From contig CANQXZ010000001.1 of the NCBI GenBank assembly GCA_947627955.1, positions 120,477-184,476 on the forward strand: a DNA stretch of 64,000 nucleotides, written 5' to 3'. The notes under the pieces are model-generated. The model searched no databases. It saw only the letters and a program-made list of their open reading frames with translations, and was not told the origin of the DNA. Positions 1-64,000 of the stretch are shown in pieces. The translations under genes were made by a program, and so were the position numbers. Each line of letters begins with the position of its first letter. Position 1 is the first letter of the stretch. Source of the stretch: an uncultured Clostridia bacterium. GTDB lineage: Bacteria > Bacillota > Clostridia > Christensenellales > Borkfalkiaceae.

Positions 1-207
1 AACTTCGAGCCCCTCGCGGTCTTTGAGGGTGACTATCTCGAGAGTGTCGTTTTCGTGCAACTTTTCGGAAAGGTCGCACAGCTTGCCGTTGATCTTGGCT
101 GCGACGGCGTTCCTTGAAAGGCTCTCGCTGATCGCCAGCGCCGCGGCGGCGCAATCGGCTCCCTCTTCCACAAAAATGCTATCGCCGTTTTTAAGTAAAA
201 TGTTCAT
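1..207 (-). CDS. thrS: threonyl-tRNA synthetase, N-terminal fragment (TGS domain); gene runs off the left edge
   Basis: ATG at 207-205 (rc) preceded by GGAGG (rc of 212-216). My translation MNILLKNGDSIFVEEGADCAAAALAISESLSRNAVAAKINGKLCDLSEKLHENDTLEIVTLKDREGLEV fits the ThrRS TGS-domain pattern. A T-box leader lies directly upstream. Confidence 0.8.
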   Translation of the reverse strand, partial: MNILLKNGDSIFVEEGADCAAAALAISESLSRNAVAAKINGKLCDLSEKLHENDTLEIVTLKDREGLEV

Positions 208-214
208 GATTCCT

Positions 215-435
215 CCGATAAAAAAATCCTTAAACAACAGAAAATCCATTGTTTAAGGACGCAAACTCATTTTTTGCGCGGTTCCACCTTAATTGCCCTT
301 ACATATATAGTAAGGACCGCTCTTTATTGCCCGAATTTATCAAAAGCGGTTTCCCGTTACCCTCGGAAATATGCGCTCGCAGCAAACGCGCACTCTCTGA
401 AAATCCCTCGGCGGTACTTGTCTTTCTTTCAAGCC
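215..435 (-). promoter_or_regulatory. T-box leader (tRNA-sensing riboswitch) of thrS with intrinsic terminator
   Basis: Minus-strand reading of 293-276 is AATTAAGGTGGAACCGCG (T-box core). It is followed by the stem TCCTTAAACAA/TTGTTTAAGGA (259-249 with 237-227) and a T7 run (226-220). AGAGAG and AGTA-like boxes lie further 5'. GAA-ACC-G (353-346) is a tentative Thr specifier. Confidence 0.75.
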
Positions 436-440
436 CATTT

Positions 441-469
441 ATATTAATACAAAACCACAGATTTGTCAA
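441..469 (-). promoter_or_regulatory. candidate sigma-A promoter for the thrS T-box leader
   Basis: Minus strand has TTGACA (469-464), a 17-nt spacer, then TAATAT (446-441). Confidence 0.5.
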
Positions 470-499
470 CAAGTTTAAGGGCTTAGCGGCTCAAATTAT

Positions 500-528
500 T
501 TGCAATTTGCGGCGTTTGACTGTATAAT
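500..528 (+). promoter_or_regulatory. candidate sigma-A promoter for leuS (extended -10)
   Basis: TTGCAA (500-505), 17-nt spacer, TGtTATAAT (521-528). It lies 36 nt upstream of the leuS ATG. Confidence 0.6.
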
Positions 529-563
529 TAAAAGGAAACAAATTTTTTATAAGGATTTTTGTC

Positions 564-2972
564 ATGGCTTACACGGATTTTAACAGGGTCGAAAAAAAGT
601 GGATCGAATATTGGGATAAAAACAAGACTTTCCATACCGATCTGCACGACTATTCCAAACCCAAATACTACGTTTTGGACATGTTCCCCTATCCTTCTGG
701 CGCGGGTCTGCACGTCGGTCATCCCGAAGGCTACACCGCAACGGATATTCTGGCGAGAATGAAGAGAATGCAGGGCTATAACGTCCTGCACCCCATCGGG
801 TTTGACAGTTTCGGTCTTCCCGCGGAACAGTTCGCAATAAATACGGGGCGCAATCCCGAGGGCTTCACACAGGAGAATATAAAGACGTTCACCTCGCAGT
901 TGAAGATGCTCGGGCTCTCCTACGATTGGGACCAGACCGTTTCGACCTGCGACCCCTCCTACTATAAGTGGACGCAATGGATATTCAAACAGCTCTGCGA
1001 GGCGGGGCTTGCGCGCTATGTGGAAACTCCCGTAAATTGGTGCGAAGAGCTCGGCACGGTGCTCGCCAACGACGAGATAATCGACGGAAAAAGCGAGCGC
1101 GGGGGCTATCCCGTCGTCCGCAAGAACATGAAGCAATGGGTCATCGACATAAATAAATACGCCGAAAGACTGCTTGAAGGTCTCGAAGGGCTCGATTGGC
1201 CCGAATCCTCCAAAGTCGCCCAGAGAAATTGGATCGGCAAATCGGTAGGTGCGAACATAGACTTTAAGATAAGCGGTTCGGACAAGAAATTTACCGTATT
1301 CACGACGCGGTGCGACACTCTCTTCGGGGCAACCTACTGCGTGCTTGCGCCCGAGCACAAGCTCGTCGACGAAATCACCTCCGCTGACAAGAGAGCCGAA
1401 GTCGAGGCGTATAAAAAATTATGCGCGAGCAAATCAGACCTCGAACGCACCGAGCTCAGCAAGGACAAGACGGGCGTTTTCACGGGCGCATATGCGATAA
1501 ATCCCGCCAACGGCAAGGAGATACCCGTATACATTTCGGACTATGTGCTCACGTCATACGGCACGGGCGCGATAATGGCGGTTCCCGCCCACGATACGCG
1601 CGACTATGAATTCGCGAAAAAATTCGGCATACCCGTTGTGCAGGTTCTGGAAGGCGGCGATATCTCCAAAGAGGCGTACACGGGCGACGGCATCCACATA
1701 AATTCGGGATTTTTGAACGGTTTGGACAAACAGCAGGCGATAGACAAGATGTGCGCATGGCTCGCCGAACACGATTGCGGCAAAAAAACCGTGACCTACA
1801 AGCTGCGCGAATGGATATTCGCCCGCCAGAGATATTGGGGAGAACCCCTCCCCGTGGTTCACCTTGAGGACGGCGAAGTCGCCCTTTTGGACGACAGCGA
1901 GCTTCCCCTCGTCCTTCCTCATATGACCGATTACCGCGCTCACGGCGGAAACGCTCCCCTTGAAAACGCCGCCGAATGGGTCAATGTGACAATAAACGGC
2001 AAAAAGGGCAAGCGCGAAACCACAACGATGCCCGGTTCGGCGGGATCGAGCTGGTACTTTATGAGGTATTGCGATCCCCACAACGACAGCGAATTCGCAA
2101 ACTATGAGCTTTTGAAGCACTGGCTGCCCGTGGACTTCTACCTCGGCGGCAAGGAACACCTCGTCGGTCACCTTCTCTATTCCCGTTTCTGGACTAATTT
2201 CCTCTACGATAAAGGGCTTTCCCCCTATAAGGAACCCTTTAAAAAGCTCTTCCATCAGGGCATGATACTCGGCGAGGACGGCAACAAGATGTCCAAGAGC
2301 CTCGGCAACGTCATAAATCCCAACGACATCGTGCACGACTACGGCGCGGACGTCATGAGAATGTACGAAATGTTCATGGGACCCGTCGCCGACACAAAGC
2401 CCTGGAACACAGCCAACATAGAGGGCGTGAAAAAATTTATCGACAGGATATACAGGATCTATTGCGAGAGCGACGTTATTTCGCCCGCTCCAAACGCAAA
2501 TCTCGATAAGATCTATAACCAAACCGTCAAAAAGGTCACCGAGGACTACGAGGCAATGAAGATCAACACCGCCATTTCGCAGATGATGATATTCTTCAAC
2601 GCCGTCACCAAAGAGATTTCAGAGGGCAGAAACTTTCCTCTTTGCTACGCGGAAGGGCTTATCAAGTTGCTCAACCCCGTGATCCCGTTCGTGACCGAGG
2701 AGATCTGGAATACGGTTTTGGGACACAGCGGAACGATAGCCTATGAAAAGTGGCCCGAGTTCGACATTTCGAAATGCGGCGAGGACGACTTTGAATACGC
2801 CGTACAGGTGAACAGTAAAATTAAGGCAAGGATCACTCTCCCTTCCGATATGCCCGAAGACGGTATCAGAGCCGCGGTAATGTCAAACGCGGAAATAGCT
2901 CCCCTTATCGAGGGAAAGACGATAAAAAAGTTTATCATAGTTCCCAAACGTCTTATAAATATTATCATATAA
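564..2972 (+). CDS. leuS: leucyl-tRNA synthetase
   Basis: 802-aa ORF with class I HIGH-type motif ([12 protein letters not shown]) and KMSKS (NKMSKSLGN). LeuRS-like along its full length. Confidence 0.97.
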
Positions 2973-2992
2973 TGTTGTAATGCATAAAACTT

Positions 2993-3027
2993 ACCGCCGC
3001 CGTTCGAAAATTCCGAACGGCGGCGGT
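2993..3027. terminator. GC-rich hairpin, bidirectional terminator after leuS
   Basis: ACCGCCGCCGTTCG / CGAACGGCGGCGGT arms with a 7-nt loop, followed by TTTAATTT. Confidence 0.7.
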
Positions 3028-3039
3028 TTAATTTAAAAT

Positions 3040-3396
3040 TCAATCGTCAAAACTACCTATATCCATCTCATGATCTTTACATAATACAATAATATCAATT
3101 ATAATTTCAAATGGAGTCGCAAATGTGCCTACTAAAAATCCAACAATCAAACCTACAAATATCAACGCCCACCGATTATTTTGAACACTGAACTTACCTG
3201 AAGATGAGTCATAATATAAATCATACTTTGTATCGGTCTTGAACATACTTATTCCAACAAAAATCCCAAATATCAGACCGCAACCAAACAACGCTAATAT
3301 GTGCATACCCATATTATGTTGCAGAATGCTCATTATGAAAAAGTATAAACACGGCGGATAGACTATAATATTTAATATTAATCTTGCTAATCTCAT
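3040..3396 (-). CDS. hypothetical small membrane protein (low-GC cassette)
   Basis: 118-aa ORF with about three hydrophobic helices. AT-rich relative to its flanks and divergent from the XRE regulator gene. Confidence 0.5.
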   Translation of the reverse strand: MRLARLILNIIVYPPCLYFFIMSILQHNMGMHILALFGCGLIFGIFVGISMFKTDTKYDLYYDSSSGKFSVQNNRWALIFVGLIVGFLVGTFATPFEIIIDIIVLCKDHEMDIGSFDD

Positions 3397-3431
3397 TTTC
3401 TTTCTCCTTCGTATTTTATATGTTTATTATA

Positions 3432-3449
3432 TTCTAATTATAATTAGAA
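3432..3449. promoter_or_regulatory. perfect 18-bp palindrome, candidate operator of the adjacent XRE regulator
   Basis: TTCTAATTA|TAATTAGAA lies in the divergent intergenic region. A related imperfect copy CTAATTATTGTTAG sits at 3465-3478. Confidence 0.4.
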
Positions 3450-3487
3450 GTCAAGCAAAATAAACTAATTATTGTTAGAATATTTTA

Positions 3488-3709
3488 ATGAAAATGTTTA
3501 ATGCGAATTTGTTTGGTGAGCGACTGAAAATGCTCAGGACAGACAAAAATATAGGGCAAAATTTACTTGCCAAGGAATTAGGACTCAGCAACGCTTCCAT
3601 CAGTTATTGGGAGACAGGCAAACAAATGCCTACTGCCGAAGCCATTTATAAACTTGCGGTTTATTTTGACGTTTCGGCTGACTATCTTCTGGGAATTACG
3701 GACGATTAA
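3488..3709 (+). CDS. XRE-family helix-turn-helix transcriptional regulator
   Basis: 73 aa. FGERLKMLRTDKNIGQNLLAKELGLSNASISYWETGKQMPTAEAIYKLAVYFDVSADYLLG is a typical Cro/C1 HTH. Confidence 0.85.
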   Translation: MKMFNANLFGERLKMLRTDKNIGQNLLAKELGLSNASISYWETGKQMPTAEAIYKLAVYFDVSADYLLGITDD

Positions 3710-3758
3710 AGACCGCACTTTATTTTATTGATTATATATAACTTAAATAATATGAAAA

Positions 3759-3788
3759 TGCGGCGGCGCAGATATCTGCGCCGCCGCA
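3759..3788. terminator. perfect GC-rich palindrome, bidirectional terminator
   Basis: TGCGGCGGCGCAGAT|ATCTGCGCCGCCGCA lies between the convergent XRE and ACP genes. Confidence 0.65.
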
Positions 3789-3814
3789 CTCTATACAAAA
3801 ATTATATGAACGAA

Positions 3815-4036
3815 TTATAAAGATTCTATCATTGCAACAACGTCCCCGACGGTTTTAAGGTCGGCAACCTTGTCCTCGGGAATGGTCTTGCCCGTATTCT
3901 CTTCAAGCGTCATGAGGAGTTCTACGACGTCGAGCGAATCGGCGCCGAGGTCTTTCACTATATCGCTTTCGGCAGTTATTTTTGACTGCGGGATATTGAG
4001 CTGTTCCGCAAGAATTTTTGCAACTTCTTCAAACAT
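3815..4036 (-). CDS. acpP: acyl carrier protein
   Basis: 73 aa with the phosphopantetheine attachment motif DLGADSLDVVEL. Confidence 0.9.
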   Translation of the reverse strand: MFEEVAKILAEQLNIPQSKITAESDIVKDLGADSLDVVELLMTLEENTGKTIPEDKVADLKTVGDVVAMIESL

Positions 4037-4095
4037 AATTGTTTCCTCCGATAATTTACAGTAAAATTTTACATTATTGTGCGCTTTATGTCAAG

Positions 4096-6258
4096 TCAAT
4101 TGGCATGTTTTTTGACCTGCTTTAAAGACAAGCCTATCCTGTGCTTCTGCTTGTCAAGGCTGATTATGACTGCTTTGACCTGCTGCCCCACTTTTAAAAC
4201 GTCGGAAGGGTGACGAATATACCTGTCGGTAATTTCGGAAATATGAACGAGCCCGTCCTCATGGACGCCTATGTCCACGAATGCGCCGAAGTCTATGACG
4301 TTGCGGACCACGCCGTCGACTTCCATGCCAACCGCAAGGTCGTCTATCCCCAAAATATCCTTTCTGAGCTGCCGTTGGGGCAGATTGTCGCGGATATCCC
4401 TGCCCGGCTTTACGAGTTCTGAAACAATGTCGTTCATTGTGGCAACGTCAAGCCCGCATGCCTCAGCCGCAGCCTTATCTCCGTATTCATGCACCTTAGC
4501 CGGCAGTTCGGCGAGCTTGCGCTCTTTGACGTCCTTTTCCGAATAGCCGAACAATTCGAGCAATTTTTCGGCTTTTTTATACGATTCGGGGTGAACGGCT
4601 GTATTGTCCATTATGTTTTTGCCGTCGGGTATCCTTAAAAAGCCCGCGCACTGCTCATACGCTTTGGGACCGAGTTTGGGCACTTTCATAAGCTGGGCGC
4701 GCGCGGAAAACTTGCCGTTTTCTTCGCGGTAATTCACTATATTTTTCGCTATGCCGGAGTTGAGCCCCGCAACGTACTTCAAAAGGGAAGCGCTCGCCGT
4801 GTTGAGGTCTACCCCCACGCTGTTGACGCAATCCTCCAATACGCCTTCAAGAACGCTGTCGAGCCGCCTCGGATCCATGTCGTGCTGATATTGCCCCACG
4901 CCTATCGACTTGGGGTCTATTTTTATGAGTTCAGCTAAGGGATCCTGCAATCTCCTCGCTATGGATACCGCGGAGCGCTGGGTAACGTCGAAATCGGGGA
5001 ATTCTTCAACGGCTATCTTGCTTGCGGAGTACACGCTTGCGCCCGCCTCGCTCACGACGGCATAGCTGACGGAGCCGTCGAGCTCCTTTAAAAGGTCAGC
5101 CACGAATATTTCCGTCTCCTTGCTCGCCGTGCCGTTGCCTATTGAAATGACGTCCACCTTGTGCTTGGAGATCAAATTTTTCATTATCTTCTTTGCGCCC
5201 TCTATGTCGTTCTTCGGGGGAACGGGATAAATGACGGAGGTATCGAGCACCTTGCCCGTCTCGTCCACGACGGCGACTTTGCATCCAGTCCTGAATCCGG
5301 GGTCGAGCCCTAAGGTGACCTTCCCCTTTACGGGCGGCTGCAAAAGGAGCGGACGGAGGTTCACCTCAAACATCTTGATAGCCTGTTCGCTCGCCCTGTC
5401 AGTGAGGATAGCGCGCACTTCGCGTTCTATCGAAGGTTCGATAAGTCTGTCGTAGCCGTCGTCCGCCGCCTCAGTTATGAGCTGTTTGCATGCGGCGTTT
5501 CCGCCCTGCTTTAAATATTTGGCAACGCATACGCGCTTGGCTATGTCGGGGTCGAAGTAGATCTTTACTTTCAGGCACTCCTCTTTTTCCCCGCGGTTGA
5601 CGGCAAGTATGCGGTGGTTCTTGATTTCGGGAAGGATCTCGGCGTAGTCTGCGTACATGGAATAGGTGCCTTTATCGTCGTCCTTGACCATTTTTACCTG
5701 CATTTCGCCGTGATTTTCGAACATCGAGCGCAATTTTTTGCGGAGTTCGGCGTTGTCGGAGATAATTTCGGCAATTATGTCCTTTGCGCCGCTTATCGCC
5801 TCCGCCGCAGAGGATACGCCCTTCTCCCCGTCTATGTACTTTGCCGCTTCGGCATAGGGGTCGCCTTCCTGCGCGAGGATAAACGCAGCCAGATCCTGCA
5901 AGCCCTTTTCTATGGCTACGGAAGCCCTCGTCTTTTTCTTCTGCTTGTAGGGGCGGTAAATATCTTCGACTTCGGTCATCGTGGAGGCAGCGTCGATGGC
6001 TGCGCCTATCTCCTCCGTCATTTTGCCCTGTTCTGCTATCGCGGAAGCCACTTCCTCCTTGCGCTTGTTGAGGTTTTTGAGATACTCGTACCTGTCGTTG
6101 AAGGCGCGGAGCACCTGATCGTCGATTGAACCCGTCATTTCCTTTCTGTAACGGGCGATAAAGGGAATTGTATTGCCCTCGTCGAGGAGCTTTAAAATGT
6201 TTTCCGCATGATTGGGCTTCAAATTGAATTCTTCGGTGAGTTGTTGCTTGATTTCCAT
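4096..6258 (-). CDS. tex: Tex-like transcription accessory protein (YqgF/RNase H-like fold, HhH, C-terminal S1 domain)
   Basis: 720 aa. The N-terminus IPFIARYRKEMTG is typical of Tex. The C-terminal S1 region reads VDGVVRNVIDFGAFVDIGVHEDGLVHISE. Confidence 0.9.
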   Translation of the reverse strand: MEIKQQLTEEFNLKPNHAENILKLLDEGNTIPFIARYRKEMTGSIDDQVLRAFNDRYEYLKNLNKRKEEVASAIAEQGKMTEEIGAAIDAASTMTEVEDIYRPYKQKKKTRASVAIEKGLQDLAAFILAQEGDPYAEAAKYIDGEKGVSSAAEAISGAKDIIAEIISDNAELRKKLRSMFENHGEMQVKMVKDDDKGTYSMYADYAEILPEIKNHRILAVNRGEKEECLKVKIYFDPDIAKRVCVAKYLKQGGNAACKQLITEAADDGYDRLIEPSIEREVRAILTDRASEQAIKMFEVNLRPLLLQPPVKGKVTLGLDPGFRTGCKVAVVDETGKVLDTSVIYPVPPKNDIEGAKKIMKNLISKHKVDVISIGNGTASKETEIFVADLLKELDGSVSYAVVSEAGASVYSASKIAVEEFPDFDVTQRSAVSIARRLQDPLAELIKIDPKSIGVGQYQHDMDPRRLDSVLEGVLEDCVNSVGVDLNTASASLLKYVAGLNSGIAKNIVNYREENGKFSARAQLMKVPKLGPKAYEQCAGFLRIPDGKNIMDNTAVHPESYKKAEKLLELFGYSEKDVKERKLAELPAKVHEYGDKAAAEACGLDVATMNDIVSELVKPGRDIRDNLPQRQLRKDILGIDDLAVGMEVDGVVRNVIDFGAFVDIGVHEDGLVHISEITDRYIRHPSDVLKVGQQVKAVIISLDKQKHRIGLSLKQVKKHAN

Positions 6259-6938
6259 TATCTTTTAATACCCTTTAAATAATTTTTTTGGTCGTTGGTA
6301 AGCCTGTAACTCTCCAACGCCTTACTTATCGCCTTATTGTGGGTTTTCCTGTCGAGAGAATTATCGAGCAAAAATCCCCTCGCCCTTTCAAAATATTTCG
6401 CGAGCGTTTCGGCTATCAGCCACGCGACAGCCATATGTACGTAATACATGGAAGTGTCAGCCCGCTCGCAGAGCGAAAATATGGTTTCGAGATATTTCTC
6501 TTCGACATAAAAATTGAGGAGAGTCGTAAAGGCGAACCTCTGCACGAATTCCCCGTCCGACTGCGCGTACGCCCTTATCACGGGCAAAAATTCTTCCCTG
6601 TGGCTCTTTATGCACCGCGGCGCGAAGGTGTCGCACGTCGCCCAATTGTCTATAAGGTGTACGCAGCGATCCAATTTTTCCATCATTGCGCCGTAGTCCA
6701 GCAGGGAAACGGCGGCGAGCTTGATAAACGTCACTTCGTAAAACTCGTCGGGAAAAGTCAAAATCACGTCGGTCTTATCCGAATATTTGCGCGCGATCTT
6801 CCTCAAAACGGGAATTTTGACGCCCAAAACGTTGATATTTTCATTTTTTAGGAGTTTTTTATGAAATTCACGGTAAGCGGGGTCGGAAACGCTTTCAAGC
6901 TCTTCCAAAAGCCCGCGATAGAGCTCTGAACCACTCAT
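6258..6938 (-). CDS. DNA alkylation repair protein (AlkD-like HEAT-repeat family)
   Basis: Family-like motifs YREFHKKLL, GVKIPVLRKIARK and NWATCDTF. The ORF-track start at 7019 is TTG, so I prefer the ATG at 6938 (MSGSELY...). Confidence 0.7.
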   Translation of the reverse strand: MSGSELYRGLLEELESVSDPAYREFHKKLLKNENINVLGVKIPVLRKIARKYSDKTDVILTFPDEFYEVTFIKLAAVSLLDYGAMMEKLDRCVHLIDNWATCDTFAPRCIKSHREEFLPVIRAYAQSDGEFVQRFAFTTLLNFYVEEKYLETIFSLCERADTSMYYVHMAVAWLIAETLAKYFERARGFLLDNSLDRKTHNKAISKALESYRLTNDQKNYLKGIKR

Positions 6939-7380
6939 CCTTTGAAAACCTCGCGTTTGCCGGGCTGGTAGACGGCAGCCCGACGGCGGGAACGTCGGCT
7001 TCGTGACAATACCTTTCAAACAGCTCCCGCGCCTTGCCGCCGTTTAAAATTATAAGCCCGAATTTATGATTTTGCAACAGATTTGCAACGTCTGCGACCT
7101 TATAATTTTTTATTGAGGAATCGCTCGACCCCTCTATCTCGCACTCCGACACCATATCCCAGAGGGCAATTTTGTGCCTTGTGAGAAATTCTCTTTTGTC
7201 GCCTGTGGAAATTGGCGTATCCTCGTTGAAAAATTCCGAAAGGACGCGCCAGAACCTGTTCTGCGGATTGCCGTAATAGAATTCAGACGACCTGCTCTTG
7301 ACCGAGGGAAAACTCCCCAATATAAGTACTTGCGCCCCTGACGGCACAAAAGGCGCAAACCCGCGCTTGATATCGGACAT
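6895..7380 (-). CDS. UDG-superfamily DNA glycosylase (DNA-deoxyinosine/hypoxanthine glycosylase type)
   Basis: 161 aa with VLILGSFPSVKS, YYGNPQNRFW and LPSTSPAN motifs. Confidence 0.7.
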   Translation of the reverse strand: MSDIKRGFAPFVPSGAQVLILGSFPSVKSRSSEFYYGNPQNRFWRVLSEFFNEDTPISTGDKREFLTRHKIALWDMVSECEIEGSSDSSIKNYKVADVANLLQNHKFGLIILNGGKARELFERYCHEADVPAVGLPSTSPANARFSKDEWFRALSRAFGRA

Positions 7381-7400
7381 TTTACACCGCCAAAATTACT

Positions 7401-8633
7401 TTATAAGGGCTTGTCCGCCGCGCCGACGAGCGATTTTGCCATGTGGCTCTCGTCGAAATTTGAGCCTATCGCCGTCAAAACGTCGTCATACGTCACGGAA
7501 TTGAGCCTTCCGAGGCGCTTTTCAAAGTCATACACCTCGTCTTTATATAAGAGCTCCTTGCCGAACACAAGCATCTGCGAACTAGTGCTCTCACGCGAGA
7601 AAATAAGCGAAGAGACAAGCTGCTCTTTGCCCCTTTCGAATTCGTCCTTGGTTATGCCTTTTTTCTTTATCTCGTCTATACAGCCGTATATCGCCTCAGC
7701 CGATTCGAGATATCTGTCCGCGTTGACACCCGCATAGACGGAAAGCGCGCCGCACTCCTCATATGAAGTCGTGTAAGAATAAACCGTGTACGCGAGCCCG
7801 AGCTTTTCTCTCACCGTCTGGAAGAGCCGCGACGACATTCCTCCGCCCAAAACCGAATTGAGGATTTGCGTTGCGTCGAACAGCTCGTCGCCGCGCTTCA
7901 CGGAAGGATAGGCAATGCCTATATGCACCTGTTCTATATCTTTATGCTTTAAAAGCGATTGCCCCTTTAATTCGATTTTTACGGGTTTTCTGTCGCAACA
8001 ACGCCTGTTATGACACGCATAGTACTTCGCAACAAGGCTTTCTGCGAGGTCAATGTCGATATTCCCCGCCATCGCTATGACTATATTTTGCGGAGCATAG
8101 TGCTTATCCATATAATTTCCGATATCGTCGGCAGTGAATTTTTCAACGTTTTTGCGCGGTCCGAGGATATTCCTCCCATATCCGCGCTTTCCGAAATAAG
8201 CGTTTGCAAGCACGTCAAGGCAGAGATCGTCCGGGGTGTCCTCGTTCATGTTTATCTCTTCTATAACAACACCCTTCTCGCGCGCCATTTCCTCTTCTGG
8301 AAATACGCTCTCCAAAAACAGGTCGGAAAGTATTTCAAATGCCTCGGCGGCATGACCAGTTGTGGATTTGGCGTAGTAGCACGTTATGTCTTTTGCCGTA
8401 AAGGCGTTCACCTGCGCGCCGATCCTGTCCATCTCGTCTGAGATCATAAACGCCGTTCTCTTTTTTGTGCCTTTGAACATCATGTGCTCGATAAAGTGCG
8501 AGATGCCGTCCTCAGAGTCGCTCTCCTGCGACGCGCCCGTATGGACGATTATTCCCATCGATACCGAAAGAAGCGAGTCCATTTTGTTGATTATGAGCCT
8601 TAATCCGTTGTCAAATTCCTTGTAGTGTATCAT
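7401..8633 (-). CDS. M16 (pitrilysin/insulinase) family zinc peptidase
   Basis: 410 aa with the inverted zinc motif HFIEHMMFKGT. Confidence 0.9.
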   Translation of the reverse strand: MIHYKEFDNGLRLIINKMDSLLSVSMGIIVHTGASQESDSEDGISHFIEHMMFKGTKKRTAFMISDEMDRIGAQVNAFTAKDITCYYAKSTTGHAAEAFEILSDLFLESVFPEEEMAREKGVVIEEINMNEDTPDDLCLDVLANAYFGKRGYGRNILGPRKNVEKFTADDIGNYMDKHYAPQNIVIAMAGNIDIDLAESLVAKYYACHNRRCCDRKPVKIELKGQSLLKHKDIEQVHIGIAYPSVKRGDELFDATQILNSVLGGGMSSRLFQTVREKLGLAYTVYSYTTSYEECGALSVYAGVNADRYLESAEAIYGCIDEIKKKGITKDEFERGKEQLVSSLIFSRESTSSQMLVFGKELLYKDEVYDFEKRLGRLNSVTYDDVLTAIGSNFDESHMAKSLVGAADKPL

Positions 8634-9337
8634 TTTTCTCCTAAATTTTCGGAAACGGTAACGGTTTTTAAGCCGTTTTTTCCTATGTAATCTAAAATTT
8701 CGCCGAGGGCTTCAGCCGTTTCGGGTTTCGGGTGCATCAGTATGAATTCCCCGCCCTTCAAATCTTTTGTAGCCCTGCTTACGATCAGATTTTTATCCTT
8801 GTCGCGCCAATCGATAGTATCGCGGCTCCACATTATGACTTTTAAGCCGAGAGTTTCGCACGCGGATACCGTGTTGCTGTCGAACGCGCCCGAAGGCGGT
8901 GCGAAAAGGTTGATTTTATTGCCGCAGATCATCTCTACGAGCTTCACGCTGGGACGTATCTCTTCCAGATTCCCCTCATAGCCCAATTTAGAATGGTCCT
9001 TATGGAAGTATCCGTGGCTGCCGAGTTCGTGACCCGCGGAATAGATCTTCCGCACGCAGTCGATATTGTCGTCCGCCCATGCGCCGCCGATGAAAAAAGT
9101 CGCCTTTGCGCCGTAACCGTCCAATATCCCGAGTATCTTCTCCACAATCTCCGCGCCTTCGTAAACGTTGAACATGAGGCTTACGCCGCCCACCTCTTCG
9201 TCTCCGCCGTAACATACGCTGTCGCTTTCGAACGATACGGCTTCGGCTTTTCCGCCGGCTATACCCACAAGACTTACCGCAAGCACAATGACCGCGAGAA
9301 ACAGATTTATCGCGACCGTCAAAAATTTACTCTTCAA
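8630..9337 (-). CDS. polysaccharide deacetylase (NodB homology domain), membrane-anchored
   Basis: 235 aa with an N-terminal TM helix and the motifs ATFFIGGAW and GHELGSHGYFH. It overlaps the M16 gene by 4 nt. Confidence 0.85.
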   Translation of the reverse strand: MKSKFLTVAINLFLAVIVLAVSLVGIAGGKAEAVSFESDSVCYGGDEEVGGVSLMFNVYEGAEIVEKILGILDGYGAKATFFIGGAWADDNIDCVRKIYSAGHELGSHGYFHKDHSKLGYEGNLEEIRPSVKLVEMICGNKINLFAPPSGAFDSNTVSACETLGLKVIMWSRDTIDWRDKDKNLIVSRATKDLKGGEFILMHPKPETAEALGEILDYIGKNGLKTVTVSENLGEK

Positions 9338-9398
9338 TAGTTTGGTCCTAAAATAATATTACTATTTATATTATATTAGTTCCCGTGGGGATTATTGA

Positions 9399-11756
9399 CT
9401 ATCTCAGCTTTATAAAAGTAACGCCCGTTTCGCCCTCGCCGTACTTGCCGAGGCGGAAACTCGCCACGTTTTTATGCCGTTTTAAGTGTTCGTGTATGGC
9501 ATTTTTGAGTTTCCCCGTGCCTACGCCGTGTATTATCTTTATCTCTTCGAGGTTATCGGTTACGGCTTTGTCGATGAAATTGTCCACTTCGTAGAGCGCC
9601 TCTCCCACCGTCATTCCCAAAAGGTTTATCTCCAGCATGGGTTGCTCTTTTGGAATGGTTTTGACGACCTTTACCTTGCGTTCCTGCCGCTCGGCTTCGC
9701 CTACGAGCCGCAGATCTTTCAGCCCGATGTGCATTTTAAGACTGCCGCAGGCTATCTCCGCCTCTTTTTTGCCGCTGCTATACGCCGTGACAACGCCGCG
9801 TGTCTCCATGGGGACCACAAATACCTGCGCCCCGACTTTGAGGTTATCCGCCGTGGCGGGTTCAAAGTCGTTCGGAACGGACTTTTCGCCCTCCTCGTCA
9901 TACGCTATGTCGCCCAGCTTGTTCTTTATGGTCCGCGCCCTTATAAGGTCGGCTTCCGAAAGATCGCGGGTCTTGAATATCTCCTCCATTTCTGCGAGCA
10001 GCTCTTCGGCCCTCTCGGTGCGCTCGCCTATGATCCTGCGGCTCTCCACGCGCGCGCCCCTCGCTATCTTTTCCCGCTCCTTGTTGAGTTCGGCGACAGT
10101 CCTCTCGGCTTCAGACAGCTTTTTTGTGAGCTCTGTTTTGATATTTTCAGCCTCGCGCAGCACTTTTTCGGCTTTGACGCGGCTCTCTTCAGCGCGCCGC
10201 ACGATATTCTCGAAATTCTGCGCGCCCTCGGACAAAAAGCCCATCGCATCGTTCAAAATCTCCTCGTCCATGCCGAGGCGCCTCGCTATGGCAAGGGCGT
10301 TGCTTGTGCCCGGAAGCCCGATATTTATACTGTAAAGGGGCTTATACGTGGCGGCGTCGAACTCCATACTTGCGTTTTCAACGCCCTGCGTGACATAGGC
10401 ATATTCCTTCAACGGGGTGAAATGGGTCGTGACGATGCCCTTGCACCCCCTGCCGAGCAGGAACTTCAACACCGCTTTGGCTATTGCCTGCCCCTCGTCG
10501 GGATTTGTGCCCCCGCCGAGCTCGTCTATGAGTATCAGGCTTTTATCTGAAGCCGCCGTGCATATCTTTATTATGTTTTCGAGATGCGACGAAAATGTGG
10601 AAAGGCTCTCCTCAATGCTCTGGCTGTCGCCAATATCGCAGAAGACCTCGCCGAAAACCGATAGTTCGCTTCCTGCGGCGGCGGGCACAAACAGCCCGCA
10701 CTCCGCCATGAGCGTAAACAGCCCGCACATCTTGAGCGTTACTGTTTTTCCGCCCGTATTGGCGCCGCTCAAAAGTAAAAAGGCGTAGTTCTTCCCGAGG
10801 CTTACCGAAACGGGCACGACTTTTTCCATGTCAATGAGCGGATGTCTGCCCTTAACTATATTTATGACGCCACGGTCGTTCATTTCGGGCATTGCGCATT
10901 TATGCGCATAGGCATATTCAGCCAACGCAAATTTCGCGTCGAGTTCAGAGAGGATCTCCGCGTCTTGCGACAATTCTCCCGCCATTGCGCCCGCGCGCAC
11001 AGATAATTCCTTTAATATGACCTCTATCTCTTCTTTTTCGTCAATTGTAAGGGCGATCAGTTCGTTGTTGAGTTCGAGCACGTACTCCGGCTCAATGAAA
11101 AAGGTCGCGCCTGTCTTGGAGCGGTCGTGTATAAAGCCCTTAATGTGGTTTTTGTGCTCGGCTTTGACGGGGATGACATATCTGTCGTTGCGCATCGTGA
11201 CGATCGCGTCGCGGAGATACTCGGCGTTTTTGCCCGAAACGTACTCTGCAAGCTGCGCCTTTATCTTCTCGTTCAGGTTTTTGATCTTGCTCCTTATGGA
11301 AAAGAGCCTCGAACTTGCGTTGTCGCTCACAGCGTCGTCGGATAAAATTTTATCGCTAATGTCATCCTCGAGATTTTTATCGAATATGAGCTTGTTCGCG
11401 GCGGCTTTGGCATAAGTAAGACTTTCGTCATCTACCTTGCTTATGGAAGTATAAGCCGCGCGCACGGCGTGCAAAAGACGCGCCGTCTCCCTCAGCTCTG
11501 CGCAGGACAGCACGGAACCCTTCTTTGCCCTGCCGAGAGCCGCAGACATATCGGTGAACTCCTCGATCTTCCCTACCCCGTACAGATAGAGCAGTTTGTC
11601 GCATTCCGCCGTGTATGCGAGCCGCGCGCGGACCTCTTTCAAGTCGCCCGAAGGAGTAAGCGAAAGCACTTTCTCCCTTCCCCCTGCGGAACAGGCGTAC
11701 TCTGCCGCGGCGGCAAGTATTTTATTGAGTTCGAGTTTTTCCGAATTCCTATCCAT
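9399..11756 (-). CDS. mutS2: endonuclease MutS2 (MutS ATPase domain plus C-terminal Smr domain)
   Basis: 785 aa with Walker A GANTGGKTVTLK and a C-terminal Smr region IIHGVGTGKLKNAIHEHLKRH. Confidence 0.95.
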   Translation of the reverse strand: MDRNSEKLELNKILAAAAEYACSAGGREKVLSLTPSGDLKEVRARLAYTAECDKLLYLYGVGKIEEFTDMSAALGRAKKGSVLSCAELRETARLLHAVRAAYTSISKVDDESLTYAKAAANKLIFDKNLEDDISDKILSDDAVSDNASSRLFSIRSKIKNLNEKIKAQLAEYVSGKNAEYLRDAIVTMRNDRYVIPVKAEHKNHIKGFIHDRSKTGATFFIEPEYVLELNNELIALTIDEKEEIEVILKELSVRAGAMAGELSQDAEILSELDAKFALAEYAYAHKCAMPEMNDRGVINIVKGRHPLIDMEKVVPVSVSLGKNYAFLLLSGANTGGKTVTLKMCGLFTLMAECGLFVPAAAGSELSVFGEVFCDIGDSQSIEESLSTFSSHLENIIKICTAASDKSLILIDELGGGTNPDEGQAIAKAVLKFLLGRGCKGIVTTHFTPLKEYAYVTQGVENASMEFDAATYKPLYSINIGLPGTSNALAIARRLGMDEEILNDAMGFLSEGAQNFENIVRRAEESRVKAEKVLREAENIKTELTKKLSEAERTVAELNKEREKIARGARVESRRIIGERTERAEELLAEMEEIFKTRDLSEADLIRARTIKNKLGDIAYDEEGEKSVPNDFEPATADNLKVGAQVFVVPMETRGVVTAYSSGKKEAEIACGSLKMHIGLKDLRLVGEAERQERKVKVVKTIPKEQPMLEINLLGMTVGEALYEVDNFIDKAVTDNLEEIKIIHGVGTGKLKNAIHEHLKRHKNVASFRLGKYGEGETGVTFIKLR

Positions 11757-11758
11757 AA

Positions 11759-13921
11759 TTATAATACAGGGGTCTTTAAATGCCCGTAGGTGTAACTTCC
11801 GAAATACTTCTTTTGACCATCGATGTCGCGCGAAAGGGAAACCGCCCTGTCGGCGTCGCCATTAAGCGAACAGTCGATTAGCGTTCCCGTGGGCGAAACT
11901 CCGACGAGCACGGCGCAGTTATACACCTCGAAGCGGCAAACCGAAGTTTCATAACGCCTGACGGGGAATTCTCTTCCCGTTTCGTCTTTGAGAACGTACC
12001 GAAAACGTCTGTCGCAACCGCCGCATTTTCTGCCGAAAGGGCAATAGATAAGGTCCATGACCTTTAAGTCGCCGCTCGACAGCGCAAATGTATTCTTCCT
12101 CGAAAGAGGCTTGAGTTCGCTCTCCGTGAGCTCCTTTGAGAGGGCAATATAGGTAAACCCGCACCCGTCAACTGCAATTCGGTTGGAGATATTTATCCCG
12201 CAACCGCCGAAAAACGGCTTCTTTAGTTCGGCGGCGAGCTCGGCAGCCCAAACGCCGTCGCCGTATATGCCACCGAAACTTTTGATGAGCGGCAAAAACC
12301 TTTCGATCTCCTCGCCCGTCATGAACGGCGGCAAAAACAGGTATAGCCGCCCGAACGCCTCTTCGGGCTGAATATCGTAGCTGTTCGGCTTGAAAATGAC
12401 TATATCCGCACCCTTGACCTCCCGCTTTTCTGTCACAACGGCAGAAAGGCGGTTATCTTGCGCAACCGAATCGGGGAGAGCGCGCAGAGCAACTGTTTTC
12501 CCACTTCGCTCCGGCGCAAGGTCAAGGAAATACTTCGCATAGACTTCGCGCCTGAAACGGTTGAGCTCGGAGGCGGGCACAAATGCGCTATCGCACACGA
12601 TTTGCCCGAAAGTCACGTCATAGGGGTATTTATCGGTCTTTAAAAAGCAATTTTTGACGGCAAGCTCAGTGAGCGGAGCACTTTCGGCAGTCTGCAAGAC
12701 GCCGTCGCCGAAAAATTTTTTGCCGTTCAGCGTCGCTTCGGCGCGTTTGCCCGCGCAAAAATTTGCGGAAATTTCCAGCTTTATCCGCCTTTTTAACTCT
12801 GAAAGCCGCCTGTTTATGCGGGTATCGGTAGTCACAAAAACCTTATCGCCGTTTTTTAAACGAACCTGTGAACTTATGACAAAGCCGCCGCGCGCGGGCG
12901 AGACGAACTCAGCCCCGCCTATCTCGCCGCCGTCGCGCAATATCTTGAAGCCGTCGCCGACATTGAAATTCTCCGCCGACTGACAGATATATTTTCCGTT
13001 TTCAACCTTTACAACGCCCGCATACTCCCCGATATGCCCCTGAACTGCGGAAGAGATAAAATTTTTGCTCTGCCCGAACGCGAGCCCGCAGGTATAATTG
13101 CCGCGGTTGAACGTGCGCTTAAGGTCGGAAAGATCCTCCGCGGTCGCCGTGCCCGCAAGGATATTTTTATAGTATTTGACTGCCGCGGACACATATTCGG
13201 GGCGGCGCATCCTGCCCTCTATCTTAAAAGACGTCACGCCGGCGGCGGCAAGCTCGCCTATCTTCTCGCCAACGCACAGATCGGATAAAGAAAGTCTGTA
13301 AGCCAATGAGCCAAAGCCCTCCCTGTCAAGGGAATATCTCTTTCTGCAAGGCTGCTTGCATCTTCCCCTGTTTCCGCTGTTGCCGCCCGCAAAGGACGAC
13401 ATGTAGCACTGACCCGAAAAACATGTGCAGAGCGCGCCCTGAACAAACACTTCAGTCTCTATTACCGAAGCTACGGCTCTTATGTCCTCCAAAGAGGTCT
13501 CGCGGGCGAGGATCACGCGCGAAAAACCGCATTTTACGGCAAGACGTGCGCCGTAAGCGTTGCAGATACCCGCCTGCGTGGAAAGGTGCAATACGATTTG
13601 GGGATAGACGCTCTTAATATATTTACCGAGAAAGACGTCCGAAATAATTATGGCGTCTGCGCCTTCGTTCCAGACAGAGACCATGAGAGATAAAAAACTT
13701 TCAAGTTCCACGTCCTTTACGGCGGTATTCATAGCTACATAGATTTTCACGCCGAAAGCGTGGGCGTATGCGGCTATCTCTTTGAAGCCGTCGAGGTCGA
13801 AGTTATCCGCCGAATTCCTCGCGGAAAAACTCGACATGCCGAGATAGATCGCGTCTGCCCCGGCGTTTATCGCCGCAATTGCGCTCTCTTTACCGCCCGC
13901 AGGCGCCAATATTTCTGACAT
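11759..13921 (-). CDS. U32 family peptidase (long form)
   Basis: Starts MSEILAPAGG..., typical of U32. ATG at 13921, 4 nt after the stop of the upstream gene. The 27-codon extension in the ORF track was discarded. Confidence 0.85.
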   Translation of the reverse strand: MSEILAPAGGKESAIAAINAGADAIYLGMSSFSARNSADNFDLDGFKEIAAYAHAFGVKIYVAMNTAVKDVELESFLSLMVSVWNEGADAIIISDVFLGKYIKSVYPQIVLHLSTQAGICNAYGARLAVKCGFSRVILARETSLEDIRAVASVIETEVFVQGALCTCFSGQCYMSSFAGGNSGNRGRCKQPCRKRYSLDREGFGSLAYRLSLSDLCVGEKIGELAAAGVTSFKIEGRMRRPEYVSAAVKYYKNILAGTATAEDLSDLKRTFNRGNYTCGLAFGQSKNFISSAVQGHIGEYAGVVKVENGKYICQSAENFNVGDGFKILRDGGEIGGAEFVSPARGGFVISSQVRLKNGDKVFVTTDTRINRRLSELKRRIKLEISANFCAGKRAEATLNGKKFFGDGVLQTAESAPLTELAVKNCFLKTDKYPYDVTFGQIVCDSAFVPASELNRFRREVYAKYFLDLAPERSGKTVALRALPDSVAQDNRLSAVVTEKREVKGADIVIFKPNSYDIQPEEAFGRLYLFLPPFMTGEEIERFLPLIKSFGGIYGDGVWAAELAAELKKPFFGGCGINISNRIAVDGCGFTYIALSKELTESELKPLSRKNTFALSSGDLKVMDLIYCPFGRKCGGCDRRFRYVLKDETGREFPVRRYETSVCRFEVYNCAVLVGVSPTGTLIDCSLNGDADRAVSLSRDIDGQKKYFGSYTYGHLKTPVL

Positions 13922-13925
13922 AGTA

Positions 13926-14747
13926 CTATGCAAAACCAAATTTTTTGATAATTTGAGCCACTGCTCCCTCGTTATTTGTGACCGCGACGAAGTCGGCGGC
14001 ACTTTTAAGCTCTTCTTCGCCGTTCCCCACGGCGCAGCCGATCCCCGCCGCCTTTATCATGGACAAGTCGTTCAGATTATCTCCGCAGGCAACGGTCTTT
14101 TCGATGGGGATCCCGTAATGTTTAGCGAGAAATTTCAGCGCTTCGCCCTTGTTGTCGCTGAGCGGCGATACCTCAACGAGCACGGGCGCGCTGCAAGTTA
14201 TGTCGAACCTGTCTCCGAGGCGCTCCAAAAGTGCGGAATAGAGCCTGTTTCTGTCCTCTTTTTTTACAAGGCATGCCACTTTTTGGCAATTCAGTCTGTT
14301 TTGTAAGACGAAATCGGATATCTTTCCCTCAACTCCCTTCGCCTTTACCCTCACGATCTGCTCATATCTTTTCAGATATTCGTTGTCGAGCGGAATATCG
14401 GTATACATGTCGTCCGAGCTGTACACGTTTATCGGGAAGCCGAGCTCCTCGATATTCCGGCATATCTCAGCCGTCTCCTCATATCCCATGCCGCCCGTTT
14501 TGATTATCTCGCCGCTCTCGATATCGGCTATAACTGTGCCCTGATAGGCAATCACAAGCCCTTTCAAGCCGAGTTCGCGCACCTGCGGCAGTATACAGCA
14601 TGGCATTCTGCCCGTTATGACGGCGAAAATGCCCCCCGCGGACACATATTCGTCTATCGCCTCTTTTACATGGGGCGGCACATTCTGGTTGTCGTCGATA
14701 AGCGTTCCGTCAAAGTCCGAAACGATCAAGCCATAGTTGATTTTCAT
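13926..14747 (-). CDS. Cof-type HAD-IIB phosphatase
   Basis: 273 aa with the DxDGT motif (LIVSDFDGTLI) and a C-terminal GDNLNDLSM motif. Confidence 0.85.
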   Translation of the reverse strand: MKINYGLIVSDFDGTLIDDNQNVPPHVKEAIDEYVSAGGIFAVITGRMPCCILPQVRELGLKGLVIAYQGTVIADIESGEIIKTGGMGYEETAEICRNIEELGFPINVYSSDDMYTDIPLDNEYLKRYEQIVRVKAKGVEGKISDFVLQNRLNCQKVACLVKKEDRNRLYSALLERLGDRFDITCSAPVLVEVSPLSDNKGEALKFLAKHYGIPIEKTVACGDNLNDLSMIKAAGIGCAVGNGEEELKSAADFVAVTNNEGAVAQIIKKFGFA

Positions 14748-16555
14748 AGTTCGTTTTCAAGGTAATTTTTTATTCTCTGCGCAAGTTGCAGGCTTATCCC
14801 CTCGCACGCGGACAATTCCTCGACGCTCGCCGATATTATACCGTCAAGCGTTCCGAATTTTTCAAGCAAAGCCATTCTCTTCACTTTGCCTATGCCCTCT
14901 ATTTCCGACAACACGGAACTCAGATTGCGCTTCGAGTGAATGTTTCTGAAATAGGTGATCGCAAAACGGTGCGCCTCGTCGCGAATACGTTGAAGCATTT
15001 TAAGCGAATAGTCGCGGTGCGATATACGTACGCTCTCGGGCGAATCGAGGGTGAACACCTCTTCTTCCCGCTTGGCAAGCGAAATAAGTTCAATATCTGA
15101 TATCCCCTTCATGACGAATATCTCGTTGACTGCGGAGAGCTGTCCCTTACCGCCGTCGATTATAATGAGGTCGGGTTTGGGAAATTTTTCCTCTTCTTCC
15201 GTTCCCAGCTTGTCAAGCCGCCTTAAAAGCACCTCTTTAAGCGAGGCAAAGTCGTCCGCGCCCTCAACGGTCTTGATCCTGAACCGCCTGTAACTGCTCC
15301 TGTCCGCCTCGCCGTCGATAAATACCACCATCGAGGCAACTTTGTCTACCCCGCTGATATTCGAAATATCGTAGCATTCCATGCGGCGGGGATAGGCTTT
15401 GAGTCCGAGCAGCTCCTGCAAACGCCTGCATGCGTTTACGGTCATATCGTTCTTGTGGTTGATCTTATCAACGGATTTTTCGAGATATTCGTTGGCGTTC
15501 TTTTTAGCCATTTGGAGCAGACGGAACTTATCGCCCTGCTTTGCGCAGGTAATTTCCACGTTTTTACTGAATTTTTCCTTAAAATAGCTCTGCAATAGCT
15601 CTTTCTCGCAAAAATCCTCTACGATTATCTCAGAAGGCGCGTCGTGGTTGGAATAGTATTGGGAGATAAAGCTCGTCAGCGCTTCGCCGTCGCTCATATG
15701 CGCCTCGTCGAGGGCAAAATTGCTCCCGCCCTGCATTATCCCCTTCCGCGTGACCAACACATTAACAGCAGAATAGAGGTCGTTCGTGGCGTATGCGATT
15801 ATGTCGGCGTCTATCGCCTTGTTGAGGGAGGTTATTCTCTTCGCCTCCAACTTAGAGAGCATTCCGAGCTTGTTTTTGTAGTCCAATGCAAGTTCGAAAT
15901 TCTCGTTTTCAGCCGCAGAAAGCATCTTCGCCTGAAGAAGTTCTTCCGCCTCTCTGAGGTCGCCTTCAAGAAATCTGAGCGCTTTTTTTACACGCTCGGC
16001 GTACTCCCCGCGGTCCGTCTTGCCCGCGCACGGCGCAACGCATCTCCCTATGTGGTAATTGAGGCACTCCCGCTTGGGCTTGGAAGTTATGGCGGTGTGG
16101 CAGAGCCGCACGGAAAAGGTCAGCTGCACCGTATCGAGAATATCTTTACAGCTTATCCCGCCCATAAAAGGGCCGAAGTATTTACAGCCGTCCTTTTTGA
16201 TCTTGCGCGTTATATAAAAATTGGGAAATTCCTCGCGCATGTCCACTTTGATATACGGGTAAGTCTTGTCGTCTTTTAATAAAATGTTGTACTTGGGCTT
16301 GTACTTCTTAATGAGATTATTTTCAAGCGCGAGGGCGTCTATCTCCGAAGATGTGATAATATAGTTGAAATCGGCTATATTTTCGACCATCTTCATAACT
16401 TTTTCGGGTTTGGGGGTATTGTGAAAATACTGCCGCACCCTGTTTTTCAAAACGCGCGCTTTGCCCACGTAAATCACGTTCCCGTATTTATCGAGCATTA
16501 TATAAACGCCGGGATTGTCGGGCAAAAGTTTGAGTTTCTCTCTTATAACGTCCAT
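14744..16555 (-). CDS. uvrC: excinuclease ABC subunit C
   Basis: 603 aa with an N-terminal GIY-YIG domain (GVYIMLDKYGNVIYVGKA), a UvrBC-interaction region and a C-terminal HhH. Confidence 0.97.
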   Translation of the reverse strand: MDVIREKLKLLPDNPGVYIMLDKYGNVIYVGKARVLKNRVRQYFHNTPKPEKVMKMVENIADFNYIITSSEIDALALENNLIKKYKPKYNILLKDDKTYPYIKVDMREEFPNFYITRKIKKDGCKYFGPFMGGISCKDILDTVQLTFSVRLCHTAITSKPKRECLNYHIGRCVAPCAGKTDRGEYAERVKKALRFLEGDLREAEELLQAKMLSAAENENFELALDYKNKLGMLSKLEAKRITSLNKAIDADIIAYATNDLYSAVNVLVTRKGIMQGGSNFALDEAHMSDGEALTSFISQYYSNHDAPSEIIVEDFCEKELLQSYFKEKFSKNVEITCAKQGDKFRLLQMAKKNANEYLEKSVDKINHKNDMTVNACRRLQELLGLKAYPRRMECYDISNISGVDKVASMVVFIDGEADRSSYRRFRIKTVEGADDFASLKEVLLRRLDKLGTEEEEKFPKPDLIIIDGGKGQLSAVNEIFVMKGISDIELISLAKREEEVFTLDSPESVRISHRDYSLKMLQRIRDEAHRFAITYFRNIHSKRNLSSVLSEIEGIGKVKRMALLEKFGTLDGIISASVEELSACEGISLQLAQRIKNYLENEL

Positions 16556-16612
16556 AATTACAACTGTAAAATATTATACCACTTTACAAAACAATTTGCA
16601 ATATTATGCGCA

Positions 16613-16644
16613 ACAAAAAAGAGCTTGCCGCGCGACAAGCTCTT
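16613..16644 (-). terminator. rho-independent terminator after the pectate lyase gene
   Basis: Minus strand has the AAGAGCTTG/CAAGCTCTT stem followed by TTTTTTG. Confidence 0.7.
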
Positions 16645-16651
16645 ACTTTTG

Positions 16652-19384
16652 TCAATCGGACAATGCTTTGTGCACTCCCGCGCATTGCTTAATGAGTTCC
16701 GGCAACTGCGAAAGGTCGGTTATCATATTTTCAACCGCTGTGCACCTATTAAAATCGTCATAGTAGAAATTGTCGCTGCTGTTTTCGAAACTCGGGCAGA
16801 ACGCATTTTCGCTTGCGACCTCTTGGTTCCTGTCTGTCGCAACCGTTATGTTATTGTCCGTTGTATTGAGATCGTACTTGGATTTTTCCGAGCCCGTAAC
16901 CGTGTTCACGAATTCACAGTTATACAACTTTACAACGCCCTTTAATCCCACTTGCTCCTGAGTTTCGATTGGAATTTTGGCGTTTTCAAAATAGCAGTAC
17001 TCGATAAACGCATAGCCGCCCGCACGGATGGACATATTAGTCCCCGTAGAGCCCTTATAGTAGTTGTTGTACATGTGCATGTTCGCCTGTCTTGCAAGGG
17101 GCAGGCGGCTGTTGTTGTCCTCATAGAAGTTATGGTGGAAGGTTACGCACGCGGTAGTCTGCGAATCGTCGCCGCCGATAAGTCCCGTTTTATGGTTGTG
17201 ATAATAGTGATTATATGAAAGCGTGACGTATGCGTTCCGCTTGAAATCGGTGGCGCCGTCCCCCTCATGCTTATCCTGTTCGGGGCAGACATCCCAATAA
17301 TTTCTGCCTTCAAGGAAAGTATTGTTGTGGACCCAGATGTGCGTTGAATTGAACTCCTCCAAATTTTGAGGCTCTTTGCCGTTGAACTTATCCCCTTCAA
17401 AACTGCATGCGTCCTCGGGATAGTCTTCGAATGTGAGGTTTCTCACCTCGATATAGTTGCAATTTTTCCACGTAAGACCCCATTGGAAGAGCCTTGCGTC
17501 GGTGCCGACGCCCTCAAGAGTTACGTTACTTGCGTTCTTAATTATGCAGTTGTTCCATGCGGAATCATATTCCTTTTTCTCGCTGTCGTATACGGCTTTG
17601 CTGTCAAGCCCCAAAAGTTCGCTGCATCCGCCCTTTGCGGGGTCTGTGTTCAGCGTGTTGAAGCCGCCACTTATCAATTCTTCCTGTGTGATGTCCTTTC
17701 TGTCGGTGGGCAAATTATCGCCGTTAACCCCCTTCACGGCGGCTGCGGAGAGATTTCCGCCCGCGGGCTTTTCATATTTCAGCTCGTTCCACGTTGCTGC
17801 GGAGATCGTGCCCACAACTCTCACCACGAGCGGAACTTTAAAATCCGTGGCGTTTTTGAGCAAGCCGACGATACCATTATATGTTTTGCCGTTGTACGAT
17901 ACATCGTCATTTTTGTTCTCTTCGGAGAAGTAAAAGACTTCGGCGCCACTCCTTAAACCACCGTCGTAGTAATCATACGCCCCGATTTCCGCTATATTGT
18001 CTTTGTAAAAATGAGCATAACCCGAACGGTCATACGAAGCGACTGCAATGGATTCGGTAGTCGCCGTTTTCCCTGCCGCAGCTATGGTAATAGTGTAGTT
18101 TCCTGCAATCAACCCCATCAGATCGACGCGGATCTTGCCGTCGGTTTCCCTGATTATTCCGCTCTTTGAATCGAGCACGCCGCGTGACTTGCCCGAATAC
18201 GATACGGAATATTCGGACAATTCCGTAATGCCCTCAACGGGCTCGAATTCGACGAACGCGCTCTCTTCATATCCGCCGCACGCAGTGATATTTATTGGCT
18301 TGCCCGTAACGGGCGCGTCGGGCGTCCACTTGGCATAGAACTTTTTGTTGCCGATATCCGTATCGCTTATCTCGTATATCCTGTCGCCGTTGCACTCTTC
18401 GCTTTCAAACCAGCCGCCGAACGTATTTCCCTCTTTTTCAACCTGCGTAGGCAAAGTTGCGCCCACGCCGTAGGTATACCCGTTGATAGGGGTTCCCGTT
18501 ATAGCGCCGCCGAACAGTTCATACGAAATAGTGTAAGTATTTGCCAGCCAACGGGCATGCAAAGTCAGATTGCCCGTCACTCCCTGCGAAAAATTGTATT
18601 CGCTGCCGCCTGTAACGTCGGTAAACCATCCCTTGAATTCGTGCCCGGTTTTTTCGGGGTCGTTGGGCTTGGCGACCATATCGCCGCTTTTGACCTTTTT
18701 TACCTCGTCGCTCGTCCCGTTATAGTATTTGAACGTGACGTCGTAGACTGTTTCAACGGGCGGCTCGACTGCAATAGGCTGCCATTTGGCGTAGTAATTC
18801 TTGTCTCCCGTGGCGTTTGCGGGGATCTGCGTGACCGCGTTACCGTGGAAGTACTCGTTGTCATACCAGCCCTTGAACTCGGAACCGCTGAGGACCACTT
18901 CCTCCGCCGTGGGCAAATCGACCGCCGTTCCCTCTGTATAAGAGGTTATATTGGAAGCGGGATCGACAAACGCGCCGCCGTTTAAGTGCAGTGTGACAGA
19001 GTGCGTCGCGGGCGCGGGCGGCTCGGTCTTCTCTTCCTTCCATTGAGCCCAAAATTCCATGTCGCGCGTTGCGTCTACGGCATTTATCTTTATCTGGAAC
19101 GCGCCCTTGAAATCCTTATTGTCGTACCAGCCTATAAAGGAATGCGAGTCGTCCTCCCAATAGGGAACGGGCAAAATGACTTCGGAGCCTGCCTCGAAGG
19201 AAGTTATGTTGTCCTCCTCGTCGATAATGCCGCCGTTGGTATGCAATACAAGGCTGTACGTCGTTTTGGGGTTGCCTTCCGAACCTCCTTCTAAATTTGC
19301 GGCTTTGGTGCCCACGTCGCAAGCCGAAACAAACAATAGCGCCGCAGAGATCACCGTAGCGGCAAGCGCTTTTATTACCTTCAT
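16652..19384 (-). CDS. secreted lipoprotein: InlB B-repeat (Listeria-Bacteroides repeat) domains plus PL1 pectate lyase domain
   Basis: Lipobox MKVIKALAATVISAALLFVSAC, with the ATG at 19384 behind a GGGAG RBS. Four GW[YF]xxxxxxG repeats. C-terminal VTFHHNFYEDNNSRLPLARQANMHMYNNYY matches the pectate lyase R-P-R / NNYY signature. Confidence 0.8.
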   Translation of the reverse strand: MKVIKALAATVISAALLFVSACDVGTKAANLEGGSEGNPKTTYSLVLHTNGGIIDEEDNITSFEAGSEVILPVPYWEDDSHSFIGWYDNKDFKGAFQIKINAVDATRDMEFWAQWKEEKTEPPAPATHSVTLHLNGGAFVDPASNITSYTEGTAVDLPTAEEVVLSGSEFKGWYDNEYFHGNAVTQIPANATGDKNYYAKWQPIAVEPPVETVYDVTFKYYNGTSDEVKKVKSGDMVAKPNDPEKTGHEFKGWFTDVTGGSEYNFSQGVTGNLTLHARWLANTYTISYELFGGAITGTPINGYTYGVGATLPTQVEKEGNTFGGWFESEECNGDRIYEISDTDIGNKKFYAKWTPDAPVTGKPINITACGGYEESAFVEFEPVEGITELSEYSVSYSGKSRGVLDSKSGIIRETDGKIRVDLMGLIAGNYTITIAAAGKTATTESIAVASYDRSGYAHFYKDNIAEIGAYDYYDGGLRSGAEVFYFSEENKNDDVSYNGKTYNGIVGLLKNATDFKVPLVVRVVGTISAATWNELKYEKPAGGNLSAAAVKGVNGDNLPTDRKDITQEELISGGFNTLNTDPAKGGCSELLGLDSKAVYDSEKKEYDSAWNNCIIKNASNVTLEGVGTDARLFQWGLTWKNCNYIEVRNLTFEDYPEDACSFEGDKFNGKEPQNLEEFNSTHIWVHNNTFLEGRNYWDVCPEQDKHEGDGATDFKRNAYVTLSYNHYYHNHKTGLIGGDDSQTTACVTFHHNFYEDNNSRLPLARQANMHMYNNYYKGSTGTNMSIRAGGYAFIEYCYFENAKIPIETQEQVGLKGVVKLYNCEFVNTVTGSEKSKYDLNTTDNNITVATDRNQEVASENAFCPSFENSSDNFYYDDFNRCTAVENMITDLSQLPELIKQCAGVHKALSD

Positions 19385-19490
19385 TTTCAATCTCCCAAAA
19401 TCATTTTGATTACCTTTGATTTTATCACAAACCGCACGGTTTTTCAATAGAGGATAAATATTTTTATTATAAAAATGTAACTTTACGGTT

Positions 19491-19530
19491 AAAAAATTAC
19501 GGCACGGCGATATATGCTATCGCCGTGCCG
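19491..19530 (-). terminator. rho-independent terminator after the ArsR-family gene
   Basis: 13-bp stem CGGCACGGCGATA/TATCGCCGTGCCG with a 5-nt loop, then TAATTTTTT on the minus strand. Confidence 0.8.
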
Positions 19531-19547
19531 CAATTGAGCGGTTGCGT

Positions 19548-19886
19548 TCAAAACCCGAGAAATTCCACGCCTTTCAGCATAACGTCGTTGACCGTGTCGT
19601 TGACGAGGGAATAGAAGATTATCTTCCCCTGCCTTTCGCTCTTCACTATCCCGAGATTTTTCAATAGCCTGAGCTGATGCGAAACGGTGGTCTGGTTTAT
19701 GTCGAGCACGCGCGACAGGTCGGTCACGCACATCTCGGATATAGCCAGCGCGGACAGCATGCGCACCCTCGTCGGGTCCGCAAATATGGAAAAAAAGCAG
19801 ACTATCCCGTCGAGCACATCGCCGTTCGGCACGTACTCTCTCACTATTTCTTTTGTACGTCTGTCTAACAGCATTGTGTCCTGCAT
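19548..19886 (-). CDS. ArsR/SmtB-family metal-responsive transcriptional regulator
   Basis: 112 aa with the winged HTH FADPTRVRMLSAL...MCVTDLSRVLDINQTTVSHQLRLLKNLGIV. Confidence 0.85.
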   Translation of the reverse strand: MQDTMLLDRRTKEIVREYVPNGDVLDGIVCFFSIFADPTRVRMLSALAISEMCVTDLSRVLDINQTTVSHQLRLLKNLGIVKSERQGKIIFYSLVNDTVNDVMLKGVEFLGF

Positions 19887-19974
19887 ATGTCAACCTCCGA
19901 TTCCATTATACGGCTATATGCAAATATGTCAATGCGTTAAAAAAACGTATTATGTCATTAAATAGACGACTTTG

Positions 19975-22437
19975 TCACTTGACCTCAATTGCCGTGACTT
20001 TATAGCCCGCGTCGGTAACGAGATTAGTAATCTCGTCCTTGTCGACCTCTTCGCGGCTACGTATTACAGCGATGTTCTTTTTGAGTTTTACGTCCACCGA
20101 TACGACGTTTTTAGCCGTGGAAAGTTTATCCTCCACGCGCTTTGCGCAGTGTTCGCAGCACATACCCTCAATTGTAACAATTGTCTTCATAAAATTATCT
20201 TCCTTCACAAAATTTTTATTTTTATACAGCAACAGCCGCAGAGCGTTGCACACCACAAACAGCGAGCTCAGACTCATGCAGGCAGCCGCGATCATCGGAT
20301 TGAACACAAATCCGAGCGCAGAAAACGCTCCTGCGGCTACGGGGATCATTATAACGTTGTAAATGAACGTCCAAAACAGATTTTCCTTTATATTGCGCAC
20401 CGCCGCGCGGCTAAGATCGAACACGGTGTCGAGAGTGCGCAGATCTTCGCTGACCAGAACTACGCCCGCGGAATCGATGGCGACGTCCGTTCCGCCGCCC
20501 ATCGCTATGCCGACGTCCGCCTGTTTGAGCGCGGGCGAATCGTTTATACCGTCGCCGACCATGGCGACGCAGCCGCCGACCTTCTGCACGTTTTCCACTG
20601 CGCGCAACTTGTCTTCGGGCAACACTTCGGCGATATATTCGTCTATTCCAACGCTCTCCGCGACAGCCTTTGCCGTGACGGCGCTGTCCCCCGTGAGCAT
20701 TGCAAGCCTCATCTTACGCGCTTTTAAAAGGGCGATCGCCTGTTTGCTTCCCTCTTTTACGGCGTCGGCGAGGGCGATAAGCGCAAATACCTTTTTGCCG
20801 TCGGCGAGATATATTACGGTATTGCCCTTTTGCGACAGCTCTTCGGTGGCGCGCTCCGCCTCTTTTGAAATTCTGATGTCCTCGATAAACTTTGCGTTGC
20901 CGAGATACCACTTTCTGCCGTCATAAACCGCCTTTGCGCCCTTCCCGACGACATATTCGAAGTCCGTAACCTCAAACCCGTCGCCCGCATAGTCCACAAC
21001 GCACTTGGCGAGCGGGTGGTTGGAATGGCTCTCTATGCCGCTTGCAAGTTTTAAAGCCCACTCCTTTTCGCAGCCGAACGTGACGACTTCGGTAACGCGG
21101 GGCTTGCCCTCGGTTATGGTTGCCGTCTTGTCGAGAAGAACCGCGTTCACATCGCACAGGGACTGTAAGCTCTCTGCGTCTTTATAGAGTATGCCGCATG
21201 AAGCGGCTTTGCCCGTTGCCGTCATTATGGCTACGGGCGTTGCGAGCCCCAGCGCACACGGGCATGAGACAACGAGCACGCTTATGGCATACGTCACGCA
21301 GTGGGACGGCTCGAAGCCCCTGTCAACTATGAGCCAAATGACAAAAGTCAATATGGCGATCATGACGACGGCGGGGACGAAAACGCCCGCTACCTTGTCG
21401 GCGAATTTCTGGATGGGCGCCTTGCTCGCGCCCGCCTCTTTTACCATCTTTATAATCTTGGACAGAGTGGTCTCGTCGCCGACCTTTTCAGCCTTTATCT
21501 TGATAAACCCGCTCTTGACTATCGCGGCGGAAGTGACAAAGTCGCCCTCCGCAACTTCGACGGGCAGGCTCTCGCCCGTGATCGCGCACTTGTCCACAAA
21601 GGCGTTGCCGGATACAATCTTGCCGTCGACGGGGATATATTCGCCCTGCTTAACGACGAGGATATCGCCCGCCTTTACCTCTTTTACAGACGCAGTGCGC
21701 TGTTCGCCGTTCTCTTCGATAGTCACTGAATCGGGGGCAAGTTTCAACAGCTTTTCTATTTCCCCGCCCGTGCGCTTTTTGGACTTCTCTTCAAGCCATT
21801 TGCCAACGTCGACAAGCGTTAAAATCGTGGCGGCGGACTCGAAATGCAGGTTCATTGCATAGTCCATTCCCGCCATATGGTCGGAAGTGAATACGAGCAC
21901 CGTGAGCACGAGGGAATATATGAACGAGACGCCCGAGCCGAGCGCGACGAGCGTATCCATATTGGGCACACGCTTGAACACTGCCACCGCGCCGTTTTTG
22001 AAATACGCGTAGTTTACGCCGATTATGACTGCCGACAGTATGCATTGGTACAGCGCGAACCACCGCGCGTTTCCGTGCGACACGTTCATGTCCAAAAAGG
22101 GCGGGATCGGCGCGCCCAGCATGGAGCCCATGGAAACATACATCAGCGGCACAAGAATGCACACGGAAATTATAAACCTGATAAACAGCTTGCGGTCCTG
22201 CGGAACCTCTTTTACGGCGGGGAGCTCGCCCTCGGCATAAATTCCGTAGCCGAGCGACCTCACGGTCGCGAAGATCTTCTCTTCGGAGACGGCATTTTCG
22301 TCGAATACGACCCTCATGGATTTGCCCATGAGGCTCACTTCGCACAGGCTTACGCCCTCCTCTTTGCCGACCGCGCGTTCTATTCCCGACGAACATGCCG
22401 AACAGGTCATGCCCGTTATGTCATATCTCTTTTCCAA
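19975..22437 (-). CDS. copA: copper-translocating P1B-type ATPase with N- and C-terminal HMA domains
   Basis: 820 aa with a TTG start behind an AGAGG RBS. Contains HMA GMTCSACSSGIE, TM6 CPC (SCPCALG), DKTATIT, TM7 YNVIMIP (YN-x4-P) and TM8 MSLSS (M-xx-SS). A second HMA, GMCCEHCAKRVE, lies at the C-terminus. Confidence 0.92.
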   Translation of the reverse strand: MEKRYDITGMTCSACSSGIERAVGKEEGVSLCEVSLMGKSMRVVFDENAVSEEKIFATVRSLGYGIYAEGELPAVKEVPQDRKLFIRFIISVCILVPLMYVSMGSMLGAPIPPFLDMNVSHGNARWFALYQCILSAVIIGVNYAYFKNGAVAVFKRVPNMDTLVALGSGVSFIYSLVLTVLVFTSDHMAGMDYAMNLHFESAATILTLVDVGKWLEEKSKKRTGGEIEKLLKLAPDSVTIEENGEQRTASVKEVKAGDILVVKQGEYIPVDGKIVSGNAFVDKCAITGESLPVEVAEGDFVTSAAIVKSGFIKIKAEKVGDETTLSKIIKMVKEAGASKAPIQKFADKVAGVFVPAVVMIAILTFVIWLIVDRGFEPSHCVTYAISVLVVSCPCALGLATPVAIMTATGKAASCGILYKDAESLQSLCDVNAVLLDKTATITEGKPRVTEVVTFGCEKEWALKLASGIESHSNHPLAKCVVDYAGDGFEVTDFEYVVGKGAKAVYDGRKWYLGNAKFIEDIRISKEAERATEELSQKGNTVIYLADGKKVFALIALADAVKEGSKQAIALLKARKMRLAMLTGDSAVTAKAVAESVGIDEYIAEVLPEDKLRAVENVQKVGGCVAMVGDGINDSPALKQADVGIAMGGGTDVAIDSAGVVLVSEDLRTLDTVFDLSRAAVRNIKENLFWTFIYNVIMIPVAAGAFSALGFVFNPMIAAACMSLSSLFVVCNALRLLLYKNKNFVKEDNFMKTIVTIEGMCCEHCAKRVEDKLSTAKNVVSVDVKLKKNIAVIRSREEVDKDEITNLVTDAGYKVTAIEVK

Positions 22438-22454
22438 ATCCGTTGCCTCTAATA

Positions 22455-22500
22455 ACTATATAATATTATAGCCCTTAATTCCTATTTTGTCAATAGGAAT
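22455..22500 (-). promoter_or_regulatory. near-consensus copA promoter embedded in a perfect 19-bp inverted repeat (also a possible terminator for the asparaginase gene)
   Basis: Inverted repeat ATAGCCCTTAATTCCTATT (22458-22476) / AATAGGAATTAAGGGCTAT (22482-22500). Minus strand reads TTGACA (22483-22478), 17 nt, TATAAT (22460-22455). Confidence 0.6.
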
Positions 22501-22527
22501 TAAGGGCTATCACAAAGGCGAAATATG

Positions 22528-23547
22528 TCAATCGTAAATTTTTTCGAAGAAATGATTGCTCTGCAGTTCTTTTTCGATATCCTTGCCCGAGCCGAGCGCA
22601 AGCATCACCTTGACTACGGTCATCTCAAAGCTCATGTCATACGCCAGAATGCACTTATCTTTCAGCTCGAAGGCGCTCGCATACACCCGCGCCTTGCTGT
22701 CTACGGGAGACAGAACAACCGAAATGCCGATCGAACGGCAATAATCGATAAATTTCAGAACGTTCGTCTCCTCGCCCGCAGTGCACACAGTCCCGCTGTG
22801 ATAGAGTTCGATTATCACCGCGAGAGGCTTCTTATAGCCGAAATTGTAATAGCTGAAATCGAGGAAGGAACGCGCCCTTATCGTGACTATGTCGCGGCAG
22901 AGATTGTACCTCCCGTACGCCTCGCGCTTTTCGGCAAACCTCTCCTTTGCGGGCAAATATTTGCTCTTTGTATAGACAAATTTTCCGTCCACGAGCTCGC
23001 ACAGCGGCGAACCCATTACGCTGGAAAAGTGTCCGCTTATCTGCTCCGCCACGGTTATCCTGCTCGCTATGTGTATTCTTAAGTTTTCGTAGTCGTTTTT
23101 GAAGGAGACGAACACGCCGCTCAGTCCCTCGTTCTCTATAAAGGAAACGGCTCCCGCGAAATTTTCAACGCCCTTGCTCCTTGCGTCGTTCAAAGGATAC
23201 AGCGCAGAAACGAACACGACGGGCACGGGGATATTGCAGAAGATCTGGCTGAAAAGCGTAGCCGTAAAGCTGAGCGTATCGGTCCCGTGTGTGATTATTA
23301 TCCCGTCGTAGCGTGACTTGTCCACCGCTTTAAGGCAGGCGACCATGGCGTCGATGTCCTCAAACTGCACGTTTTCGCTGAGGATATCCAGAGGTCTCAG
23401 CTGGTCGAACCGAATTCCGTCGCCGTAAATTTCACGGTATCTTTCAATAAGCTCGCTCTTGTTGTCGCTGCTCAGATCGACGGTGTTACCGCTCGCGCTC
23501 GAGCCTATCGTACCGCCCGTAAAAATAACACAGATCCTGTTTTTCAT
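22528..23547 (-). CDS. L-asparaginase (type I family)
   Basis: 339 aa with the FTGGTIGS and ITHGTDTL motifs. Confidence 0.85.
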   Translation of the reverse strand: MKNRICVIFTGGTIGSSASGNTVDLSSDNKSELIERYREIYGDGIRFDQLRPLDILSENVQFEDIDAMVACLKAVDKSRYDGIIITHGTDTLSFTATLFSQIFCNIPVPVVFVSALYPLNDARSKGVENFAGAVSFIENEGLSGVFVSFKNDYENLRIHIASRITVAEQISGHFSSVMGSPLCELVDGKFVYTKSKYLPAKERFAEKREAYGRYNLCRDIVTIRARSFLDFSYYNFGYKKPLAVIIELYHSGTVCTAGEETNVLKFIDYCRSIGISVVLSPVDSKARVYASAFELKDKCILAYDMSFEMTVVKVMLALGSGKDIEKELQSNHFFEKIYD

Positions 23548-23559
23548 TATTATATAGTA

Positions 23560-24933
23560 TTATAAATTCCCAACCGTTCTGGGGAACAGCAACGTATCCC
23601 TGATATTCTGCACGCCGGTTATATACATCAGAATTCTCTCCATTCCGAGCCCGAAACCGCTGTGCGGAACGCTTCCGTACTTGCGCAGATCGAGGTATTC
23701 CCCGTACGCTTCGAGGGGCATATTGCGCTTTTTCATCGCCTCAATGAGCTTGGCGGTGTCCGCCTCGCGTTCGCTGCAACCTATTATCTCGCCGATGCCG
23801 GGAACAAGAAGATCCGTAGCCGCAACCGTCTTGCCGTCGGGATTCAGCTTCATATAGAAAGCCTTTATGTCCGCGGGGTAATCCACGACGAACACGGGCT
23901 TTTTGAAATACTCCTCGGTGAGATAGCGCTCGTGCTCGGTCTGGAGGTCGCACCCCCATTCAACGGGATATTTGAAATCCTTGCCCGATTTTTTGAGCGC
24001 TTCCACCGCGTCGGTATAGCTGATCTTGGCGAAATCGCTTGAAATCACGGCGCTGAGCTTGTCCAAAAGCCCTTTTTCGAACCGCTCGGAAAAATATGCG
24101 AGCTCGTCGGGGCAGTTGTCAACGGTATACTTGATTATATACTTTATGAACTCCTCGGCAATGCCGATTATGTCATCAAGATCGGCGAAACTTACCTCGG
24201 GCTCTATCTGCCAGAACTCTGCGGCATGCCGCGTGGTGTTACTGTGCTCCGCGCGGAAAGTGGGTCCGAAAGTATAAATCCTTCCGAGCGCCGTCGCAGC
24301 CATCTCGCCCTCGAGTTGTCCCGATACGGTCAAATTTGCCCTGTGCCCGAAGAAATCCTCCGCATAGTATTCCTCTTCGTTGCCGCATTCGGTTTTCCAC
24401 GGCATCGTGGTGACGCGGAACATTTCGCCTGCGCCCTCGCAGTCGCTGCCCGTGATTATCGGCGTATGCACATATTTATAGCCGTGCTCCTGAAAGTATT
24501 TGTGTATGGCGTAAGAGAGAGTGCTCCTTACGGCAAACACCGCTTCAAAATATTTGGTGCGGGGTCTCAAATGGGGTATAGTCCGCAAAAATTCGAGCGT
24601 ATGGTGCTTTTTTTGCAGGGGATAATCCTGCGGACAGCCGCCCAATATCTCCACCGAGGAGACAGCCATTTCATAGCCGTTCCTCTCCGAGGGGATAAAT
24701 TCGCCCTCTGCTTTAAGCGCAACGCCCACTACGAGCGCCTCCTTTAAATTCGCAAGCGGCTTATCCTTGCCGAATACGAGTTGGAGATTTTTGAAACACG
24801 TGCCGTCGTTCAACTCTATAAACGCCACGCTCTTGGAATCGCGCCAAGTCCTGACCCAGCCGCAGACCGTGACCGGGGAGCCGGAAAATTTTTGCGGATA
24901 CTTGAAAAGTTCCGATATATCGGTATGCTTCAT
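23560..24933 (-). CDS. asnS: asparaginyl-tRNA synthetase
   Basis: 457 aa class IIb synthetase with an N-terminal OB fold. Motifs FRAEHSNTTRHAAEFWQIEPE and GFGLGMERILMY. Confidence 0.95.
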   Translation of the reverse strand: MKHTDISELFKYPQKFSGSPVTVCGWVRTWRDSKSVAFIELNDGTCFKNLQLVFGKDKPLANLKEALVVGVALKAEGEFIPSERNGYEMAVSSVEILGGCPQDYPLQKKHHTLEFLRTIPHLRPRTKYFEAVFAVRSTLSYAIHKYFQEHGYKYVHTPIITGSDCEGAGEMFRVTTMPWKTECGNEEEYYAEDFFGHRANLTVSGQLEGEMAATALGRIYTFGPTFRAEHSNTTRHAAEFWQIEPEVSFADLDDIIGIAEEFIKYIIKYTVDNCPDELAYFSERFEKGLLDKLSAVISSDFAKISYTDAVEALKKSGKDFKYPVEWGCDLQTEHERYLTEEYFKKPVFVVDYPADIKAFYMKLNPDGKTVAATDLLVPGIGEIIGCSEREADTAKLIEAMKKRNMPLEAYGEYLDLRKYGSVPHSGFGLGMERILMYITGVQNIRDTLLFPRTVGNL

Positions 24934-24951
24934 ATTAGTTTACCTGCTTTT

Positions 24952-24986
24952 CACGAAAATACGGACTGCCGTTTCTGGCAGTCCGT
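24952..24986 (-). terminator. terminator after rpmF
   Basis: ACGGACTGCC/GGCAGTCCGT stem with a 6-nt loop, followed by ATTTTCGTG on the minus strand. Confidence 0.6.
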
Positions 24987-24992
24987 TCGGTC

Positions 24993-25181
24993 TTATTCTT
25001 TATTTGCGTCCTGAGAAACCACTTCGGTCTTATCGTAGTAGCCGCAATTGCCGCAAACCCTGTGAGCCTGCATTTTCTGATGGCAATGAGGGCATTCCAC
25101 AAGCGTGGGAAGCTCTGCCTTGTAATTTGCAAACCTCGAATTTGTCCTGCTCTTCGATACTTTTCCCTTGGGTACTGCCAT
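24993..25181 (-). CDS. rpmF: 50S ribosomal protein L32
   Basis: 62 aa: MAVPKGKVSKSRTNSR...CPHCHQKMQAHRVCGNCGYY. Confidence 0.95.
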   Translation of the reverse strand: MAVPKGKVSKSRTNSRFANYKAELPTLVECPHCHQKMQAHRVCGNCGYYDKTEVVSQDANKE

Positions 25182-25200
25182 AATTTACACCTCTTTTTAC

Positions 25201-25641
25201 TTAATTACTTACGTCAATACCCTTGCAACCCTCCCTGCACAACAGGATATTGGGCTGGCTTATAAGTATTGCATCGTCCACGGCGGTTCTCAAATCGATC
25301 TTCACGCCGTCGTAAATATAATGGTCGTCATCGCTGTCGGAGACGTCCTTCTCGGTAACGTCGTACAAAATTTCGGTCGTGAAAACTATTTCCTTGCGCG
25401 CAGGGGAAAGACAGTACGAGCACTTGCCCGTTATCGTGTAGACCACCGTAAGATCCACGAACACCCTTCCGTCTTCCTCTATCTCGTAACTGCCGCTCAC
25501 CTTTACCTCGCCGTCTACAGAACAAAGCGGGATAAGGCAACAGTCTGCGGGCGGAGCATAGCCGAAAGAAAAACTGCCTTTGTACTGCTTGCGCGCGTTA
25601 AGTTTTCTTACTTCAATTTCCATACCGAAGCTGACTATCAA
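25201..25641 (-). CDS. yceD: YceD/DUF177 family protein
   Basis: 146 aa in the conserved position upstream of rpmF. C-terminal LCREGCKGI motif. The exact start is uncertain. Confidence 0.8.
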   Translation of the reverse strand: MIVSFGMEIEVRKLNARKQYKGSFSFGYAPPADCCLIPLCSVDGEVKVSGSYEIEEDGRVFVDLTVVYTITGKCSYCLSPARKEIVFTTEILYDVTEKDVSDSDDDHYIYDGVKIDLRTAVDDAILISQPNILLCREGCKGIDVSN

Positions 25642-25698
25642 ATTATATTATAAGGGACTTGCTTTGTCAACTTGTTTTGCGGCTCATTGATATATTTT

Positions 25699-26895
25699 TT
25701 ATAAAAGTTCAGCCGTCTCTCTCGCTATGACGAGTTCCTCGTTCGTGGGGATAACGAGCACCTTGACTTTGGAATTTTTAGCCGAAATTTCCCTTATCGA
25801 CCCGTCGTTTTTGCCGTTATTCGCCCTCTTGTTGAGCTTTACGCCGAGGAACTGCAAGCCGTCGCATACAGCCTCGCGGACGGTGGGCGTATTTTCGCCT
25901 ATGCCCGCCGTGAATACTATGCAGTCGAGACCGCCCATTGCCGCGGCATAGGAACCGACGTATTTCTTGGTCTGGTATGCGAACATGTCGAGGGCGAGTT
26001 TGCACCTTGCATTGCCCTTCTTTGCGCCGGCGATAAGGTCTCTGAAATCGCTCGAAACGCCCGAGATCCCTGCAACGCCGCACTTCTTGTTCAGATAAGT
26101 TATCACTTCTGCGTGGGTCATGCCCTTCTTCCTTGCGAGGAATTCAACGGCGGACGCGTCTATATCGCCCGAACGGGTGCCCATGAGGATACCCGCAAGC
26201 GGTGTAAAGCCCATCGAGGTATCCACGCATTTGCCGCCGTCGACCGCGCTTATTGAAGAGCCGTTGCCGAGATGGCAGGTGACTATTTTCAGCTCTTCGG
26301 GCTTTTTGCCGAGATATTTGGCGGCTTCGGAGGAAACAAACTTGTGGCTCGTGCCGTGGAAACCGTACTTTCTCACGCCGTATTTCTTGTAATCTTCATA
26401 ATCCACGCCGTAAAGATATGCCTTTTCGGGCATCGTAGCGTGGAAAGACGTGTCGAATACGAGAGCCATGGGCGTATGGGGCATTACTTCCATGCATGCG
26501 CGCACGCCCGTCGCCGCAGCGGGATTATGCAGGGGCGCAAGTTCGAAGGTCTTCTCCTCGAGGGTCTTCATGACTTCGTCCGTGACGAGGGTCGTCTTGT
26601 TGAAGTACTCGCCGCTGGCGACCATTCTGTGACCTACCGCGTCAATCTCGTCCATCGACTTGATAACGCCTATCTCGCTGTCGGTGAGCGCCGAGAGCAC
26701 GAGCTCTATCGCCACCTTGTGGTCGGGCATATCCTTGTTGTATACCTTTTCGCCGCCGTTACCCTTGGCTTTGAGAAGAGAGCCGGGTATACCTATCCTT
26801 TCGCAGCCGCCCTTTGCGAGCACTTTTTCGGTCTCCATATCGATGAGCTGATATTTTAAGGACGAACTTCCTGCGTTTACTACCAGAATTTTCAT
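25699..26895 (-). CDS. ackA: acetate kinase
   Basis: 398 aa beginning MKILVVNAGSSSLKYQL, with FHGTSH and VFTAGIGEN motifs. Confidence 0.97.
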   Translation of the reverse strand: MKILVVNAGSSSLKYQLIDMETEKVLAKGGCERIGIPGSLLKAKGNGGEKVYNKDMPDHKVAIELVLSALTDSEIGVIKSMDEIDAVGHRMVASGEYFNKTTLVTDEVMKTLEEKTFELAPLHNPAAATGVRACMEVMPHTPMALVFDTSFHATMPEKAYLYGVDYEDYKKYGVRKYGFHGTSHKFVSSEAAKYLGKKPEELKIVTCHLGNGSSISAVDGGKCVDTSMGFTPLAGILMGTRSGDIDASAVEFLARKKGMTHAEVITYLNKKCGVAGISGVSSDFRDLIAGAKKGNARCKLALDMFAYQTKKYVGSYAAAMGGLDCIVFTAGIGENTPTVREAVCDGLQFLGVKLNKRANNGKNDGSIREISAKNSKVKVLVIPTNEELVIARETAELL

Positions 26896-26920
26896 TGTTT
26901 ATTCCCCTTTGACGTTTATT

Positions 26921-27925
26921 TTATTCTGCCTGTAATGCCGTTACCGCAACCGTGGCAACTATGTCTTCCACGTTGCATCCCCTCGAAAGGTCGTTCAGGG
27001 GCTTTGCAAAGCCCTGACATACGGGACCTATCGCCATGTATCCGCCGAAACGCTGAGCTATCTTGTAGCCTATGTTGCCTGCGTTGATATTCGGGAACAC
27101 AAATACATTCGCATGCCCTGCGACTTTGGAGCCGGGAGCTTTGAGTTCTCCGACTTCGGGAGCGACTGCGGCGTCGAACTGGAATTCGCCGTCGAGCGCA
27201 AGGTCGGGAGCCGCTTCTTTCGCGAGCGCCGTTGCCTGCTGGACCTTGGGAACGCTCTGCGTGAATTTATCGTCGTTGCCCGAGCCCTTTGTCGAGAACG
27301 AAAGCATTGCCACGCGGGGTTCGATCCCCGCAATGTCCTTTGCGGTCTTTGCGGAAGTTACGGCAATATCCGCAAGCTGTTCCGCCGTGGGTTCTATATT
27401 TATGGCGCAATCCGCGAACACGGCAACGCCGTCGGGATTGTAAGGATTTTTATTGTCGGGAGCTATCATTATAAAGCAGCTTGAAACGGTCTTGATGCCG
27501 GGAGCCGTTTTAACGACCTGCAGACCGGGGCGCAAGGTGTTTGCGGTGGAATGGCAGGCGCCGGAAACATAGCCGTCCACATCGCCCGCTTTGAGCATGA
27601 GCGCGCCGAACATAGTCCTGTCTTTGGCTTGCTTTGCGGCTTCCTCTTCGGTCATACCCTTTGCCTTTCTTGCCTCATAGAGTATGGAAGCATATTTTGC
27701 AGTCTTGTCCGAGGTGAGGGGATCGATGAGGGTTATACCCTTAAGATCCACGTGGGGAGCGACCCGTTTACATTCCTCTTCGTTGCCGATAAGCACTATT
27801 TTGGCTATTCCCTCTTTTGTTATCCGCGCCGCAGCCTCGACAACGCGCTTGTCCTCGCCTTCGCAAAGCACTATGGTCTTTTTGCGAGCCGCCGCTTTTG
27901 CCTTGATTTCATCAAGTAATGACAT
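26921..27925 (-). CDS. pta: phosphate acetyltransferase
   Basis: 334 aa with the PTA_PTB fold and the motifs VSGACHSTANTLRP and FPNINAGNIGYK. Directly upstream of ackA. Confidence 0.95.
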   Translation of the reverse strand: MSLLDEIKAKAAARKKTIVLCEGEDKRVVEAAARITKEGIAKIVLIGNEEECKRVAPHVDLKGITLIDPLTSDKTAKYASILYEARKAKGMTEEEAAKQAKDRTMFGALMLKAGDVDGYVSGACHSTANTLRPGLQVVKTAPGIKTVSSCFIMIAPDNKNPYNPDGVAVFADCAINIEPTAEQLADIAVTSAKTAKDIAGIEPRVAMLSFSTKGSGNDDKFTQSVPKVQQATALAKEAAPDLALDGEFQFDAAVAPEVGELKAPGSKVAGHANVFVFPNINAGNIGYKIAQRFGGYMAIGPVCQGFAKPLNDLSRGCNVEDIVATVAVTALQAE

Positions 27926-28039
27926 TTCCTTTCTCCTTAAAATACTTTATTTTTCCGACAAAAACATATATAATATAGGTGGTCGGATATCTGACAGCAA
28001 TAATTATATACCAGAAAAAACGGATTGTAAAGAATTAAA

Positions 28040-29203
28040 ATGAAAATTTGTGCAATAATTTGTGAATTTAACCCATTTCACAACGGACACAAATATCTTT
28101 TGGAAAGGGCTCGCGCGCTCTCGGGCTGCGACGCCGTGCTCTGCCTTATGAGCGGCAATTTCACCCAACGCGGCGACATATGCGTCATGTCAAAACGTCA
28201 GAGGGCGCGCCACGCCGTCCTCGGCGGGGCAGACGCCGTCCTCGAATTGCCCGTCCCCTTCGCCGTTGCGCCTGCCGAAATATTCGCAAGGGGGGCTGTA
28301 AAGCTCCTCTCCTCCATTCCCGAAGTCGGATGCATCGCGTTCGGCTGCGAAAACGCGGACGCCGACTTTATAAAAGCCGCCGAGATACTTCTCAATGAGA
28401 GCGAAACATTCAAACGCGTACTTAAACAGCGCCTCGAATCGGGCGACAGCTATGTAAGGAGCCGTGCGGAGGCGTTCGCGGCATGCGGAGGCGACCGCGA
28501 ACTGCTCGACCGCCCCAACAATATACTCGGCGTGGAATACGCGAGATCGGTACTTCTCGCCGGCGGGAAGATCGAACTCATGCCCGTATCGCGCCGCGGT
28601 GCGGATTTCGGCGAAGGCGCCCTTACGGGGGAATTTTCGTCGGCTAAGGCAATAAGGAACAATATCGGAAATACCGCCCTGAAAGACTGCATGCCCGCGT
28701 TCTCTTATGAAGATCTTAAAGATTTTTCAGCCGAAAACGCGCTTTTTTGGGATATTTTGCGCTATGAACTCCTGAAATCGCCGCCCGAACGCCTCGTACG
28801 TATTTTCGGATGCGGCGAGGGGCTCGAAAACAGGCTCCCCGCGCTGGCTGCCCTTCCCTATGACGAATTTATTTCCGCCGCCTGCGGGAAGAGATACACC
28901 GCCTCCCGCGTCAAAAGGATCGCGCTTTCAAACATGCTCGGTCTGTTTGCCGACGATTGCAGGCGCTATCTTGGCGGCAAACTCTATTTAAAGCCCTTAG
29001 CCGTAAATTCGGGGCGCACCGATCCTGTTCTGGGCTCCCTTTCAAGATCCTGTTTTCCGTTGCTATTGAAGGAGCGGGACGAAAATATGCTCTCCGAAGA
29101 GGGCAAAGAATGCCTAAAAAAGGACAAATACGCCTTGAAGATGCGCAATTTCATATTCGGCGAGGAAGATACCCGCGATTATCCCGCGTTCATTCAGACA
29201 TAA
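28040..29203 (+). CDS. tmcAL: tRNA(Met) cytidine acetate ligase-type nucleotidyltransferase (YlbM/UPF0348 family)
   Basis: 387 aa. The N-terminal ICEFNPFHNGHKYLL carries an HxGH nucleotidyltransferase motif. Confidence 0.8.
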   Translation: MKICAIICEFNPFHNGHKYLLERARALSGCDAVLCLMSGNFTQRGDICVMSKRQRARHAVLGGADAVLELPVPFAVAPAEIFARGAVKLLSSIPEVGCIAFGCENADADFIKAAEILLNESETFKRVLKQRLESGDSYVRSRAEAFAACGGDRELLDRPNNILGVEYARSVLLAGGKIELMPVSRRGADFGEGALTGEFSSAKAIRNNIGNTALKDCMPAFSYEDLKDFSAENALFWDILRYELLKSPPERLVRIFGCGEGLENRLPALAALPYDEFISAACGKRYTASRVKRIALSNMLGLFADDCRRYLGGKLYLKPLAVNSGRTDPVLGSLSRSCFPLLLKERDENMLSEEGKECLKKDKYALKMRNFIFGEEDTRDYPAFIQT

Positions 29204-29224
29204 TAAACCGCCGAAAAACAGATA

Positions 29225-29254
29225 AAAACGACCCGCACAATACGGGTCGTTTTT
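29225..29254. terminator. bidirectional terminator between tmcAL and rluB
   Basis: CGACCCG/CGGGTCG stem flanked by an A5 run on the left and a T5 run on the right. Confidence 0.7.
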
Positions 29255-29259
29255 ATGAT

Positions 29260-29958
29260 TTACAGCGAATTGAGGTATTCCACTTCCTGCTTTGTGAGCT
29301 TTCGGCAGGCTCCCCTGTCCAGCCCGCGGAGGGTGAGTTCGCCTATCCTGATGCGCTTTAAAAGCGTCACTTCCTTACCTATCGCCGCAAACAGCTTTCT
29401 TATTTCCCTGTTGCGCCCCTCGGTCACCGTGACATGCACTTTCGTGTACGCCTTATCCGTTTCAACAATGTGCGCCTTGCATTTTTTTGTCATCTGACCG
29501 TCGATTTCGAGACCGCTCCGTATGGGATTGAGCGCGGCTTCCGTAAGCGTGCCCTCGACCTTTACAAGGTAGGTTTTGGGAACGTCGTGCGAGGGATGGG
29601 TGAGCCTTTGTGCAAGTTCGCCGTCAGAAGTCAGAATAAGCAATCCCTCGCTGTCGTAGTCGAGCCTGCCGACGGGGAATATCCTCCCCGCATTCGAGGG
29701 CATAAGGTCCATAACGGTCTTTCTGCCCTTGTCGTCCGACACCGAACAGATATAGCCCTTGGGCTTGTTGAGCATATAGTACTCATATTTTTTGATAACG
29801 GCGCGCTGTCCGCCGACCGATACCTCGTCGGATTCGCTCACCTCTTCGCCGACGCGGGCTTGCCTGCCGTTGACGGTGACCTTGCCCTCGGATATCAATC
29901 TGTCACACTCCCTGCGCGAGGCGACGCCCGCCGCGGCGAGAAACTTGTTCAAACGCAT
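29260..29958 (-). CDS. rluB: RsuA/RluB-family pseudouridine synthase with S4 domain
   Basis: 232 aa with S4 region MRLNKFLAAAGVASRRECDRLISEGKVTVNG and catalytic motif VGRLDYDSEGLLILT. Confidence 0.9.
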   Translation of the reverse strand: MRLNKFLAAAGVASRRECDRLISEGKVTVNGRQARVGEEVSESDEVSVGGQRAVIKKYEYYMLNKPKGYICSVSDDKGRKTVMDLMPSNAGRIFPVGRLDYDSEGLLILTSDGELAQRLTHPSHDVPKTYLVKVEGTLTEAALNPIRSGLEIDGQMTKKCKAHIVETDKAYTKVHVTVTEGRNREIRKLFAAIGKEVTLLKRIRIGELTLRGLDRGACRKLTKQEVEYLNSL

Positions 29959-29980
29959 TTTATACAGTACCTTACAGTTT

Positions 29981-30997
29981 TTATCTGCAATTTATACTAT
30001 ATAAATTTTGCGATAAAATCAAGCCTTTTTGACCGTAAATTTCAAGTTTTGCCACGGCTCCGTCATTATCTTTTGCGTCGCCGCCATTCAGTGGAACCAC
30101 CTTAAAATCTATTTTTTCGTCGATTTTTACGGGAATAATGATATTTTCAGAGACTTTGCAAGGTACTATGCCAGACATAAATACCTTATTTTCGTCGATT
30201 TTTATGAGTTTATGGCTTTTAAGGCAGTAATCGAGAAGTTCCGTGCACCTGCCGTACATATCGGGGCAATCCAAAACCACGCACACCGCCTCCATTCCGT
30301 TCCTCTCGGCTGAGGCGACAAGGCATCTTCCAGCCTTAACGGTATAACCCGTCTTTACGCCCGTTGCGCCCTCGTACGAGGCGAGCAATTTATTTTTGTT
30401 TTGGAAACTTCTGAACTTGCCGACATACTTTGTAGTGGATACCACCTCTTTGAACGTCTTGTTGCGCATGGCGTAAGCCGCTATCCTGCAGAGATCCCTC
30501 GCCGTGGTGTAGTGTTCGTCGTCGGGAAGCCCGCTCGGATTTTTGAAATTGGTGTCTGCCGCCCCGATTTCAGCCGCCTTTTCGTTCATTTTTTCGGCAA
30601 ACTTTTCTATACTGCCGCTGTGGTGTATGGCGAGAGCGGCGGCGCTGTCGTTGCCCGAACGCAGCATAAGCCCGTAGAGTAAGTCCCTTACGTCGATCTC
30701 TTCGTCCTCTTTGAGATAGATACTCGAGCCGTCCGCGCCTACCGCGGCGTCGGGCACCGTTATCACCTCGTCGAGGTCGCAATCCTCTATTATTATGATC
30801 GCCGTCATGATCTTTGTGGTGCTTGCCATGGGGAGCCGCAAATCGGCGTTTTTCTCTTCGAGAACATATCCGCTCGTGAGTTCCATGGCGATCTCGGCGG
30901 CGGCGCCGCGTTCAGCCTGCGCCACCGAAGCGCCCGATACGGTAAGGCAGATCGCCGAGCAGGCGATAAAGCATGCCAATATACATTTTTTAAGCAT
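29981..30997 (-). CDS. D-alanyl-D-alanine carboxypeptidase (S11 family)
   Basis: Signal peptide MLKKCILACFIACSAICLTVSGASVAQA. Motifs SxxK (ASTTKIMT), SxN (RSGNDS) and KTG (KTGYT). The upstream extension in the ORF track was discarded. Confidence 0.85.
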   Translation of the reverse strand: MLKKCILACFIACSAICLTVSGASVAQAERGAAAEIAMELTSGYVLEEKNADLRLPMASTTKIMTAIIIIEDCDLDEVITVPDAAVGADGSSIYLKEDEEIDVRDLLYGLMLRSGNDSAAALAIHHSGSIEKFAEKMNEKAAEIGAADTNFKNPSGLPDDEHYTTARDLCRIAAYAMRNKTFKEVVSTTKYVGKFRSFQNKNKLLASYEGATGVKTGYTVKAGRCLVASAERNGMEAVCVVLDCPDMYGRCTELLDYCLKSHKLIKIDENKVFMSGIVPCKVSENIIIPVKIDEKIDFKVVPLNGGDAKDNDGAVAKLEIYGQKGLILSQNLYSINCR

Positions 30998-31364
30998 TGT
31001 CGGACAATTTTTTAACGAGCTCTCCCGTCTTTTCGACAAGGGCGTCAATTGTGCCCTCTTCCATTCTGAGGAGACGGCAGCCCGTGCCGTCGTCCACAAG
31101 AAAGCCCTTCGGCTTGACCGTGACCACAGTGCCGTTGCCGCCCGCCATTTTGAACCCGTCGCTCTCCTTATAAGTTTTGACGTCGCCGTACTCGCCGCCC
31201 CCGCTCAGGTTGACCACCGTCACCGCCGACAGCGGGATTATCTGCGTGCCGCTCGCCGTGATTATCGACTTGCCCACTACAGTATCTGCCTCGGCGACCT
31301 TTTCTATGGAAATCTGGGGCGCCTCGAATTCGTTTTTGTTGGTCTTTTTAATCTTTGTATGCAT
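30990..31364 (-). CDS. ytfJ: sporulation protein YtfJ (GerW family)
   Basis: 124 aa. The IPLSAVTVVNLSGGGEYG ... GGNGTVVTVKPKGFLV pattern is typical of YtfJ. Confidence 0.8.
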   Translation of the reverse strand: MHTKIKKTNKNEFEAPQISIEKVAEADTVVGKSIITASGTQIIPLSAVTVVNLSGGGEYGDVKTYKESDGFKMAGGNGTVVTVKPKGFLVDDGTGCRLLRMEEGTIDALVEKTGELVKKLSDNA

Positions 31365-31896
31365 TTAATTTCTCCAATAACAATATCAATAATATTTTGC
31401 CCACGACAATCGAATTGATTATCGTAACGGCTTTTAAGTAATACCTCACGTATCCGTGTTCGGCGTTTAAAACGGCATAATTTCTGAGCTTGCAATAATG
31501 CCCGTTCACCTGAATGAACTTGTATATAGCCGTAGTCAGCGCGCTCTGCGCGAGCGCCAGATGCGCGTTTTTGCTCTCCTTTACCCCATAGTCGCCGAGT
31601 TGGACTATCTTGTAAAGGCACAGACTGTTGAATATCTTATAGGCGCTTTTGCGGATATTTTTCGGGTCTGCCTTTTTGTTTTTGCCGTTTACCTGCATCT
31701 CGCCCGGTTTGCCCTCGATGGTATTCGCGTTGTAAAACGCAAATATCCTATATGCGCAGACGTTTATCCCTGCAAACTTTTTTTCGGTGTCGATAAACAC
31801 GTAGTTGAATATGTGTACGGGAAAAACAGCGAGGGCGAAACCGATAGCCGACAGATAGACCATCGCTTCGTCCATACGATTATTATTTGTAAACAT
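31348..31896 (-). CDS. DUF2953-like membrane protein (YtfI-like position)
   Basis: 182 aa with an N-terminal TM helix. It overlaps and precedes ytfJ, as in other spore formers. Confidence 0.5.
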   Translation of the reverse strand: MFTNNNRMDEAMVYLSAIGFALAVFPVHIFNYVFIDTEKKFAGINVCAYRIFAFYNANTIEGKPGEMQVNGKNKKADPKNIRKSAYKIFNSLCLYKIVQLGDYGVKESKNAHLALAQSALTTAIYKFIQVNGHYCKLRNYAVLNAEHGYVRYYLKAVTIINSIVVGKILLILLLEKLNAYKD

Positions 31897-31940
31897 AATT
31901 TTTATATACTTTACTTACGGCAAATAGCTCGGGCGAGGGC

Positions 31941-31974
31941 AAACAAAGATCCGCCCGGCTTGAAGTCGGGCGGA
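31941..31974 (-). terminator. terminator after scpB
   Basis: TCCGCCCG/CGGGCGGA stem followed by TCTTTGTTT on the minus strand. Confidence 0.65.
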
Positions 31975-32009
31975 CGTTAAAAATTTTATCAAACTGCAAA
32001 ATGCGAAAT

Positions 32010-32732
32010 TCAGCCTATCTTTATGATCTCGTCGTCGTCATCATCTATAAAATCGGGCAACTCGTAGCCGTCCTCGGTAGTGCGCGGCGCGGGCTTTTCC
32101 TCTTTTTTGTCCGCGACGCCGCCCTCTTCAACCGAGGGCTCTTCCACATACTCCTCCTTTTTATAGAGATAGTTCGCGTCTTCCTCTTCCTCCTCGTTGA
32201 GAGACGCCCGCATTTCCGCTATCTGGGACATCAGCGAGTTGTAATCTGGCAACTCCTTTATCGAATTGAGCTTGAACCGCCTTAAAAAGTTATCCGTCGT
32301 GGCATAGAGAATGGGTTTGCCCACCGCGTCTTTTCTGCCGTAGGGATATATCATGTCATGTTCAAGAAGCGTATGTATCGCATAATCGCAGCTCACCTGC
32401 CGTATCTCCTCTATCTCGGGCTTTGTGATGGGCTGTTTATAGGCTATTATAGCCGCACACTCGAGCAGCGCTTTGCTAAGTTCCTTTTCCTTGACGGGTT
32501 TAAGCACCTCGGCTATCTGCCCGCTGTACTTGGGATTGGAGGCAAATTGGAGCTTCCCGTTGAAGGTTATCAGAACTATGCCGTTGTCCTCCCCGTAACG
32601 CTCTTTGAGCTCGGTTATCGCGGCATTTACCTCTTTTAAGGTGCATCCCAGCTTTTCAACTATGTATTTTACGGGAACTTCCGCGCCCGAGGCGAAGACT
32701 ATCCCCTCAATTATATTCGTCAAATTGTTCAT
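32010..32732 (-). CDS. scpB: segregation and condensation protein B
   Basis: 240 aa with N-terminal IIEGIVFASGAEV, tandem winged helices and an acidic tail. Confidence 0.9.
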   Translation of the reverse strand: MNNLTNIIEGIVFASGAEVPVKYIVEKLGCTLKEVNAAITELKERYGEDNGIVLITFNGKLQFASNPKYSGQIAEVLKPVKEKELSKALLECAAIIAYKQPITKPEIEEIRQVSCDYAIHTLLEHDMIYPYGRKDAVGKPILYATTDNFLRRFKLNSIKELPDYNSLMSQIAEMRASLNEEEEEDANYLYKKEEYVEEPSVEEGGVADKKEEKPAPRTTEDGYELPDFIDDDDDEIIKIG

Positions 32733-33528
32733 CGGTTATTTCCTTCTGGTCCCATTCGGGATTGAGTTTTATTGTGATCGCGCCGAAGTTATCGGTCTGC
32801 TCGACCATTACGAATTGGTGTTTGAGCATTTCGAGCAGGGCTTGGAACGTCGTAATGACTTCACTGCGCGAAAAGGCGGAAAACAGGCTCTCAAACTCGA
32901 CTTCCTTGTCCGAAATAAGCCTTTCGCGGATATAGTTTACCTTTTCTTCTACGGTATAGCTATCCTTGGGGATCTCCTTAATCTTCTCCTTTTCGCGCAT
33001 CATGCTCTCGTTTCTAAGCATCATGTTAGCAAACGCTCGAAGGAGCCCGTCTACGGTGAAATCCTTATAGACTACATTCACCCCTTCCAGATCTTTGTCG
33101 GGCTCTTTGAAGTAATAGCCCACCGTTTCCATGTCCTTCAATTTGGGAGTTTCCTTCATTATCAGCTCGTACTCCCTGCGCTTGAGTTCTTCTATCAGCG
33201 CCTGCTTTTCCTCTTCCGCGCCGCCTATTTCCTCGCCGAGGACCTCCACGACGGGCACTATGCTCTTAGACTTGATGTAGACTATCTGCGCGGCGAGCGC
33301 GAGATACTCGCTCTCTTTATCCACGTCGCGCCGCGGGAGGGTCTTCATGTACTCTATATAGTCGAGAAACTGGTCTGTGACCTTTGACACGAACACGTCC
33401 TCGATCCTTATTTTCGAAATGTTGATAAGGTGAAGCAAGAGGTCCAACGGACCTTCGAAATCGTCGAGGACGGTGTTATAATCGACTATCGATTCAAAAT
33501 CATCGTATTTTTCAGCCATAAAAACCAC
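32707..33528 (-). CDS. scpA: segregation and condensation protein A
   Basis: 273 aa with the FEGPLDLLLHLI motif. It overlaps scpB. Confidence 0.9.
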   Translation of the reverse strand: MVFMAEKYDDFESIVDYNTVLDDFEGPLDLLLHLINISKIRIEDVFVSKVTDQFLDYIEYMKTLPRRDVDKESEYLALAAQIVYIKSKSIVPVVEVLGEEIGGAEEEKQALIEELKRREYELIMKETPKLKDMETVGYYFKEPDKDLEGVNVVYKDFTVDGLLRAFANMMLRNESMMREKEKIKEIPKDSYTVEEKVNYIRERLISDKEVEFESLFSAFSRSEVITTFQALLEMLKHQFVMVEQTDNFGAITIKLNPEWDQKEITDEQFDEYN

Positions 33529-33534
33529 CCTTGC

Positions 33535-34263
33535 TCAATACCAACCCAAAGTCGGCAGCCCATAACCGAACACTGCGTACCACACAAGTTTTATGGGATA
33601 CCCGAGTATTTCGGTAGCGAACCAATGTACATAGCCCAAAATATCGAAGTATTTCGCGTAATAGAGTACGGTATACCTCTCTATTACCGAACAGAGAAAA
33701 CTCTCCACCACCAACGCTATCAGAATGTATCTTCCGTAGTTTTTCAGAAATCTGTGCACGGGATTCACTTCCCTCGTAAGCGACTCCACTATCCTGAACC
33801 CGTCGAGAGGGTATAGCGGCAGCAAATTGAACACAAAAACGCTGAGGCTGTAACTGTATATGAGCCAAAATGTCATCCATAAGAAATATTTTACATAGAC
33901 GCCGTATCCCGTACCCGAAGGGAAAAATTGCAATATCAAAAGATACAGGGCAAACGAAATGAAAGCTATGATGTAGTTCACGACCACGCCGGCGATGGAA
34001 GTCAGAAACATACCGCGGCGATAGTTATGGAAATTGTACGGATTGACGGGAACGGGTTTAGCCCAGCCGAATCCCGTGAGAACGCAGAGCACAAAACCGT
34101 ACGGGTCGAGGTGCCTCAGCGGATTCAGGCTCATCCTCCCCCGCATCTTCGCCGTCGGATCGCCGCACTTATAGGCGACGTACGCGTGCGCGTACTCGTG
34201 CGGGGCAAAAATGAAAATTATTGCGACGAGAGCCGCCACATAATAGATAATATCAGAAATCAT
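33535..34263 (-). CDS. site-2 protease (M50) family membrane metalloprotease
   Basis: HExxH motif (HEYAHAYVAYKCGD) in a polytopic protein. The ATG at 34263 overlaps the lysA stop (ATGA). The longer ORF-track start was discarded. Confidence 0.8.
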   Translation of the reverse strand: MISDIIYYVAALVAIIFIFAPHEYAHAYVAYKCGDPTAKMRGRMSLNPLRHLDPYGFVLCVLTGFGWAKPVPVNPYNFHNYRRGMFLTSIAGVVVNYIIAFISFALYLLILQFFPSGTGYGVYVKYFLWMTFWLIYSYSLSVFVFNLLPLYPLDGFRIVESLTREVNPVHRFLKNYGRYILIALVVESFLCSVIERYTVLYYAKYFDILGYVHWFATEILGYPIKLVWYAVFGYGLPTLGWY

Positions 34264-35573
34264 CACTTTAACCTTTCGGGAATCGCGTCGTTGCGGATCA
34301 TATCCTCGTATGTCTGGGGCTTGACTATATAATCGGCTTCGCCATCGCATACAAGCACCGCGGGCGGCACGGGATTGCGGTTGTAGTTGCTCGCCATCGA
34401 ATAGTTATAAGCCCCCGTCGTGAGCACCGCCATAATGTCGCCCGTCATCGCCTCGGGCAAGGGCGCGTCAACGGCGATAATGTCGCCGCTCTCGCAGCAT
34501 TTCCCTGCGACGGTCACCTTTTCGGTGCACTTCTCGCCCGCCCTGCCGGCAAGCAGAACGGTATATTTTGACTTATAGAGGGCGTAACGGGGATTTTCGA
34601 ACATGCCACCGTCCACCGCAACGTACTTTCTTATGCCCGGGATCTCCTTTATTGCGCCGACGGTATACAGCGTAGTACCCGCCTCGCCCACTATCGACCG
34701 CCCCGGCTCCAATTCGAGATAGGGCAGTTTCAAGCCGAGTTCCCCGCATTTGCGCTTTATCTCGTCGGTCACGGTCTTTATAAATGCCTCGTAATCGGAA
34801 GCGCCGAGCTCGGGGTCGTCGGAGTTGTACCACACTCCGAAACCGCCGCCGAGATTCAAAACTTCGGCTTCATAACCTGCGTGCTTTGCGATCGCCATGA
34901 AGTCCAAAACCTTAGAAGCCGCCGCGGCAAAGGACTGCTTTTCGAAGATCTGGGAACCTATATGGCAGTGATAGCCCATAAAACGCAAACTGTTCTTCCC
35001 GGCAACGTGCGCCGTCATGCGCAGCGCGGCGCCGTCCGAGACGGAGAACCCGAATTTACTGTCCGTCTTTGCCGTCTGCACATATTCGTGGGTATGCGCC
35101 TCCACTCCCGGATTGATCCTTATAAGCACGTCCTGAACGATATTTCTTTCAGCCGCGAGGACGTCCAAAACGTCCGCCTCGATTTGAGAATCGAGTACAA
35201 CCGTGCCGATTTTATTGTCAAGGGCATATTTCAATTCTTCTAAAGTCTTGTTGTTGCCGTGCATGCACACGTCGCAAGCGGGAAATCCCGCCGAAACGGC
35301 GGTGTAAAATTCCCCTCCCGAGACCACGTCGGCGCCCAATCCTTCAGACTGCGCTATTTTGTACATCGCAAGACAGGAAAACGCCTTCGAGGCGTACAGC
35401 ACTTTGCCGTGACCGCCGTATTCGCGGTCAAGAGCGCTTTTGTAGACGCGCATCATGTTTCTGATACGCGCCTCGTCAAAGACGTAAAGCGGAGTGCCGA
35501 ACCGCTTTGCAAGCTCCACGGCGTCCGCCCCGCCGATCATGAGATGTCCTCTTCCGTTAACGTCGATCTTCAT
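34263..35573 (-). CDS. lysA: diaminopimelate decarboxylase
   Basis: 436 aa fold-III PLP decarboxylase. YASKAF carries the PLP lysine. Also has GGGFG and CESGD motifs. Confidence 0.95.
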   Translation of the reverse strand: MKIDVNGRGHLMIGGADAVELAKRFGTPLYVFDEARIRNMMRVYKSALDREYGGHGKVLYASKAFSCLAMYKIAQSEGLGADVVSGGEFYTAVSAGFPACDVCMHGNNKTLEELKYALDNKIGTVVLDSQIEADVLDVLAAERNIVQDVLIRINPGVEAHTHEYVQTAKTDSKFGFSVSDGAALRMTAHVAGKNSLRFMGYHCHIGSQIFEKQSFAAAASKVLDFMAIAKHAGYEAEVLNLGGGFGVWYNSDDPELGASDYEAFIKTVTDEIKRKCGELGLKLPYLELEPGRSIVGEAGTTLYTVGAIKEIPGIRKYVAVDGGMFENPRYALYKSKYTVLLAGRAGEKCTEKVTVAGKCCESGDIIAVDAPLPEAMTGDIMAVLTTGAYNYSMASNYNRNPVPPAVLVCDGEADYIVKPQTYEDMIRNDAIPERLK

Positions 35574-35603
35574 ATGTTTGTCCTGCCGAATATGTACTTT
35601 AAT

Positions 35604-35633
35604 ATTCTAACAAAGGCAAAACCCCGTTGTCAA
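35604..35633 (-). promoter_or_regulatory. candidate sigma-A promoter for lysA
   Basis: Minus strand has TTGACA (35633-35628), an 18-nt spacer, then TAGAAT (35609-35604). Confidence 0.4.
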
Positions 35634-35663
35634 ATATTTTAAATACATTATTATATAAATGCA

Positions 35664-35694
35664 CAAAATAAGGCGCGCGATATAACGCGCGCCT
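35664..35694 (-). terminator. terminator after the second D,D-carboxypeptidase gene
   Basis: AGGCGCGCG/CGCGCGCCT stem with a 6-nt loop, then TTATTTTG on the minus strand. Confidence 0.7.
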
Positions 35695-35712
35695 CTACAT
35701 ATTGTAATTTTT

Positions 35713-36873
35713 TCACAGAGCCCAATTTTCGCCCGCGAGTCTGAAGTAATCGCCGAAATTTGCTCTTTCCACCGATTCAGCGGCGACCACGTTCACCCTG
35801 TCGGCAAGCACGCCGTCGCGGTATACCTCGATTTCGCCCACCACCTGACCTTCTGCAACGGGAGCCTTTACTTTAAAGGGCTTTACGGTGTGACTGATCT
35901 CCGGCGACTTGTCGACCGCGGAAAAGACATAGCTGTTGCGCTCGGGTCTCACTGCGACCGAACCCTTCTTTCCGCCTGCAACCGCAAATTCGTCGTTTAA
36001 GGTAACATCCTTGTCGAGAACAATGCGGTTTCTGTAATTTGCGAAGCCGTACTCGAACATCTTCACGGTAGAATCGAAGCGGTTATCGCTCGAATCGGCG
36101 CCGAGCACCGCAGAAATAAGGCGCATATTGCCCTTCTTTGCCGTACATGCGAGGCAGTAACCCGCTTCATTGGTAAAGCCTGTCTTCCCGCCGTCGCAAT
36201 AGCCGTACCGCCTTATCAGCTTATTCGTGTTGGTCATCGTCGTCTTTCTGTCGCCGGGATGGATAAAATCTTCCAGCCAGATCTTGCTGTACTCAAAATA
36301 ACCGACATGCGAAATGAGCCCGCTGTACATCAACGCCACGTCTTTCGCACAGGAATACTGCGTTTCGCGCGGCAGACCCGTGCAGTTTGCAAAGAGCGTA
36401 TCGTTACAGCCAAGCTCCTTGGCTTTTTTGTTCATCCGCGAGACAAACTCTTCCTCGCTTCCGCACAGTTTTTCGGCAAGCGCGACGCAGCTGTCGTTTG
36501 CAGAGCATACGATTATCGATTTGACGAGCTGACCTGCTTCATAGGTCGCGCCGCTCTCGAGAAATACCTGCGATCCCCCCATTCCCGCGGCTTTGCGGCT
36601 GACAGTAACGCTGTCGGAAAGCGATAGCGCGCCGTCTGCCACGGCGTCGAAGCACAGTGTCAGCGTCATCACCTTGCACACGCTCGCTATCGGCATGTGC
36701 GCCGTTTCGTTTTCACTGTATATGCATTTTTTCGAGTCGTAATCCATCAAATATGCCGACTTACAGCCTTCGGTAAGTTTGTCGGCGGCAGGCTTCAAAT
36801 CGGCAAACCCGCCTGAAATCCCTGCCGAAACAGCCATGCACGAGGCAAGCAGCATTCCCAATAATCCGTTCAT
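35713..36873 (-). CDS. D-alanyl-D-alanine carboxypeptidase (S11 family, DacF/DacB-like)
   Basis: 386 aa with SxxK (ASVCKVMT), SxN (CSANDS), KTG (KTGFT) and a C-terminal PBP5-type beta domain. Confidence 0.85.
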   Translation of the reverse strand: MNGLLGMLLASCMAVSAGISGGFADLKPAADKLTEGCKSAYLMDYDSKKCIYSENETAHMPIASVCKVMTLTLCFDAVADGALSLSDSVTVSRKAAGMGGSQVFLESGATYEAGQLVKSIIVCSANDSCVALAEKLCGSEEEFVSRMNKKAKELGCNDTLFANCTGLPRETQYSCAKDVALMYSGLISHVGYFEYSKIWLEDFIHPGDRKTTMTNTNKLIRRYGYCDGGKTGFTNEAGYCLACTAKKGNMRLISAVLGADSSDNRFDSTVKMFEYGFANYRNRIVLDKDVTLNDEFAVAGGKKGSVAVRPERNSYVFSAVDKSPEISHTVKPFKVKAPVAEGQVVGEIEVYRDGVLADRVNVVAAESVERANFGDYFRLAGENWAL

Positions 36874-36901
36874 GCTTTAAGTATGCGGAGCATGCGCATT
36901 T

Positions 36902-37441
36902 TTATACTATAATTATCACTACCCTGAAGAGGGCGTTTATCAAAACCGCATACACCGCGCAATCGGCGACTGCAAGGGCGAGCGGGACGAAAAAGCAAAA
37001 TCTTCTGTCTATGCCCCTGCAAAACTCGGCGACGAGAAAACAAAGCGCAAGGGACATCAAAGCGGCGGGAATGAACACGAACACCGCCACGACGAGCCCG
37101 CCGAAGGAATTTATCCCTATCAGAATTACCGAGTATATCCCCAAAAACAGCCCGCGCAAAAAGACGAAAATTAGCGTAAGATACTTGAATTTGGTAAAAT
37201 ATGAAATACAAAAAATTACGTAGAGGTAAACGATGTCGCTTAAAATATGCGTAAGAAGAAGCGGCGAATTTTTAAAATTATATACGTTGTAGACGTAATC
37301 CGAGGCAAAATCCCTCAGATATGGGTTCATAGTAACAGGTTTGTAGAGTACTATGCCACATATAATAGCGCAAATCAGAGTAATTGCGAACGCCAATAAA
37401 AATTTTTTATCGGGTTTTGAGCAACAAATAAAATTCCTCAT
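36902..37441 (-). CDS. polytopic membrane protein, possibly stage II sporulation protein M-like
   Basis: About 5 TM helices. FLRGLFLGIYSV...GGLVVAVFVFIPAALMSLALCFLVA resembles the SpoIIM core, judged from memory. The ORF-track start at 37447 is TTG, and the ATG at 37441 seems more likely. Confidence 0.45.
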   Translation of the reverse strand: MRNFICCSKPDKKFLLAFAITLICAIICGIVLYKPVTMNPYLRDFASDYVYNVYNFKNSPLLLTHILSDIVYLYVIFCISYFTKFKYLTLIFVFLRGLFLGIYSVILIGINSFGGLVVAVFVFIPAALMSLALCFLVAEFCRGIDRRFCFFVPLALAVADCAVYAVLINALFRVVIIIV

Positions 37442-37677
37442 ATACAATTATATGAGGAACCGCCCGTCAATATGAACCGAGCATTTTGTCTATTCCTATT
37501 CCGTATCCGCGCGTAGGGTCGTTTATGAATACGTGAGTAAATGTCAATAAGTTATAGGCGATTTTTTAAGTTTTTTTTGTCGAGCGGCATAGAAATCTGT
37601 CACATTTTCAGCTCCAGACTACAAACTTGATGACATTTACCTCGTTGCCGTAATTGAAAGAGGTAAAATTACGATAT

Positions 37678-38001
37678 TCAATAACTGTTTGCAATCAGCA
37701 ATCTTTTTCCGTTGCTTCTTAAATACTCTATATACTCAAATAATTGTTTAATGTTTCGTGTCATCCTATCAGAACTGGATGTAATAACTGCTTCCCACTT
37801 TGCGGTCTTACTGTCCTCCATCAATTGTGCCAATGTTATACGTTTGGTGGTTTTTCCCAATTCCTCTTTCTCAATGTAGGTCTTAACTACTGTCAAACCA
37901 TTTTCTTTTGCAAATTTTTGACATATGAAGATTTGTTTATCAATGGCTTCCTGTAATTGATAGTCCCCCCTTACTCGGATATATAATGCTGCTTCTTTCA
38001 T
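37678..38001 (-). CDS. stand-alone resolvase-catalytic-domain-like protein lacking the serine nucleophile
   Basis: 107 aa behind a perfect AGGAGG RBS. AALYIRVRGDYQ aligns with the AxYxRxSxxxQ motif of the two neighbours (YLRLSREDGD / YLRLSKEDGD), but the Ser position is Arg-Gly. SSSDRMTRN aligns with the DLSRFGRN motif. No DNA-binding domain is present. Confidence 0.6.
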   Translation of the reverse strand: MKEAALYIRVRGDYQLQEAIDKQIFICQKFAKENGLTVVKTYIEKEELGKTTKRITLAQLMEDSKTAKWEAVITSSSDRMTRNIKQLFEYIEYLRSNGKRLLIANSY

Positions 38002-38010
38002 TTTATCCTC

Positions 38011-39723
38011 CTAAATTGATTTAAATTTAGCTACGGTTTCAATATCCGTATAACTCTCTACAATCTTTACTGCTCTCGCAAATTCATCATGGAAATTAAA
38101 TTTAATACTTACTCCGCCGTCGTTGTAAATGTAGATCATTTCAACAAGGTCCACGATAACGGCTCGACTTAATGTTGTAATATTTTCGTATTTCTTAAGA
38201 TCCATAAATAAGTTATTCTTATTAATGCATTCAAGACTGGACTCCTCTATCTTCTCCTGAAGCATCTTAATGCGAGCATCCAATATAGATATTTTTTCAG
38301 TATATTCACGCTTAAAAATCATGTACTGCTCACGCGATATCATTTCACTTTTTAAGTCTATATATAATTCATTTTGAAATTTTAATGCTTGTTCCCGCTG
38401 TTTCTCACATTCCGCTATCTCTCTTCTTAGTTCAATGACTGCAATATTATCGAATTTTTTATCCTTTATCGTTTGTAAAATGCTCTCAAGTTCCAAACCA
38501 AGCGAAACATACTTTTTTATAGCCTCTAAAACAATTTCATTTAGTTTTTTTACGCGAATTGCATGACGAGAACATTCTTTCCATTGCAAATAAGATCCAC
38601 AAACAAAATAGTAAAGTGGATTATTTTTATCCATACACCCAGTACGTTGCATGGCTCTACCGCATTCATGGCATCTAATATAGCCAACATATATAGCTCC
38701 AGTTTCTAAGTCATTTTTAACTTGTTCGCCAAGTCCCTTATGTTGCCACGTATCATGCTTAAATCTTTCCTGAACCTTATCAAATGTTTCATTATCAATG
38801 ATAGGTTCGTGTGTTCCCTCCTTTATAATATAGTTCTCTTTAGGAACTGCAATGCACTTTCGAACCTTGTGACTTATGGTTTGGTGCGTTCCCTGAACCA
38901 TTGTCCCAATATACATCGGATTTTTCAGCATTCGTCTAATAGTTTGAGTTGACCAACCAGTATTTTCTCTTTTAAATTTTAGTTTATTATTGTTGTTGAT
39001 CCCTTTGCTTGTTTTGTAATCAGTTGGGTTCAATATACCCAACTCTTTTAATTTAAGAGCGATATTATAGATGCTGAGACCATCCAAAAACAGTCGAAAA
39101 ATAAGTCTCACATTCTCAGCAGCCTCTTCATCAATAATAAGTTTATGATGATCATTGGGATCTTTAAGGTATCCATATAACGCAACTGAGCCAATATAAT
39201 CACCGTGTTTCCTTTTAGCATTAAAAGAGCTTCGAATCTTTGAAGATATGTCTCGTGCGTATTCGTCATTCATAACATTTTTAAATGACACGGTGGAGTT
39301 TTTAATTGATTGCGGATTTGAATAACTATCAATATTATCGTTTACAGAAATAAAACGCAGTTTGAGCAACGGGAATACTACTTCAAGGTAGCGTCCCGTT
39401 TCATGATAATTACGTCCGAACCGCGATAAATCTTTTACAATTAGACAATTAACTTTTCTACTTTTTATATCCTCTAATAGCCTCGTCATATTCGGACGAT
39501 TAAAATTTGTTCCCGTGTATCCATCATCAATGTAAGTGTCATATATTTCGAGTTCCGGATACTTCTCAAGATATCGATCAATGATTTTGCGTTGATTTGC
39601 AATACTATCACTTTCCAACTTATCTCCGTCTTCACGGGACAATCTCAGGTATATTCCACATTGCCACGATATTTGATTGGCTACACTTCTTTCCACATAT
39701 TTGCTTACTCTACCTAAACTCAT
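38011..39723 (-). CDS. large serine recombinase
   Basis: 570 aa with IYLRLSREDGD (39654-39622), VKDLSRFGRN, a recombinase domain, a Zn-ribbon (CHECGRAM...CGSY) and a coiled coil. The ATG overlaps the upstream stop (ATGA). Confidence 0.93.
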   Translation of the reverse strand: MSLGRVSKYVERSVANQISWQCGIYLRLSREDGDKLESDSIANQRKIIDRYLEKYPELEIYDTYIDDGYTGTNFNRPNMTRLLEDIKSRKVNCLIVKDLSRFGRNYHETGRYLEVVFPLLKLRFISVNDNIDSYSNPQSIKNSTVSFKNVMNDEYARDISSKIRSSFNAKRKHGDYIGSVALYGYLKDPNDHHKLIIDEEAAENVRLIFRLFLDGLSIYNIALKLKELGILNPTDYKTSKGINNNNKLKFKRENTGWSTQTIRRMLKNPMYIGTMVQGTHQTISHKVRKCIAVPKENYIIKEGTHEPIIDNETFDKVQERFKHDTWQHKGLGEQVKNDLETGAIYVGYIRCHECGRAMQRTGCMDKNNPLYYFVCGSYLQWKECSRHAIRVKKLNEIVLEAIKKYVSLGLELESILQTIKDKKFDNIAVIELRREIAECEKQREQALKFQNELYIDLKSEMISREQYMIFKREYTEKISILDARIKMLQEKIEESSLECINKNNLFMDLKKYENITTLSRAVIVDLVEMIYIYNDGGVSIKFNFHDEFARAVKIVESYTDIETVAKFKSI

Positions 39724-41468
39724 ACAACTACTCCTCCCTCATACTTGCGAGCATCTATTTCTTGATAGATAGCGCGACAGTGTTCATTAAGCAATGCGAT
39801 ATTGATATTTACATAATCAATTGCACGTTTGAACGAATCGTGGAACTTTAATTTGATGTCAATTGTTCCGTCATTGTGAATTTCGATAACGTCTACGAGA
39901 GAAATTAATATTCCTCGTGTCAGCTTCTCGAAATTTCTGTATTTTTTGAAATTGTGAATGAATTCATTAGAACCGTCAATGCCATGTCTTTCACGCTCCA
40001 AAGTGGTACGGAGCACTTTAATATTTTGATTTACGGTATTTAATTCAGCCTCATATTTCTCTTTTAAAAGAAGATATTGCGATTTCGAAATTAGTTCCCT
40101 CTTGAAGTCTGGATACAGATCCAATAGAATACTTTCGAGCTTAGTTTTTTCTTTTTCTTTGTCATGCAGCAATATTTCAATTTTTGATGTCGCAAGCTTT
40201 TTACGAGGCGAACTATTTATTTGATTAAGGAATTCTTCGATATTAACTGCAATGTTGACATAGTTTGAAATCACAGAGAATACGACTTGCTCAAGAACAT
40301 CAGAACGTATTGTGTGTCTGGTACAACCTGATTTTGTCATAAAATCATAAGTGCCGCAAATGTAGTAGTGATATTTCTCTCGTGCGGATTTTCTACTCGC
40401 ATTTTTCTTTACCATTTGCCGACCACAATCCGCACACCGTAAAAAGCCTGCAAACAATGCAAGTTCCTTTGTCTTCTGAGAAATTCGTAAATCACGATTT
40501 ATCAGTTCTTGAATGCTGAAAAACAAGGTTTTATCGACAATGGCTTCATGATGGTTTTCAATGATGACCCATTTGTCTTCACTTAATTTCCTTATCTTTT
40601 TAACCTTATGATTAACTTTTTCGTATTTACCTTGTACTAAATCCCCGGTATACATTCTGTTTTGAAGTATATTCTTGACGGTTTGTATGCTCCAAAGTCC
40701 GCCATTGTTGTTAGGATGATGGTAATTGGGATACTTAAGCCTCTTATATGTTGTCGGATTCGGGACACCCATTTCATTCAACTTGAATGTAATCATTCTA
40801 TATGATAAACCTTCGGTAAACCACTGAAAAATCTGCCGCACAACGTCGGCTGAATCCGGATCAATTAAGAGTTGCCCACGATTTGATTTATCTCGAACAT
40901 ATCCGTATAGAGCAAAGCCGCAAATGTATTCTCCATTTTCACGTTTTGCAACAAACGTACTGCGAATTTTGTTAGATATATCTCGACAATACTCTTCATT
41001 CATTACGTTCTTAAAGGAAACGGAAATGTTGTTCATTGAACTTGGATACAAGTAACTGTCGATATTATCTACAACCGAAATGAAACGGATGTCCATGACA
41101 GGGAAAAAGACATCGAGATACTGTCCCGCTTCGAGGTAATTTCGCCCAAATCTCGATAGATCTTTTACAATTACGCAATTTATGTGTCCTAACCTGATAT
41201 CTTCCAGCATTCTTTGGAATTCGGGTCTATTGAAATTTGTACCAGTATATCCATCATCCGAATATTCTGAAACAATTTGAATATCCGGATTTTCCAATAG
41301 AAAGTCCTCCATGATGAGCCGCTGGCTATTTATACTGTCACTTTCAGGTTTGCTCTCGTCATCTTTGTCGCCGTCTTCTTTCGAAAGACGTAAATAAAGC
41401 CCTGCCTTCCACGTTATAGTGGATGGCATGGCTTTGTCCCTATTAACATATTTACTTGTACGTGCCAT
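39720..41468 (-). CDS. large serine recombinase
   Basis: 582 aa with LYLRLSKEDGD (41399-41367), VKDLSRFGRN, a Zn-ribbon (CADCGRQM...CGTY) and a C-terminal coiled coil. Confidence 0.93.
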   Translation of the reverse strand: MARTSKYVNRDKAMPSTITWKAGLYLRLSKEDGDKDDESKPESDSINSQRLIMEDFLLENPDIQIVSEYSDDGYTGTNFNRPEFQRMLEDIRLGHINCVIVKDLSRFGRNYLEAGQYLDVFFPVMDIRFISVVDNIDSYLYPSSMNNISVSFKNVMNEEYCRDISNKIRSTFVAKRENGEYICGFALYGYVRDKSNRGQLLIDPDSADVVRQIFQWFTEGLSYRMITFKLNEMGVPNPTTYKRLKYPNYHHPNNNGGLWSIQTVKNILQNRMYTGDLVQGKYEKVNHKVKKIRKLSEDKWVIIENHHEAIVDKTLFFSIQELINRDLRISQKTKELALFAGFLRCADCGRQMVKKNASRKSAREKYHYYICGTYDFMTKSGCTRHTIRSDVLEQVVFSVISNYVNIAVNIEEFLNQINSSPRKKLATSKIEILLHDKEKEKTKLESILLDLYPDFKRELISKSQYLLLKEKYEAELNTVNQNIKVLRTTLERERHGIDGSNEFIHNFKKYRNFEKLTRGILISLVDVIEIHNDGTIDIKLKFHDSFKRAIDYVNINIALLNEHCRAIYQEIDARKYEGGVVV

Positions 41469-41557
41469 AACTCTATCCCCAAATTTACTTGGCGATAGCT
41501 AAGACACTTTTAACACATTCAAATTATAGCACCTCGTCAAATAAATATCAAGCTGTT

Positions 41558-41812
41558 TTATATATTTTTAGTGAAAAATGTTTCCAAACACTTCTGTAGG
41601 GAAGGACCATCCTCGTTAAAATCAACCTTTACCGGCGTGGTACCGACCTTGAACAGATATGGATTCTTTATTTGTGCCATAAACGATAAGACTCGTTCAA
41701 GAACCGGTCTTGATGTGTCTATATGAACGGTTCTTATGTCAACAAGATCATCTATTTGAATATCGCCAATGTCGAGCGACTTATAATATTCCAGTTTCCC
41801 ACTATCAATCAT
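41558..41812 (-). CDS. small conserved hypothetical protein often found next to serine recombinases (DUF6870-like, from memory)
   Basis: 84-aa ORF containing IKNPYLFKVGTTPVKVDF. The assignment rests on recollection only. Confidence 0.45.
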   Translation of the reverse strand: MIDSGKLEYYKSLDIGDIQIDDLVDIRTVHIDTSRPVLERVLSFMAQIKNPYLFKVGTTPVKVDFNEDGPSLQKCLETFFTKNI

Positions 41813-41862
41813 TAATTAAATTTTCGACTTTTTCAAAAAAAATAAACTTAAAGTTTACCTTT

Positions 41863-42468
41863 TTATTTGTCGTCTCCCACAATAGAAATCAATTCAAGCC
41901 AAAACTCAATATCTTTATTCGGTGCAGACCAAAGCCGGATAGAAAGTATATTTATAGCCTGCTCTCTGAGCCTGTAATAATGTCGTGAGGACAGATTTAA
42001 TCGGTATAGCAGCTCGTTATGGTTTAATGATTCGGGAGCGATGTATGTTAAATAGATAAGCTCGTAAAGACGTTCTCCCTCTTCCGGCTTCTTTTTTAAG
42101 ACGGTAAGCGCCTCGTTGACTCGGTCCAAAATCAATCTGGTTTTACGAATGCTTTCCATGCGGCTTTCGATTTTGCGATTTCCAAAAGTCATTTCAATAT
42201 CTAATCGCTCAATCATTTCATCAATGCCCTCGAATGGCTGTTCAAGCTCCTCAGCGACCGTTTCAGGGAAACACTCAATCATCCAAGCAATGTTTTTATA
42301 ATGTTTTAAAAGCAACTCGGTGTTATGAAACATGGTTTGCTGCTTCTTCATCTGAGCATCCCTTGCTTTTTTATCTTTTATATTTTTATCTGCCAGCATT
42401 CCTTGCTTGGTAAATAGCTGTAAAATCATTTCCTGTTGTGATATGTGTTGCTGAATCTCTTTGCCCAT
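41863..42468 (-). CDS. putative sigma region-4-like/ArpU-like HTH regulator
   Basis: 201 aa. The C-terminal ERLYELIYLTYI...LSSRHYYRLREQAINILSIRL resembles a sigma-70 region 4 HTH. Confidence 0.35.
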   Translation of the reverse strand: MGKEIQQHISQQEMILQLFTKQGMLADKNIKDKKARDAQMKKQQTMFHNTELLLKHYKNIAWMIECFPETVAEELEQPFEGIDEMIERLDIEMTFGNRKIESRMESIRKTRLILDRVNEALTVLKKKPEEGERLYELIYLTYIAPESLNHNELLYRLNLSSRHYYRLREQAINILSIRLWSAPNKDIEFWLELISIVGDDK

Positions 42469-42563
42469 AATACTGACTCCTTAAATTGTGGTTTCAAATG
42501 TAAAAACGAACTTATTTCTCTGCATCTAATTGCAAAGACAAAGGTAGTCAAATTACGACAAAT

Positions 42564-42755
42564 TCATATCTTAAATTTTGAGATGTTCTTGATGATATGC
42601 ATTAAGATGTGCTGTCGTAAGTCCTCATCAAGAACACCATTTATGCGAGAACTGCAATTTATAAGCGGTGCATACATTTTCAATATTTTCTCTATTGCAG
42701 AATGATCGCCATAGACAGCTTTCTCTAGAATCATCCTGAATTGCTGTTCGTTCAT
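42564..42755 (-). CDS. conjugative-transposon HTH protein (Tn916 orf8-like, HTH_16 type)
   Basis: Starts MNEQQFRMILEKAVYGDHSAIEKILKMYAPLI at the ATG at 42755, one nt after the sigma gene stop. The longer ORF-track start was discarded. Confidence 0.6.
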   Translation of the reverse strand: MNEQQFRMILEKAVYGDHSAIEKILKMYAPLINCSSRINGVLDEDLRQHILMHIIKNISKFKI

Positions 42756-42756
42756 T

Positions 42757-43146
42757 TTACAAATCCCCGCCAAACTTGTTTTTGAGTTCTTTAATTGCAA
42801 GAGAACGCAAATTATATACATGCTGGATTGAGCAATTCAACTCTTCAGCAACCTCATCGGGTGTCATATTATGTACGAACAGCAACTCCAATAATCTGCG
42901 GCGTTGTGGGGCGAGCTTTTTGAAGGCTGACGACAAAGTATGGTTATCGAACTGAAAGCCCTTTTGGAGGCTCTCAATGCCCGCAGGCGGCTCGCACACA
43001 AGCTTATCAGTTATTCGCTCGTCTTCAATTGAAACCTCGTTAGAATGCCTGTTAATCTGTCTGATGTAATCGATCTTGGCTCTCTTCACCACTACTTTCA
43101 TCCATGCCGTAAATCTGCACCGCAATGCATCACTGTTAAAGTCCAT
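42757..43146 (-). CDS. sigma-70 family (ECF-like, Tn916 orf7-like) sigma factor
   Basis: ATG at 43146 behind an AAGGAG RBS. Region 4 reads LAPQRRRLLELLFVHNMTPDEVAEELNCSIQHVYNLRSLAIKELK. Confidence 0.75.
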   Translation of the reverse strand: MDFNSDALRCRFTAWMKVVVKRAKIDYIRQINRHSNEVSIEDERITDKLVCEPPAGIESLQKGFQFDNHTLSSAFKKLAPQRRRLLELLFVHNMTPDEVAEELNCSIQHVYNLRSLAIKELKNKFGGDL

Positions 43147-43234
43147 ATTGATTGCTCCTTTTGGCGTAAATGCCGTCGGAAGCAATCTATTTATGAATTT
43201 GTGTGACTTCCGCCGGTTGCGGCCAAGTCAAAAA

Positions 43235-43297
43235 GGGCAAAAAAAGAGTTTGAGCATACGGAATAAGCCCCTTAAGGCTTAGCCCTGCTCAAACTCA
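43235..43297 (-). terminator. long branched hairpin plus T-run: intrinsic terminator or attenuator upstream of the sigma gene
   Basis: Minus strand has GAGTTTGAGCA ... TGCTCAAACTC (43297-43287 with 43256-43246) enclosing an inner AAGCC/GGCTT hairpin. It is followed by TTTTTTTGCCCTTTTTG. Confidence 0.65.
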
Positions 43298-43513
43298 TAC
43301 TCGTCGATTCACGGTTTCAGATCATATTGCAGATAGTTTATTTAATTTTTCGTATGTCGTATGTCTTAACTTATGTACACACACTCCTTATCCAGTCTTT
43401 CATGGCTTATGATTGTGCCTAAATATACTCAGCAATATCCGAGCGCATATGCACATCATACATGATTTATAATGACGAATTTTTAAATGCTTTGTAAGAT
43501 AAAAGCTTTTAAT

Positions 43514-43540
43514 GTAAAAAAGAGCACAATCCAGTGCTCT
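43514..43540 (-). terminator. rho-independent terminator ending the cargo operon
   Basis: AGAGCAC/GTGCTCT stem abutting the stop codon at 43541-43543, followed by TTTTTTAC on the minus strand. Confidence 0.75.
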
Positions 43541-43735
43541 TCATTCTTCATCCTTTGCTTTGCTGATAAGCTTTATGGTAACGCTACCATCTTGTATATT
43601 TAATAAATATCGCCTATGACATTTATCACATTTAATTACACCATCTACGATCACGGCTGCATGTATAAGCAATTTATCACATTTTGGGCAGTGTATATAA
43701 CTCTTGTCATCTGAAGGTGCAATAATGTGTTCCAA
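43541..43735 (-). CDS. cysteine-rich KTR-type zinc-ribbon protein (Tn916 orf6-like)
   Basis: 64 aa with CPKCDK...CDKCHRRY (two CxxC pairs), like the small KTR proteins next to tet(M) in Tn916-family elements. Confidence 0.65.
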   Translation of the reverse strand: MEHIIAPSDDKSYIHCPKCDKLLIHAAVIVDGVIKCDKCHRRYLLNIQDGSVTIKLISKAKDEE

Positions 43736-43778
43736 TTAAATATCCTCTTGTGTTTTATAATTATATTTCATTATTTAA

Positions 43779-44699
43779 CTATTTTGATAATATAAACCTC
43801 ATTAGCATTGCTATTAATATAAAAATGAAGTTAGTAATAACCATAATGGGGAATAATATAACTAGCAGTAAAAATATAACACAACTGAAGATTATCGCTA
43901 CAGTCATTAACCCAATAATAGATAAATATAAAAAATACCTTTGAATTGAAAATAAGCGATATCCTCCAGCCATGCCAATATTGCTTTTCCCTAATGCAAA
44001 GTTCTCTGCCCATATACCATTAATGTATGACACAATCGTGGTCAAGTATCCTTTCATAGCCAGTGGGAATTCTGATAGTTTGGCAGTCATAGAAAAATCA
44101 AAGCTACAAAAAATGTTTGGTTTGCCAGAAAACGCCACTTTAAGATTCCTTATTGTTGCAACGATACCATAAAGAAGACAAACCAACAACATAAGCACAC
44201 AAAATAGCAGAATTAATAAAAAAGCCGTCCCAAAAAATGCAAGTAGTAACCCACCTTGAATAATAATGATAGCAAAAATAAGTGCTGTACCAAAGATAAG
44301 AGTTGCTGGTGCAACCATAAGCCACATCCATTTGCGGAACGATAATATTCGATAGCTGTGCGACTTAGTTACTGCATTACGTGCAATAACGAAGTTATCC
44401 AAAAATGCGTTTCTTGATGTCTCTTTATACAATGTAAACCATTTTAATAGAATTGTTGCAAAAACATTCCTTGCTGTTACTGTACCCAACCCTTTTGCTG
44501 CCGAAACAAAACTTTTAATATAGATGTAAATCGAATATGCTAATCCGACTGCAGCACCTATACTTAAAAAAATGATAAGACCTATATATCCGACATAAAA
44601 GAAAATTACAGCAAAAAAAGCGGCAAAAATAAGGAAAATAAGAAAACTTCCCAACACATCCACCATCGTTACTGCATACCCAGGTCTTCTCCAAATCAT
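43779..44699 (-). CDS. polytopic membrane protein, unknown function
   Basis: 306 aa with about 7 hydrophobic helices and no recognisable motif. Confidence 0.6.
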   Translation of the reverse strand: MIWRRPGYAVTMVDVLGSFLIFLIFAAFFAVIFFYVGYIGLIIFLSIGAAVGLAYSIYIYIKSFVSAAKGLGTVTARNVFATILLKWFTLYKETSRNAFLDNFVIARNAVTKSHSYRILSFRKWMWLMVAPATLIFGTALIFAIIIIQGGLLLAFFGTAFLLILLFCVLMLLVCLLYGIVATIRNLKVAFSGKPNIFCSFDFSMTAKLSEFPLAMKGYLTTIVSYINGIWAENFALGKSNIGMAGGYRLFSIQRYFLYLSIIGLMTVAIIFSCVIFLLLVILFPIMVITNFIFILIAMLMRFILSK

Positions 44700-44722
44700 A
44701 AGTTAACCTACCTTTGTGAAAA

Positions 44723-45067
44723 CTAAAATAGTGCTTTTAAAATGCATTGATATTCGTCCACATCCACATTAATTAACGACTTTTTGCCATCCGTAAATTC
44801 AATTGAAATCATATATCGTTTGACTGTAGAGCTCGAAGAAACAGACGCAAACATCCCAACTGCCCCAAAAACAGCACCGCCGACCGCTCCTTTTAAAAGA
44901 GTCTTCCAAAATGGATGTGTTTCAATATCGTTAATGATTTCGTAATTAGCAATGTTTGTTTTATTGACTGCAATTCTTTTTAGGTGATGCATAAAAAAGA
45001 GTTTGTTTCTATATGCTATTACGTCATAATTTACATAGTCACCCGCTATAACTTTACTTTTGCTCAT
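44723..45067 (-). CDS. small protein with a glycine-zipper TM segment, unknown function
   Basis: 114 aa with a central GAVGGAVFGAVGMFASV segment. Confidence 0.5.
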   Translation of the reverse strand: MSKSKVIAGDYVNYDVIAYRNKLFFMHHLKRIAVNKTNIANYEIINDIETHPFWKTLLKGAVGGAVFGAVGMFASVSSSSTVKRYMISIEFTDGKKSLINVDVDEYQCILKALF

Positions 45068-45083
45068 TAATGTGCCCCAATAT

Positions 45084-46091
45084 CTACCAACATATAAAAA
45101 CCATCTTATCCTTTATTGAAATGGACATCTGCAATGATTTATCTGTTGCATTCAATACCATCTTGCAAGCATTACTAATGCTTTGCATTAACTCACTATC
45201 ATTTATTGGAATATGCGAATAAAAATTAAAAGAATGCTTATCTGCAATAATACTAGCCTTCAGCTCATGTTTGAATTCATACAGCGATGATATCGTTTTT
45301 TCGGTGTGAAGGCTATCAATATTGCTGGCTTGCATTTGTTGAGAGCAATGGCTCCAAGTAGAATCGCAACGTGGCGTAGTTTTTCTGTCCCATTGGTGAT
45401 TAACCGCAATCTCTTCGTCAGTATAATTTAAATACAAATAGCTAAATGGTTTATACTTTTTTAAGTTTGCACCGAGCATAAAAGTTGCATCAAGATGATA
45501 AGTTTTATTATCTATCCATACTATATTCCAAGAATGAGGTCCACTCATCCCAGTATTATTATCAGTTGCCTCGCCATTAACAACTATAGATTCAATTCCT
45601 ATCCAACTAAGAACTAGCTTAACGGCCTTTGCAATACCACTACATTGACCTTTATTACTAGCAAGAACCGATGCGGCATTCTGATTATATTGATTATTAA
45701 TTTCATAGGTTGTATGTTGAAGCACATAGTCACAAACGGTACACACCTTTTTATAGTCACTTACACCTTTGGGTATATATGTGATTATTTCTGATTTTAC
45801 CCTGTCAATTTCCGTATTAATATTCCTAATTTGAAGTCGGTTATAAATATTATGTATGATTAACTCTGTGCAAAAACCTTGTAACCCGAAGTGTTGTGAG
45901 ATTTGCGGATTGAAAGGTATATGATAAAGTTCAGGATGGTCATTGTTTATAGCGACATAGATTTCAGATATTTCATGCGGAGCAAGACCATTGCAAAATA
46001 CGTGCTCTTTATATTTAGAGAATGCCTCACACATGTTCTCGTAATATTTCCTCTGATTGAGCGTTAATTTCATTTTCCAATATTCTTGCAT
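45084..46091 (-). CDS. transglutaminase-like cysteine protease superfamily protein
   Basis: 335 aa. The Cys-His-Asp arrangement is GQCSGIAKAV, GPHSWNIVWI and YHLDATF. Confidence 0.75.
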   Translation of the reverse strand: MQEYWKMKLTLNQRKYYENMCEAFSKYKEHVFCNGLAPHEISEIYVAINNDHPELYHIPFNPQISQHFGLQGFCTELIIHNIYNRLQIRNINTEIDRVKSEIITYIPKGVSDYKKVCTVCDYVLQHTTYEINNQYNQNAASVLASNKGQCSGIAKAVKLVLSWIGIESIVVNGEATDNNTGMSGPHSWNIVWIDNKTYHLDATFMLGANLKKYKPFSYLYLNYTDEEIAVNHQWDRKTTPRCDSTWSHCSQQMQASNIDSLHTEKTISSLYEFKHELKASIIADKHSFNFYSHIPINDSELMQSISNACKMVLNATDKSLQMSISIKDKMVFICW

Positions 46092-46163
46092 ATATTATTC
46101 TCCAATGCGCCAAACAAATTAATTTTTTAAGTAAAGGAATAATCCACCCAACTTGCTAATTGA

Positions 46164-47576
46164 CTATATTTTCCTGCCCCACTTGTTTTTTAAATTAATT
46201 GATGCACTGGCTTTATCAATAACCCATAGAATTGGATCCTCAACACCTACTGGCTTAAATGGACTTCCATCAGCCACATGGCCTAACGCACTACAGGTGA
46301 AGAACTGCATGCTTTTAAATTTTGATTTTAAACCATTTAAAAAGTTTTCCTCTTCATAATTAATTAAGAATTGTTCACAAACTCTATTTGTTGCTTCATA
46401 CGCAGAACTTATATGATTTAGTTGCATATAGTTTCGCACGGCAGTAGCACCAATTATTTCATCAAGTCCAGGTATATCGCATTTTGTAAATACTATAGCG
46501 ACATCAGCCTTAACAATGTTTTTGGATGTTAGGCAATGCATATTTTCAAGAGTTGTTATAAGTATACTTAATATATCGTCTAATTCATTTTCACTTGCAC
46601 CGTATTTAGAAAGATTTATTTTACGTTTTATTTCATTCCGATATTTGCGCACTGAAAGCGGATCAATAACTATTAAAAATGCATTCGCATATTTATATCC
46701 AATTTGTGAACCAATCTCTTTCAAGCTACCATAAGCTTCACCAGCTATATCGCATAACGAAATTAGATTATTTAACTTTTGCCCAGGTGGAGTTAAATAA
46801 AACTGATAATATTTTAATCTTAAATCTGCTGTTTTTATTGGCAATAAGCCTTTAGACATATTTAATTTAATATCATGAAAATCGTCATCGACTATTGTTG
46901 GATAACTAAAATCTAAACCATTAGGTTTTGAGGTTTTTTCAATTTGTGAAATAGCCATTCCAATAAAGCATGTCTTGCCAGCTTTTGCTCCTCCTATAAT
47001 TGGAATTAAAATTTCTTTATGTTTACCTCCATCTTTGAGTTTGGTTGAGCATTCAGGACAAATTGCAGTTAATTTTTGACGTCCGTTAAAAAAAGTTGTT
47101 GGAATTTTAGTCCCACATTGACATTTTCTTAGCAAAACGCCATATTTACTCGGACTTAAATTGCTATGAATTACCCCACATTTAGGACACGAATATGCCG
47201 GAAGGTTTAGTTTGCGTTGGCAAATTGGGCAAAATGACTCAATACCTATAGCTTTGCAATAAATTAAATCAACTAAATGCAAGATTAGACTTGCTAAAAT
47301 TGTGAATAGAGAGGCAACTGCTCCCCCTAATAAAGTAATTGAAAAAAAACTTATAAAGATTACTAGCAAAAATAGTGTTATTATAGAAAAAACTGGGATA
47401 TCACAAATTATTGATAAAATTACAATAAACGCATTATCACTAAATGTATCCTTAAATCTATTTACTTCATTTACAAATGGTTTAAATATTTTTTCTAATG
47501 ATAATTTAATTTTATTGTATGTATTAATGTAAAAATCACCAAGGAAATAATTATTATGCGCCGGTTGTATTTTCAT
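46164..47576 (-). CDS. membrane-anchored double-zinc-ribbon P-loop GTPase (paralog 2)
   Basis: 470 aa with N-terminal TM helices and CPICQRK..CPKCG..CQCG..CPECS ribbons. G1 is GGAKAGKT (46997-46968 region), G3 DIAGE, G4 TKCD and G5 CSALG. Confidence 0.75.
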   Translation of the reverse strand: MKIQPAHNNYFLGDFYINTYNKIKLSLEKIFKPFVNEVNRFKDTFSDNAFIVILSIICDIPVFSIITLFLLVIFISFFSITLLGGAVASLFTILASLILHLVDLIYCKAIGIESFCPICQRKLNLPAYSCPKCGVIHSNLSPSKYGVLLRKCQCGTKIPTTFFNGRQKLTAICPECSTKLKDGGKHKEILIPIIGGAKAGKTCFIGMAISQIEKTSKPNGLDFSYPTIVDDDFHDIKLNMSKGLLPIKTADLRLKYYQFYLTPPGQKLNNLISLCDIAGEAYGSLKEIGSQIGYKYANAFLIVIDPLSVRKYRNEIKRKINLSKYGASENELDDILSILITTLENMHCLTSKNIVKADVAIVFTKCDIPGLDEIIGATAVRNYMQLNHISSAYEATNRVCEQFLINYEEENFLNGLKSKFKSMQFFTCSALGHVADGSPFKPVGVEDPILWVIDKASASINLKNKWGRKI

Positions 47577-47586
47577 ATATCACCCA

Positions 47587-49032
47587 CTAATACTTTTTCT
47601 TTACACTAATAATATAATTAATCACACCGTAAGCAATAAGGGATAGAACAATAGCCCCTAAAATAATCCATACCCAAATCATTGTATCGAAAATTTCTAA
47701 ACTGCTAGAAAAATATGGTGTAGGATACCCATGTGATGTATCTTTCCAATTTGCAAAAGATTTTGGTAAATCAGTGCTAGTTACATTCTGCTCAGGCAAG
47801 GTATATATCCCTTCTACTTCGTTTGAATTATTGCCAATAATATTGCAACTGCTAGGCACTATATAGCAGTCGCTGAACTGAGCGGAATCAACAAAAGCAG
47901 TTAACTCCCCAACATACCTTAAACATTTGCCGTTTGATATTCCGGAGCATTCAGCATATACTAAACATGAATTAATAGTTGAATTTTTTACTCTACCAAC
48001 CAAGCCTCCTATTACTTGAAATGGTGTTCCACAGAGAGATGTTTTGGTTAAATCTGATTGTACTCTGCTTCCATAGGTGACACAGTTCTCAATTATTCCA
48101 TCCTCAGAATATCCAACAATACCACCACACAATGTTCCAAATGCACTTTTACCTGATACCCCATCCCCAAAAACGCTAAATCTATTTTTTAAGTAAATAG
48201 ATTGATCTATTATCGAATTATCAATTCCATTGTAATATTCACAACCAGAAATTAAACCTCCTTTATTTAGCCCAACAAGTCCACCAATATAAATATTGCT
48301 AACTGACCTATTACCTCCCATTACTATATCTTCTCGGATACCGGCATTCCATGCTTGATAACAATTTATAATGCTACAATTTAAAATCTCATTATAGTTA
48401 TAGCCAGCAATTATTCCAAAAGCGTTCGTTGAGCTGTTGGAAAAATTGAATTCACAAGATTCAAATCGCAAATTACAAATTTTTCCGTAATTGGAGCCAA
48501 CCAAGCCAAAACCCGAACTAGAATCTTTAACATTTGAAATTTTAAGATTTTTTATTGTATGTCCGTTGCCATCAAAAGTCCCATAATAATTCTGCAATTG
48601 TCCTAACCACGTGGGATTTTGCCCTTCAAAATCAATGTCGCTTTCTAAACAGTAATCTAATTTATCAGCATACGGTAAATTGCAAATTACATTAAATTCT
48701 TGAGAAGACTTAATATAAATTGTCCGCTTAGGAATTGTAGTTAAGCATATTATCATCATTGCAATAGCTATTAGAGTCAAAACTATAGTTGAGATAAACA
48801 TTATGATTTCTACTATGCCTTCACGGTCACTTGTATCCGGGAAAAAAGTAGCGGATAAATAAAATATAACCATACCAATAATCAATACAACACTTACTGG
48901 TATGAATATCCCTAAGATTCCACCAAAATGAATGCCTCCAAAAATTAGCGCAGGGCGAACCAAAGCAATTGCCATAACTATTATCATAGCAATAGGTGGA
49001 ATTAAAAATAGTTCTTTAATAGTCTTGATCAT
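47587..49032 (-). CDS. membrane protein with GLUG-repeat ectodomain
   Basis: 481 aa with about 3 N-terminal TM helices and one C-terminal TM helix. Five GLUG-like repeats: GLVGSNYGKICN, GIIAGYNYNEILNC, GGLVGLNKGGLISGC, GGIVGYSEDGIIENC and GGLVGRVKNSTINSC. Confidence 0.7.
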   Translation of the reverse strand: MIKTIKELFLIPPIAMIIVMAIALVRPALIFGGIHFGGILGIFIPVSVVLIIGMVIFYLSATFFPDTSDREGIVEIIMFISTIVLTLIAIAMMIICLTTIPKRTIYIKSSQEFNVICNLPYADKLDYCLESDIDFEGQNPTWLGQLQNYYGTFDGNGHTIKNLKISNVKDSSSGFGLVGSNYGKICNLRFESCEFNFSNSSTNAFGIIAGYNYNEILNCSIINCYQAWNAGIREDIVMGGNRSVSNIYIGGLVGLNKGGLISGCEYYNGIDNSIIDQSIYLKNRFSVFGDGVSGKSAFGTLCGGIVGYSEDGIIENCVTYGSRVQSDLTKTSLCGTPFQVIGGLVGRVKNSTINSCLVYAECSGISNGKCLRYVGELTAFVDSAQFSDCYIVPSSCNIIGNNSNEVEGIYTLPEQNVTSTDLPKSFANWKDTSHGYPTPYFSSSLEIFDTMIWVWIILGAIVLSLIAYGVINYIISVKKKY

Positions 49033-49055
49033 ATATTTTTCTTATGGATTGTTAG

Positions 49056-50531
49056 TTATATTTTTCTGCCCCACTTCTTTTTTAGATCAATAGAAGCACT
49101 TGCTTTATCAATAAGCCACAATGCTGGCTCTTCAACACCATCAGGATTAAATTGACTGCCATTTTCAACGTGACCTAGCGCACTGCATGTAAAAAATTGA
49201 ATACTTTTAAATTTAGACTTTAAGCTATTTAAGAAGTTATCCTCCTCATATTCAATCAAAAACTGCTCACAAACTTTATTTATGGCCTCATACTTTGATT
49301 TCATATTATGAATTTGCATATACTTGCGTATAGCTTCATTACCGATTTTTTCATCAAGCCCAGGAATATCGCATTTTGTAAATACAACAGCAACATCTGT
49401 CTTAATCATGTTCTTTGGCGTTAGGCAATTCATATTTTCTAGCGTTTTAATAAGTACATCAAGTACTTCATCCATTCCGCGTTCGCTAGCGCCATATTTA
49501 GATAAACTAATTTTACTTTCAACTTCATCTCTATACCTTCTTAAAGAAAGCGGATCTACGACCATAAGGAAGGCATTTGCATATTTATAACCGATTTGTT
49601 TTCCAATCTCGCTATTGCTTTCATAGGCTTCACCTGCGACATCGCAAATAGATATTAAATTTTTTACCTTTTCTCCGTGGGGTGTAAGATAAAACTGATA
49701 ATATCTCATTCTTGTATCGTTAGTTTTTTCAGGTAGTCTACCGTCACCCATATTACGTTTATTGTTCTCATAATCATCACCTAAAGCCAAATTAGGTTTA
49801 TACTCAAAGTCCAACCCATTTTCGGAAGCATTTTTTTCGATTTGAGAAATTGCCATGCTAATATAACACGTTTTCCCGGCACTTGGTCCCCCAACAACAG
49901 GAATGGGAATATCTACTTGAAGCGGACCACCGAGCTCATATCCACACTTTGGACATACCCATTTACCAGATTGTTTGTGCCTGCCATTAAAAAATGTAGT
50001 TTTAAGTTTGCGACCACATTCACATTCACGCCTTAAAACTCCATATCTGCTAGGAGCAAGTAAAGAATGTTTTGCGCCACAAGTGCATATGTATGCTGGC
50101 AAAGCATATCTTTCTTGACAATTAGGACAACTTGTCGAAATTTTTTTAATACTTCTGTAAATCCAATCAAAAAACGCAATGATTAAGTATAAAATATAAA
50201 ATATTGTCATGAAAATCAGCAACACAATAGCTTGTACAACAGAAATAATTGCACAAGGAACTGGTGTTAAGATAGTGCTTAACAATAGCCAACCGAAGGA
50301 TAGCCCAAACATAAACATGGCCGCAACAGCTTTAAAAAAGCTAGCGAAAGGTTCATATAATGTGACAACATTTTTTACATTTCTTCCTAGTTTTCTTAGA
50401 GCTGATAAAACTGAATATGCACTTTTACTGATTATTCTGCCACACTGGATAAAAGTATTTGCAATTGTCTTTCCAAATTCTATATATCCATCTCTAAAGA
50501 AATAATTAATTTTTGCTGGCTGCTTTTCCAT
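49056..50531 (-). CDS. membrane-anchored double-zinc-ribbon P-loop GTPase (paralog 1)
   Basis: 491 aa with N-terminal TM helices and CPNCQER..CTCG..CECG..CPKCG ribbons. G1 is GGPSAGKT (49895-49866), G3 DVAGE, G4 TKCD and G5 CSALG. Confidence 0.75.
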   Translation of the reverse strand: MEKQPAKINYFFRDGYIEFGKTIANTFIQCGRIISKSAYSVLSALRKLGRNVKNVVTLYEPFASFFKAVAAMFMFGLSFGWLLLSTILTPVPCAIISVVQAIVLLIFMTIFYILYLIIAFFDWIYRSIKKISTSCPNCQERYALPAYICTCGAKHSLLAPSRYGVLRRECECGRKLKTTFFNGRHKQSGKWVCPKCGYELGGPLQVDIPIPVVGGPSAGKTCYISMAISQIEKNASENGLDFEYKPNLALGDDYENNKRNMGDGRLPEKTNDTRMRYYQFYLTPHGEKVKNLISICDVAGEAYESNSEIGKQIGYKYANAFLMVVDPLSLRRYRDEVESKISLSKYGASERGMDEVLDVLIKTLENMNCLTPKNMIKTDVAVVFTKCDIPGLDEKIGNEAIRKYMQIHNMKSKYEAINKVCEQFLIEYEEDNFLNSLKSKFKSIQFFTCSALGHVENGSQFNPDGVEEPALWLIDKASASIDLKKKWGRKI

Positions 50532-50550
50532 TATTAATTCCTCATATGTC

Positions 50551-50862
50551 TTATATGTACATTAAAACTAGTCTGTAAATTTCGTAAGCAACAGGGGCAA
50601 TAATTGCCAAAACAACTAACCCTATCACAATAAATAAGGCTACTTTCATATAAATATTACTTACGCTATGATTAATTCCAACCACACTATTTTTAATGGC
50701 GGAAACTAATCCGACAAAAATGCTTATAAACAAACCTATTACAAGTGATCCAACAAAAACCACTACTACGGTTGCAATTAGTATTGCTAATATTTGCAAC
50801 CCTAAGTACAGGAAGAATAATCCTCCTAGACAGCTACCTACTCCATCATCATCATCTGACAT
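50551..50862 (-). CDS. small three-TM membrane protein with acidic N-terminus
   Basis: 103 aa, MSDDDDG followed by three hydrophobic helices. Its start lies 5 nt downstream of the stop of the 894-aa gene. Confidence 0.5.
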   Translation of the reverse strand: MSDDDDGVGSCLGGLFFLYLGLQILAILIATVVVVFVGSLVIGLFISIFVGLVSAIKNSVVGINHSVSNIYMKVALFIVIGLVVLAIIAPVAYEIYRLVLMYI

Positions 50863-50867
50863 AATTT

Positions 50868-53552
50868 TTACTCCTTATTATTTTTATTAAATATTTTTTC
50901 AAAGAAACTCATATGTTCCTTTAAATATTTATCAATGAAATTTTTTACTTTAGGCAAATCCGGTTCTGATATTAGTTCACATATCTTTTTAAAAAGCTTC
51001 TTATAATCTCCTCTACTTAAAGTATCTACATATTTTGAAACAAAAAATATAAGATTACTTGCTAATCTATCGTTCACATTAAAGGCATACGCAAAAATAT
51101 CAGCTAAAATTTCGTAATATTCTTTGTTGCTTAGCTTTTCAAGTGGATTTAATATTGCCGCTATTGAACCATTAAGATATGATATCGGCCTTTCAAAAGT
51201 AGCTCTTAATAGTGTGTTGCTCTTGTATCCTTTTTCCTTATATTCGCAATACAGTTGCAATATATCAATAAAATAATTTGAAATGAACTGTTCCAATTGA
51301 AAATCATTAAGCCAAGAATACAGAGTATTCTGTTTTATACAATTGGTTAACAGATCTTCACCCAATTTTCCTCTTACAAGTAATATTGTCCGTAAGATAG
51401 AATAATTGTCTGGAATCTTAAAATGTGCATCACGCAACCTTACGTTTAACTCATTTATGCTACGTAAATAAGTAGGAGCATAATTAATTAGCTCTTCCAT
51501 TGATAATGAAAAAATCTCCTGATTTAAGTAATCTAAAATCAAAATCATATCAGCAAAAGAATTCTCAAAATCTTTTAATTGATCGTAGAATTTTATACTT
51601 TCGGCTATTTTATCTTTTCCTTTAAGATTACCAAGATATAATTTTATTTTTTGTATATATATGCCACTATCATATCCAGTTCGATAATATTTATTAAAGT
51701 AGCTATCTAATGAGCGGAAATTAACCTTTGTTGCGGTTTTAAAAACATAAGCTTCTTTCCGGAATAAGAAATCTCTAAAATCATTCTTTTCTTTATTAAG
51801 GTTCTCTACACTTTCAAATAAGCTCTTATATATGTCTGAATACTTTATATATAAATCCATGAAATTTGCATTTCGCATATTATTGCTGATAAATGTAGTT
51901 ATCAAGTGTGTCTTTTCTTGTTCATTTTCTAGTGAACATATAACGCTGAAAGCAAATTCCATCGACTTTACATCTGAAATTTGGCATTTTACAAAATCGC
52001 CTAAAGCGTTCATAATTAACCAATTTAATGCTTTGTCGCCTAACTGTTTAGCGCAATTCAAATATAATTTGAATTCTTCCAAGGATCTATGAGTAATGGA
52101 TTTTCGAATTATTTTATCCATTAACATATATGCTTTATTGTTTTCCGCTTCACTCAAATTTAATGCAATCGAATTTACCAATGCATCAAAGACATAATAT
52201 AGTTCATTTGTGCCGTTTCGAGCCTCAATGTATCTTTCCCATTCAGAATTGTTTACAACCATTAAGGAATAATCATTCCAAGGGAACGGAGCCTTATTCT
52301 TAATTTCAGCTAAGCTTGATTGTGGAGTGCCCGAATATATATTTACGCCAAAAAGCGTCAACTCGGAAAAATAACGATTCATTATTGAATCTTTTATATA
52401 TCGGTCGGAAAAATCGTAAGTAAATTTTATGAGCGAGAGAATTTCATTCCCTTTACCCCACTTCCCAGAAATGATTACTTCATTATAAAGATTAAAAGCA
52501 ATTTCTTTTTCATTAATATAATGATATTTCAAAGCAATTTCTAAAGCTGATGAATATTCCGACGCACCTGTGAACCACCTGAAGTTTTTCTGATTTAAAT
52601 AATAAACCGCCAATGCTATATCAATATGGCATTGTGTCATTGCTATTATATTGTTTACCGACTCTATTTTCTTTAAAATGGCAAATAAAGTCGATGACTC
52701 AAGTGACTGCATAACATCGTTTATATATCTACCTAATACTAATTTTGAACATATTTTCTTTTCAAAATTAAAAACAATGTTTCCTGCCGCAAGTTCATCT
52801 TGGTAGTTAAATGTTGAACCAATCATGCTTGCAAATATATTTCGAATTTTAATGGGCGGCATGCCTGTAGTTGTTAGGGTATAATCCAGCTGAGTAGAAT
52901 ACTGCGTACAAAAAGTTGCATCATTAAAATAACTTGCAGGCAAAAGTGTACCTATAATGGCATAGAGTAGTCTGATATTTTCTTCCGTGTCATTAAAAGT
53001 AATCCTATCTAATGAACCATGTGTATTTATCACCGCTTGCAATAAAGATGCTATATCTTGTTTATATCCACCAAAAGCAAGTTTTTTAATTGCTTCTTCA
53101 CTTGCAATACTTTGTGTATTTAATTCAATAGGTGGAAGCGATGCGGGAGCAGGATCATCGTGCCATTCTTTATATGAGAGACTTGATTTAAATGCTTTAT
53201 GTTCAAAAATGCAATAAGGATTAAACCCTTGTAATTCATCAAATATAAAAGCGTGAATGATGAAGTTTCCGTTACGGCTATCTTGATCGCTATAAACTTT
53301 GCCAATATAGCTTGATTGCGCGACACAACGTCTCCCAGACGAAAGAATAAAATAGGCATACTTCTTTGGGAAAAAGGCCTTAATTTCCTCATCTGTTGGT
53401 TCATATGGCGCATTTGGAGCCTTTTTATAGGACATAAGTTTGATAATTTCATCACATTCTGATTTTGTGACATTGTCAGATTTTGCCCATACACTAAATG
53501 CTCCGGATTTATCTTTTCCACAAGCCGTATAAATCATTTGATAGGCTAACAT
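50868..53552 (-). CDS. large all-helical protein, N-terminus resembling GTPase-associated protein 1 (GAP1)
   Basis: 894 aa behind an AAGGAG RBS. MLAYQMIYTACGKDKSGAFSVWAKS follows the QxxYTSxxxGxxGxxGFQxxAxS-type opening I associate with GAP1-N domains. This comes from memory of a motif, not a search. It lies directly downstream of a Zn-ribbon GTPase. Confidence 0.45.
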   Translation of the reverse strand: MLAYQMIYTACGKDKSGAFSVWAKSDNVTKSECDEIIKLMSYKKAPNAPYEPTDEEIKAFFPKKYAYFILSSGRRCVAQSSYIGKVYSDQDSRNGNFIIHAFIFDELQGFNPYCIFEHKAFKSSLSYKEWHDDPAPASLPPIELNTQSIASEEAIKKLAFGGYKQDIASLLQAVINTHGSLDRITFNDTEENIRLLYAIIGTLLPASYFNDATFCTQYSTQLDYTLTTTGMPPIKIRNIFASMIGSTFNYQDELAAGNIVFNFEKKICSKLVLGRYINDVMQSLESSTLFAILKKIESVNNIIAMTQCHIDIALAVYYLNQKNFRWFTGASEYSSALEIALKYHYINEKEIAFNLYNEVIISGKWGKGNEILSLIKFTYDFSDRYIKDSIMNRYFSELTLFGVNIYSGTPQSSLAEIKNKAPFPWNDYSLMVVNNSEWERYIEARNGTNELYYVFDALVNSIALNLSEAENNKAYMLMDKIIRKSITHRSLEEFKLYLNCAKQLGDKALNWLIMNALGDFVKCQISDVKSMEFAFSVICSLENEQEKTHLITTFISNNMRNANFMDLYIKYSDIYKSLFESVENLNKEKNDFRDFLFRKEAYVFKTATKVNFRSLDSYFNKYYRTGYDSGIYIQKIKLYLGNLKGKDKIAESIKFYDQLKDFENSFADMILILDYLNQEIFSLSMEELINYAPTYLRSINELNVRLRDAHFKIPDNYSILRTILLVRGKLGEDLLTNCIKQNTLYSWLNDFQLEQFISNYFIDILQLYCEYKEKGYKSNTLLRATFERPISYLNGSIAAILNPLEKLSNKEYYEILADIFAYAFNVNDRLASNLIFFVSKYVDTLSRGDYKKLFKKICELISEPDLPKVKNFIDKYLKEHMSFFEKIFNKNNKE

Positions 53553-53600
53553 ATCATCATACTCCTTAAATTAAGATTTAGATTAATTTTTATAATTAGT

Positions 53601-54716
53601 TTATTTTTTAACTGTCTGAATATAGTGATTTTCCGCTAATAACCATAAAAGCGGATCCAGAACGCGCCTAGGATTAATCTTGTTACCTGATAGCTTTGTC
53701 CCATTAGGAACACCTCCTAGTGCCGTCAAGCCAAAGAACGCATATTTTTCAAACTGCTTCATTTGCTGCACAAGCTCGGCATCCAGCCAGTTTTCCAAAA
53801 GATCTTGCATTTCAATATTGACGCTCTCGAAATCTGTTTCAACAAATACCCCACGCGCAAGATGTTCTGATTCCGAATGTAAACAACTATCTTCCTTTAA
53901 AAGATTGTACTGTTCCAACGCATCTATTTTTGTGAATGCCAAAGCAAGAGGAATCTTAATGGTTCCTCGTATATTCTTTACATCTCTGATATTTTGGACT
54001 ATTCGACTCAGAACTTCAACAACATCTGTATTTTGTGGAGGAAGCGACATTTTACCCTGAAGCTTCTCTCTAATTGTTGATACTTGCAAAGGATCAAGCA
54101 ACAAAATGATACCATCAGCATTAGGAATATAACGATTATTGACTAGCATATCATCGGTGGAGTCAAGATTTTCACCTGCAGTATCATAAAAGGACAATGC
54201 TGCCACTTTTTTAATATGATTATTTTTGTCCATAAAGCGCAAAGGAAAAATCAACGGAGGGACGTCATCTTGACTTGTGGCGTCAACTACAGAACCGTGT
54301 TTAAAAAGCGGCTCATAATAGTGGTCATTATAATACTGCCGAGACTCCTCACTACTAGCTAAACTTAAGGTACAATTAAAACTAGACGTCATCTTTCGCT
54401 TAATTTCGTTGATAAGTACGCCTATGTAATTGGACTTGCCGGAAGCCTTCGCACCAAGTAGCGCAACAGACAAGCTCTCTTCATTAAGAAAATCAGATGG
54501 AATTTCTTTATTAACAACACTGCAAAATACTGACTTTCGAGCATCTTTGCATTTCATGCATTTTTGCTTATCTTTATTTGGAATCCAGCCAGCTGCATCT
54601 TTGACTACGGTTGAAATACACTTATCGGGTTTCCCGGGAACATTATATGAGCATTTCAAACCACTGGAAATAATGTCATGCTTACCGTAACAATATGGAC
54701 ACGTAAATTTTTTCAT
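53601..54716 (-). CDS. soluble zinc-ribbon P-loop GTPase (TRAFAC-like motif order)
   Basis: 371 aa with CPYC...C...C...CMKC ribbons. G1 is GAKASGKS (54455-54432), G3 YDTAGE, G4 TKID and G5 LTALGG. Confidence 0.8.
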   Translation of the reverse strand: MKKFTCPYCYGKHDIISSGLKCSYNVPGKPDKCISTVVKDAAGWIPNKDKQKCMKCKDARKSVFCSVVNKEIPSDFLNEESLSVALLGAKASGKSNYIGVLINEIKRKMTSSFNCTLSLASSEESRQYYNDHYYEPLFKHGSVVDATSQDDVPPLIFPLRFMDKNNHIKKVAALSFYDTAGENLDSTDDMLVNNRYIPNADGIILLLDPLQVSTIREKLQGKMSLPPQNTDVVEVLSRIVQNIRDVKNIRGTIKIPLALAFTKIDALEQYNLLKEDSCLHSESEHLARGVFVETDFESVNIEMQDLLENWLDAELVQQMKQFEKYAFFGLTALGGVPNGTKLSGNKINPRRVLDPLLWLLAENHYIQTVKK

Positions 54717-54738
54717 TATGTAACCTGCCTATTATATA

Positions 54739-55479
54739 TTATCGATTAACTGATTGGACCCATTGACGATCTCGCTTATTTTCTTCATCTTGTGCCTGAA
54801 TTTCTTCTTCAGTAGCACCTCTTTCTCTCATACTTTCGATTTTTTTATCTCCCTGATATTTAATCAAGTCAATCTCATCTTGCTTCACTTGCTTTGTATA
54901 TTTCTCTGAAGCAATTCTATCTTCATCACTGATACTTTTGCCTTTGGCTTCACGTTCCGCTAATTTTTCATTGATTTTATTTCGCATATCAATGTCATGC
55001 GATTGCAAATCAACTTTTTCTTGATGAACAGTATCTCGAAATTCAATCCCTTCTTCCTTCATCTGATAGCTTAGCTGCTCTTGTGATGCAATATTTTTTT
55101 CATATTGCGCTCTTAATGAGTCAAATGTCTTTGAATCACCACGTTCAACAGCTTTTGCCATATCTCTAGAAATAGCCTCATTTTTTGCATCAAGCTGCTC
55201 ATAAGCCTGCTTTTTTTGTTCGCCGAAAAATTGAAGCCTTTGCTGATTATTCATATCCCACATCTTACTTTTTTGTTCATCAATCGCCATTTCAGCTTTT
55301 TCGTAATCGCGGGAATTGGGGTCTATTTTTTTTAGTTCCTCTTCCTGTGCCTCAATATTTTTTTTATAATCTTGAGTGGCCGCATATGCTTCCGGAGCAT
55401 TACGGCTAGCCATGGCAGAGTTCCAACGTCTCTCATATATTTCGGAATATTTCTGATATTCTTTCATCTTATTTGTCAT
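54739..55479 (-). CDS. highly charged coiled-coil protein, unknown function
   Basis: 246 aa, rich in K, E, Q and D throughout. No TM helices or enzymatic motifs. Confidence 0.6.
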   Translation of the reverse strand: MTNKMKEYQKYSEIYERRWNSAMASRNAPEAYAATQDYKKNIEAQEEELKKIDPNSRDYEKAEMAIDEQKSKMWDMNNQQRLQFFGEQKKQAYEQLDAKNEAISRDMAKAVERGDSKTFDSLRAQYEKNIASQEQLSYQMKEEGIEFRDTVHQEKVDLQSHDIDMRNKINEKLAEREAKGKSISDEDRIASEKYTKQVKQDEIDLIKYQGDKKIESMRERGATEEEIQAQDEENKRDRQWVQSVNR

Positions 55480-55491
55480 ACAACAATCTCC

Positions 55492-56691
55492 TTAAAATAC
55501 ATTTAATCTAGTATGCTCGTTCGTCTTCTTTGAATAATAAATTGCCTGATTTTCCGGAAGTTGCGCAAATACATCGGGTAAATATACACGTTCCTTCTCA
55601 GTTGTAATCGATGTACTACTTTGCTTACTAGCACCACCTCTTCCATTTAAGCGATCCCAAAATGTTGGATTACTTACTCCTTTTGTTACAGTTTCTTTTT
55701 GTCTTTCATATGTACCAAAAAATTCTGAACAAAATTCCTTATTCTTGTTAGAGTTCTGTTTAAAGAAAAAATAACTGTCGGCATACTCGATCCACTCATT
55801 AGACTGTTCAATTAAGTTACTCAAATCTTGTATAGTATATAAAACATTGCAACTCTTTCCACCCTTTATAAGCTTCTGTATCCCAGAAGCAATTAATATA
55901 TCATTAGGTGTTCCATCAACAAGCACATTAACACTAGACACACTTGACGTGGCAACATTAAAACGCCCTATTGCATCTATAATAGCTGACATAATAAGAA
56001 TGGACTCCTCATGTTTTGCAGAAAAGTCTAAGCTTATTTCTATAATTGGTTTGCTCTTAAAAATCTGTTCTAAGCTCTTGTTTCCTGATAATACATAGCC
56101 AGAAACATTATTTGCAAAATCATAGAAATATGCCTCAAGTTCTCGAATTTCAGCCCTAATGCTATTTAAGAACCGATCATTTCTAGCCTGCTCAACACCA
56201 GTACTATATTTCATATTAAGATCTTCAATTTCTTCAATAGGAAAATCCAACAAATTATTTATTTTAACTGTTTTACCAGCTTTTTTAGCAAGATTTCTAA
56301 GAAGTGATATATAATTCTGAAAGCTCATTCTTTTGCTTTTATCAACTTCGTTATACATATCAAAAAGCTTGATAATATAAGCATTAATATCTGTATCAGT
56401 CATACCTGAGAAAATATCAATTTGCTCAGTTGTACTATTATCTGTGCAATCAACATCAAATATTAATCTGCTTGATGTTGTAATTGAAGGATATGATGAA
56501 AGCCCTGCTACTTGATCACGAAATATAATTACACCATATCCTCTGTTTATAGAGTCAATAGCATAATTTCTCATAATAACTTCTGCCCCTTGTTTTGAAG
56601 CGCCAGAAATTAATACATTTCCTAATGATGCATCAAGTGAAATTGTTCGACTACTTTTTGTAGCACCTCTAATAAAGTTTAATAATCCCAT
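55492..56691 (-). CDS. TraD/VirD4-like (FtsK-HerA superfamily) paralog with degenerate Walker motifs
   Basis: 399 aa, alignable by eye with the upstream ATPase. VLISGASKQGAE replaces LIGGIGSGKT and VLVDGTPND replaces FVCDEFKLLP. The C-terminal YTIQDLSNLIEQ region is conserved. Confidence 0.55.
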   Translation of the reverse strand: MGLLNFIRGATKSSRTISLDASLGNVLISGASKQGAEVIMRNYAIDSINRGYGVIIFRDQVAGLSSYPSITTSSRLIFDVDCTDNSTTEQIDIFSGMTDTDINAYIIKLFDMYNEVDKSKRMSFQNYISLLRNLAKKAGKTVKINNLLDFPIEEIEDLNMKYSTGVEQARNDRFLNSIRAEIRELEAYFYDFANNVSGYVLSGNKSLEQIFKSKPIIEISLDFSAKHEESILIMSAIIDAIGRFNVATSSVSSVNVLVDGTPNDILIASGIQKLIKGGKSCNVLYTIQDLSNLIEQSNEWIEYADSYFFFKQNSNKNKEFCSEFFGTYERQKETVTKGVSNPTFWDRLNGRGGASKQSSTSITTEKERVYLPDVFAQLPENQAIYYSKKTNEHTRLNVF

Positions 56692-56709
56692 GCTTCCACC
56701 GTTTTGTAC

Positions 56710-58053
56710 TTATTTACGTGATTTAAATTCGCTAAAACCAAATTTAAATGGTTCAGCACTATTAATTGAAATTATAGCTTCACCAAGTTTTAGGTTGGCA
56801 ACATCCCAGTCTTCGACAACATGTGCTGTCGCAATAGTTTCTTGTACTGTTGTTGACTTATATGTAGTACATTTTCGATTTTCGCCTGACCGCTCTTTAA
56901 TGTAATTGCGAGTCGAATAATCACTAACCTTAAAAGCAAATAAATTTAGAAATCCAGAGAAAATGTTTTTTGCCATGTTTTCTCCATAAATTTCAATTAT
57001 TTGATCAACATTCTGGACACCTATCATGAATTTAATGCCTAAACTTCTACCAAAATTAACAGCATCATCAATATGTTGCAAGTTGGGTAGAAGTTTAAAT
57101 TCATCACATACGAAAAACACATTGCCATCGCTTTTTGAGCGGCATAAGGCTTCTTTTATTGCCAAATCAAATAATAAACTGTAAATAGGTGTCAACATAC
57201 CGCCAATGCCAATGTCATATTCAATAAATATTTTTTTACCACCCTTATTCCGTACTAATTCACGAATTGAAAGAGTCCCTCTTTTTGCAAAATTTCCCAC
57301 AAAAACAGACCTAACCACTTGCTGAAGTTCTGCTAAAACGCCAAGTGCTTGCCCCATTGCATCCAATGGTATATAGCTCTTCATTGCAGCGAAATTATTG
57401 TACATACTAAGAATACTATGATACCACTGAATATTCTCTTTCTTCATAGCTTCAGAAATAGTATAATTATCGCTTTGTACTGTTCCTCTCCCTTTCATCA
57501 ATACAAAATGATATAGTATAGCGGACATTATGTCTTTAGCTGCTTGAGGGAAAAAAGCATTATCGCCTGCTTTTTTCAATTTGTCGGCAAATAATGAATT
57601 TGATATCTCGATTACATCTTCTTTTAAACCAACAGAGCTATCCAGCTCATTAATGATGTTCCAATAATCAGTTCCAGTGCTACCACATGCAGAGGAATCG
57701 TTGCTAATCACTACGTCGCCTGGTCTATAGAACTCTTTATAAAAGTCTCCTTTAGTATCGAAAATAATCATTACATCACTAGATGACAATTGCGGTACTA
57801 TATTTTGAAGTATTTGATTGAATGTATTAGTTTTACCTGAGCCTATCCCTCCAATAAGCATAAGATGTTGACTTAAAAGTTTTTCAGTCAAAACAAATCT
57901 ATCATTAGCACCATTTCCATTCTTTCCATTAAAAACGATATTGATTGGATGTGGGCATTGCGGTGATGACTGTTGCATAGTTTGCGCCGCTAACGGGACA
58001 TTCAAATTAAGTTCCTGTCCTTCACATACTCGCACTGTCGTCTGGGCCATCAT
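56710..58053 (-). CDS. TraD/VirD4 (type IV coupling protein)-like P-loop ATPase without TM anchor
   Basis: 447 aa with Walker A GGIGSGKT (57852-57829), IIFDTKGDFYKEFY, Walker B FFVCDEF and GVQNVDQIIEIYGENMAKNI. Confidence 0.75.
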   Translation of the reverse strand: MMAQTTVRVCEGQELNLNVPLAAQTMQQSSPQCPHPINIVFNGKNGNGANDRFVLTEKLLSQHLMLIGGIGSGKTNTFNQILQNIVPQLSSSDVMIIFDTKGDFYKEFYRPGDVVISNDSSACGSTGTDYWNIINELDSSVGLKEDVIEISNSLFADKLKKAGDNAFFPQAAKDIMSAILYHFVLMKGRGTVQSDNYTISEAMKKENIQWYHSILSMYNNFAAMKSYIPLDAMGQALGVLAELQQVVRSVFVGNFAKRGTLSIRELVRNKGGKKIFIEYDIGIGGMLTPIYSLLFDLAIKEALCRSKSDGNVFFVCDEFKLLPNLQHIDDAVNFGRSLGIKFMIGVQNVDQIIEIYGENMAKNIFSGFLNLFAFKVSDYSTRNYIKERSGENRKCTTYKSTTVQETIATAHVVEDWDVANLKLGEAIISINSAEPFKFGFSEFKSRK

Positions 58054-58829
58054 GATCTTTTGATTCCCCCTGAATTGTTTTGTCCACTTAGTTCATTAGA
58101 TTTTGACACACCATTCAATCCAATATCCTGCATATTGACATTGTTTCTATTTTGATTCTGTAATTTAGCATAATCTTCAGAAACTTGTTTATCAATGTCT
58201 TTTGATGGCGAAGCAGTATAATGAAATCTTTCATTAGCCTGTTTATCGTAAAGTTCTATGTATTTTACTTCTTCCTCAGAATTTACTATACCTTTGGCAC
58301 CAACATATACTGATGTACACTCCATCACATTGCCTGTGTTGGGATTTTTAATTCCATTAAATTTTTCATAAAGTTCTGGACGATCCATTTTCTTTACTTC
58401 TTTAATTTCTGTATAGAACTCTCTTTTCAACTTTCTATCGTCCATATACATACTTCCGGGAATTCGGGTTCTTTCAGTTCCTGCCCTCATATTGTAATTT
58501 TCTCTTATAACGTTTGCACGCTTTTCCCGCAAGTCATCATGCGCTTGCGATAAAATATCATCATAAGATGTTCCCTTATATGAACAAGCATAATCTCCAT
58601 GCTTGTCTTCAAAATCCATCCCTACAATCTGTCTGTTCTTGTTGTCATCATAAATCCATACTCTCGTAGCCGTGAGTACACCATCCTTGCCTGGACGAGG
58701 ATCTCTAATTGTTGTATCAATATGACCATTAGCACTCTCTATGATATTTTCATGTGAAGAACCAATGCCATTATAACTATAACAACCCATTTCGGAATCG
58801 GATAATGGTGATTCATAATAATAAGCCAT
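58050..58829 (-). CDS. hypothetical protein, translationally coupled to the TraD-like ATPase
   Basis: 259 aa with no recognisable motif. Its stop overlaps the downstream ATG (ATGA at 58050-58053). Confidence 0.6.
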   Translation of the reverse strand: MAYYYESPLSDSEMGCYSYNGIGSSHENIIESANGHIDTTIRDPRPGKDGVLTATRVWIYDDNKNRQIVGMDFEDKHGDYACSYKGTSYDDILSQAHDDLREKRANVIRENYNMRAGTERTRIPGSMYMDDRKLKREFYTEIKEVKKMDRPELYEKFNGIKNPNTGNVMECTSVYVGAKGIVNSEEEVKYIELYDKQANERFHYTASPSKDIDKQVSEDYAKLQNQNRNNVNMQDIGLNGVSKSNELSGQNNSGGIKRS

Positions 58830-58869
58830 TGCTATCCCCCTTTTTTTAATTATAAATTATAAAGAACCT

Positions 58870-61800
58870 CTACAGTTTTACCACTTCTTTAAGATGAACT
58901 AAATTTGTTTCCTCATTTAGAAATAGAGCATATTTCATATTGGCAGCAGCTGGATTTACCATTATTGAGACTTTTGCTGTATATTTTTTTGATAATAATC
59001 CTTTTTTTAAAACTATTTTATCAATACGCTCACATAGCTTACCAGCATTTTTGTTCATAGGGCGTGGATAACCTTGCATAATAAGAAGTTTTGGAATCTC
59101 AGTTGCTTTATCAGATTCGAATGTGATATTAATCTTAAATGGTTTAATTGTTGATACTACATAATCAATGCTATATAATACCGTAATAGCCTCTCTATAA
59201 TCAATTGGCGGTTCAAGCTTAATTGCAGGCGAATAAGAAATGTTCCCATCTTCTTTGAATGCAACGAAAATGGTTATATAATTTACGGTATCTGTTTTAA
59301 GCTTGATTTCAAATTTACCACTTTTAGAAAAATCTTCGACCTTATAAGAGAATTTCTCTCCACCCCCATCGATATTTTCTATGTATCGATCATGCCCAAT
59401 TCTAACAATAATAGATTGTGCCTTGGGGTGTAGTGCGCCACTTACGGTAACTGTTCCATTATTAATGGAATGCGTTAGCTTTTTAATTCCCTCAATTGTG
59501 TTAATAAGGCGCGGTGGAGATACAACAAAAAGTTGCTCTGTACTTACAATAGGATAAACATAAAATATATTGCCAGCCGATAATGAAAAAATTATTTCGC
59601 CATTCGCATTAGCTGAAGATTCTATTTGAGCCAATCCCTTGCAAATTGAGTTGAAATCTAAATACTTGAGTGGTGTATTTGTAGGAATTGATAGTTTCTT
59701 GTTAGAAACATATAACTTCACTTTCCCAGCATAACCTGTAGCGCAGGTGAATACATATCTATTTGATTCAATTGGCTCTATCCTTACATCTTCAAGTGGA
59801 GTGGCTTTTTCGTAAGGCTTAAATACCGCGCAAATTCCGCGCGACTGGACAAGTTTACCCTTTAAATCATAATTACAAATAACAAGATATGCACTTTGTC
59901 CGTCGCATTTATTATCGGTAAAACCATTTAAAGAACATTCAACCCGAACACCTTCGCCTGAACGAGTAGGTGCTATTGTGCCGCTGTTTTTCCATACATC
60001 AATTGATTTTACATTTTGAGGAGCTTCCCAAATAACCTTAATACCACCGTCAACAACTTCCTGTTGCATGTTTGAAACATCAGCAAAAATAATCGCTGAT
60101 TCGCTTGTGACTGCAATTGAAGATTTTACCCCGTACCGCTCAACAAAAACAGCATAATAATACGGTGTAGCAGATACAATATTTACATCTTCAAAAAATT
60201 TAACTGAAAGACCACAATCTACAAGGGCACCATCTTCAGCAGAGATTGGAGCAACACCTATTTTCTTGATTATAGTGTAAGAAATAAATTCCTGTTTTGC
60301 ATTATCATCCCACTCTAAACGTACCTTTCCTTTTTCAGTAGTAATACGAAGGTTGGTTACTGCTTGGGGTGGGATCTTCTGCATTATTTGGCGAGCATCA
60401 GCATTATCATCACAGATATCAATTGCTTTTGCTGCAGTTGAAATTGCAAGCGATATATTACCTTGAGCCAAATACTGTTTTGCGGCATCAACTTGTCGTT
60501 GAGCATTTTGTACAACGGCAGAAATATCTGACACCAATTTGCGTGAATTATCAATATTGTAAGTGCTATATTTTACATTTAATGATTTAGCAATAGCTAG
60601 AGCTGATTGATAACAACGCTTAGCTATCATTTGTTGAATCTTTGAAACGTCTTCTTTATACTTAGCGCCTGTCGTTTCCTCTTGTCGTACTCTTGACTGA
60701 ATAACACTCTCATATTCTGCAACTTTTTTTGCTACGGTTGAATCAGCATGAGTAGCGTAATTGGGAACAACGTTTTTTACCTCCAAAAATACCGATTGTA
60801 AATCGCTTATCTCTACCATCGGGCGACTTAAAAGTTTATCAATTTTTTCGCAACACTGATTAAACATATCGTGGGCACGATGTGTTGCACCACAAGTAGG
60901 GCAGCCTTTATCCTCTTTGGTAAAAGGTGTCTTCTGTTTGCAGTTCCAACAAATGACTTCCAAAGGTTTCCCACAATGAGGACAACTCTTTGCACCCTTT
61001 ATATATAATTTTCCGCAATCCGGATAAGGACAAAATTCAAAGTTATTACCCTCCGTTTTCCCAACAATGGTGATTTGAAAGTATTTGCATCCTATGGCGA
61101 GAATTCTTTCCGCCTCATCAATTTGAACCTTTAAAAGTGCTATAACCGTGGAAGTATAATTTTTATACTCATCCATGGTCATTTCTTTAATGCCAAAAGA
61201 CTTCCTTTTCTCAAAATCACTCCACACGTCGTTTTTGAGAACAAGATATTGATCATAAGTTCTGCGTGCCTCCTTGCTATCCAAAAGTAATTTTTTTGCT
61301 GTAGCGCAAAGTTGACTAATAGCCTGTTTCCGCTTAAGGTCATTCGTCTTACTGCTGTCGCTATACATTTTATCTGAGGCTGCTTGTATTTCAGAATTAG
61401 ACGATGTGGATTGTACTCCTAAAAAATCATATAAATCTTTTTTCCCAAGAGTATCTAATCTCTTTTCTGTCTGTTGATAATCCGAGAATGGTATACTCGC
61501 ATCAATATTATCTATAATCTTAACACCCAACCCACTTAAATAGGAAATTGCATTTAACAGTTCTGCCTCAGAAAAAAAGATTATAGGCTTATTCGCTGTA
61601 TTGCAGATATCAATTACTTCACTTTTTAAAAGGGTTTTTCTTGTTTGACAAAGAATCTCAATTACACCAACGGCTTCTTTAAGTTTATATGCTTTGGCAT
61701 CCGCAGCTTCTTTGGCGCGCCCGCCTCGCTCAGGAATGTATTTTCCTGTGGCGGCATCATAAACGGAATCATTGCACATGATTTCGATGGCGTCTGTTTT

Positions 61801-61977
61801 TAGCTCAATCAGCCTTCGAGTCAATATGTCCCCCTTGGGACTCCCGGTAACTGTTTTTATTTTTGCATCAATTTTATTCTTGTCTGTTTCAGACAGATCA
61901 ATCTTAAAAGCAATGAAATAATTATATTCGGGATTTTTCAGCTCTTCTGCAGTTCTAAAGGGGCTAACCTGTGCCAT
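58870..61977 (-). CDS. 1035-aa multidomain protein: J-domain-like segment without HPD, double zinc ribbon, helical repeat, FN3/Ig-like beta domains
   Basis: KDLYDFLGV (61440-61414) ... EARRTYDQYL follows the J-domain helix I-IV pattern, but no HPD is visible. Also CPYPDCG..CPHCG..CWNCK..CPTCG ribbons, a TPR-like AKQYLAQGNISLAIS segment, and repeated V.L.W...... segments. Confidence 0.6.
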   Translation of the reverse strand: MAQVSPFRTAEELKNPEYNYFIAFKIDLSETDKNKIDAKIKTVTGSPKGDILTRRLIELKTDAIEIMCNDSVYDAATGKYIPERGGRAKEAADAKAYKLKEAVGVIEILCQTRKTLLKSEVIDICNTANKPIIFFSEAELLNAISYLSGLGVKIIDNIDASIPFSDYQQTEKRLDTLGKKDLYDFLGVQSTSSNSEIQAASDKMYSDSSKTNDLKRKQAISQLCATAKKLLLDSKEARRTYDQYLVLKNDVWSDFEKRKSFGIKEMTMDEYKNYTSTVIALLKVQIDEAERILAIGCKYFQITIVGKTEGNNFEFCPYPDCGKLYIKGAKSCPHCGKPLEVICWNCKQKTPFTKEDKGCPTCGATHRAHDMFNQCCEKIDKLLSRPMVEISDLQSVFLEVKNVVPNYATHADSTVAKKVAEYESVIQSRVRQEETTGAKYKEDVSKIQQMIAKRCYQSALAIAKSLNVKYSTYNIDNSRKLVSDISAVVQNAQRQVDAAKQYLAQGNISLAISTAAKAIDICDDNADARQIMQKIPPQAVTNLRITTEKGKVRLEWDDNAKQEFISYTIIKKIGVAPISAEDGALVDCGLSVKFFEDVNIVSATPYYYAVFVERYGVKSSIAVTSESAIIFADVSNMQQEVVDGGIKVIWEAPQNVKSIDVWKNSGTIAPTRSGEGVRVECSLNGFTDNKCDGQSAYLVICNYDLKGKLVQSRGICAVFKPYEKATPLEDVRIEPIESNRYVFTCATGYAGKVKLYVSNKKLSIPTNTPLKYLDFNSICKGLAQIESSANANGEIIFSLSAGNIFYVYPIVSTEQLFVVSPPRLINTIEGIKKLTHSINNGTVTVSGALHPKAQSIIVRIGHDRYIENIDGGGEKFSYKVEDFSKSGKFEIKLKTDTVNYITIFVAFKEDGNISYSPAIKLEPPIDYREAITVLYSIDYVVSTIKPFKINITFESDKATEIPKLLIMQGYPRPMNKNAGKLCERIDKIVLKKGLLSKKYTAKVSIMVNPAAANMKYALFLNEETNLVHLKEVVKL

Positions 61978-62005
61978 AATATACTCCTGTTTTATTGATT
62001 AGATT

Positions 62006-64000
62006 TTACTTTAAAGAATTGCCAACGACTTCTGTCGCAATAGATGATGCCACTTCTTTAAATGTGGCAGAAAGTTGACTCAAATCAACTTTCTTCCCTT
62101 TCCCACTGGAAATGCGACTGAGAAATGCCTCATCTGCATCACCAATGCCAATACCATAAATAATAATCCCGTCAGCTTTAGCTCGATCTGCAGCGGTTTC
62201 CTCTGTTGATTGATCATTCCAATATCCATCAGTAAGAACGACAATGACTCTTGGACAATCGCGTGTAAATTTCTTGTAATTATTGTTTATTGGCGTTTCT
62301 GCATTGCAATATCCAACATCATTAACATCAACGTCATCAATTGCATGATATAAGCGTCTCTCATCATTCTCCCATTTGCATTTATATTGTGAACGATCGG
62401 CAAAACTGATAACAGAAATGAAGACTCTGTTTAAGTCAAACTCCTTCACAAAATCCTTTGCTGCGCGTCGCGCTTCTCTAATTCTATTACCACTCATACT
62501 GCCAGAAGTATCTATCATTAGCATAATCTCAATTCTGCTTTTACGTTTTGCCTCCTCCTCTGCTTCTTTCTTTTCGCGCTCTAAACGTGCTATAATCTCG
62601 CTCATAGTTTCATTAGTATTCTCACGAGTAGATGATAAAACTATGCCATTATCCAAGCAAGCATTAACTTCAACAACACCATTTGAGTTATATAAAAAAT
62701 TAACTTTAATCTTGCTCTTATTGTCTTTTGGCATGCCAGTGATTGAATAAGCACCAATAATATCACACTCGTAAGGATCGCGAGCTTCTCCTTGCAAAAC
62801 ATACACTTGCAACTTCTCGCCTGAAAAAGTATATTCCCTACTAAACGGTTCATTGACCTTACTATTTTTTCTTATAATAATACTATTAATGTAGCTTTTT
62901 TCATCGCTTGCAAGCGCAAGCATGCCGAGACTATGTGCAGTAATATCTTGAATATCGCTATTGTGAATTGTAAGCGTAATCGGAGCCGTGGGCATAGAGG
63001 TACCGCTCGACTTGGCTGAATTGGCGGATGCAGAGCTTGCAACGGTTAACGTAATGGAATTACTCACGCAGAGTTCTGCTTGCATAGCTGCGCCTGTTGC
63101 TACTATCGTATCGACATTAATATCTTTTGTAATGGGCGGACGACCATATTCTTTGATTATCATGTCCTTGACTTGAGGCATTCTTGTTGAACCACCTACC
63201 AAAACGACTTCATCAATATTATTCCACCCAAATGGACGATTCTGGGCTTCACTAATTTCATCAAAGCAACTTTTTATCAACAGAATTGTTTCATATAGAA
63301 GACTATAGGTTTGATCATTAAAATCCTCTCGGGTAACAGTATATTTACCAAGATACCCATCGCATTGGATCGTAATAATAGTTGAAGCGACTGAGGAAAG
63401 TAACTTCTTGGCTTCCTCACACTTCACCTGTAATTCTTTAAGATCTTCTTCGTGGTCATCAATACTGACACCAAATTCAGAATAAAATTTCTCTTTAACT
63501 TGATTGATAAGCGTTTCGTCCCAGTCCTTTCCGCCCAATTGATGATTTCCGTTTGTTGCAAGAACATCAATTCGTGTTCCATTTACATTAGCAACTGTTA
63601 CATCAAATGTGCCACCACCGAGATCGTAGACAAGAACATTCTTTTCCTTACCACCTGTCAAGCCATATGCGATGATTGCCGAAGTAGGTTCATTGATTAT
63701 CTTTAAGACTTTTAACCCAGCCTTCTGACCGGCCCGAATTGTTGCTTCGCGTTGTTTATCATTAAAATAGGCAGGCACTGTAATAACCGCCCCATCAATA
63801 TCAATGCTATTGGTACTCTTTATGTCTTGAATAAGGTGTGCAAGATAAAGTCCCGACAACTCCTCAGCAGAATACTCCTGCCCATTTATGAAAGCACTCC
63901 AATTAGAATCGCCCATCATACTTTTATAAAAGGCAGCTGTATTAACATTGCCTGATTTTTGTTCATTCTTTGCATCTTCACCGACCATAATGCTTCCATT
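62006..64000 (-). CDS. Hsp70 (NBD plus SBD-beta) fused to a C-terminal vWA domain; N-terminus beyond the right edge
   Basis: AVITVPAYFNDKQREAT, IINEPTSAIIAYG, VYDLGGGTFDVT (about 63635-63601) and VVLVGGSTRMPQV. An SBD-like QVYVLQGEA segment, then vWA MIDAS MIDTSGSMSG (62518-62489). The reading frame stays open (NGSI) upstream of the listed Met. Confidence 0.9.
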   Translation of the reverse strand, partial: NGSIMVGEDAKNEQKSGNVNTAAFYKSMMGDSNWSAFINGQEYSAEELSGLYLAHLIQDIKSTNSIDIDGAVITVPAYFNDKQREATIRAGQKAGLKVLKIINEPTSAIIAYGLTGGKEKNVLVYDLGGGTFDVTVANVNGTRIDVLATNGNHQLGGKDWDETLINQVKEKFYSEFGVSIDDHEEDLKELQVKCEEAKKLLSSVASTIITIQCDGYLGKYTVTREDFNDQTYSLLYETILLIKSCFDEISEAQNRPFGWNNIDEVVLVGGSTRMPQVKDMIIKEYGRPPITKDINVDTIVATGAAMQAELCVSNSITLTVASSASANSAKSSGTSMPTAPITLTIHNSDIQDITAHSLGMLALASDEKSYINSIIIRKNSKVNEPFSREYTFSGEKLQVYVLQGEARDPYECDIIGAYSITGMPKDNKSKIKVNFLYNSNGVVEVNACLDNGIVLSSTRENTNETMSEIIARLEREKKEAEEEAKRKSRIEIMLMIDTSGSMSGNRIREARRAAKDFVKEFDLNRVFISVISFADRSQYKCKWENDERRLYHAIDDVDVNDVGYCNAETPINNNYKKFTRDCPRVIVVLTDGYWNDQSTEETAADRAKADGIIIYGIGIGDADEAFLSRISSGKGKKVDLSQLSATFKEVASSIATEVVGNSLK

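Follow-up and report, generated by a model that had tools for sequence, protein, structure and literature searches.

The locus raises the question of what a gene pair resembling the TraD/VirD4-like coupling proteins (T4CPs) of conjugation does in an operon encoding Hsp70 and GTPases. In the window, i.e., the whole analysed stretch of 64,000 nucleotides from an uncultured Clostridia bacterium, an earlier note made from the letters alone had recognized an intact and a degenerate ATPase of this kind. Both open reading frames were found on the minus strand at the positions given there, and the results presented below suggest that a conjugation-type motor has been put to a different use.

The first gene of the pair (56710..58053, minus strand) encodes a predicted active, soluble T4CP-like ATPase of the TrwB/VirD4 fold comprising 447 aa, as deduced from Pfam matches, an AF2 model, Foldseek searches and invariant motifs. 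The motifs GGIGSGKT (residue 68), IIFDTKGDF (residue 96) and FFVCDEF (residue 313), all reported previously, and also GVQNVDQIIEIYG (residue 345) were located in the protein. In line with this motif set, Pfam matches to TrwB_AAD_bind (E 1.7e-39), T4SS-DNA_transf (E 1.7e-16) and TraG-D_C (E 1.5e-15) were obtained. DUF87 covered only residues 57-125, HerA matches were likewise confined to the P-loop region (Pfam, PADLOC), and FtsK_SpoIIIE scored under its cut-off. Across 32 relatives of the ATPase, the Walker A residues G68-T75, D317/E318, R336 and Q347 are all invariant; R336 and Q347 were assigned by eye, using an alignment with TrwB, as candidate arginine finger and candidate sensor glutamine, respectively. 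Relatives are all about 440-450 aa long. The AF2 model (pLDDT 84, pTM 0.86) retrieved TrwB as the first-ranking structure in Foldseek (E 4e-18, TM 0.68-0.73), with HerA structures placed lower. As had been read from the sequence, an N-terminal transmembrane (TM) anchor is missing: no hydrophobic segment was found at the N-terminus, and the single window reaching the reporting threshold of 1.6 was the peak window (1.61) starting at residue 281, which corresponds to a helix within the nucleotide-binding domain of the AF2 model.

Screening with PADLOC yielded mad8 of the methylation-associated MADS system as best match of the ATPase (4e-17), in addition to weak matches to HerA and DndH. The MADS preprint is without any description of mad8, and the MANTIS preprint proved to be unrelated; the mad8 match is thus regarded as no more than a lead. 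No relatives of the ATPase were found in a phage collection. Within a plasmid collection, the best matches (34% identity) were encoded on Paenibacillus and Curtobacterium megaplasmids, which are non-mobilizable; these relatives have no T4SS genes nearby and are uninformative on function.

The second gene of the pair (55492..56691, minus strand) encodes a pseudo-ATPase of 399 aa, i.e., a catalytically dead partner with T4CP fold, as indicated by AF2, Foldseek, Pfam matches of its family and the loss of the P-loop. Its predicted structure (pLDDT 87, pTM 0.82) matched TrwB in Foldseek with an E-value of 6.6e-12 over about 410 columns and Cagbeta with TM values of 0.61-0.63, and TraG-D_C was matched by 34 of 37 partner relatives. 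In place of a functional Walker A motif, the protein possesses SGASKQGA (residue 29), and the P-loop of the family reads GxSxxGxE, with Lys/Thr gone in every member. At the Walker B position (LVDGT, residue 257), the acid is replaced by G in the window protein (VDG). The partner is a full-length TrwB-fold protein, and its nucleotide site is dead. No hydrophobic segment was found at the N-terminus of the partner. In an alignment of 37 sequences sharing at least 40% identity with the window protein, 29 positions are invariant, including a conserved C-terminal motif. Exact matches of the partner are located only on contigs of up to 7 kb.

The earlier statement that the two open reading frames align with each other did not hold at the sequence level, since BLASTP returned an E-value of 2.1 and hhalign of the two family alignments a probability of 0.2%. 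A wider local hhalign was not significant, yet it was collinear with the motifs in register and served for residue mapping only. Homology of ATPase and partner becomes apparent only from their structures, the Pfam matches across the partner family and the fact that the partner profile reaches genuine T4CPs. This profile matches membrane-anchored T4CPs at E-values of 1e-9 to 5e-4 but not the neighbouring ATPase family, and it gave no match to PDB sequences. Hence, the proposal of an inactive paralog was right with regard to inactivity, the catalytic residues being lost family-wide, whereas the sequence comparisons indicate that the partner is neither a close paralog nor a recent tandem duplicate of the ATPase.

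Upstream of the ATPase, a 259-aa protein is encoded (58050..58829, minus strand), whose stop codon and the ATPase start form a 4-nt overlap (ATGA); GGGGGA precedes this overlap by a few bases. Between the ATPase stop and the ATG of the partner gene, a gap of 18 nt containing GGTGGA was observed. The 259-aa protein was assigned to no Pfam or PADLOC family and had no homologs in a large database; its N-terminal part of approx. 105 aa recurs in related loci as proteins of 142-162 aa. Since this slot is empty in loci L001-L003 and occupied by a Sel1-like protein in L004, the coupling to the ATPase noted earlier applies to the window, but the protein occupies a variable slot and is not a conserved member of the system.

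All further genes of the operon are also encoded on the minus strand. Upstream, an Hsp70 nucleotide-binding domain fused to vWA (62006..63988; HSP70 3.7e-86, VWA 1.8e-19; N-terminus past the window end) and a 1035-aa double-zinc-ribbon protein (58870..61977; only Pfam match DZR, 4.5e-5) were identified. Downstream of the pair follow a 246-aa charged protein of no known family (54739..55479), judged by eye to form a coiled coil, a DO-GTPase (Double-GTPase 2) with an N-terminal Cys-rich, zinc-ribbon-like region (53601..54716; DO-GTPase2 9e-9, 35.8 bits, cut-off 27; DTAGE), and a GAP1 protein featuring a GAP1-N2 domain (50868..53552; PF20013, 1.5e-15, 57.9 bits, cut-off 24). The adjacent region (46164..50862) encodes a 103-aa TM protein, a 491-aa zinc-ribbon DO-GTPase, a 481-aa TM protein and a near-duplicate DO-GTPase of 470 aa; the two DO-GTPases (DO-GTPase2 1.7e-14 and 1.4e-10) contain DVAGE and DIAGE motifs and both possess TM segments. 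A 335-aa transglutaminase-like protein (Transglut_core 1.7e-9), a 114-aa protein and a 306-aa multi-TM protein are encoded at 43779..46091. The low-GC island containing these genes terminates in three serine recombinases at 37.7-41.5 kb.

GAP1-N2 double-GTPase systems and their Hsp70 theme were described by Kaur, Burroughs, Iyer and Aravind (eLife 2020; PMC7159879). According to the sections of that article dealing with these systems, DO-GTPases carry a glutamate in Walker B and often zinc ribbons or TM segments, a GAP1 protein with an N2-type N-terminal domain is encoded downstream of the DO-GTPase, Hsp70 and GrpE genes occur in the neighbourhood of the Hsp70 theme, and a rapidly evolving FNIII-repeat protein is present, which carries a DnaJ or TPR fusion in this theme. 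In the operon studied here, PF19993 scored above its cut-off in three genes, each with one of the DTAGE, DVAGE and DIAGE motifs; the GAP1-N2 gene directly follows the DO-GTPase gene at 53601..54716; Hsp70-vWA is encoded in the window, and GrpE in the homologous loci L001-L003. The 1035-aa protein holds the position of the FNIII-repeat component; FNIII repeats and a J domain were not detected in it by Pfam, which reported the double zinc ribbon only. Based on this domain content, the operon is assigned to the GAP1-N2 double-GTPase systems with Hsp70 theme as described in sections 27 and 29 of PMC7159879.

In 25 of 25 related loci, which cover 41-100% partner identity, the pair keeps its position: the ATPase is followed by the partner, and both lie between the 1035-aa zinc-ribbon protein and a DO-GTPase, with Hsp70 and Hsp70-vWA at the upstream and GAP1-N2 at the downstream side. 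Within these loci, the 1035-aa protein lies directly upstream of the ATPase slot, and Hsp70 is present wherever a locus extends far enough upstream; homologous loci have two additional Hsp70 genes and GrpE farther upstream, and L001-L003 feature GrpE together with three Hsp70 genes, GrpE being outside the window. Identities across the related loci amount to 65-85% for the ATPase, 33-62% for the 1035-aa protein and 20-42% for GAP1, and by this measure the ATPase ranks as the system's best conserved gene. The 246-aa charged protein occurs in L001-3, L006-9, L011 and L092-95 and is missing from L004, L010, L012 and L096-103. A homolog of the transglutaminase-like protein was found in nine related loci; as a candidate for an obligatory third member it was rejected, since the L096 and L103 variants are devoid of the gene.

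Judging from gene content and order, the pair is a component of the Hsp70/GTPase conflict operon and not a conjugation remnant, as the earlier note had argued. On balance, we consider it probable that ATPase and partner represent a mixed ATPase/pseudo-ATPase motor of the TrwB fold, probably protein-handling, which is fixed in this Hsp70-theme GAP1-N2 system and is not conjugative. By analogy with the rings formed by other TrwB/FtsK/HerA-type ATPases, the two proteins would probably assemble into a mixed ring, in which the active subunit may supply ATP-driven pulling, while the dead subunit, having retained the all-alpha 'receptor' domain, may act as substrate receptor or regulator. A protein is the likelier substrate than DNA because of Hsp70/GrpE, the peptidases encoded beside distant relatives of the partner and the toxin cassettes of a sister clade (both described below). 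The client might be handled together with the Hsp70, GrpE and vWA proteins before reaching either the membrane components or the transglutaminase-like protein. In this view, the constant and highly conserved ATPase would be the engine of the system, with GAP1, the zinc-ribbon protein and the variable slot as fast-evolving sensing or effector parts. The net charge of ATPase and partner is near neutral; net charge and pI are uninformative on DNA binding.

Three other explanations were weighed. A conjugative element with its T4SS beyond the window end, for which the pair would be the coupling protein or a decayed remnant thereof, could be suspected from the recombinases closing the island, as well as from the source annotation of relatives as 'type IV secretion system DNA-binding domain-containing protein'. 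However, the missing TM anchor of the ATPase and the constant position within the Hsp70/DO-GTPase operon (25/25 loci) argue against this reading, as does the conservation of the ATPase above all other genes of the system. Screening with Pfam revealed no T4SS genes between the pair and the recombinases in the 64-kb window, in agreement with the first inspection, and no T4SS Pfam families within 10 kb on either side in L001-L005. Moreover, identity to genuine plasmid T4CPs in the plasmid collection is at most 25%, and the L096 variant of the operon adjoins the chromosomal gyrA gene, and none of the genes checked downstream of the operon encodes a recombinase. The conjugative reading is therefore regarded as largely refuted and as very improbable.

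It seems rather unlikely, albeit less so, that the pair acts as DNA translocase or sensor, whose ring would load on invading phage or plasmid DNA and either signal to the GTPase/GAP1 switch or pump DNA. This is the reading that had been proposed from the sequence initially; moreover, the nearest solved structures (TrwB, Cagbeta, HerA and the DndH C-domain) act on DNA or DNA-processing complexes, and the PADLOC matches to mad8, HerA and DndH point in the same direction. Yet the Pfam screen of the operon returned no nuclease, methylase, HTH or further DNA-binding domain, and HerA and DUF87 matches span the P-loop region only. Chaperones, peptidases and membrane proteins recur among the neighbours, and the sister clade is associated with protein toxins. 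Alternatively, the pair could serve as scaffold or decoy, with ATP binding driving the assembly of a large complex or the dead copy mimicking the target of a phage inhibitor, in both cases without translocation. Inactive enzyme domains as decoys and effectors as multimeric assemblies are indeed proposed for these systems in sections 17 and 35 of Kaur et al. (PMC7159879), and the partner is dead across its entire family. But real ATP turnover is argued for because the catalytic residues of the ATPase are all invariant and its gene is the most constrained of the system, and the 29 invariant positions of the partner including the C-terminal motif fit a specific structural role better than mimicry. 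Scaffold or decoy functions are accordingly judged quite improbable, and the protein-handling motor is preferred among the explanations considered. With respect to the earlier note, the reuse of TraD/VirD4-like proteins in a conflict system is borne out by the TrwB fold of both proteins and their fixed operon position.

Distant relatives of the partner are again paired with an active ATPase (L106, L108 and L111), and M48 or transglutaminase-like peptidases are encoded beside the partner in L106, L108, L109 and L111. Furthermore, a sister ATPase clade devoid of the partner was detected in dozens of gut Clostridia; its ATPase gene directly follows toxin-like and immunity-like genes and is flanked by genes for zinc-ribbon membrane proteins. 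A tentative and rather doubtful generalization would be that the pair descends from a conjugation coupling protein and represents a portable engine for protein handling, plugged into several unrelated Firmicute conflict systems, often together with an M48 or transglutaminase-like peptidase, and that the partner-less sister clade powers a toxin-delivery pathway as yet undescribed.

Knowledge of the GAP1-N2 double-GTPase systems has so far come from a single comparative-genomics paper, and no experimental test of any DO-GTPase system was found in the literature. The coupling-protein-like ATPase and its dedicated dead partner provide a concrete experimental handle for the Hsp70 branch. Motors of the T4CP fold living outside conjugation, either as active/dead pairs with peptidases or alone beside toxin cassettes, bear on the exchange of parts between secretion and defence machines. 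In addition, the annotation of such proteins as type IV secretion components can mislead predictions of ICE and plasmid mobility in gut Clostridia.

Among known machines, EccC/EssC of type VII secretion is a motor of the FtsK/SpoIIIE superfamily, in which one active ATPase domain is combined with degenerate ones for substrate binding and regulation of activity, and in Firmicutes it serves to export proteins, among them toxins. The pair resembles it in placing an active ATPase alongside a degenerate one. However, the EccC/EssC domains are fused, membrane-anchored and belong to another superfamily branch, whereas two soluble TrwB-like polypeptides are predicted here. HerA defence systems (Sir2-HerA, DUF4297-HerA) and the DndH C-domain, representing ring ATPases recruited to phage defence, share membership of the FtsK-HerA superfamily with the pair, as reflected by lower-ranked structural and weak PADLOC matches, but TrwB ranks clearly higher, and no Sir2, nuclease or Dnd partner gene was found in the operon. 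With the T4CPs TrwB of R388, VirD4, TraD/TraG and Cagbeta, both proteins have the nucleotide-binding and the all-alpha domain in common. Intact Walker A and B motifs as in T4CPs are present in the ATPase (GGIGSGKT and DEF, both invariant) and absent from the partner (GxSxxGxE, VDG). Unlike T4CPs, neither protein has an N-terminal TM anchor, and the genes form an active and dead two-gene pair within a chaperone/GTPase operon with no linked T4SS or relaxase. The systems of Kaur et al. agree with the operon in zinc-ribbon/TM DO-GTPases, GAP1-N2 following the DO-GTPase, Hsp70, many TM components and their occurrence in Firmicutes. The passages of PMC7159879 on these systems contain no mention of an ATPase of the TraG/VirD4/FtsK/HerA type, a pseudo-ATPase or a transglutaminase-like protein. 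Relative to that description, the comparison of 25 of 25 loci shows a coupling-protein-like ATPase and its dead partner as a constant part of Hsp70-theme systems.

The ATPase (447 aa, 56710-58053), its partner (399 aa, 55492-56691) and the 259-aa protein (58050-58829) were found on the minus strand of the window, and all motifs quoted for them in the earlier note were confirmed in the sequence. The proposed kinship of the ATPase with coupling proteins was borne out by Pfam matches to TrwB_AAD_bind (1.7e-39), T4SS-DNA_transf (1.7e-16) and TraG-D_C (1.5e-15). Among 32 aligned relatives (65–88% identity), the Walker A motif GGIGSGKT, the Walker B residues Asp317 and Glu318 as well as Arg336 and Gln347 are invariant. 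Since the latter two align with the TrwB segments 'GRKAG' and 'GLQS', we read them as the putative arginine finger and sensor glutamine, respectively. The best structural match of the AlphaFold2 (AF2) model (pLDDT 84, pTM 0.86) was TrwB (E-value 4e-18, TM 0.68–0.73, approximately 410 aligned columns), with HerA, Cagbeta and the DndH C-domain ranking below; the model also contains the helical insertion equivalent to the coupling-protein all-alpha domain. An N-terminal hydrophobic segment was not found in the ATPase and all listed relatives are approximately 440–450 aa long, which identifies the enzyme as a soluble, anchor-less coupling-protein homolog. Its best PADLOC match, covering most of the protein, was mad8 (E-value 4e-17), gene number eight of MADS, a methylation-associated defence system; the MADS preprint contains no description of mad8.

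The partner gene starts 18 nt after the ATPase stop codon, and this gap includes a GGTGGA ribosome-binding site. The partner had been regarded as a probable inactive paralog aligning with the ATPase. At the sequence level no such alignment was obtained (BLASTP E-value 2.1; hhalign of the family alignments, probability 0.2%), and PDB sequences searched with the partner profile gave no match. Its assignment as a coupling-protein homolog is based on three independent results. Among 37 family members, 34 matched TraG-D_C (best E-value 8.9e-8) and nine matched TrwB_AAD_bind in Pfam. Furthermore, the AF2 model (pLDDT 87, pTM 0.82) matched TrwB over its whole length (E-value 6.6e-12, TM 0.57) as well as Cagbeta (TM 0.61–0.63), and its secondary-structure elements follow the same order as those of the ATPase model. 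Finally, the partner-family profile retrieved only 74 of 1.84 billion representative proteins at E-values up to 0.001. Among hits with a length of 300 aa or more, approximately 45 have no GK[ST] Walker A, and nearly all of these are soluble (roughly 370–450 aa); a single hit, P0266, is both soluble and equipped with an intact Walker A. Nine hits of 440–711 aa (full-length E-values 1.6e-9 to 5.6e-4) combine a hydrophobic N-terminus with an intact Walker A (GTTGSGKT or nearly so), and we read them as probable membrane-anchored coupling proteins. Since the profile finds these and not the neighbouring ATPase family, the partner is not a recent tandem duplicate.

A permissive local hhalign of partner and ATPase was not significant, yet collinear with the motifs in register: GGIGSGKT lies opposite GASKQGAE (Lys74 to Ala36, Thr75 to Glu37), FVCDEF opposite VLVDGT, GRSLG...GVQN opposite GGKS...TIQD, and FAFKVSDYSTRNYIKERSG opposite FFFKQNSNKNKEFCSEFFG. 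Within the partner family, G30, S32 and G35 of the P-loop are invariant, Lys-Thr occurs in no member, and the arginine-finger and sensor positions are unconserved. The suggested loss of activity therefore stands as a family-wide trait. Because 29 columns are invariant among 37 sequences, the most divergent of which share 40% identity with that of the window, the partner is an old, selected pseudo-enzyme and not a decaying gene.

Both genes reside in an operon on a low-GC island. Ordinary chromosome with approximately 50% GC, including leuS, mutS2, uvrC, copA, asnS, ackA and lysA, extends to about 37.6 kb of the window and is followed up to the window end by DNA of approximately 35% GC in which every gene lies on the minus strand. 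Three serine recombinases (37678-41468), namely a small resolvase and two large enzymes (38011-39723 and 39720-41468), are encoded at the island end just inside the GC drop, together with a sigma-70 region-4 protein and an unknown protein of 201 aa (within 37678-43185). Based on the GC drop and these recombinases, the operon is carried on an integrative island. No tRNA was found within the window; the translation of 35713-36873, beside which the island is inserted, reads as a D-Ala-D-Ala carboxypeptidase-like gene.

Regarding its neighbouring genes, the operon matches the GAP1-N2 GTPase-centric systems, specifically the Hsp70/GrpE theme, as presented in sections 27 and 29 of Kaur, Burroughs, Iyer and Aravind (PMC7159879). 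It encodes, all on the minus strand, an Hsp70-vWA protein (62006-63988), a 1035-aa double-zinc-ribbon protein (58870-61977), three DO-GTPase2 proteins above the Pfam cut-off (53601-54716, 49056-50531, 46164-47576), a GAP1-N2 protein directly after a DO-GTPase (50868-53552), membrane proteins (50551-50862, 47587-49032, 43779-44699) and a transglutaminase-like protein (45084-46091). The Walker B glutamate (DxxGE) described in that paper is present in all three GTPases of the window. The 491- and 470-aa DO-GTPases (46164-50531) have near-identical C-terminal halves and flank a family-less 481-aa membrane protein; this looks like a local duplication, and the corresponding GTPase is single-copy in the close relatives L001-L003. 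In the position of the 1035-aa protein, Kaur et al. describe a DnaJ/TPR-FNIII protein. Pfam detected neither DnaJ nor FNIII in the window protein; by eye, residues ~180-245 ('DLYDFLGVQ...ARRTYDQYL') resemble a J domain that lacks the HPD motif.

Related loci were collected by looking up relatives, both close and more distant, by a one-genome-per-species scan with the ATPase alignment and by scanning metagenomes with that of the partner; all loci were then searched with the window's proteins and the partner HMM. In every partner-bearing locus (n=25; partner identity to the window protein 41–100%), gene order is kept: Hsp70, Hsp70-vWA, the 1035-aa protein and a variable slot precede the ATPase, which is followed by the partner, sometimes the 246-aa charged protein (54739-55479 in the window), DO-GTPase(s) and GAP1-N2. 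Wherever the contig includes upstream sequence, the partner lies directly 3' of the ATPase. GrpE and two further Hsp70 genes are located upstream in L001-L003; in the L096/L103 variant an LRR protein after GAP1 closes the operon, followed in L096 by gyrA. Per-locus identities to the window proteins were highest for the ATPase (65–85%), indicating strong constraint, followed by the 371-aa DO-GTPase (49–82%), Hsp70-vWA (49–77%), the partner (41–70%), the 1035-aa protein (33–62%), the transglutaminase-like protein (29–37%) and GAP1 (20–42%). Pfam calls for genes within 10 kb on either side in L001-L005 revealed no T4SS families. Due to this fixed order, the conservation of the ATPase and the lack of T4SS families, the pair is a constant core part of the system and neither a variable effector nor a conjugation remnant; its proposed placement in an Hsp70/GTPase operon held across all 25 loci.

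The slot upstream of the ATPase is variable. In the window, the stop codon of the 259-aa frame overlaps the ATPase start (ATGA), so the noted coupling is real, but this protein is not a fixed third member: the slot is vacant in L001-L003, filled by a Sel1-like protein in L004, and in most of L096-L103 occupied by two proteins, a polar, helical-looking one of 85 aa and another of 108 aa. The 259-aa protein, an accessory, yielded no family or homologs in Pfam, PADLOC and database searches. Its N-terminal ~105 residues (1-105; RDPRPG...GMDF.D..G.Y.C.Y.G.Y, no Pfam family) recur in related loci as small proteins of 142–162 aa (L001 20601-21029, L004 3692-4156, L094 8167-8655) and constitute a system-specific small domain shifting position between operons.

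More distant partner relatives again accompany an active ATPase (36–46% identical to that of the window), often beside a peptidase. L108 (42-5427) encodes ATPase, partner, DUF2225, a 310-aa protein and a transglutaminase-like protein. In L106 (6221-14098), the ATPase is followed by partner, M48 peptidase, transglutaminase-like protein and a 306-aa protein, within a large island harbouring TerD, Card1-like endonuclease, SUKH, kinase and TIR genes. L111 (447-4122) carries a partner-like protein with intact Walker A, an M48 peptidase and the ATPase. As these three loci are devoid of DO-GTPase/GAP1, the two-subunit module also exists outside that context. Moreover, a sister clade of ATPases approximately 50% identical to the window's (L015-L089; 75 species-level loci, almost all of which carry the label Clostridia or Bacillota) lacks partner and DO-GTPase/GAP1 genes. 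Typically (e.g., L016 5948-11858, L022 5056-11290, L059 7569-13076), a zinc-ribbon membrane protein comes first, then a zinc-ribbon/TM protein of ~340 aa (present in 52 loci), a small protein and a highly variable, toxin-like protein; the ATPase comes next, often with a zinc-ribbon/TM or YARHG protein 3' of it. Endonuclea_NS_2, ADP-ribosyl-cyclase-like and metallopeptidase-like domains occur among the variable proteins, 5/33 small proteins matched the IFS immunity factor, and no T4SS families were present among ten genes scanned around the ATPase in L059. These may be undescribed toxin-handling or export loci. The best plasmid matches (34% identity) were anchor-less ATPases on non-mobilizable ~0.5-Mb megaplasmids without T4SS nearby, Paenibacillus pART37 (L090, 14980-16302) and Curtobacterium pS16 (L091, 14935-16239), where neighbours are mostly small hypothetical genes, with a zinc-ribbon protein directly upstream in Paenibacillus. 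Genuine T4CPs in this comparison are at most 25% identical to the window ATPase, and phage records gave no match.

Accordingly, the pair is very probably an integral component of the DO-GTPase/Hsp70 system and not a coupling protein. ATPases of the TrwB/FtsK/HerA type work as rings in which a neighbouring subunit completes each active site. Considering a dedicated, co-inherited dead paralog, the partner would most simply be a ring partner of the ATPase that receives or regulates the substrate, by analogy with EccC/EssC, which contain degenerate ATPase domains, and with the alpha subunits of F1. DNA is a serious rival as substrate, given that every characterised structural relative acts on DNA and that mad8 is the best PADLOC match; a protein substrate is favoured by the Hsp70/GrpE/vWA proteins, recurrent peptidases, membrane proteins and sister-clade toxin cassettes, together with the absence of a nuclease or DNA-binding domain from the operon. 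A mixed, protein-handling ring is thus proposed tentatively, as a possible rather than a probable mechanism.

A literature search for GAP1-N2 or double-GTPases together with Hsp70 found Kaur et al. 2020 only, whose text on GAP1-N2 systems (PMC7159879) does not mention a TraG/VirD4/FtsK/HerA-type ATPase; FtsK-like inactive domains appear in it only as rare effectors of a different system, VMAP-ternary. For Gram-positive bacteria, no publication was found that connects anchor-less homologs of coupling proteins with toxin cassettes. Based on these comparisons, the system itself is already known by computational definition, and the pair represents its new feature, possibly with a new portable module behind it.

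What the first reader, a model, noticed from the sequence alone, without database searches (positions are those of the whole stretch)
58870..61977. Giant partner protein with a J-like domain lacking HPD, a double zinc ribbon and FN3-like repeats directly downstream of the Hsp70-vWA
Residues around KDLYDFLGVQSTSSNSEIQAASDKMY...KEARRTYDQYL reproduce the spacing of J-domain helices I to IV. These normally read DxYxxLGV ... HPD ... YDxxG.

No His-Pro-Asp tripeptide is present between them. That suggests a J-like adaptor that docks on, but does not classically stimulate, the adjacent Hsp70.

The segment is followed by four CxxC pairs (CPYPDCG, CPHCG, CWNCK, CPTCG), a TPR-like helix pair, and about 500 aa of beta-rich repeats with FN3-like V.L.W signatures. 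These features would suit target recognition.
Basis: partly seen in the sequence, partly recalled or inferred. Interest (0 to 1): 0.68.

Follow-up and report, generated by a model that had tools for sequence, protein, structure and literature searches.

The report
Degenerate double-J, FN3 partner of Hsp70-vWA
This 1035-residue protein is the fibronectin-repeat component of a predicted bacterial anti-invader system built from GTPases and unusual Hsp70 chaperones. Its chaperone-docking "J" domain is real but has lost the catalytic His-Pro-Asp motif throughout the family.

Summary
ORF 58870..61977 (minus strand, 1035 aa) lies 28 nt downstream of an Hsp70(NBD+SBDβ)-vWA gene. It contains:
- a J-fold domain (res ~177-250) with S-D-S in place of HPD
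- a double zinc ribbon with eight invariant Cys
- a helical region
- five β-sandwich domains matching tandem FN3 arrays.

The architecture is already in the literature. Kaur, Burroughs, Iyer and Aravind (eLife 2020) predicted "GAP1-N2-type DO-GTPase" conflict systems. In their Hsp70/GrpE theme, the FNIII-repeat core protein is "typically fused to the DnaJ domain or to TPR repeats". The window carries that operon, and 28 related loci keep the order GrpE-like, Hsp70, Hsp70-vWA, this protein, DO-GTPase, GAP1-N2.

Details I did not find in the paper's main text:
- HPD is absent in all 78 close and 142 more distant relatives.
- Helix II has lost its basic face, and a conserved K-x-S-D-L-K-K-K-Q patch replaces the HPD loop.
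- The Hsp70-vWA never keeps the arginine (DnaK R167) that HPD acts on; the second Hsp70 keeps it in only 4 of 28 copies.
- No canonical J protein is encoded nearby.
- The N-terminal ~100 residues are probably a second, more degenerate J-like domain.

It is a new member of a predicted, untested kind, with a non-canonical J/Hsp70 coupling.

The parts
58870..61977 (-). Whole ORF, 1035 aa: the FNIII-repeat core component of a GAP1-N2-type DO-GTPase / Hsp70 system.
   Evidence: ORF listing. 87 homologues, mostly ~1030 aa. 3019 cluster representatives at E<=1e-3. AF2 mean pLDDT 89. No TM segment or signal peptide: maximum 19-aa hydropathy 1.39.
61648..61935 (-). Res ~15-110: probable second, more degenerate J-like domain (J1). 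It has a beta-hairpin insertion at res 70-85. T-G-S-P-K-G occupies the position where distant relatives have R-N-H-P-T-K-G.
   Evidence: The window subfamily's N-domain matches the broader family's N-domain (hhalign 99.1%, E 1.5e-18). The broader-family N-domain profile hits only J domains in PDB (21/21, best DNAJB8 E=1.2e-4). hhalign against canonical J gives 82.5%. The window subfamily alone gives no J hit. The helix pattern I-II-III-long IV mirrors J2.
61489..61647 (-). Res 111-163: small alpha/beta linker subdomain of unknown fold relationship.
   Evidence: AF2 secondary structure E115-117, H118-128, H137-150, E153-155, pLDDT about 90. No specific PDB fold match.
61228..61449 (-). Res 177-250: J-like domain (J2), four-helix J fold without HPD.
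   Evidence: sequence and profile; structure. L182, Y183, Y241, D242 and Y244 are invariant or nearly invariant.
61354..61362 (-). S206-D207-S208, the tripeptide aligned with His-Pro-Asp of canonical J domains.
   Evidence: Alignments. Column composition is [KSRQ][ENDS][SAG]. HPD occurs in 0 of 78 sequences.
61324..61350 (-). K210-T-N-D-L-K-R-K-Q218: a family-specific conserved basic patch at the loop and the start of helix III. Family consensus is K-x-S-D-L-K-K-K-Q.
   Evidence: Column counts: K210 66/78, D213 65/78, L214 58/78, K215 58/78, K217 62/78, Q218 69/78. Net charge is +2.65 here versus -0.97 on helix II.
61042..61194 (-). Res 262-312: helical hairpin that closes the N-terminal module. 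Res 1-306 behave as one evolutionary unit.
   Evidence: The module occurs as a standalone gene (L004 9989-10906, L010 6203-7147) and as a tandem duplicate (P0076). AF2 pTM is 0.78 for res 1-312.
60883..61041 (-). Res 313-365: double zinc ribbon with four CxxC-type pairs.
   Evidence: Eight invariant Cys. Pfam DZR E=4.5e-5, above the gathering score in P0067, P0079 and P0081. It is the most conserved region, with mean pairwise identity 0.65.
60370..60882 (-). Res 366-536: all-helical, TPR-like spacer of seven helices.
   Evidence: AF2 secondary structure. Weak MAS20/Tom20 matches at E=0.03 and 0.009. Kaur et al. mention TPR fusions.
58873..60369 (-). Res 537-1035: five tandem beta-sandwich (FN3-like) domains. 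The first two carry the V.L.W signature (W556, W650).
   Evidence: Foldseek matches to fibronectin FnIII 7-10, leptin receptor and gp130 at E about 1e-10. b1 versus b2 hhalign 95.9%. In P0081-type relatives this module is replaced by Flg_new plus LRR repeats.
62006..64000 (-). Upstream partner gene, truncated by the window end: Hsp70 NBD + SBD-beta fused to a vWA domain in place of the helical lid. Lys occupies the DnaK-R167 position.
   Evidence: Pfam HSP70 and VWA. Alignment to DnaK covers NBD and SBD-beta. No stop codon before the window end. At the R167 position the 24 relatives with a residue there have K16/A3/G3/M2 and never R. MIDAS motif D-T-S-G-S and ATPase motifs FYK, NEPT and GGGTFD are read.
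49056..54716 (-). System core that identifies the operon: ZnR-DO-GTPase2 (53601-54716), GAP1-N2 protein (50868-53552), small TM protein (50551-50862) and TM-ZnR-DO-GTPase2 (49056-50531).
   Evidence: Pfam DO-GTPase2 E=9e-9 and 1.7e-14, GAP1-N2 E=1.5e-15. Syntenic in 24 or more related loci.

Best explanation
The ORF encodes the cytoplasmic FNIII-repeat core component of a GAP1-N2-type double-GTPase (DO-GTPase) conflict system of the Hsp70/GrpE theme. The system is carried on a low-GC mobile island.

Shown:
- Its N-terminal ~306-residue module contains one certain degenerate J domain (J2) and one probable one (J1).
- A double zinc ribbon, a helical spacer and five FN3-like beta-sandwiches follow.
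- It is always encoded immediately after an Hsp70 gene. This is an ATPase-competent Hsp70(NBD+SBD-beta)-vWA in all but one locus. A second, NBD-only Hsp70 and a long GrpE-like protein lie just upstream of that.

Inferred:
- The J-like module tethers this scaffold to the operon's own atypical Hsp70s through a co-evolved, non-canonical interface. The HPD trigger and basic helix II are lost on the J side. The R167 arginine is absent from every Hsp70-vWA and from most copies of the second Hsp70. A conserved K-x-S-D-L-K-K-K-Q patch at the start of helix III is a candidate new contact.
- The zinc ribbon, helical region and FN3 array act as the protein-binding or assembly platform that links the chaperone pair to the DO-GTPase/GAP1 switch. 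This platform either senses an invader protein or nucleates a higher-order assembly.
- ATP turnover by the Hsp70s would then be governed by GrpE-like exchange and substrate or vWA engagement, not by classical J stimulation.
For: System identity:
- Pfam DO-GTPase2 (three copies), GAP1-N2, HSP70+VWA and a transglutaminase core lie in one minus-strand operon.
- The order GrpE-like > Hsp70(NBD) > Hsp70-vWA > target > DO-GTPase > GAP1-N2 > TM-DO-GTPase recurs in Clostridia, Erysipelotrichaceae, Anaeroplasma, Treponema and a Bacillales genome.
- Kaur et al. describe exactly this theme and the DnaJ/TPR-FNIII fusion (PMC7159879).

J fold.

HPD loss is family-wide.

Helix II is acidic and the basic patch has moved.

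The R167 position is K/A/G/M in the Hsp70-vWA (0/24 Arg) and K/S/Q/R/E in the NBD-only paralogue (4/28 Arg). The role of R167 and the HPD Asp is described in PMC7289447.

No HPD-bearing J domain is encoded within +/-10 kb in 31 loci or anywhere in the window.

The Hsp70-vWA keeps its ATPase motifs and the MIDAS motif. The GrpE domain is confirmed.

Modularity: the N-module occurs alone or duplicated, and the C-terminal array is swapped for LRR/Flg_new repeats in some relatives.

The protein is cytoplasmic: no TM segment or signal peptide.
Against: - No physical interaction was tested. AlphaFold-Multimer was not available.
- With both canonical contact determinants missing, the J-like domains may not touch Hsp70 at all.
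- The R167 substitutions follow lineage (K in the close clade, A/G in distant clades), so co-variation cannot be separated from shared ancestry.
- The FN3 array is no more variable than the rest of the protein, which does not fit a rapidly diversifying sensor.
- A defence function for the whole system is a computational prediction only. No PADLOC model matches the core genes and no experimental paper was found.
- J1 is assigned to the window protein only by transitivity; the direct comparison was negative.
Confidence: 0.6

Rival explanations
1. The J-like domains are purely structural. J1 and J2 would pack against each other, as the J-like Pam16 packs on the J domain of Pam18, to form a rigid N-terminal head. 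That head would oligomerise or bind other operon proteins (GAP1-N2, DO-GTPase zinc ribbons, vWA) and have no contact with any Hsp70.
For: - Both J-like domains lack HPD, and J2 lacks a basic helix II.
- Res 1-312 are predicted as one compact unit (pTM 0.78).
- The unit moves in evolution as one block: standalone, duplicated, or fused to other C-termini.
- A precedent exists for a J-like domain whose partner is another J domain rather than an Hsp70 (Pam16:Pam18, PMC3237618, listed).
Against: - Gene adjacency to two Hsp70 paralogues and a GrpE-like gene is near-universal. That is hard to explain if the only Hsp70-related fold in the protein is irrelevant to them.
- The conserved basic patch on the exposed II-III loop looks like an intermolecular interface.
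- J1-J2 contacts could not be read from the model with the tools at hand.
Confidence: 0.22
2. The inactive J domains act as a dominant-negative decoy. When the system fires, they would bind and block the housekeeping DnaK or a phage-exploited DnaK/DnaJ/GrpE cycle. This matches the 'inactive modules borrowed from cellular systems' effector logic proposed for these systems.
For: - Kaur et al. stress effectors that are inactive copies of cellular domains acting by dominant-negative interaction (abstract and section 35 of PMC7159879).
- HPD-less J domains cannot trigger hydrolysis (PMC7289447).
Against: - The protein is a constant core component, not a variable effector.
- It has lost the helix II basic residues needed to bind a canonical DnaK.
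- The operon supplies its own divergent Hsp70s.
Confidence: 0.08
3. The operon is part of a conjugative or secretion apparatus of the mobile island. The FN3 protein would be an adhesin or substrate handled by the VirD4/TrwB-like coupling ATPase, with the Hsp70s acting as secretion chaperones.
For: - A TrwB/VirD4-like ATPase (Pfam E=1.7e-39) and a degenerate partner lie two genes downstream.
- The island carries large serine recombinases.
- FN3, LRR and Flg_new repeats are typical of surface proteins.
Against: - The TrwB-like pair is present in only a minority of related loci: the two contigs behind L001/L002/L022, plus L003, L014, L016 and L017, with a more divergent copy (42% identity) in L026. 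The Hsp70/FN3/DO-GTPase/GAP1 core is constant.
- The ATPase has no TM anchor.
- No relaxase, VirB4 or pilus genes were seen.
- The FN3 protein has no signal peptide or TM segment.
- The ATPase also matches the defence-associated mad8 model.
Confidence: 0.05

Closest known systems
FNIII-repeat component of GAP1-N2-type DO-GTPase conflict systems, Hsp70/GrpE theme (Kaur, Burroughs, Iyer, Aravind, eLife 2020; PMC7159879)
   Same: - Same operon grammar: ZnR-DO-GTPase, GAP1-N2, TM-DO-GTPase, Hsp70, NBD-only Hsp70, GrpE.
- An FNIII-repeat protein with an N-terminal DnaJ/TPR fusion.
- Firmicute hosts and a mobile-island context.
   Different: [quoted passage not shown] Points found here and not found in the paper's main text (Figure 6B could not be viewed, and the one supplementary file held as text had no match for DnaJ, HSP70 or GrpE):
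- the universal loss of HPD
- the acidic helix II
- the arginine loss in the partner Hsp70s (complete in the Hsp70-vWA)
- the vWA fusion on the SBD-beta-bearing Hsp70
- the double zinc ribbon
- a probable second J-like domain.

The FN3 repeats are not notably fast-evolving in this clade.
Canonical J-domain proteins (DnaJ/Hsp40, Pfam PF00226)
   Same: - Four-helix J fold with rmsd 2.2-2.9 A to Ydj1, Tid1, CbpA and T. thermophilus DnaJ.
- Conserved helix I 'LYDFLG' and helix IV 'YDxY' signatures.
- Genomic partnership with an Hsp70 and a GrpE.
   Different: - No HPD: S-D-S here, never HPD in the family.
- Helix II is net acidic.
- No G/F region and no client-binding CTD.
- The zinc ribbon is a DZR, not the DnaJ CxxCxGxG zinc-finger domain.
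- The partner Hsp70s mostly lack R167 (never present in the Hsp70-vWA).
J-like proteins without HPD (for example Pam16/Tim16 of the mitochondrial import motor; plant and Plasmodium type IV JDPs)
   Same: A J fold retained with the HPD motif lost. These proteins have a regulatory or tethering role rather than stimulating the ATPase.
   Different: - No sequence relationship beyond the J fold.
- This is a bacterial protein.
- Two J-like domains may sit in one chain.
- It is embedded in a GTPase-centred conflict operon with dedicated divergent Hsp70s.
MoxR-vWA ternary conflict systems (same paper)
   Same: An NTPase chaperone is coupled to a vWA (MIDAS) co-chaperone domain plus a large non-enzymatic 'third component'.
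   Different: [quoted passage not shown] The switch is a pair of DO-GTPases.

Membership tests
J-domain (DnaJ, PF00226) | Four-helix J fold with a helix II/III hairpin | tested here: met
   AF2 pLDDT 91 with helices at 182-186, 194-208, 214-232 and 235-261. Foldseek matches to solved J domains: probability 0.9-1.0, TM(target) 0.5-0.73, rmsd 2.2-2.9 A. Viral J domains were also matched.
J-domain (DnaJ, PF00226) | Significant sequence or profile similarity to J domains | tested here: met
   Family profile against PDB: best E=1e-5 (J domains in 33 of 35 matches) and 3.3e-6 (all 42 matches). hhalign 97.4%, E=1e-11. Caveat: the Pfam DnaJ model gives no hit at E<=0.1 on the single sequence.
J-domain (DnaJ, PF00226) | Invariant His-Pro-Asp in the helix II-III loop | tested here: not met
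   S206-D207-S208 in the window protein. HPD occurs in 0/78 homologues, 0/142 representatives and 0/8 distant locus homologues.
J-domain (DnaJ, PF00226) | Basic face of helix II that docks on the Hsp70 NBD | tested here: not met
J-domain (DnaJ, PF00226) | Stimulates Hsp70 ATP hydrolysis | not testable with these tools
   Needs an ATPase assay. Indirect evidence: the partner Hsp70-vWA never has Arg at the DnaK-R167 position and the second Hsp70 rarely does.
FNIII-repeat component of GAP1-N2 DO-GTPase systems (Kaur et al. 2020) | Encoded in one neighbourhood with a DO-GTPase and a GAP1-N2 protein | tested here: met
   Pfam DO-GTPase2 and GAP1-N2 lie in the same minus-strand operon. The arrangement is conserved in related loci.
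FNIII-repeat component of GAP1-N2 DO-GTPase systems (Kaur et al. 2020) | Tandem FNIII repeats | tested here: met
   Five beta-sandwich domains. Foldseek E about 1e-10 to FnIII arrays. No Pfam fn3 sequence hit.
FNIII-repeat component of GAP1-N2 DO-GTPase systems (Kaur et al. 2020) | Hsp70 theme: linked Hsp70, NBD-only Hsp70 and GrpE, with DnaJ or TPR fused N-terminally to the FNIII protein | tested here: met
   The Hsp70-vWA is in the window. GrpE-like and NBD-only Hsp70 genes lie just upstream in relatives. In the window itself they would lie beyond base 64000 and were not seen. The J-like and helical regions are N-terminal to the FN3 array.
FNIII-repeat component of GAP1-N2 DO-GTPase systems (Kaur et al. 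2020) | FNIII repeats are 'rapidly evolving' | tested here: not met
   Mean pairwise identity is 0.41-0.52 for the five beta domains and 0.43-0.50 for the N-terminal regions. Whole-module replacement does occur in P0081-type relatives.
Double zinc ribbon (DZR, PF12773) | Two consecutive four-Cys zinc ribbons | tested here: met
   Eight invariant Cys. DZR E=4.5e-5 at 24 bits, below the 27.3 gathering score. Above the gathering score in P0067, P0079 and P0081.
Anti-phage defence system | Experimentally shown protection, or a match to a curated defence model | tested here: not met
   No PADLOC hit for the target, Hsp70-vWA, GAP1 or DO-GTPases. Only the accessory TrwB-like ATPase hits mad8 and HerA models. 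No experimental paper was found.

The most novel reading that the evidence does not exclude
This family could define a bacterial Hsp70 machine that runs without any HPD trigger. In this reading, two tandem pseudo-J domains and a relocated basic patch engage dedicated Hsp70 paralogues that have mostly given up the R167 relay (the Hsp70-vWA entirely). The J fold would then be a stable assembly adaptor, wiring an Hsp70-vWA chaperone to a GTPase-gated immune switch, instead of a catalytic co-chaperone. That would be a mechanistically new mode of J/Hsp70 coupling in prokaryotes, with a co-evolved interface that could be mapped directly.
Probability: 0.3. Interest if true: 0.75.

Novelty: new member of a known kind. 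Interest (0 to 1): 0.45.

Why it matters
J-domain proteins are defined by the HPD motif, and every well-studied bacterial Hsp70 cycle depends on it. This is a large family (about 3000 clusters at 50% identity) in which the J fold is kept and HPD is never present. The cognate Hsp70-vWA has always changed the arginine that HPD acts on, and the second Hsp70 usually has. A GrpE-like exchange factor is nevertheless retained.

If the proteins do interact, the family is a natural experiment on what a J fold can do besides triggering hydrolysis. It would also give a concrete, testable handle on the untested DO-GTPase/GAP1-N2 conflict systems, which are common in gut Clostridia.

If they do not interact, it shows how a co-chaperone fold is recycled as a scaffold. 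In both cases, annotating such proteins as 'DnaJ domain' co-chaperones would mislead.

Tried and rejected
1. Pfam, NCBIfam, PADLOC and PHROGs scans of the single sequence gave only a sub-threshold DZR hit and noise. There was no DnaJ or fn3 hit. Family profiles were needed.
2. Looking up the window's own contig through the exact protein failed because the protein is not on record. The genes upstream of the Hsp70-vWA in this genome were therefore not seen and are inferred from relatives.
3. The window subfamily's N-domain (res 1-165) gave no match against canonical J domains or against J2 by hhalign. The J1 assignment rests on the broader family's profile, and the merged alignment gives only 57% probability.
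4. Foldseek on the N-terminal model gave no specific match for res 1-163 or for the helical hairpin. Only J domains stood out, and their E-values are weak (0.5-3) because the domain is short.
5. Beta domains b3-b5 show no sequence similarity to b1/b2 or to fibronectin or tenascin FN3. Their FN3 assignment is structural only.
6. The supplementary text of Kaur et al. held nothing on DnaJ, HSP70 or GrpE. Figure 6B could not be viewed, so I cannot exclude that the authors drew the J domain as inactive.
7. The precomputed Pfam ids PF25832 and PF25833 on a few homologues were not reproduced by the local Pfam scan. Their identity is unknown.
8. Conjugation or secretion role: rejected as the main reading because the TrwB-like pair is accessory.
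9. No tRNA marks the island border.

Full report
**What is there.** The finding's coordinates match a single minus-strand ORF, 58870..61977, encoding 1035 aa.
- It has a strong AGGAG ribosome-binding site 7 nt upstream.
- It starts 28 nt after the stop codon of the upstream gene.
- No minus-strand terminator-like site lies in between.
- The upstream gene (62006 to the window end) has no stop before base 64000, so it is cut by the window.

The upstream gene is an Hsp70 with NBD and SBD-beta fused to a vWA domain.
- Pfam gives HSP70 E=4e-86 and VWA E=2e-19.
- Its alignment to DnaK covers the NBD and SBD-beta.
- The ATPase motifs (FYK, NEPT, GGGTFD) and the MIDAS motif D-T-S-G-S are intact by direct reading.

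The whole region from about 37.5 kb to the window end is a ~35% GC block. It abuts ~50% GC housekeeping genes. Large serine recombinases sit at its inner edge, so it is a mobile island.

**Checking the observation: the J-like domain.**
- The single sequence already matches the J domain of human DNAJA3 at E=0.0099, and DnaJ more weakly, over res 177-244.
- A profile of 78 homologues hits J-domain chains almost exclusively in the whole PDB sequence set. The best is E=1e-5, spanning J positions 2-70.
- A second profile of the N-terminal 312 residues gives 42 hits, all J domains, best E=3.3e-6.
- AlphaFold2 models are confident: full length pLDDT 89, and res 1-312 pLDDT 91 with pTM 0.78.
- The models place helices at 182-186, 194-208, 214-232 and 235-261.
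- Foldseek's only specific matches are solved J domains (Ydj1, Tid1, CbpA, T. thermophilus DnaJ, DNAJB family). TM is 0.5-0.73, rmsd 2.2-2.9 A over ~67 columns, probability 0.9-1.0. The viral library gives the same answer.
- The tripeptide aligned with HPD is S206-D207-S208.

**Checking the observation: the other domains.**
- The four Cys pairs are all invariant and match Pfam DZR.
- Res 537-1035 form five beta-sandwiches that match four-to-six-domain FnIII arrays at E about 1e-10.
- Only the first two of these domains are detectably homologous by sequence.
- The 'TPR-like' region is seven helices with a weak Tom20-type similarity.
- The protein has no TM segment or signal peptide, so the FN3 array is cytoplasmic.

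**Is the HPD loss conserved?** Yes, completely.
- The three columns read [K/S/R/Q][E/N/D/S][S/A/G]. No sequence among the 78 has HPD in the J region.
- Eight more distant homologues taken from related loci lack it.
- A search of 1.84 billion representatives found 3019 relatives at E<=1e-3. None of the 142 newly returned hits has HPD in its first 330 residues. The J2 domain is recognisable in almost all of them, with 132 domain matches at iE<0.01.

- Helix II carries 5-6 basic residues in canonical J domains. Here it is net acidic, with a mean charge of -0.97.
- A strongly conserved K-x-S-D-L-K-K-K-Q patch sits in the loop and at the start of helix III.

**Context and the known system.** The genes downstream are:
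- a 259-aa unknown
- a soluble TrwB/VirD4-like ATPase and a degenerate partner
- a coiled-coil protein
- a DO-GTPase2 with two zinc ribbons
- a GAP1-N2 protein
- a small TM protein
- a TM-anchored DO-GTPase2
- a third DO-GTPase2
- a transglutaminase-core protein.

These Pfam families were defined by Kaur, Burroughs, Iyer and Aravind (eLife 2020, PMC7159879). That paper states three things:
- In about 14% of GAP1-N2 neighbourhoods, mostly in actinobacteria and firmicutes, there are genes for HSP70 and GrpE, and often a second Hsp70 lacking the peptide-binding domain.

Related loci confirm the match. In 28 genome loci plus three from exact-protein look-ups, the order is GrpE-like > NBD-only Hsp70 > Hsp70-vWA > this protein > ZnR-DO-GTPase > GAP1-N2 > TM-DO-GTPase > transglutaminase. 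The hosts are Clostridia, Erysipelotrichaceae, Anaeroplasma, Treponema and an Alkalihalobacterium.

The TrwB-like pair is present only in a subset of loci. The architecture, however, is not new.

I found no experimental study of these systems. PADLOC has no model for the core genes.

**What seems new.**
1. The partner Hsp70s have changed the residue on which HPD acts. The arginine at the NBD/linker/SBD-beta interface (DnaK R167) is the target of the HPD aspartate, and R167H suppresses DnaJ D35N (PMC7289447).
   - In the Hsp70-vWA family the position is K (16), A (3), G (3) or M (2), and never R.
   - In the NBD-only paralogue it is K, S, Q, R or E, with Arg in 4 of 28.
2. No HPD-bearing J domain is encoded in any of the 31 loci (+/-10 kb) or in the 64-kb window. 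A GrpE-like exchange factor is nevertheless always present.
3. The N-terminal ~100 residues are probably a second, more eroded J-like domain.
   - The N-terminal profile of the broader family hits only J domains in PDB (21/21, best DNAJB8 E=1.2e-4, positions 4-68).
   - It scores 82.5% by hhalign against canonical J domains.
   - The window subfamily's N-domain is homologous to that broader N-domain at 99.1%.
   - It shows the same short-I / II / III / long-IV helix pattern.
   - The direct comparison was negative, so I rate this at about 65%.
4. Res 1-306 behave as one evolutionary unit.
   - The unit is a standalone gene next to the full-length one in L004 and L010.
   - It is tandemly duplicated in P0076-78.
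   - In P0081-type proteins, res 1-422 are fused to Flg_new and BspA-type LRR repeats in place of the helical region and FN3 array.
5. The FN3 array is not faster-evolving than the rest of the protein in this clade. The zinc ribbon is the most conserved part.

**How it most likely works.** Shown:
- The protein is a cytoplasmic, multi-domain, non-enzymatic protein.
- It is a constant member of the operon.
- It is translated right after an ATPase-competent Hsp70-vWA.

Inferred:
- The pseudo-J module tethers it to the operon's own divergent Hsp70s by a co-evolved non-canonical surface. The relocated basic patch and helix III are the candidates. Helix III-dominated J/Hsp70 contacts are known for auxilin and T antigen.
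- The zinc ribbon, helical spacer and FN3 array provide the binding or assembly platform that connects the chaperone pair to the DO-GTPase/GAP1 switch.
- This platform would either sense an invader, as Kaur et al. propose for the FNIII domains, or nucleate a larger assembly.
- Hsp70 cycling would be set by the GrpE-like factor and by substrate or vWA engagement rather than by a J trigger.

I put about 0.85 on the identity of the protein and system, and about 0.45 on the tether mechanism, for a combined 0.6.

Rivals:
- The J folds are only a structural head, Pam16-like (0.22).
- They are a dominant-negative decoy for housekeeping DnaK (0.08).
- The operon serves conjugation or secretion (0.05).

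**Verdict.**
- Correct: the J fold, the HPD loss and the Hsp70 linkage.
- Unproven: 'docks on' Hsp70, and the canonical docking surface is itself gone.
- Missed: the larger, already published system context.

Novelty is 'new member of a known kind'. The specific, testable twist is HPD-less double pseudo-J domains paired with Hsp70s that have mostly lost R167 (completely in the Hsp70-vWA). That twist keeps the interest moderate (0.45).

Noticed in passing
window 37500-64000 (edge genes 37678-38001, 38011-39723, 39720-41468): The whole system sits on a ~35% GC island next to ~50% GC housekeeping genes (leuS, mutS2, uvrC, copA, asnS, lysA). The inner edge carries two large serine recombinases and a resolvase fragment. 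No tRNA lies at the border.
   Followed up: partly
window 53601-54716, 49056-50531, 46164-47576: One operon holds three DO-GTPase2 paralogues: one soluble with two zinc ribbons, and two with hydrophobic or zinc-ribbon N-termini. Kaur et al. describe one or two per system.
   Followed up: no
window 56710-58053 and 55492-56691: A soluble TrwB/VirD4-like ATPase (Pfam E=1.7e-39, PADLOC mad8 E=4e-17) sits beside a 399-aa degenerate TraG-D_C-like partner. The pair is present in only a subset of related loci, so it is an accessory module of the system.
   Followed up: partly
L004 9989-10906; L010 6203-7147; P0076-P0078: The N-terminal module (J1 + linker + J2 + hairpin, ~306 aa) also exists as a separate gene directly upstream of the full-length protein. 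It also occurs as a 607-aa tandem duplicate with no zinc ribbon or FN3 array.
   Followed up: partly
P0081, P0085-P0087 (relatives, not in the window): Res 1-422 are kept at 64% identity, but the helical and FN3 part is replaced by Listeria-Bacteroides (Flg_new) repeats plus BspA-type and other LRRs. This is a wholesale swap of the putative binding array.
   Followed up: partly
L003 4960-6021, L007 4851-5873 (GrpE-like genes of related loci): The GrpE homologues are 280-470 aa in most full-system loci (183-212 aa in a few divergent ones). The GrpE domain occupies only the last ~100 residues. The long N-terminal extension has no Pfam match.
   Followed up: no
window 58050-58829: A 259-aa ORF lies directly after the target and overlaps the TrwB-like start by 4 nt. 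It has no family match in Pfam, NCBIfam, PADLOC or PHROGs. A partial homologue occurs only in the Oscillospiraceae-type loci L001/L002/L022.
   Followed up: no
window 16652-19447: The host (non-island) part of the window encodes a 931-aa protein with List_Bact_rpt / internalin-like repeats. This is the same repeat type that replaces the FN3 array in P0081-type relatives.
   Followed up: no
window 44723-45067 and 41863-42468: Two small island ORFs match PHROG families of unknown function (phrog_20920 E=3e-23; phrog_1558 E=1e-16). A sigma-70 region-4 protein lies between them at 42757-43185.
   Followed up: no

What the first reader, a model, noticed from the sequence alone, without database searches (positions are those of the whole stretch)
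62006..64000. Hsp70 fused to a vWA domain with an intact MIDAS motif
The ORF has canonical Hsp70 nucleotide-binding motifs (VPAYFND.QR, IINEPTSA, DLGGGTFDV, LVGGSTRMP) and an SBD-beta-like segment. After a charged linker (EREKKEAEEEAKRK) it ends in a vWA domain beginning MIDTSGSMSG (DxSxS MIDAS).

It is not the housekeeping dnaK, for three reasons:
- It has low-GC island composition.
- No hrcA, grpE or dnaJ neighbours are present.
- The helical lid is replaced by the vWA domain.

vWA domains are recurrent ligand-capture modules in NTPase-driven conflict systems such as vWA-MoxR and TerY-type systems. Replacing the AAA+ partner with an Hsp70 is unusual.
Basis: seen in the sequence. Interest (0 to 1): 0.78.

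Follow-up and report, generated by a model that had tools for sequence, protein, structure and literature searches.

The report
Hsp70–vWA chaperone of a DO-GTPase conflict system
The gene is a real Hsp70 chaperone whose helical lid is replaced by a metal-binding vWA adaptor domain. It is a conserved part of a GTPase-centred bacterial conflict (probably anti-invader) system that was predicted by computer in 2020 and has never been tested, here carried on a mobile low-GC island.

Summary
On the minus strand, 62006–64000 encodes an Hsp70 nucleotide-binding domain (NBD), a peptide-binding β-domain (SBDβ), one helix, and a vWA domain (Pfam HSP70 3.8e-86, VWA 1.9e-19). The window cuts off the first 46 residues. 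A near-identical contig supplies them, giving 710 aa.

The fusion is not an artefact. More than 110 close clusters and about 100 distant clusters (24–57% identity) share the architecture.

The metal-binding MIDAS site is nearly intact. DxSxS and the distal Asp are invariant. The Thr position is strictly T or N across the family, and the window has N.

- extra Hsp70 paralogues in 14 of the 16, and a GrpE-like protein in all 9 whose upstream genes were profile-scanned or are readable far enough;
- Hsp70–vWA;
- a roughly 1000-aa zinc-ribbon / fibronectin type III (FNIII) repeat protein, shown in the close family to carry a J-like domain without HPD;
- DO-GTPases and GAP1-N2.

This is the Hsp70/GrpE/DnaJ-FNIII theme of the GAP1-N2 DO-GTPase systems of Kaur et al. 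2020. That paper's text does not mention the vWA fusion.

Verdict: a new member of a known, untested kind. Moderate interest.

The parts
62006..64000 (-). Hsp70-vWA gene. The 5' end is cut by the window: 664 of 710 codons are present, and 62006-62008 is the stop codon.
   Evidence: Full length was recovered from L020. More than 110 full-length homologues of about 700 aa.
63062..64000 (-). Hsp70 nucleotide-binding domain (full-length aa 47-359). Lys72, Glu150, Asp172, Thr177 and the GGSTRMP adenosine motif are present.
   Evidence: Pfam HSP70 3.8e-86. The catalytic residues are invariant in 112 sequences. AlphaFold model and coordinate mapping.
62954..63061 (-). Extended interdomain linker. Two ITLT[VI] beta-strand segments flank a variable, disordered Ser/Ala/Gly-rich insert.
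   Evidence: pLDDT is below 50 at residues 367-381 of the model. This block has the highest column entropy, 2.48 bits. Coordinates.
62615..62953 (-). Hsp70 substrate-binding beta-domain (SBD-beta).
   Evidence: phmmer against PDB Hsp70 SBDs, E about 1e-5, aligned through the linker, HSLGM, VLQGE and NGVVEV motifs. Model strands at residues 401-503.
62540..62605 (-). Single charged helix. It corresponds to lid helix A and the start of helix B, and joins SBD-beta to vWA. The rest of the lid is absent.
   Evidence: Model helix 509-530. The PDB alignment ends here.
62030..62533 (-). vWA domain. MIDAS residues: Asp at 62510-62512, Ser at 62504-62506, Ser at 62498-62500, Asn (T/N position) at 62303-62305, Asp at 62228-62230.
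   Evidence: Pfam VWA 1.9e-19. Alignment to the integrin alpha-X I-domain and other solved vWA domains. Residue conservation. Coordinates.
58870..61977 (-). 1035-aa partner protein. Domains: N-terminal domain; J-like domain without HPD (aa 181-242, nt 61252-61437); two zinc ribbons (about nt 60892-61032); helical region; about five FNIII-like beta-sandwiches (aa 541-1031, nt 58885-60357).
   Evidence: Pfam DZR and sub-threshold DnaJ. The family profile hits only J domains in the PDB, best E 1.9e-5. AlphaFold pLDDT 89.1. Top Foldseek matches are tandem FNIII repeats, E 6.8e-11.
54739..58829 (-). Window-specific four-gene accessory cassette: a 259-aa protein, a 447-aa TrwB/TraD/HerA-FtsK-type ATPase, a 399-aa protein and a 246-aa charged coiled-coil protein.
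   Evidence: Pfam TrwB_AAD_bind 1.7e-39 and PADLOC mad8 4e-17. No tblastn match to any of the four cassette proteins in any of the 16 related loci with readable flanks, L020 included. Present in three other contigs of the same element.
53601..54716 (-). DO-GTPase (371 aa) with two N-terminal zinc ribbons, a Walker A motif (GAKASGKS) and a Walker B motif with Glu (DTAGE).
   Evidence: Pfam DO-GTPase2 9e-09. Sequence.
50868..53552 (-). GAP1 protein with the N2-type N-terminal domain (894 aa).
   Evidence: Pfam GAP1-N2 1.5e-15.
46164..50862 (-). Membrane-proximal part of the system: a 2-TM protein (50551-50862), a TM + zinc-ribbon DO-GTPase (49056-50531), a 4+1-TM protein (47587-49032) and a second TM + zinc-ribbon DO-GTPase (46164-47576).
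   Evidence: Pfam DO-GTPase2 1.7e-14 and 1.4e-10. Hydropathy scan.
45084..46091 (-). Transglutaminase-core (papain-like thiol peptidase fold) protein. It sits at the end of the conserved operon and is a candidate effector or processing enzyme.
   Evidence: Pfam Transglut_core 1.7e-09. Syntenic in L006, L008, L010 and L013.
37678..41468 (-). Left end of the island: two large serine recombinases plus a resolvase fragment.
   Evidence: Pfam Resolvase, Recombinase and Zn_ribbon_recom. GC step at about 38 kb. Housekeeping genes to the left.

Best explanation
**What it is.** The gene encodes a 710-aa specialised Hsp70. It has a catalytically competent ATPase domain and a canonical peptide-binding beta-domain. 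The alpha-helical lid and C-terminal tail are replaced by a vWA domain with a metal-binding MIDAS site. It is one of the constant subunits of a GAP1-N2-type DO-GTPase conflict system (the Hsp70/GrpE/DnaJ-FNIII theme of Kaur et al. 2020). That system is carried on a low-GC island bounded on its left by serine recombinase genes, in a gut Clostridia-type genome.

**Proposed mechanism (inferred, not shown).**
1. The downstream 1035-aa protein senses a signal through its variable FNIII repeats.
2. Its N-terminal J-like domain, which lacks HPD, engages the Hsp70 module.
3. The vWA domain uses its MIDAS metal to capture an acidic residue of a partner or target protein. This tethers the Hsp70 to that protein and stands in for the missing lid.
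4. ATP hydrolysis, followed by nucleotide exchange by the GrpE-like factor encoded upstream in relatives, remodels or assembles the complex.
5. The DO-GTPase/GAP1 switch and the membrane-associated components then license the output. Candidates for the output are the transglutaminase-like peptidase, the TM proteins and, in this window, a TrwB/HerA-type ATPase cassette.

**What is shown:** the domain architecture, conservation of the catalytic and MIDAS residues, the synteny, and the co-inheritance of modules.

**What is inferred:** the partners, the order of events, and the defence role.
For: **Architecture**
- Pfam HSP70 3.8e-86 and VWA 1.9e-19.
- The AlphaFold model of the 87%-identical full-length homologue has pLDDT 87.8 and pTM 0.73. 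It shows NBD 1-358, SBD-beta about 393-505, one helix 509-530 and vWA 533-700.
- Top Foldseek matches are full-length DnaK and BiP, E about 1e-47.

**Active-site conservation in 112 sequences**
- Lys, Glu, Asp and Thr of the ATPase are invariant, as are MIDAS D-x-S-x-S and the distal Asp.
- The MIDAS fourth position is only T or N.

**The fusion is real and old**
- All of the 120 best hits that are not cut short are about 700-aa HSP70+VWA proteins; the two shorter ones are P0039 (633 aa) and P0055, the nonsense-truncated copy in L020.
- About 100 of the top 150 representatives of 50%-identity clusters show one stretch covering SBD-beta through vWA, at 24-57% identity. Pfam confirmed HSP70+VWA in six distant members scanned.

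**Context**
- All 10 genome loci and 5 distant metagenome loci place the gene beside the large ZnR/FNIII protein.
- Fourteen of these 15 also show a second Hsp70, and a DO-GTPase and/or GAP1-N2 is present in all 15.
- A GrpE-like gene is seen in all nine loci whose upstream genes were profile-scanned or are readable far enough.
- The window itself has GAP1-N2 (1.5e-15) and three DO-GTPase2 proteins.

**Match to the published description** (PMC7159879 section 29)
- HSP70, GrpE, an NBD-only HSP70 and an FNIII protein fused to DnaJ.
- The partner's J-like domain is confirmed by a family profile that hits only PDB J domains.
- Its FNIII repeats are confirmed by model and Foldseek.
- An NBD-only Hsp70 of 369 aa lies just upstream in the same element.

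**Modular co-inheritance**
- Against L012, Hsp70-vWA (78-94%) and the first 400 aa of the J-like protein (80-90%) stay similar. The FNIII part (26-42%), the DO-GTPase (about 55%) and GAP1-N2 (14-41%) do not.
- Against L001 the pattern is reversed.
- This fits a functional pairing of the Hsp70 module with the J-like module.

**Variable surface.** The most variable folded segment of the protein surrounds the MIDAS loops.
Against: - No experiment exists for any DO-GTPase/GAP1 system. One paper in the library describes these systems; a second only contains the phrase 'double-GTPase'.
- PADLOC has no model matching the Hsp70-vWA, the J-like protein, the GAP1 or the DO-GTPases, so the defence role is unproven.
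- The J-like domain lacks HPD in all 11 sequences aligned (9 orthologues and 2 short paralogues). Classical J-domain stimulation of the ATPase is therefore doubtful.
- The MIDAS Thr is Asn in the window.
- A GrpE-like gene was not seen in the 3.2 kb upstream available for the same element (L020), and it lies outside the window in any case.
- The tools gave no model coordinates, so the position of the vWA relative to the SBD-beta cleft is unknown.
- The text of Kaur et al. does not mention an Hsp70-vWA fusion, and their Figure 6B could not be read.
Confidence: 0.7

Rival explanations
1. The protein is a self-contained NTPase-vWA conflict module of the vWA-MoxR or TerY type. Hsp70 has simply replaced the AAA+ ATPase, and the module works independently of the neighbouring GTPase genes.
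For: - vWA with a near-complete MIDAS is fused to an NTPase chaperone.
- There is a weak vWA-TerF-like match, E 5.6e-4.
- Kaur et al. themselves treat the GTPase/Hsp70 systems as analogues of MoxR-vWA systems.
Against: - No MoxR AAA+, PP2C or Ser/Thr kinase was found among the island ORFs scanned.
- All 15 related loci examined for downstream context keep the gene in one operon with DO-GTPase and/or GAP1-N2 and the FNIII protein.
Confidence: 0.12
2. The Hsp70 paralogues, including the vWA fusion, act as NTP-dependent polymerising or multimerising scaffolds rather than as chaperones. They would be actin-fold, cytoskeleton-like assemblies, with vWA cross-linking the units. This is the role Kaur et al. 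suggest for tubulin and Hsp70 in these systems.
For: - The Discussion of PMC7159879 proposes that Hsp70 and tubulin form multimeric assemblies.
- Two to four Hsp70 paralogues occur per operon.
- There is a Pfam MreB_Mbl match at 1.1e-13.
- In the sister systems the equivalent slot is filled by tubulin.
Against: - The HSP70 profile is far stronger than the MreB profile (3.8e-86 against 1e-13).
- The canonical SBD-beta, the GrpE-like exchange factor and the J-like domain are the hallmarks of a client-binding chaperone cycle.
- There is no evidence of filament-forming interfaces.
Confidence: 0.1
3. The operon is part of the island's transfer or secretion machinery. The TrwB/TraD-like coupling ATPase would move DNA or protein, and Hsp70-vWA would chaperone or dock the substrates.
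For: - A TrwB_AAD_bind / TraD-like ATPase lies 4 kb downstream.
- The island has large serine recombinases and a phage-type sigma factor.
- A TrwB-like ATPase directly follows the Hsp70-vWA gene in L017.
Against: - The ATPase cassette has no tblastn match in any of the 16 related loci with readable flanks.
- No relaxase, VirB4, pilin or other conjugation genes were found among the island ORFs scanned.
- The ATPase scores far below the TraD and VirD4 equivalog cut-offs, 86 bits against 521.
Confidence: 0.05
4. Artefact or ordinary chaperone. Either two separate genes (Hsp70 and vWA) were fused by an assembly or frameshift error, or this is a divergent housekeeping DnaK/HscC-type chaperone.
For: In the near-identical contig L020 the gene is called as two ORFs of 477 aa and 216 aa.
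Against: - The L020 split is caused by one nonsense substitution (AAA to TAA at window 62707) in a contig of 4x coverage. It is not a frame difference.
- More than 200 independent clusters encode the continuous fusion.
- The DnaK and HscA equivalog cut-offs are missed by a wide margin.
- The operon context is not that of a housekeeping gene.
Confidence: 0.02

Closest known systems
GAP1-N2-type DO-GTPase conflict systems, HSP70/GrpE theme (Kaur, Burroughs, Iyer and Aravind, eLife 2020, PMC7159879)
   Same: - GAP1 with an N2 domain.
- Paralogous DO-GTPases with N-terminal zinc ribbons and TM helices, and a Walker B glutamate.
- An FNIII-repeat protein with an N-terminal DnaJ-like domain.
- HSP70 paralogues, including an NBD-only copy.
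- A GrpE-like factor (seen in relatives).
- A Firmicutes host and membrane-proximal components.
   Different: - The paper's text does not describe an Hsp70 whose lid is replaced by vWA. It mentions vWA only for the tubulin and kinase themes.
- The J-like domain here lacks HPD.
- The window adds a four-gene TrwB/HerA-type ATPase cassette and a transglutaminase-core protein, neither of which is mentioned for these systems.
DnaK-DnaJ-GrpE chaperone system (canonical Hsp70)
   Same: - The NBD has all catalytic and nucleotide-binding motifs.
- There is a hydrophobic interdomain linker and an SBD-beta of canonical topology.
- Dedicated J-like and GrpE-like partners are encoded alongside.
   Different: - There is no alpha-helical lid (only helix A) and no C-terminal tail; a vWA domain takes their place.
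- The linker carries a roughly 17-30-aa disordered insert.
- The J-like partner has no HPD.
- The residue equivalent to DnaK R167 (position from my own knowledge) reads Lys in the family alignment; I did not align DnaK directly.
- It scores 267 bits against a 648-bit DnaK cut-off.
- It is island-borne with multiple paralogues.
MoxR-vWA chaperone/co-chaperone pairs and the ternary VMAP and iSTAND systems
   Same: An NTP-driven chaperone is coupled to a MIDAS-bearing vWA adaptor in a predicted conflict system that has constant core modules and variable sensor or effector modules.
   Different: - The NTPase is an actin-fold Hsp70, not a AAA+ MoxR.
- The two activities are fused in one chain.
- No VMAP or iSTAND third component is present. 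The third components are DO-GTPase and GAP1.
Hsp70-like NBD/SBD modules (CnuD/CnuCD) with TerY-type vWA genes in Type III CoCoNuT McrBC systems (PMC11090510)
   Same: - Hsp70-like NBD+SBD units are recruited into conflict operons that also encode MIDAS vWA proteins.
- FtsK/HerA/VirB4-type ATPases are inserted next to the vWA genes.
   Different: - In CoCoNuTs the Hsp70-like ATPase motifs are degenerate, and the module is fused to McrB or McrC rather than to vWA.
- Here the ATPase residues are invariant, and there is no McrBC or HEPN.

Membership tests
Hsp70 family (PF00012) | Actin-fold NBD with the phosphate-1, phosphate-2 and adenosine motifs and the catalytic Lys, Glu, Asp and Thr | tested here: met
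   Pfam 3.8e-86. K, E, D and T, DLGGGTFD and GGSTRMP are invariant in 112 sequences. Phosphate-1 (GIDLGTTYS) lies in the 46 aa recovered from L020.
Hsp70 family (PF00012) | Substrate-binding beta-domain following a hydrophobic linker | tested here: met
   phmmer against PDB Hsp70 SBDs at E about 1e-5. Model strands at residues 401-503.
Hsp70 family (PF00012) | Alpha-helical lid (helices A-E) over the SBD | tested here: not met
   There is only one helix (model residues 509-530) before the vWA domain. PDB alignments end at helix A and the start of helix B.
Housekeeping DnaK / HscA equivalogs | Score above the NCBIfam equivalog cut-off | tested here: not met
   267 bits against 648 (NF001413), 257 against 823 (TIGR02350) and 233 against 709 for HscA.
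vWA domain (PF00092) | vWA Rossmann-like fold | tested here: met
   Pfam VWA 1.9e-19 and VWA_2 1.2e-12. The model shows alternating beta/alpha elements over 533-700 at pLDDT 83-95.
vWA domain (PF00092) | Complete MIDAS, DxSxS...T...D | tested here: inconclusive
   DxSxS and the distal D are invariant. The Thr position is Asn in the window and is T (57) or N (55) in the family. The register against the integrin I-domain is uncertain by one residue. Metal binding was not tested.
GAP1-N2-type DO-GTPase system, HSP70 theme (Kaur et al. 2020) | GAP1 protein with an N2-type N-terminal domain in the operon | tested here: met
   PF20013 at 1.5e-15, window 50868-53552. GAP1-N2 is also present in L012, L013, L014, L017 and L018.
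GAP1-N2-type DO-GTPase system, HSP70 theme (Kaur et al. 2020) | One or two DO-GTPases with N-terminal zinc ribbons, a TM-bearing paralogue, and a Walker B Glu | tested here: met
   PF19993 hits at 9e-09, 1.7e-14 and 1.4e-10. The Cys pairs and the DTAGE motif are read from the sequence. TM helices are seen in the 491-aa and 470-aa paralogues.
GAP1-N2-type DO-GTPase system, HSP70 theme (Kaur et al. 2020) | FNIII-repeat protein fused to a DnaJ domain | tested here: met
   The family profile hits only J domains in the PDB, best E 1.9e-5. Top Foldseek matches of the model are tandem FNIII repeats, E 6.8e-11. Caveat: HPD is absent and Pfam DnaJ is sub-threshold.
GAP1-N2-type DO-GTPase system, HSP70 theme (Kaur et al. 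2020) | GrpE and a second, NBD-only HSP70 | tested here: inconclusive
   These lie outside the window. An NBD-only Hsp70 of 369 aa is immediately upstream in the same element (L020). GrpE-like genes are present in L012, L013, L017 and L018, but none is seen in the 3.2 kb available upstream in L020.
MoxR-vWA ternary systems / TerY-P triad | MoxR AAA+ ATPase, or a PP2C phosphatase plus Ser/Thr kinase, next to the vWA | tested here: not met
   No such Pfam hits in the island ORFs scanned.
Known anti-phage systems in PADLOC-DB v2 | A match of the core proteins to a PADLOC model | tested here: not met
   There are no hits for the Hsp70-vWA, J-like, GAP1 or DO-GTPase proteins. Only the accessory ATPase hits mad8 and HerA models.

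The most novel reading that the evidence does not exclude
The vWA domain is not merely a tether. In this reading it functionally replaces the Hsp70 lid, so that substrate capture needs both the hydrophobic SBD-beta cleft and a MIDAS metal contact to an acidic residue. The hypervariable face around the MIDAS would directly recognise invader proteins. The Hsp70-vWA would then be a fused chaperone and co-chaperone that acts as the specificity-determining sensor of the system. That would be a new way for an Hsp70 to select clients.
Probability: 0.15. Interest if true: 0.8.

Novelty: new member of a known kind. Interest (0 to 1): 0.45.

Why it matters
Hsp70s are among the best-studied molecular machines, and substrate trapping by the alpha-helical lid is central to how they work. 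A widespread bacterial lineage has swapped the lid for a metal-dependent vWA adaptor. It has also acquired its own GrpE-like and HPD-less J-like partners inside a GTPase-switched conflict operon. That makes it a natural experiment in re-targeting the Hsp70 cycle.

The DO-GTPase/GAP1 systems have been predicted but never tested. This window gives a compact, island-borne example with clear mutational targets: the ATPase residues, the MIDAS residues and the J-like domain.

The window also shows modular recombination. The Hsp70-vWA gene and the J-like N-terminus form one block. The FNIII repeats, the DO-GTPase and the GAP1-N domain form another. This pattern predicts which proteins touch each other.

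The system class and its logic were already published in 2020. This is therefore a well-documented example with one under-described component, not a new kind of system.

Tried and rejected
- **E. coli genomes.** megablast of 58000-64000 and of 20000-28000 gave no match, so the host is not E. coli.
- **PADLOC.** There were no hits for the core proteins.
- **Literature.** Strings such as 'Hsp70-vWA' gave zero papers. 'GAP1-N2' and 'double-GTPase' gave one relevant paper. Hsp70 + anti-phage + vWA returned only the CoCoNuT papers and a jumbo-phage review. The one supplement of Kaur et al. held as text has no HSP70, GrpE or GAP1-N2 entries.
- **Source genome.** I tried to read the window's own 192-kb NCBI contig beyond position 64000. 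The exact look-up of the 1035-aa protein was not on record. The ATPase look-up returned only short metagenome contigs. The cluster tables gave no organism names.
- **Viral contigs.** A scan with the family alignment used generic NBD patterns. It returned only ordinary Hsp70s of 30-34% identity, many of them from giant-virus (GVMAG) contigs. In 78 of the 80 the match ended by query residue 565, and the other two reached 600-622, so no complete vWA domain was covered.
- **tRNA scan.** No tRNA gene marks an integration site.
- **Cassette comparison.** The window's TrwB-like ATPase shares only the P-loop region with the L017 ATPase. The two are independent acquisitions of the same superfamily.
- **Rejected readings.** I rejected the frameshift-artefact, housekeeping-DnaK and MoxR/TerY-membership readings, as set out under the rival explanations and the membership test.


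Full report
**1. The observation**

The ORF lies on the minus strand. It runs from its stop codon at 62006-62008 to the window edge at 64000, with no stop or frame break.

- Pfam gives HSP70 at 3.8e-86 (aa 22-312 of the 664 visible residues, matching profile positions 87-376).
- Pfam gives VWA at 1.9e-19 (aa 492-635) and VWA_2 at 1.2e-12.
- The segment between the two domains, searched alone, matches solved Hsp70 substrate-binding domains at E about 1e-5. The alignment runs from the interdomain linker through the HSLGM, VLQGE and NGVVEV motifs and stops at the first lid helix.

The island composition is real. GC is 0.30-0.39 from about 37.7 kb to the window end, against about 0.50 to the left.

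**2. The missing N-terminus and the frameshift question**

A metagenome contig, L020, matches window 59731-64000 over 4270 bp with a single mismatch. It extends 3.3 kb further. It supplies the missing 46 residues, MKKINVGIDLGTTYSAVATF..., which include the phosphate-1 motif. The full-length protein is 710 aa.

The single mismatch turns Lys478 into a stop codon in L020 (AAA in the window at 62707, TAA in L020). Gene callers therefore split the L020 copy into a 477-aa Hsp70 and a 216-aa vWA protein. L020 has only 4x coverage, so this is either a sequencing error or a natural nonsense allele. It is not evidence that the window's fusion is an artefact, for two reasons:

- All of the 120 best database hits that are not cut short are continuous HSP70+VWA proteins of about 700 aa, at 52-87% identity; the two shorter ones are P0039 (633 aa) and P0055, the L020 fragment itself.
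- An exhaustive search with only the SBD-beta-to-vWA part found about 100 further representatives of 50%-identity clusters among its top 150. These are 680-780 aa long and align in one stretch across both domains at 24-57% identity. Pfam confirmed HSP70+VWA in six of them.

**3. Anatomy**

I predicted the structure of the 87%-identical full-length homologue P0001 with AlphaFold, using a 112-sequence alignment. The model has pLDDT 87.8 and pTM 0.73. Its elements are:

| Element | Model residues |
|---|---|
| NBD | 1-358 |
| Beta-strand | 360-365 |
| Disordered, hypervariable Ser/Ala/Gly insert | 367-381 |
| Second beta-strand | 384-389 |
| SBD-beta | about 393-505 |
| Single charged helix | 509-530 |
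| vWA fold | 533-700 |

The best Foldseek matches are full-length DnaK and BiP (E about 1e-47, target-normalised TM-score 0.71-0.82).

In the 112-sequence alignment the ATPase residues are invariant. These are Asp8, Thr11/12, Lys71, Glu149, Asp171, Thr176 and Asp178 in P0001 numbering, plus the GGSTRMP motif. This argues for an active ATPase.

The MIDAS D-x-S-x-S and the distal LTDG Asp are also invariant. The remaining MIDAS position is strictly Thr (57 sequences) or Asn (55 sequences). The window has Asn. The alignment to the integrin alpha-X I-domain places this loop at the MIDAS Thr, give or take one residue. 'Intact MIDAS' therefore needs the qualifier T to N.

Window coordinates for every element are given under 'parts'.

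**4.

All genes from 43.8 kb to the window end are on the minus strand, with gaps of tens of bases or less. Reading downstream from Hsp70-vWA:

1. A 1035-aa protein.
2. A four-gene cassette containing a TrwB/TraD/HerA-FtsK-type ATPase.
3. A DO-GTPase (PF19993, 9e-09).
4. GAP1-N2 (PF20013, 1.5e-15).
5. A 2-TM protein.
6. A TM-anchored, zinc-ribbon DO-GTPase.
7. A 4+1-TM protein.
8. A second TM-anchored, zinc-ribbon DO-GTPase.
9. A transglutaminase-core protein.
10. Small and TM proteins.
11. A sigma-70 region-4 protein.
12. Two large serine recombinases at the island's left edge.

The 1035-aa protein has a weak Pfam DnaJ match at aa 181-242 (E 0.018). A profile built from 11 sequences (nine orthologues and two short paralogues) hits only J domains in the PDB. 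The best is 6iws at 1.9e-5, and all 24 hits are J domains. The HPD tripeptide is replaced in every one of them, by YSDS, YKNS, YNEY and similar.

The AlphaFold model of this protein has pLDDT 89.1. It shows an N-terminal domain, the J-like helices, two zinc ribbons, a long helical region and about five beta-sandwiches. The top Foldseek matches are tandem fibronectin type III repeats (3t1w, 6.8e-11).

**5. Related loci**

Ten genome loci (all gut Clostridia MAGs from rabbit, goat and roe deer, including one Christensenella) and the closest metagenome contigs keep one gene order:

1. GrpE-like protein (340-417 aa).
2. Hsp70 (535-559 aa, one or two copies).
3. Hsp70-vWA.
4. Optionally, a roughly 300-aa paralogue of the J-like N-terminus.
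5. J-like / zinc-ribbon / FNIII protein.
6. DO-GTPase.
7. GAP1-N2.
8. A small protein.
9. TM-anchored DO-GTPase.
10. Transglutaminase-core protein.

Five distant members, at 24-35% identity in the SBD-vWA region, show the same company. None of the 16 loci with readable flanks lacks it. Fourteen of the 16 show at least one further Hsp70 gene, L006 and L015 being cut off too close to the gene to tell. Of the 15 that extend downstream of the partner gene, all have a DO-GTPase and/or GAP1-N2.

In the same element as the window (L020), the upstream genes are an NBD-only Hsp70 of 369 aa, a Syd-like / Tox-HNH-HHH pair, and the end of a 550-type Hsp70.

**6. Comparison with the literature**

The library holds one paper that describes these components: Kaur, Burroughs, Iyer and Aravind, eLife 2020 (PMC7159879). 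[quoted passage not shown] That theme has HSP70, GrpE, a second HSP70 lacking the peptide-binding domain, and an FNIII-repeat protein fused to DnaJ. It sits alongside DO-GTPases with two N-terminal zinc ribbons, TM-bearing paralogues and a Walker B glutamate.

Every feature that can be tested inside the window is met (see the membership table). The paper's text mentions vWA for the tubulin and kinase themes but not as a fusion to HSP70. Figure 6B could not be read, and the one supplement held as text has no relevant entry.

No paper contains 'Hsp70-vWA' or similar strings. No experimental work on any DO-GTPase system was found. PADLOC has no model for the core proteins.

**7. Evidence bearing on mechanism**

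*(a) A chaperone cycle is retained.* The fusion keeps everything needed for an ATP-driven, client-binding Hsp70 cycle, and the operon supplies dedicated GrpE-like and J-like factors.

*(b) Identity profiles are mosaic.*

| Compared with | Hsp70-vWA | J-like aa 1-400 | J-like aa >400 (helical + FNIII) | DO-GTPase | GAP1-N2 |
|---|---|---|---|---|---|
| L012 | 78-94% | 80-90% | 26-42% | about 55% | 14-41% |
| L001 | 41-85% | about 55-66% | 57-74% | 82-89% | 82% in the first 100 aa, 38-53% after |

A recombination breakpoint near residue 400 of the J-like protein therefore separates two co-inherited blocks. One block is Hsp70-vWA plus the J-like/ZnR module. The other is the FNIII repeats plus the DO-GTPase plus the GAP1-N domain. 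This is what one expects if the J-like module works with the Hsp70s, and if the GTPase works with GAP1-N2. Kaur et al. inferred the latter from co-evolution.

*(c) The sensor end is swappable.* The same J-like N-terminal module is found joined to LRR / Flg_new repeats instead of FNIII in other proteins. This fits a swappable sensor.

*(d) The MIDAS surroundings are variable.* Within Hsp70-vWA, the most variable folded stretch surrounds the MIDAS loops (P0001 residues about 561-620, 1.7-2.3 bits). The C-terminal vWA helix and the NBD motifs are the most conserved parts. In the pairwise comparisons this same segment drops to 40-46% identity while the rest stays at 63-85%.

**8. Proposed mechanism**

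The steps below are inferred, not shown.

1. The FNIII or repeat end of the 1035-aa protein senses a signal.
2. Its J-like domain presents the complex to the Hsp70 module.
3. The vWA MIDAS captures an acidic residue of a partner or target. It acts as tether and lid substitute.
4. ATP hydrolysis and GrpE-driven exchange remodel the assembly.
5. The DO-GTPase/GAP1 switch and the membrane components license the output.

I give the identity and system membership about 0.9, and this specific sequence of events about 0.4. Together that gives 0.7 for the statement as a whole.

The main alternative within the same system is that the Hsp70 paralogues multimerise as scaffolds, as Kaur et al. suggested.

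**9. Verdict**

This is a non-housekeeping Hsp70-vWA fusion in a conflict island. It is not an isolated 'Hsp70 instead of MoxR' curiosity, and the argument from missing co-chaperones is wrong.

It is a new member of a known, computationally defined and experimentally untouched kind. One component is under-described: the lid-to-vWA swap. The window also has a specific accessory ATPase cassette.

Interest is moderate, at 0.45.

Noticed in passing
window 54739-58829 (-): A four-gene cassette is inserted between the J-like/FNIII gene and the first DO-GTPase. It encodes a 259-aa protein, a 447-aa TrwB/TraD/HerA-FtsK-type ATPase with intact Walker A and B motifs (PADLOC mad8, 4e-17), a 399-aa protein and a 246-aa highly charged coiled-coil protein. 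None of its four proteins has a tblastn match in any of the 16 related loci, but it is present in three other contigs of the same element. An unrelated TrwB-like ATPase directly follows the Hsp70-vWA gene in the distant system L017. The CoCoNuT paper reports FtsK/HerA-type ATPases inserted next to vWA genes.
   Followed up: partly
window 62707; L020 position 4650: A near-identical metagenome contig has 1 mismatch in 4270 bp. That mismatch is a nonsense change (AAA Lys478 to TAA) that splits the gene into separate Hsp70 and vWA ORFs. It is either a low-coverage (4x) sequencing error or a natural knockout allele.
   Followed up: yes
window 58870-61977, near codon 400 (about nt 60780): There is an abrupt change in identity to orthologues. 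Against L012 it falls from 80-90% before about aa 400 to 26-42% after. Against L001 the trend is the opposite. This points to recombination that reshuffles an Hsp70-vWA + J-like block against an FNIII + DO-GTPase + GAP1-N block.
   Followed up: partly
window 62190-62450 (vWA residues about 561-620 in P0001 numbering): The loops around the MIDAS T/N position are the most variable folded part of the protein. Entropy is 1.7-2.3 bits, and pairwise identity drops to 40-46%. The C-terminal vWA helix is strongly conserved. No dN/dS test was done.
   Followed up: partly
L020 823-3117 (upstream of the window end in the same element): A Syd-like (SUKH-type immunity-like) gene and a Tox-HNH-HHH toxin gene sit between two Hsp70 paralogues. 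They are followed by an NBD-only Hsp70 of 369 aa whose phosphate-2 motif reads DLGGATFD.
   Followed up: no
proteins P0356, P0360-P0362: The N-terminal J-like/zinc-ribbon module of the 1035-aa protein is also found fused to LRR and Flg_new (Listeria-Bacteroides) repeats instead of FNIII repeats. The sensor end appears to be swappable.
   Followed up: no
window 37678-41468 (-) and 34263-36873 (-): The island's left boundary carries two large serine recombinases (570 and 582 aa) plus a 107-aa resolvase fragment. They abut housekeeping genes at about 50% GC: a PBP5-type D-Ala-D-Ala carboxypeptidase and an Orn/DAP decarboxylase. No tRNA gene is found anywhere in the window.
   Followed up: partly
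window 41863-43185 (-): A sigma-70 region-4 protein (phrog_1740, RNA polymerase sigma factor, 1.5e-14) and a 201-aa protein matching phrog_1558 lie between the system and the recombinases. This hints that the island is phage-related.
   Followed up: no
window 62954-63061 (-): The Hsp70 interdomain linker is duplicated in appearance: ITLTV, then a disordered Ser/Ala-rich insert, then ITLTI. Both segments are predicted as beta-strands. The meaning for allosteric coupling is unknown.
   Followed up: no
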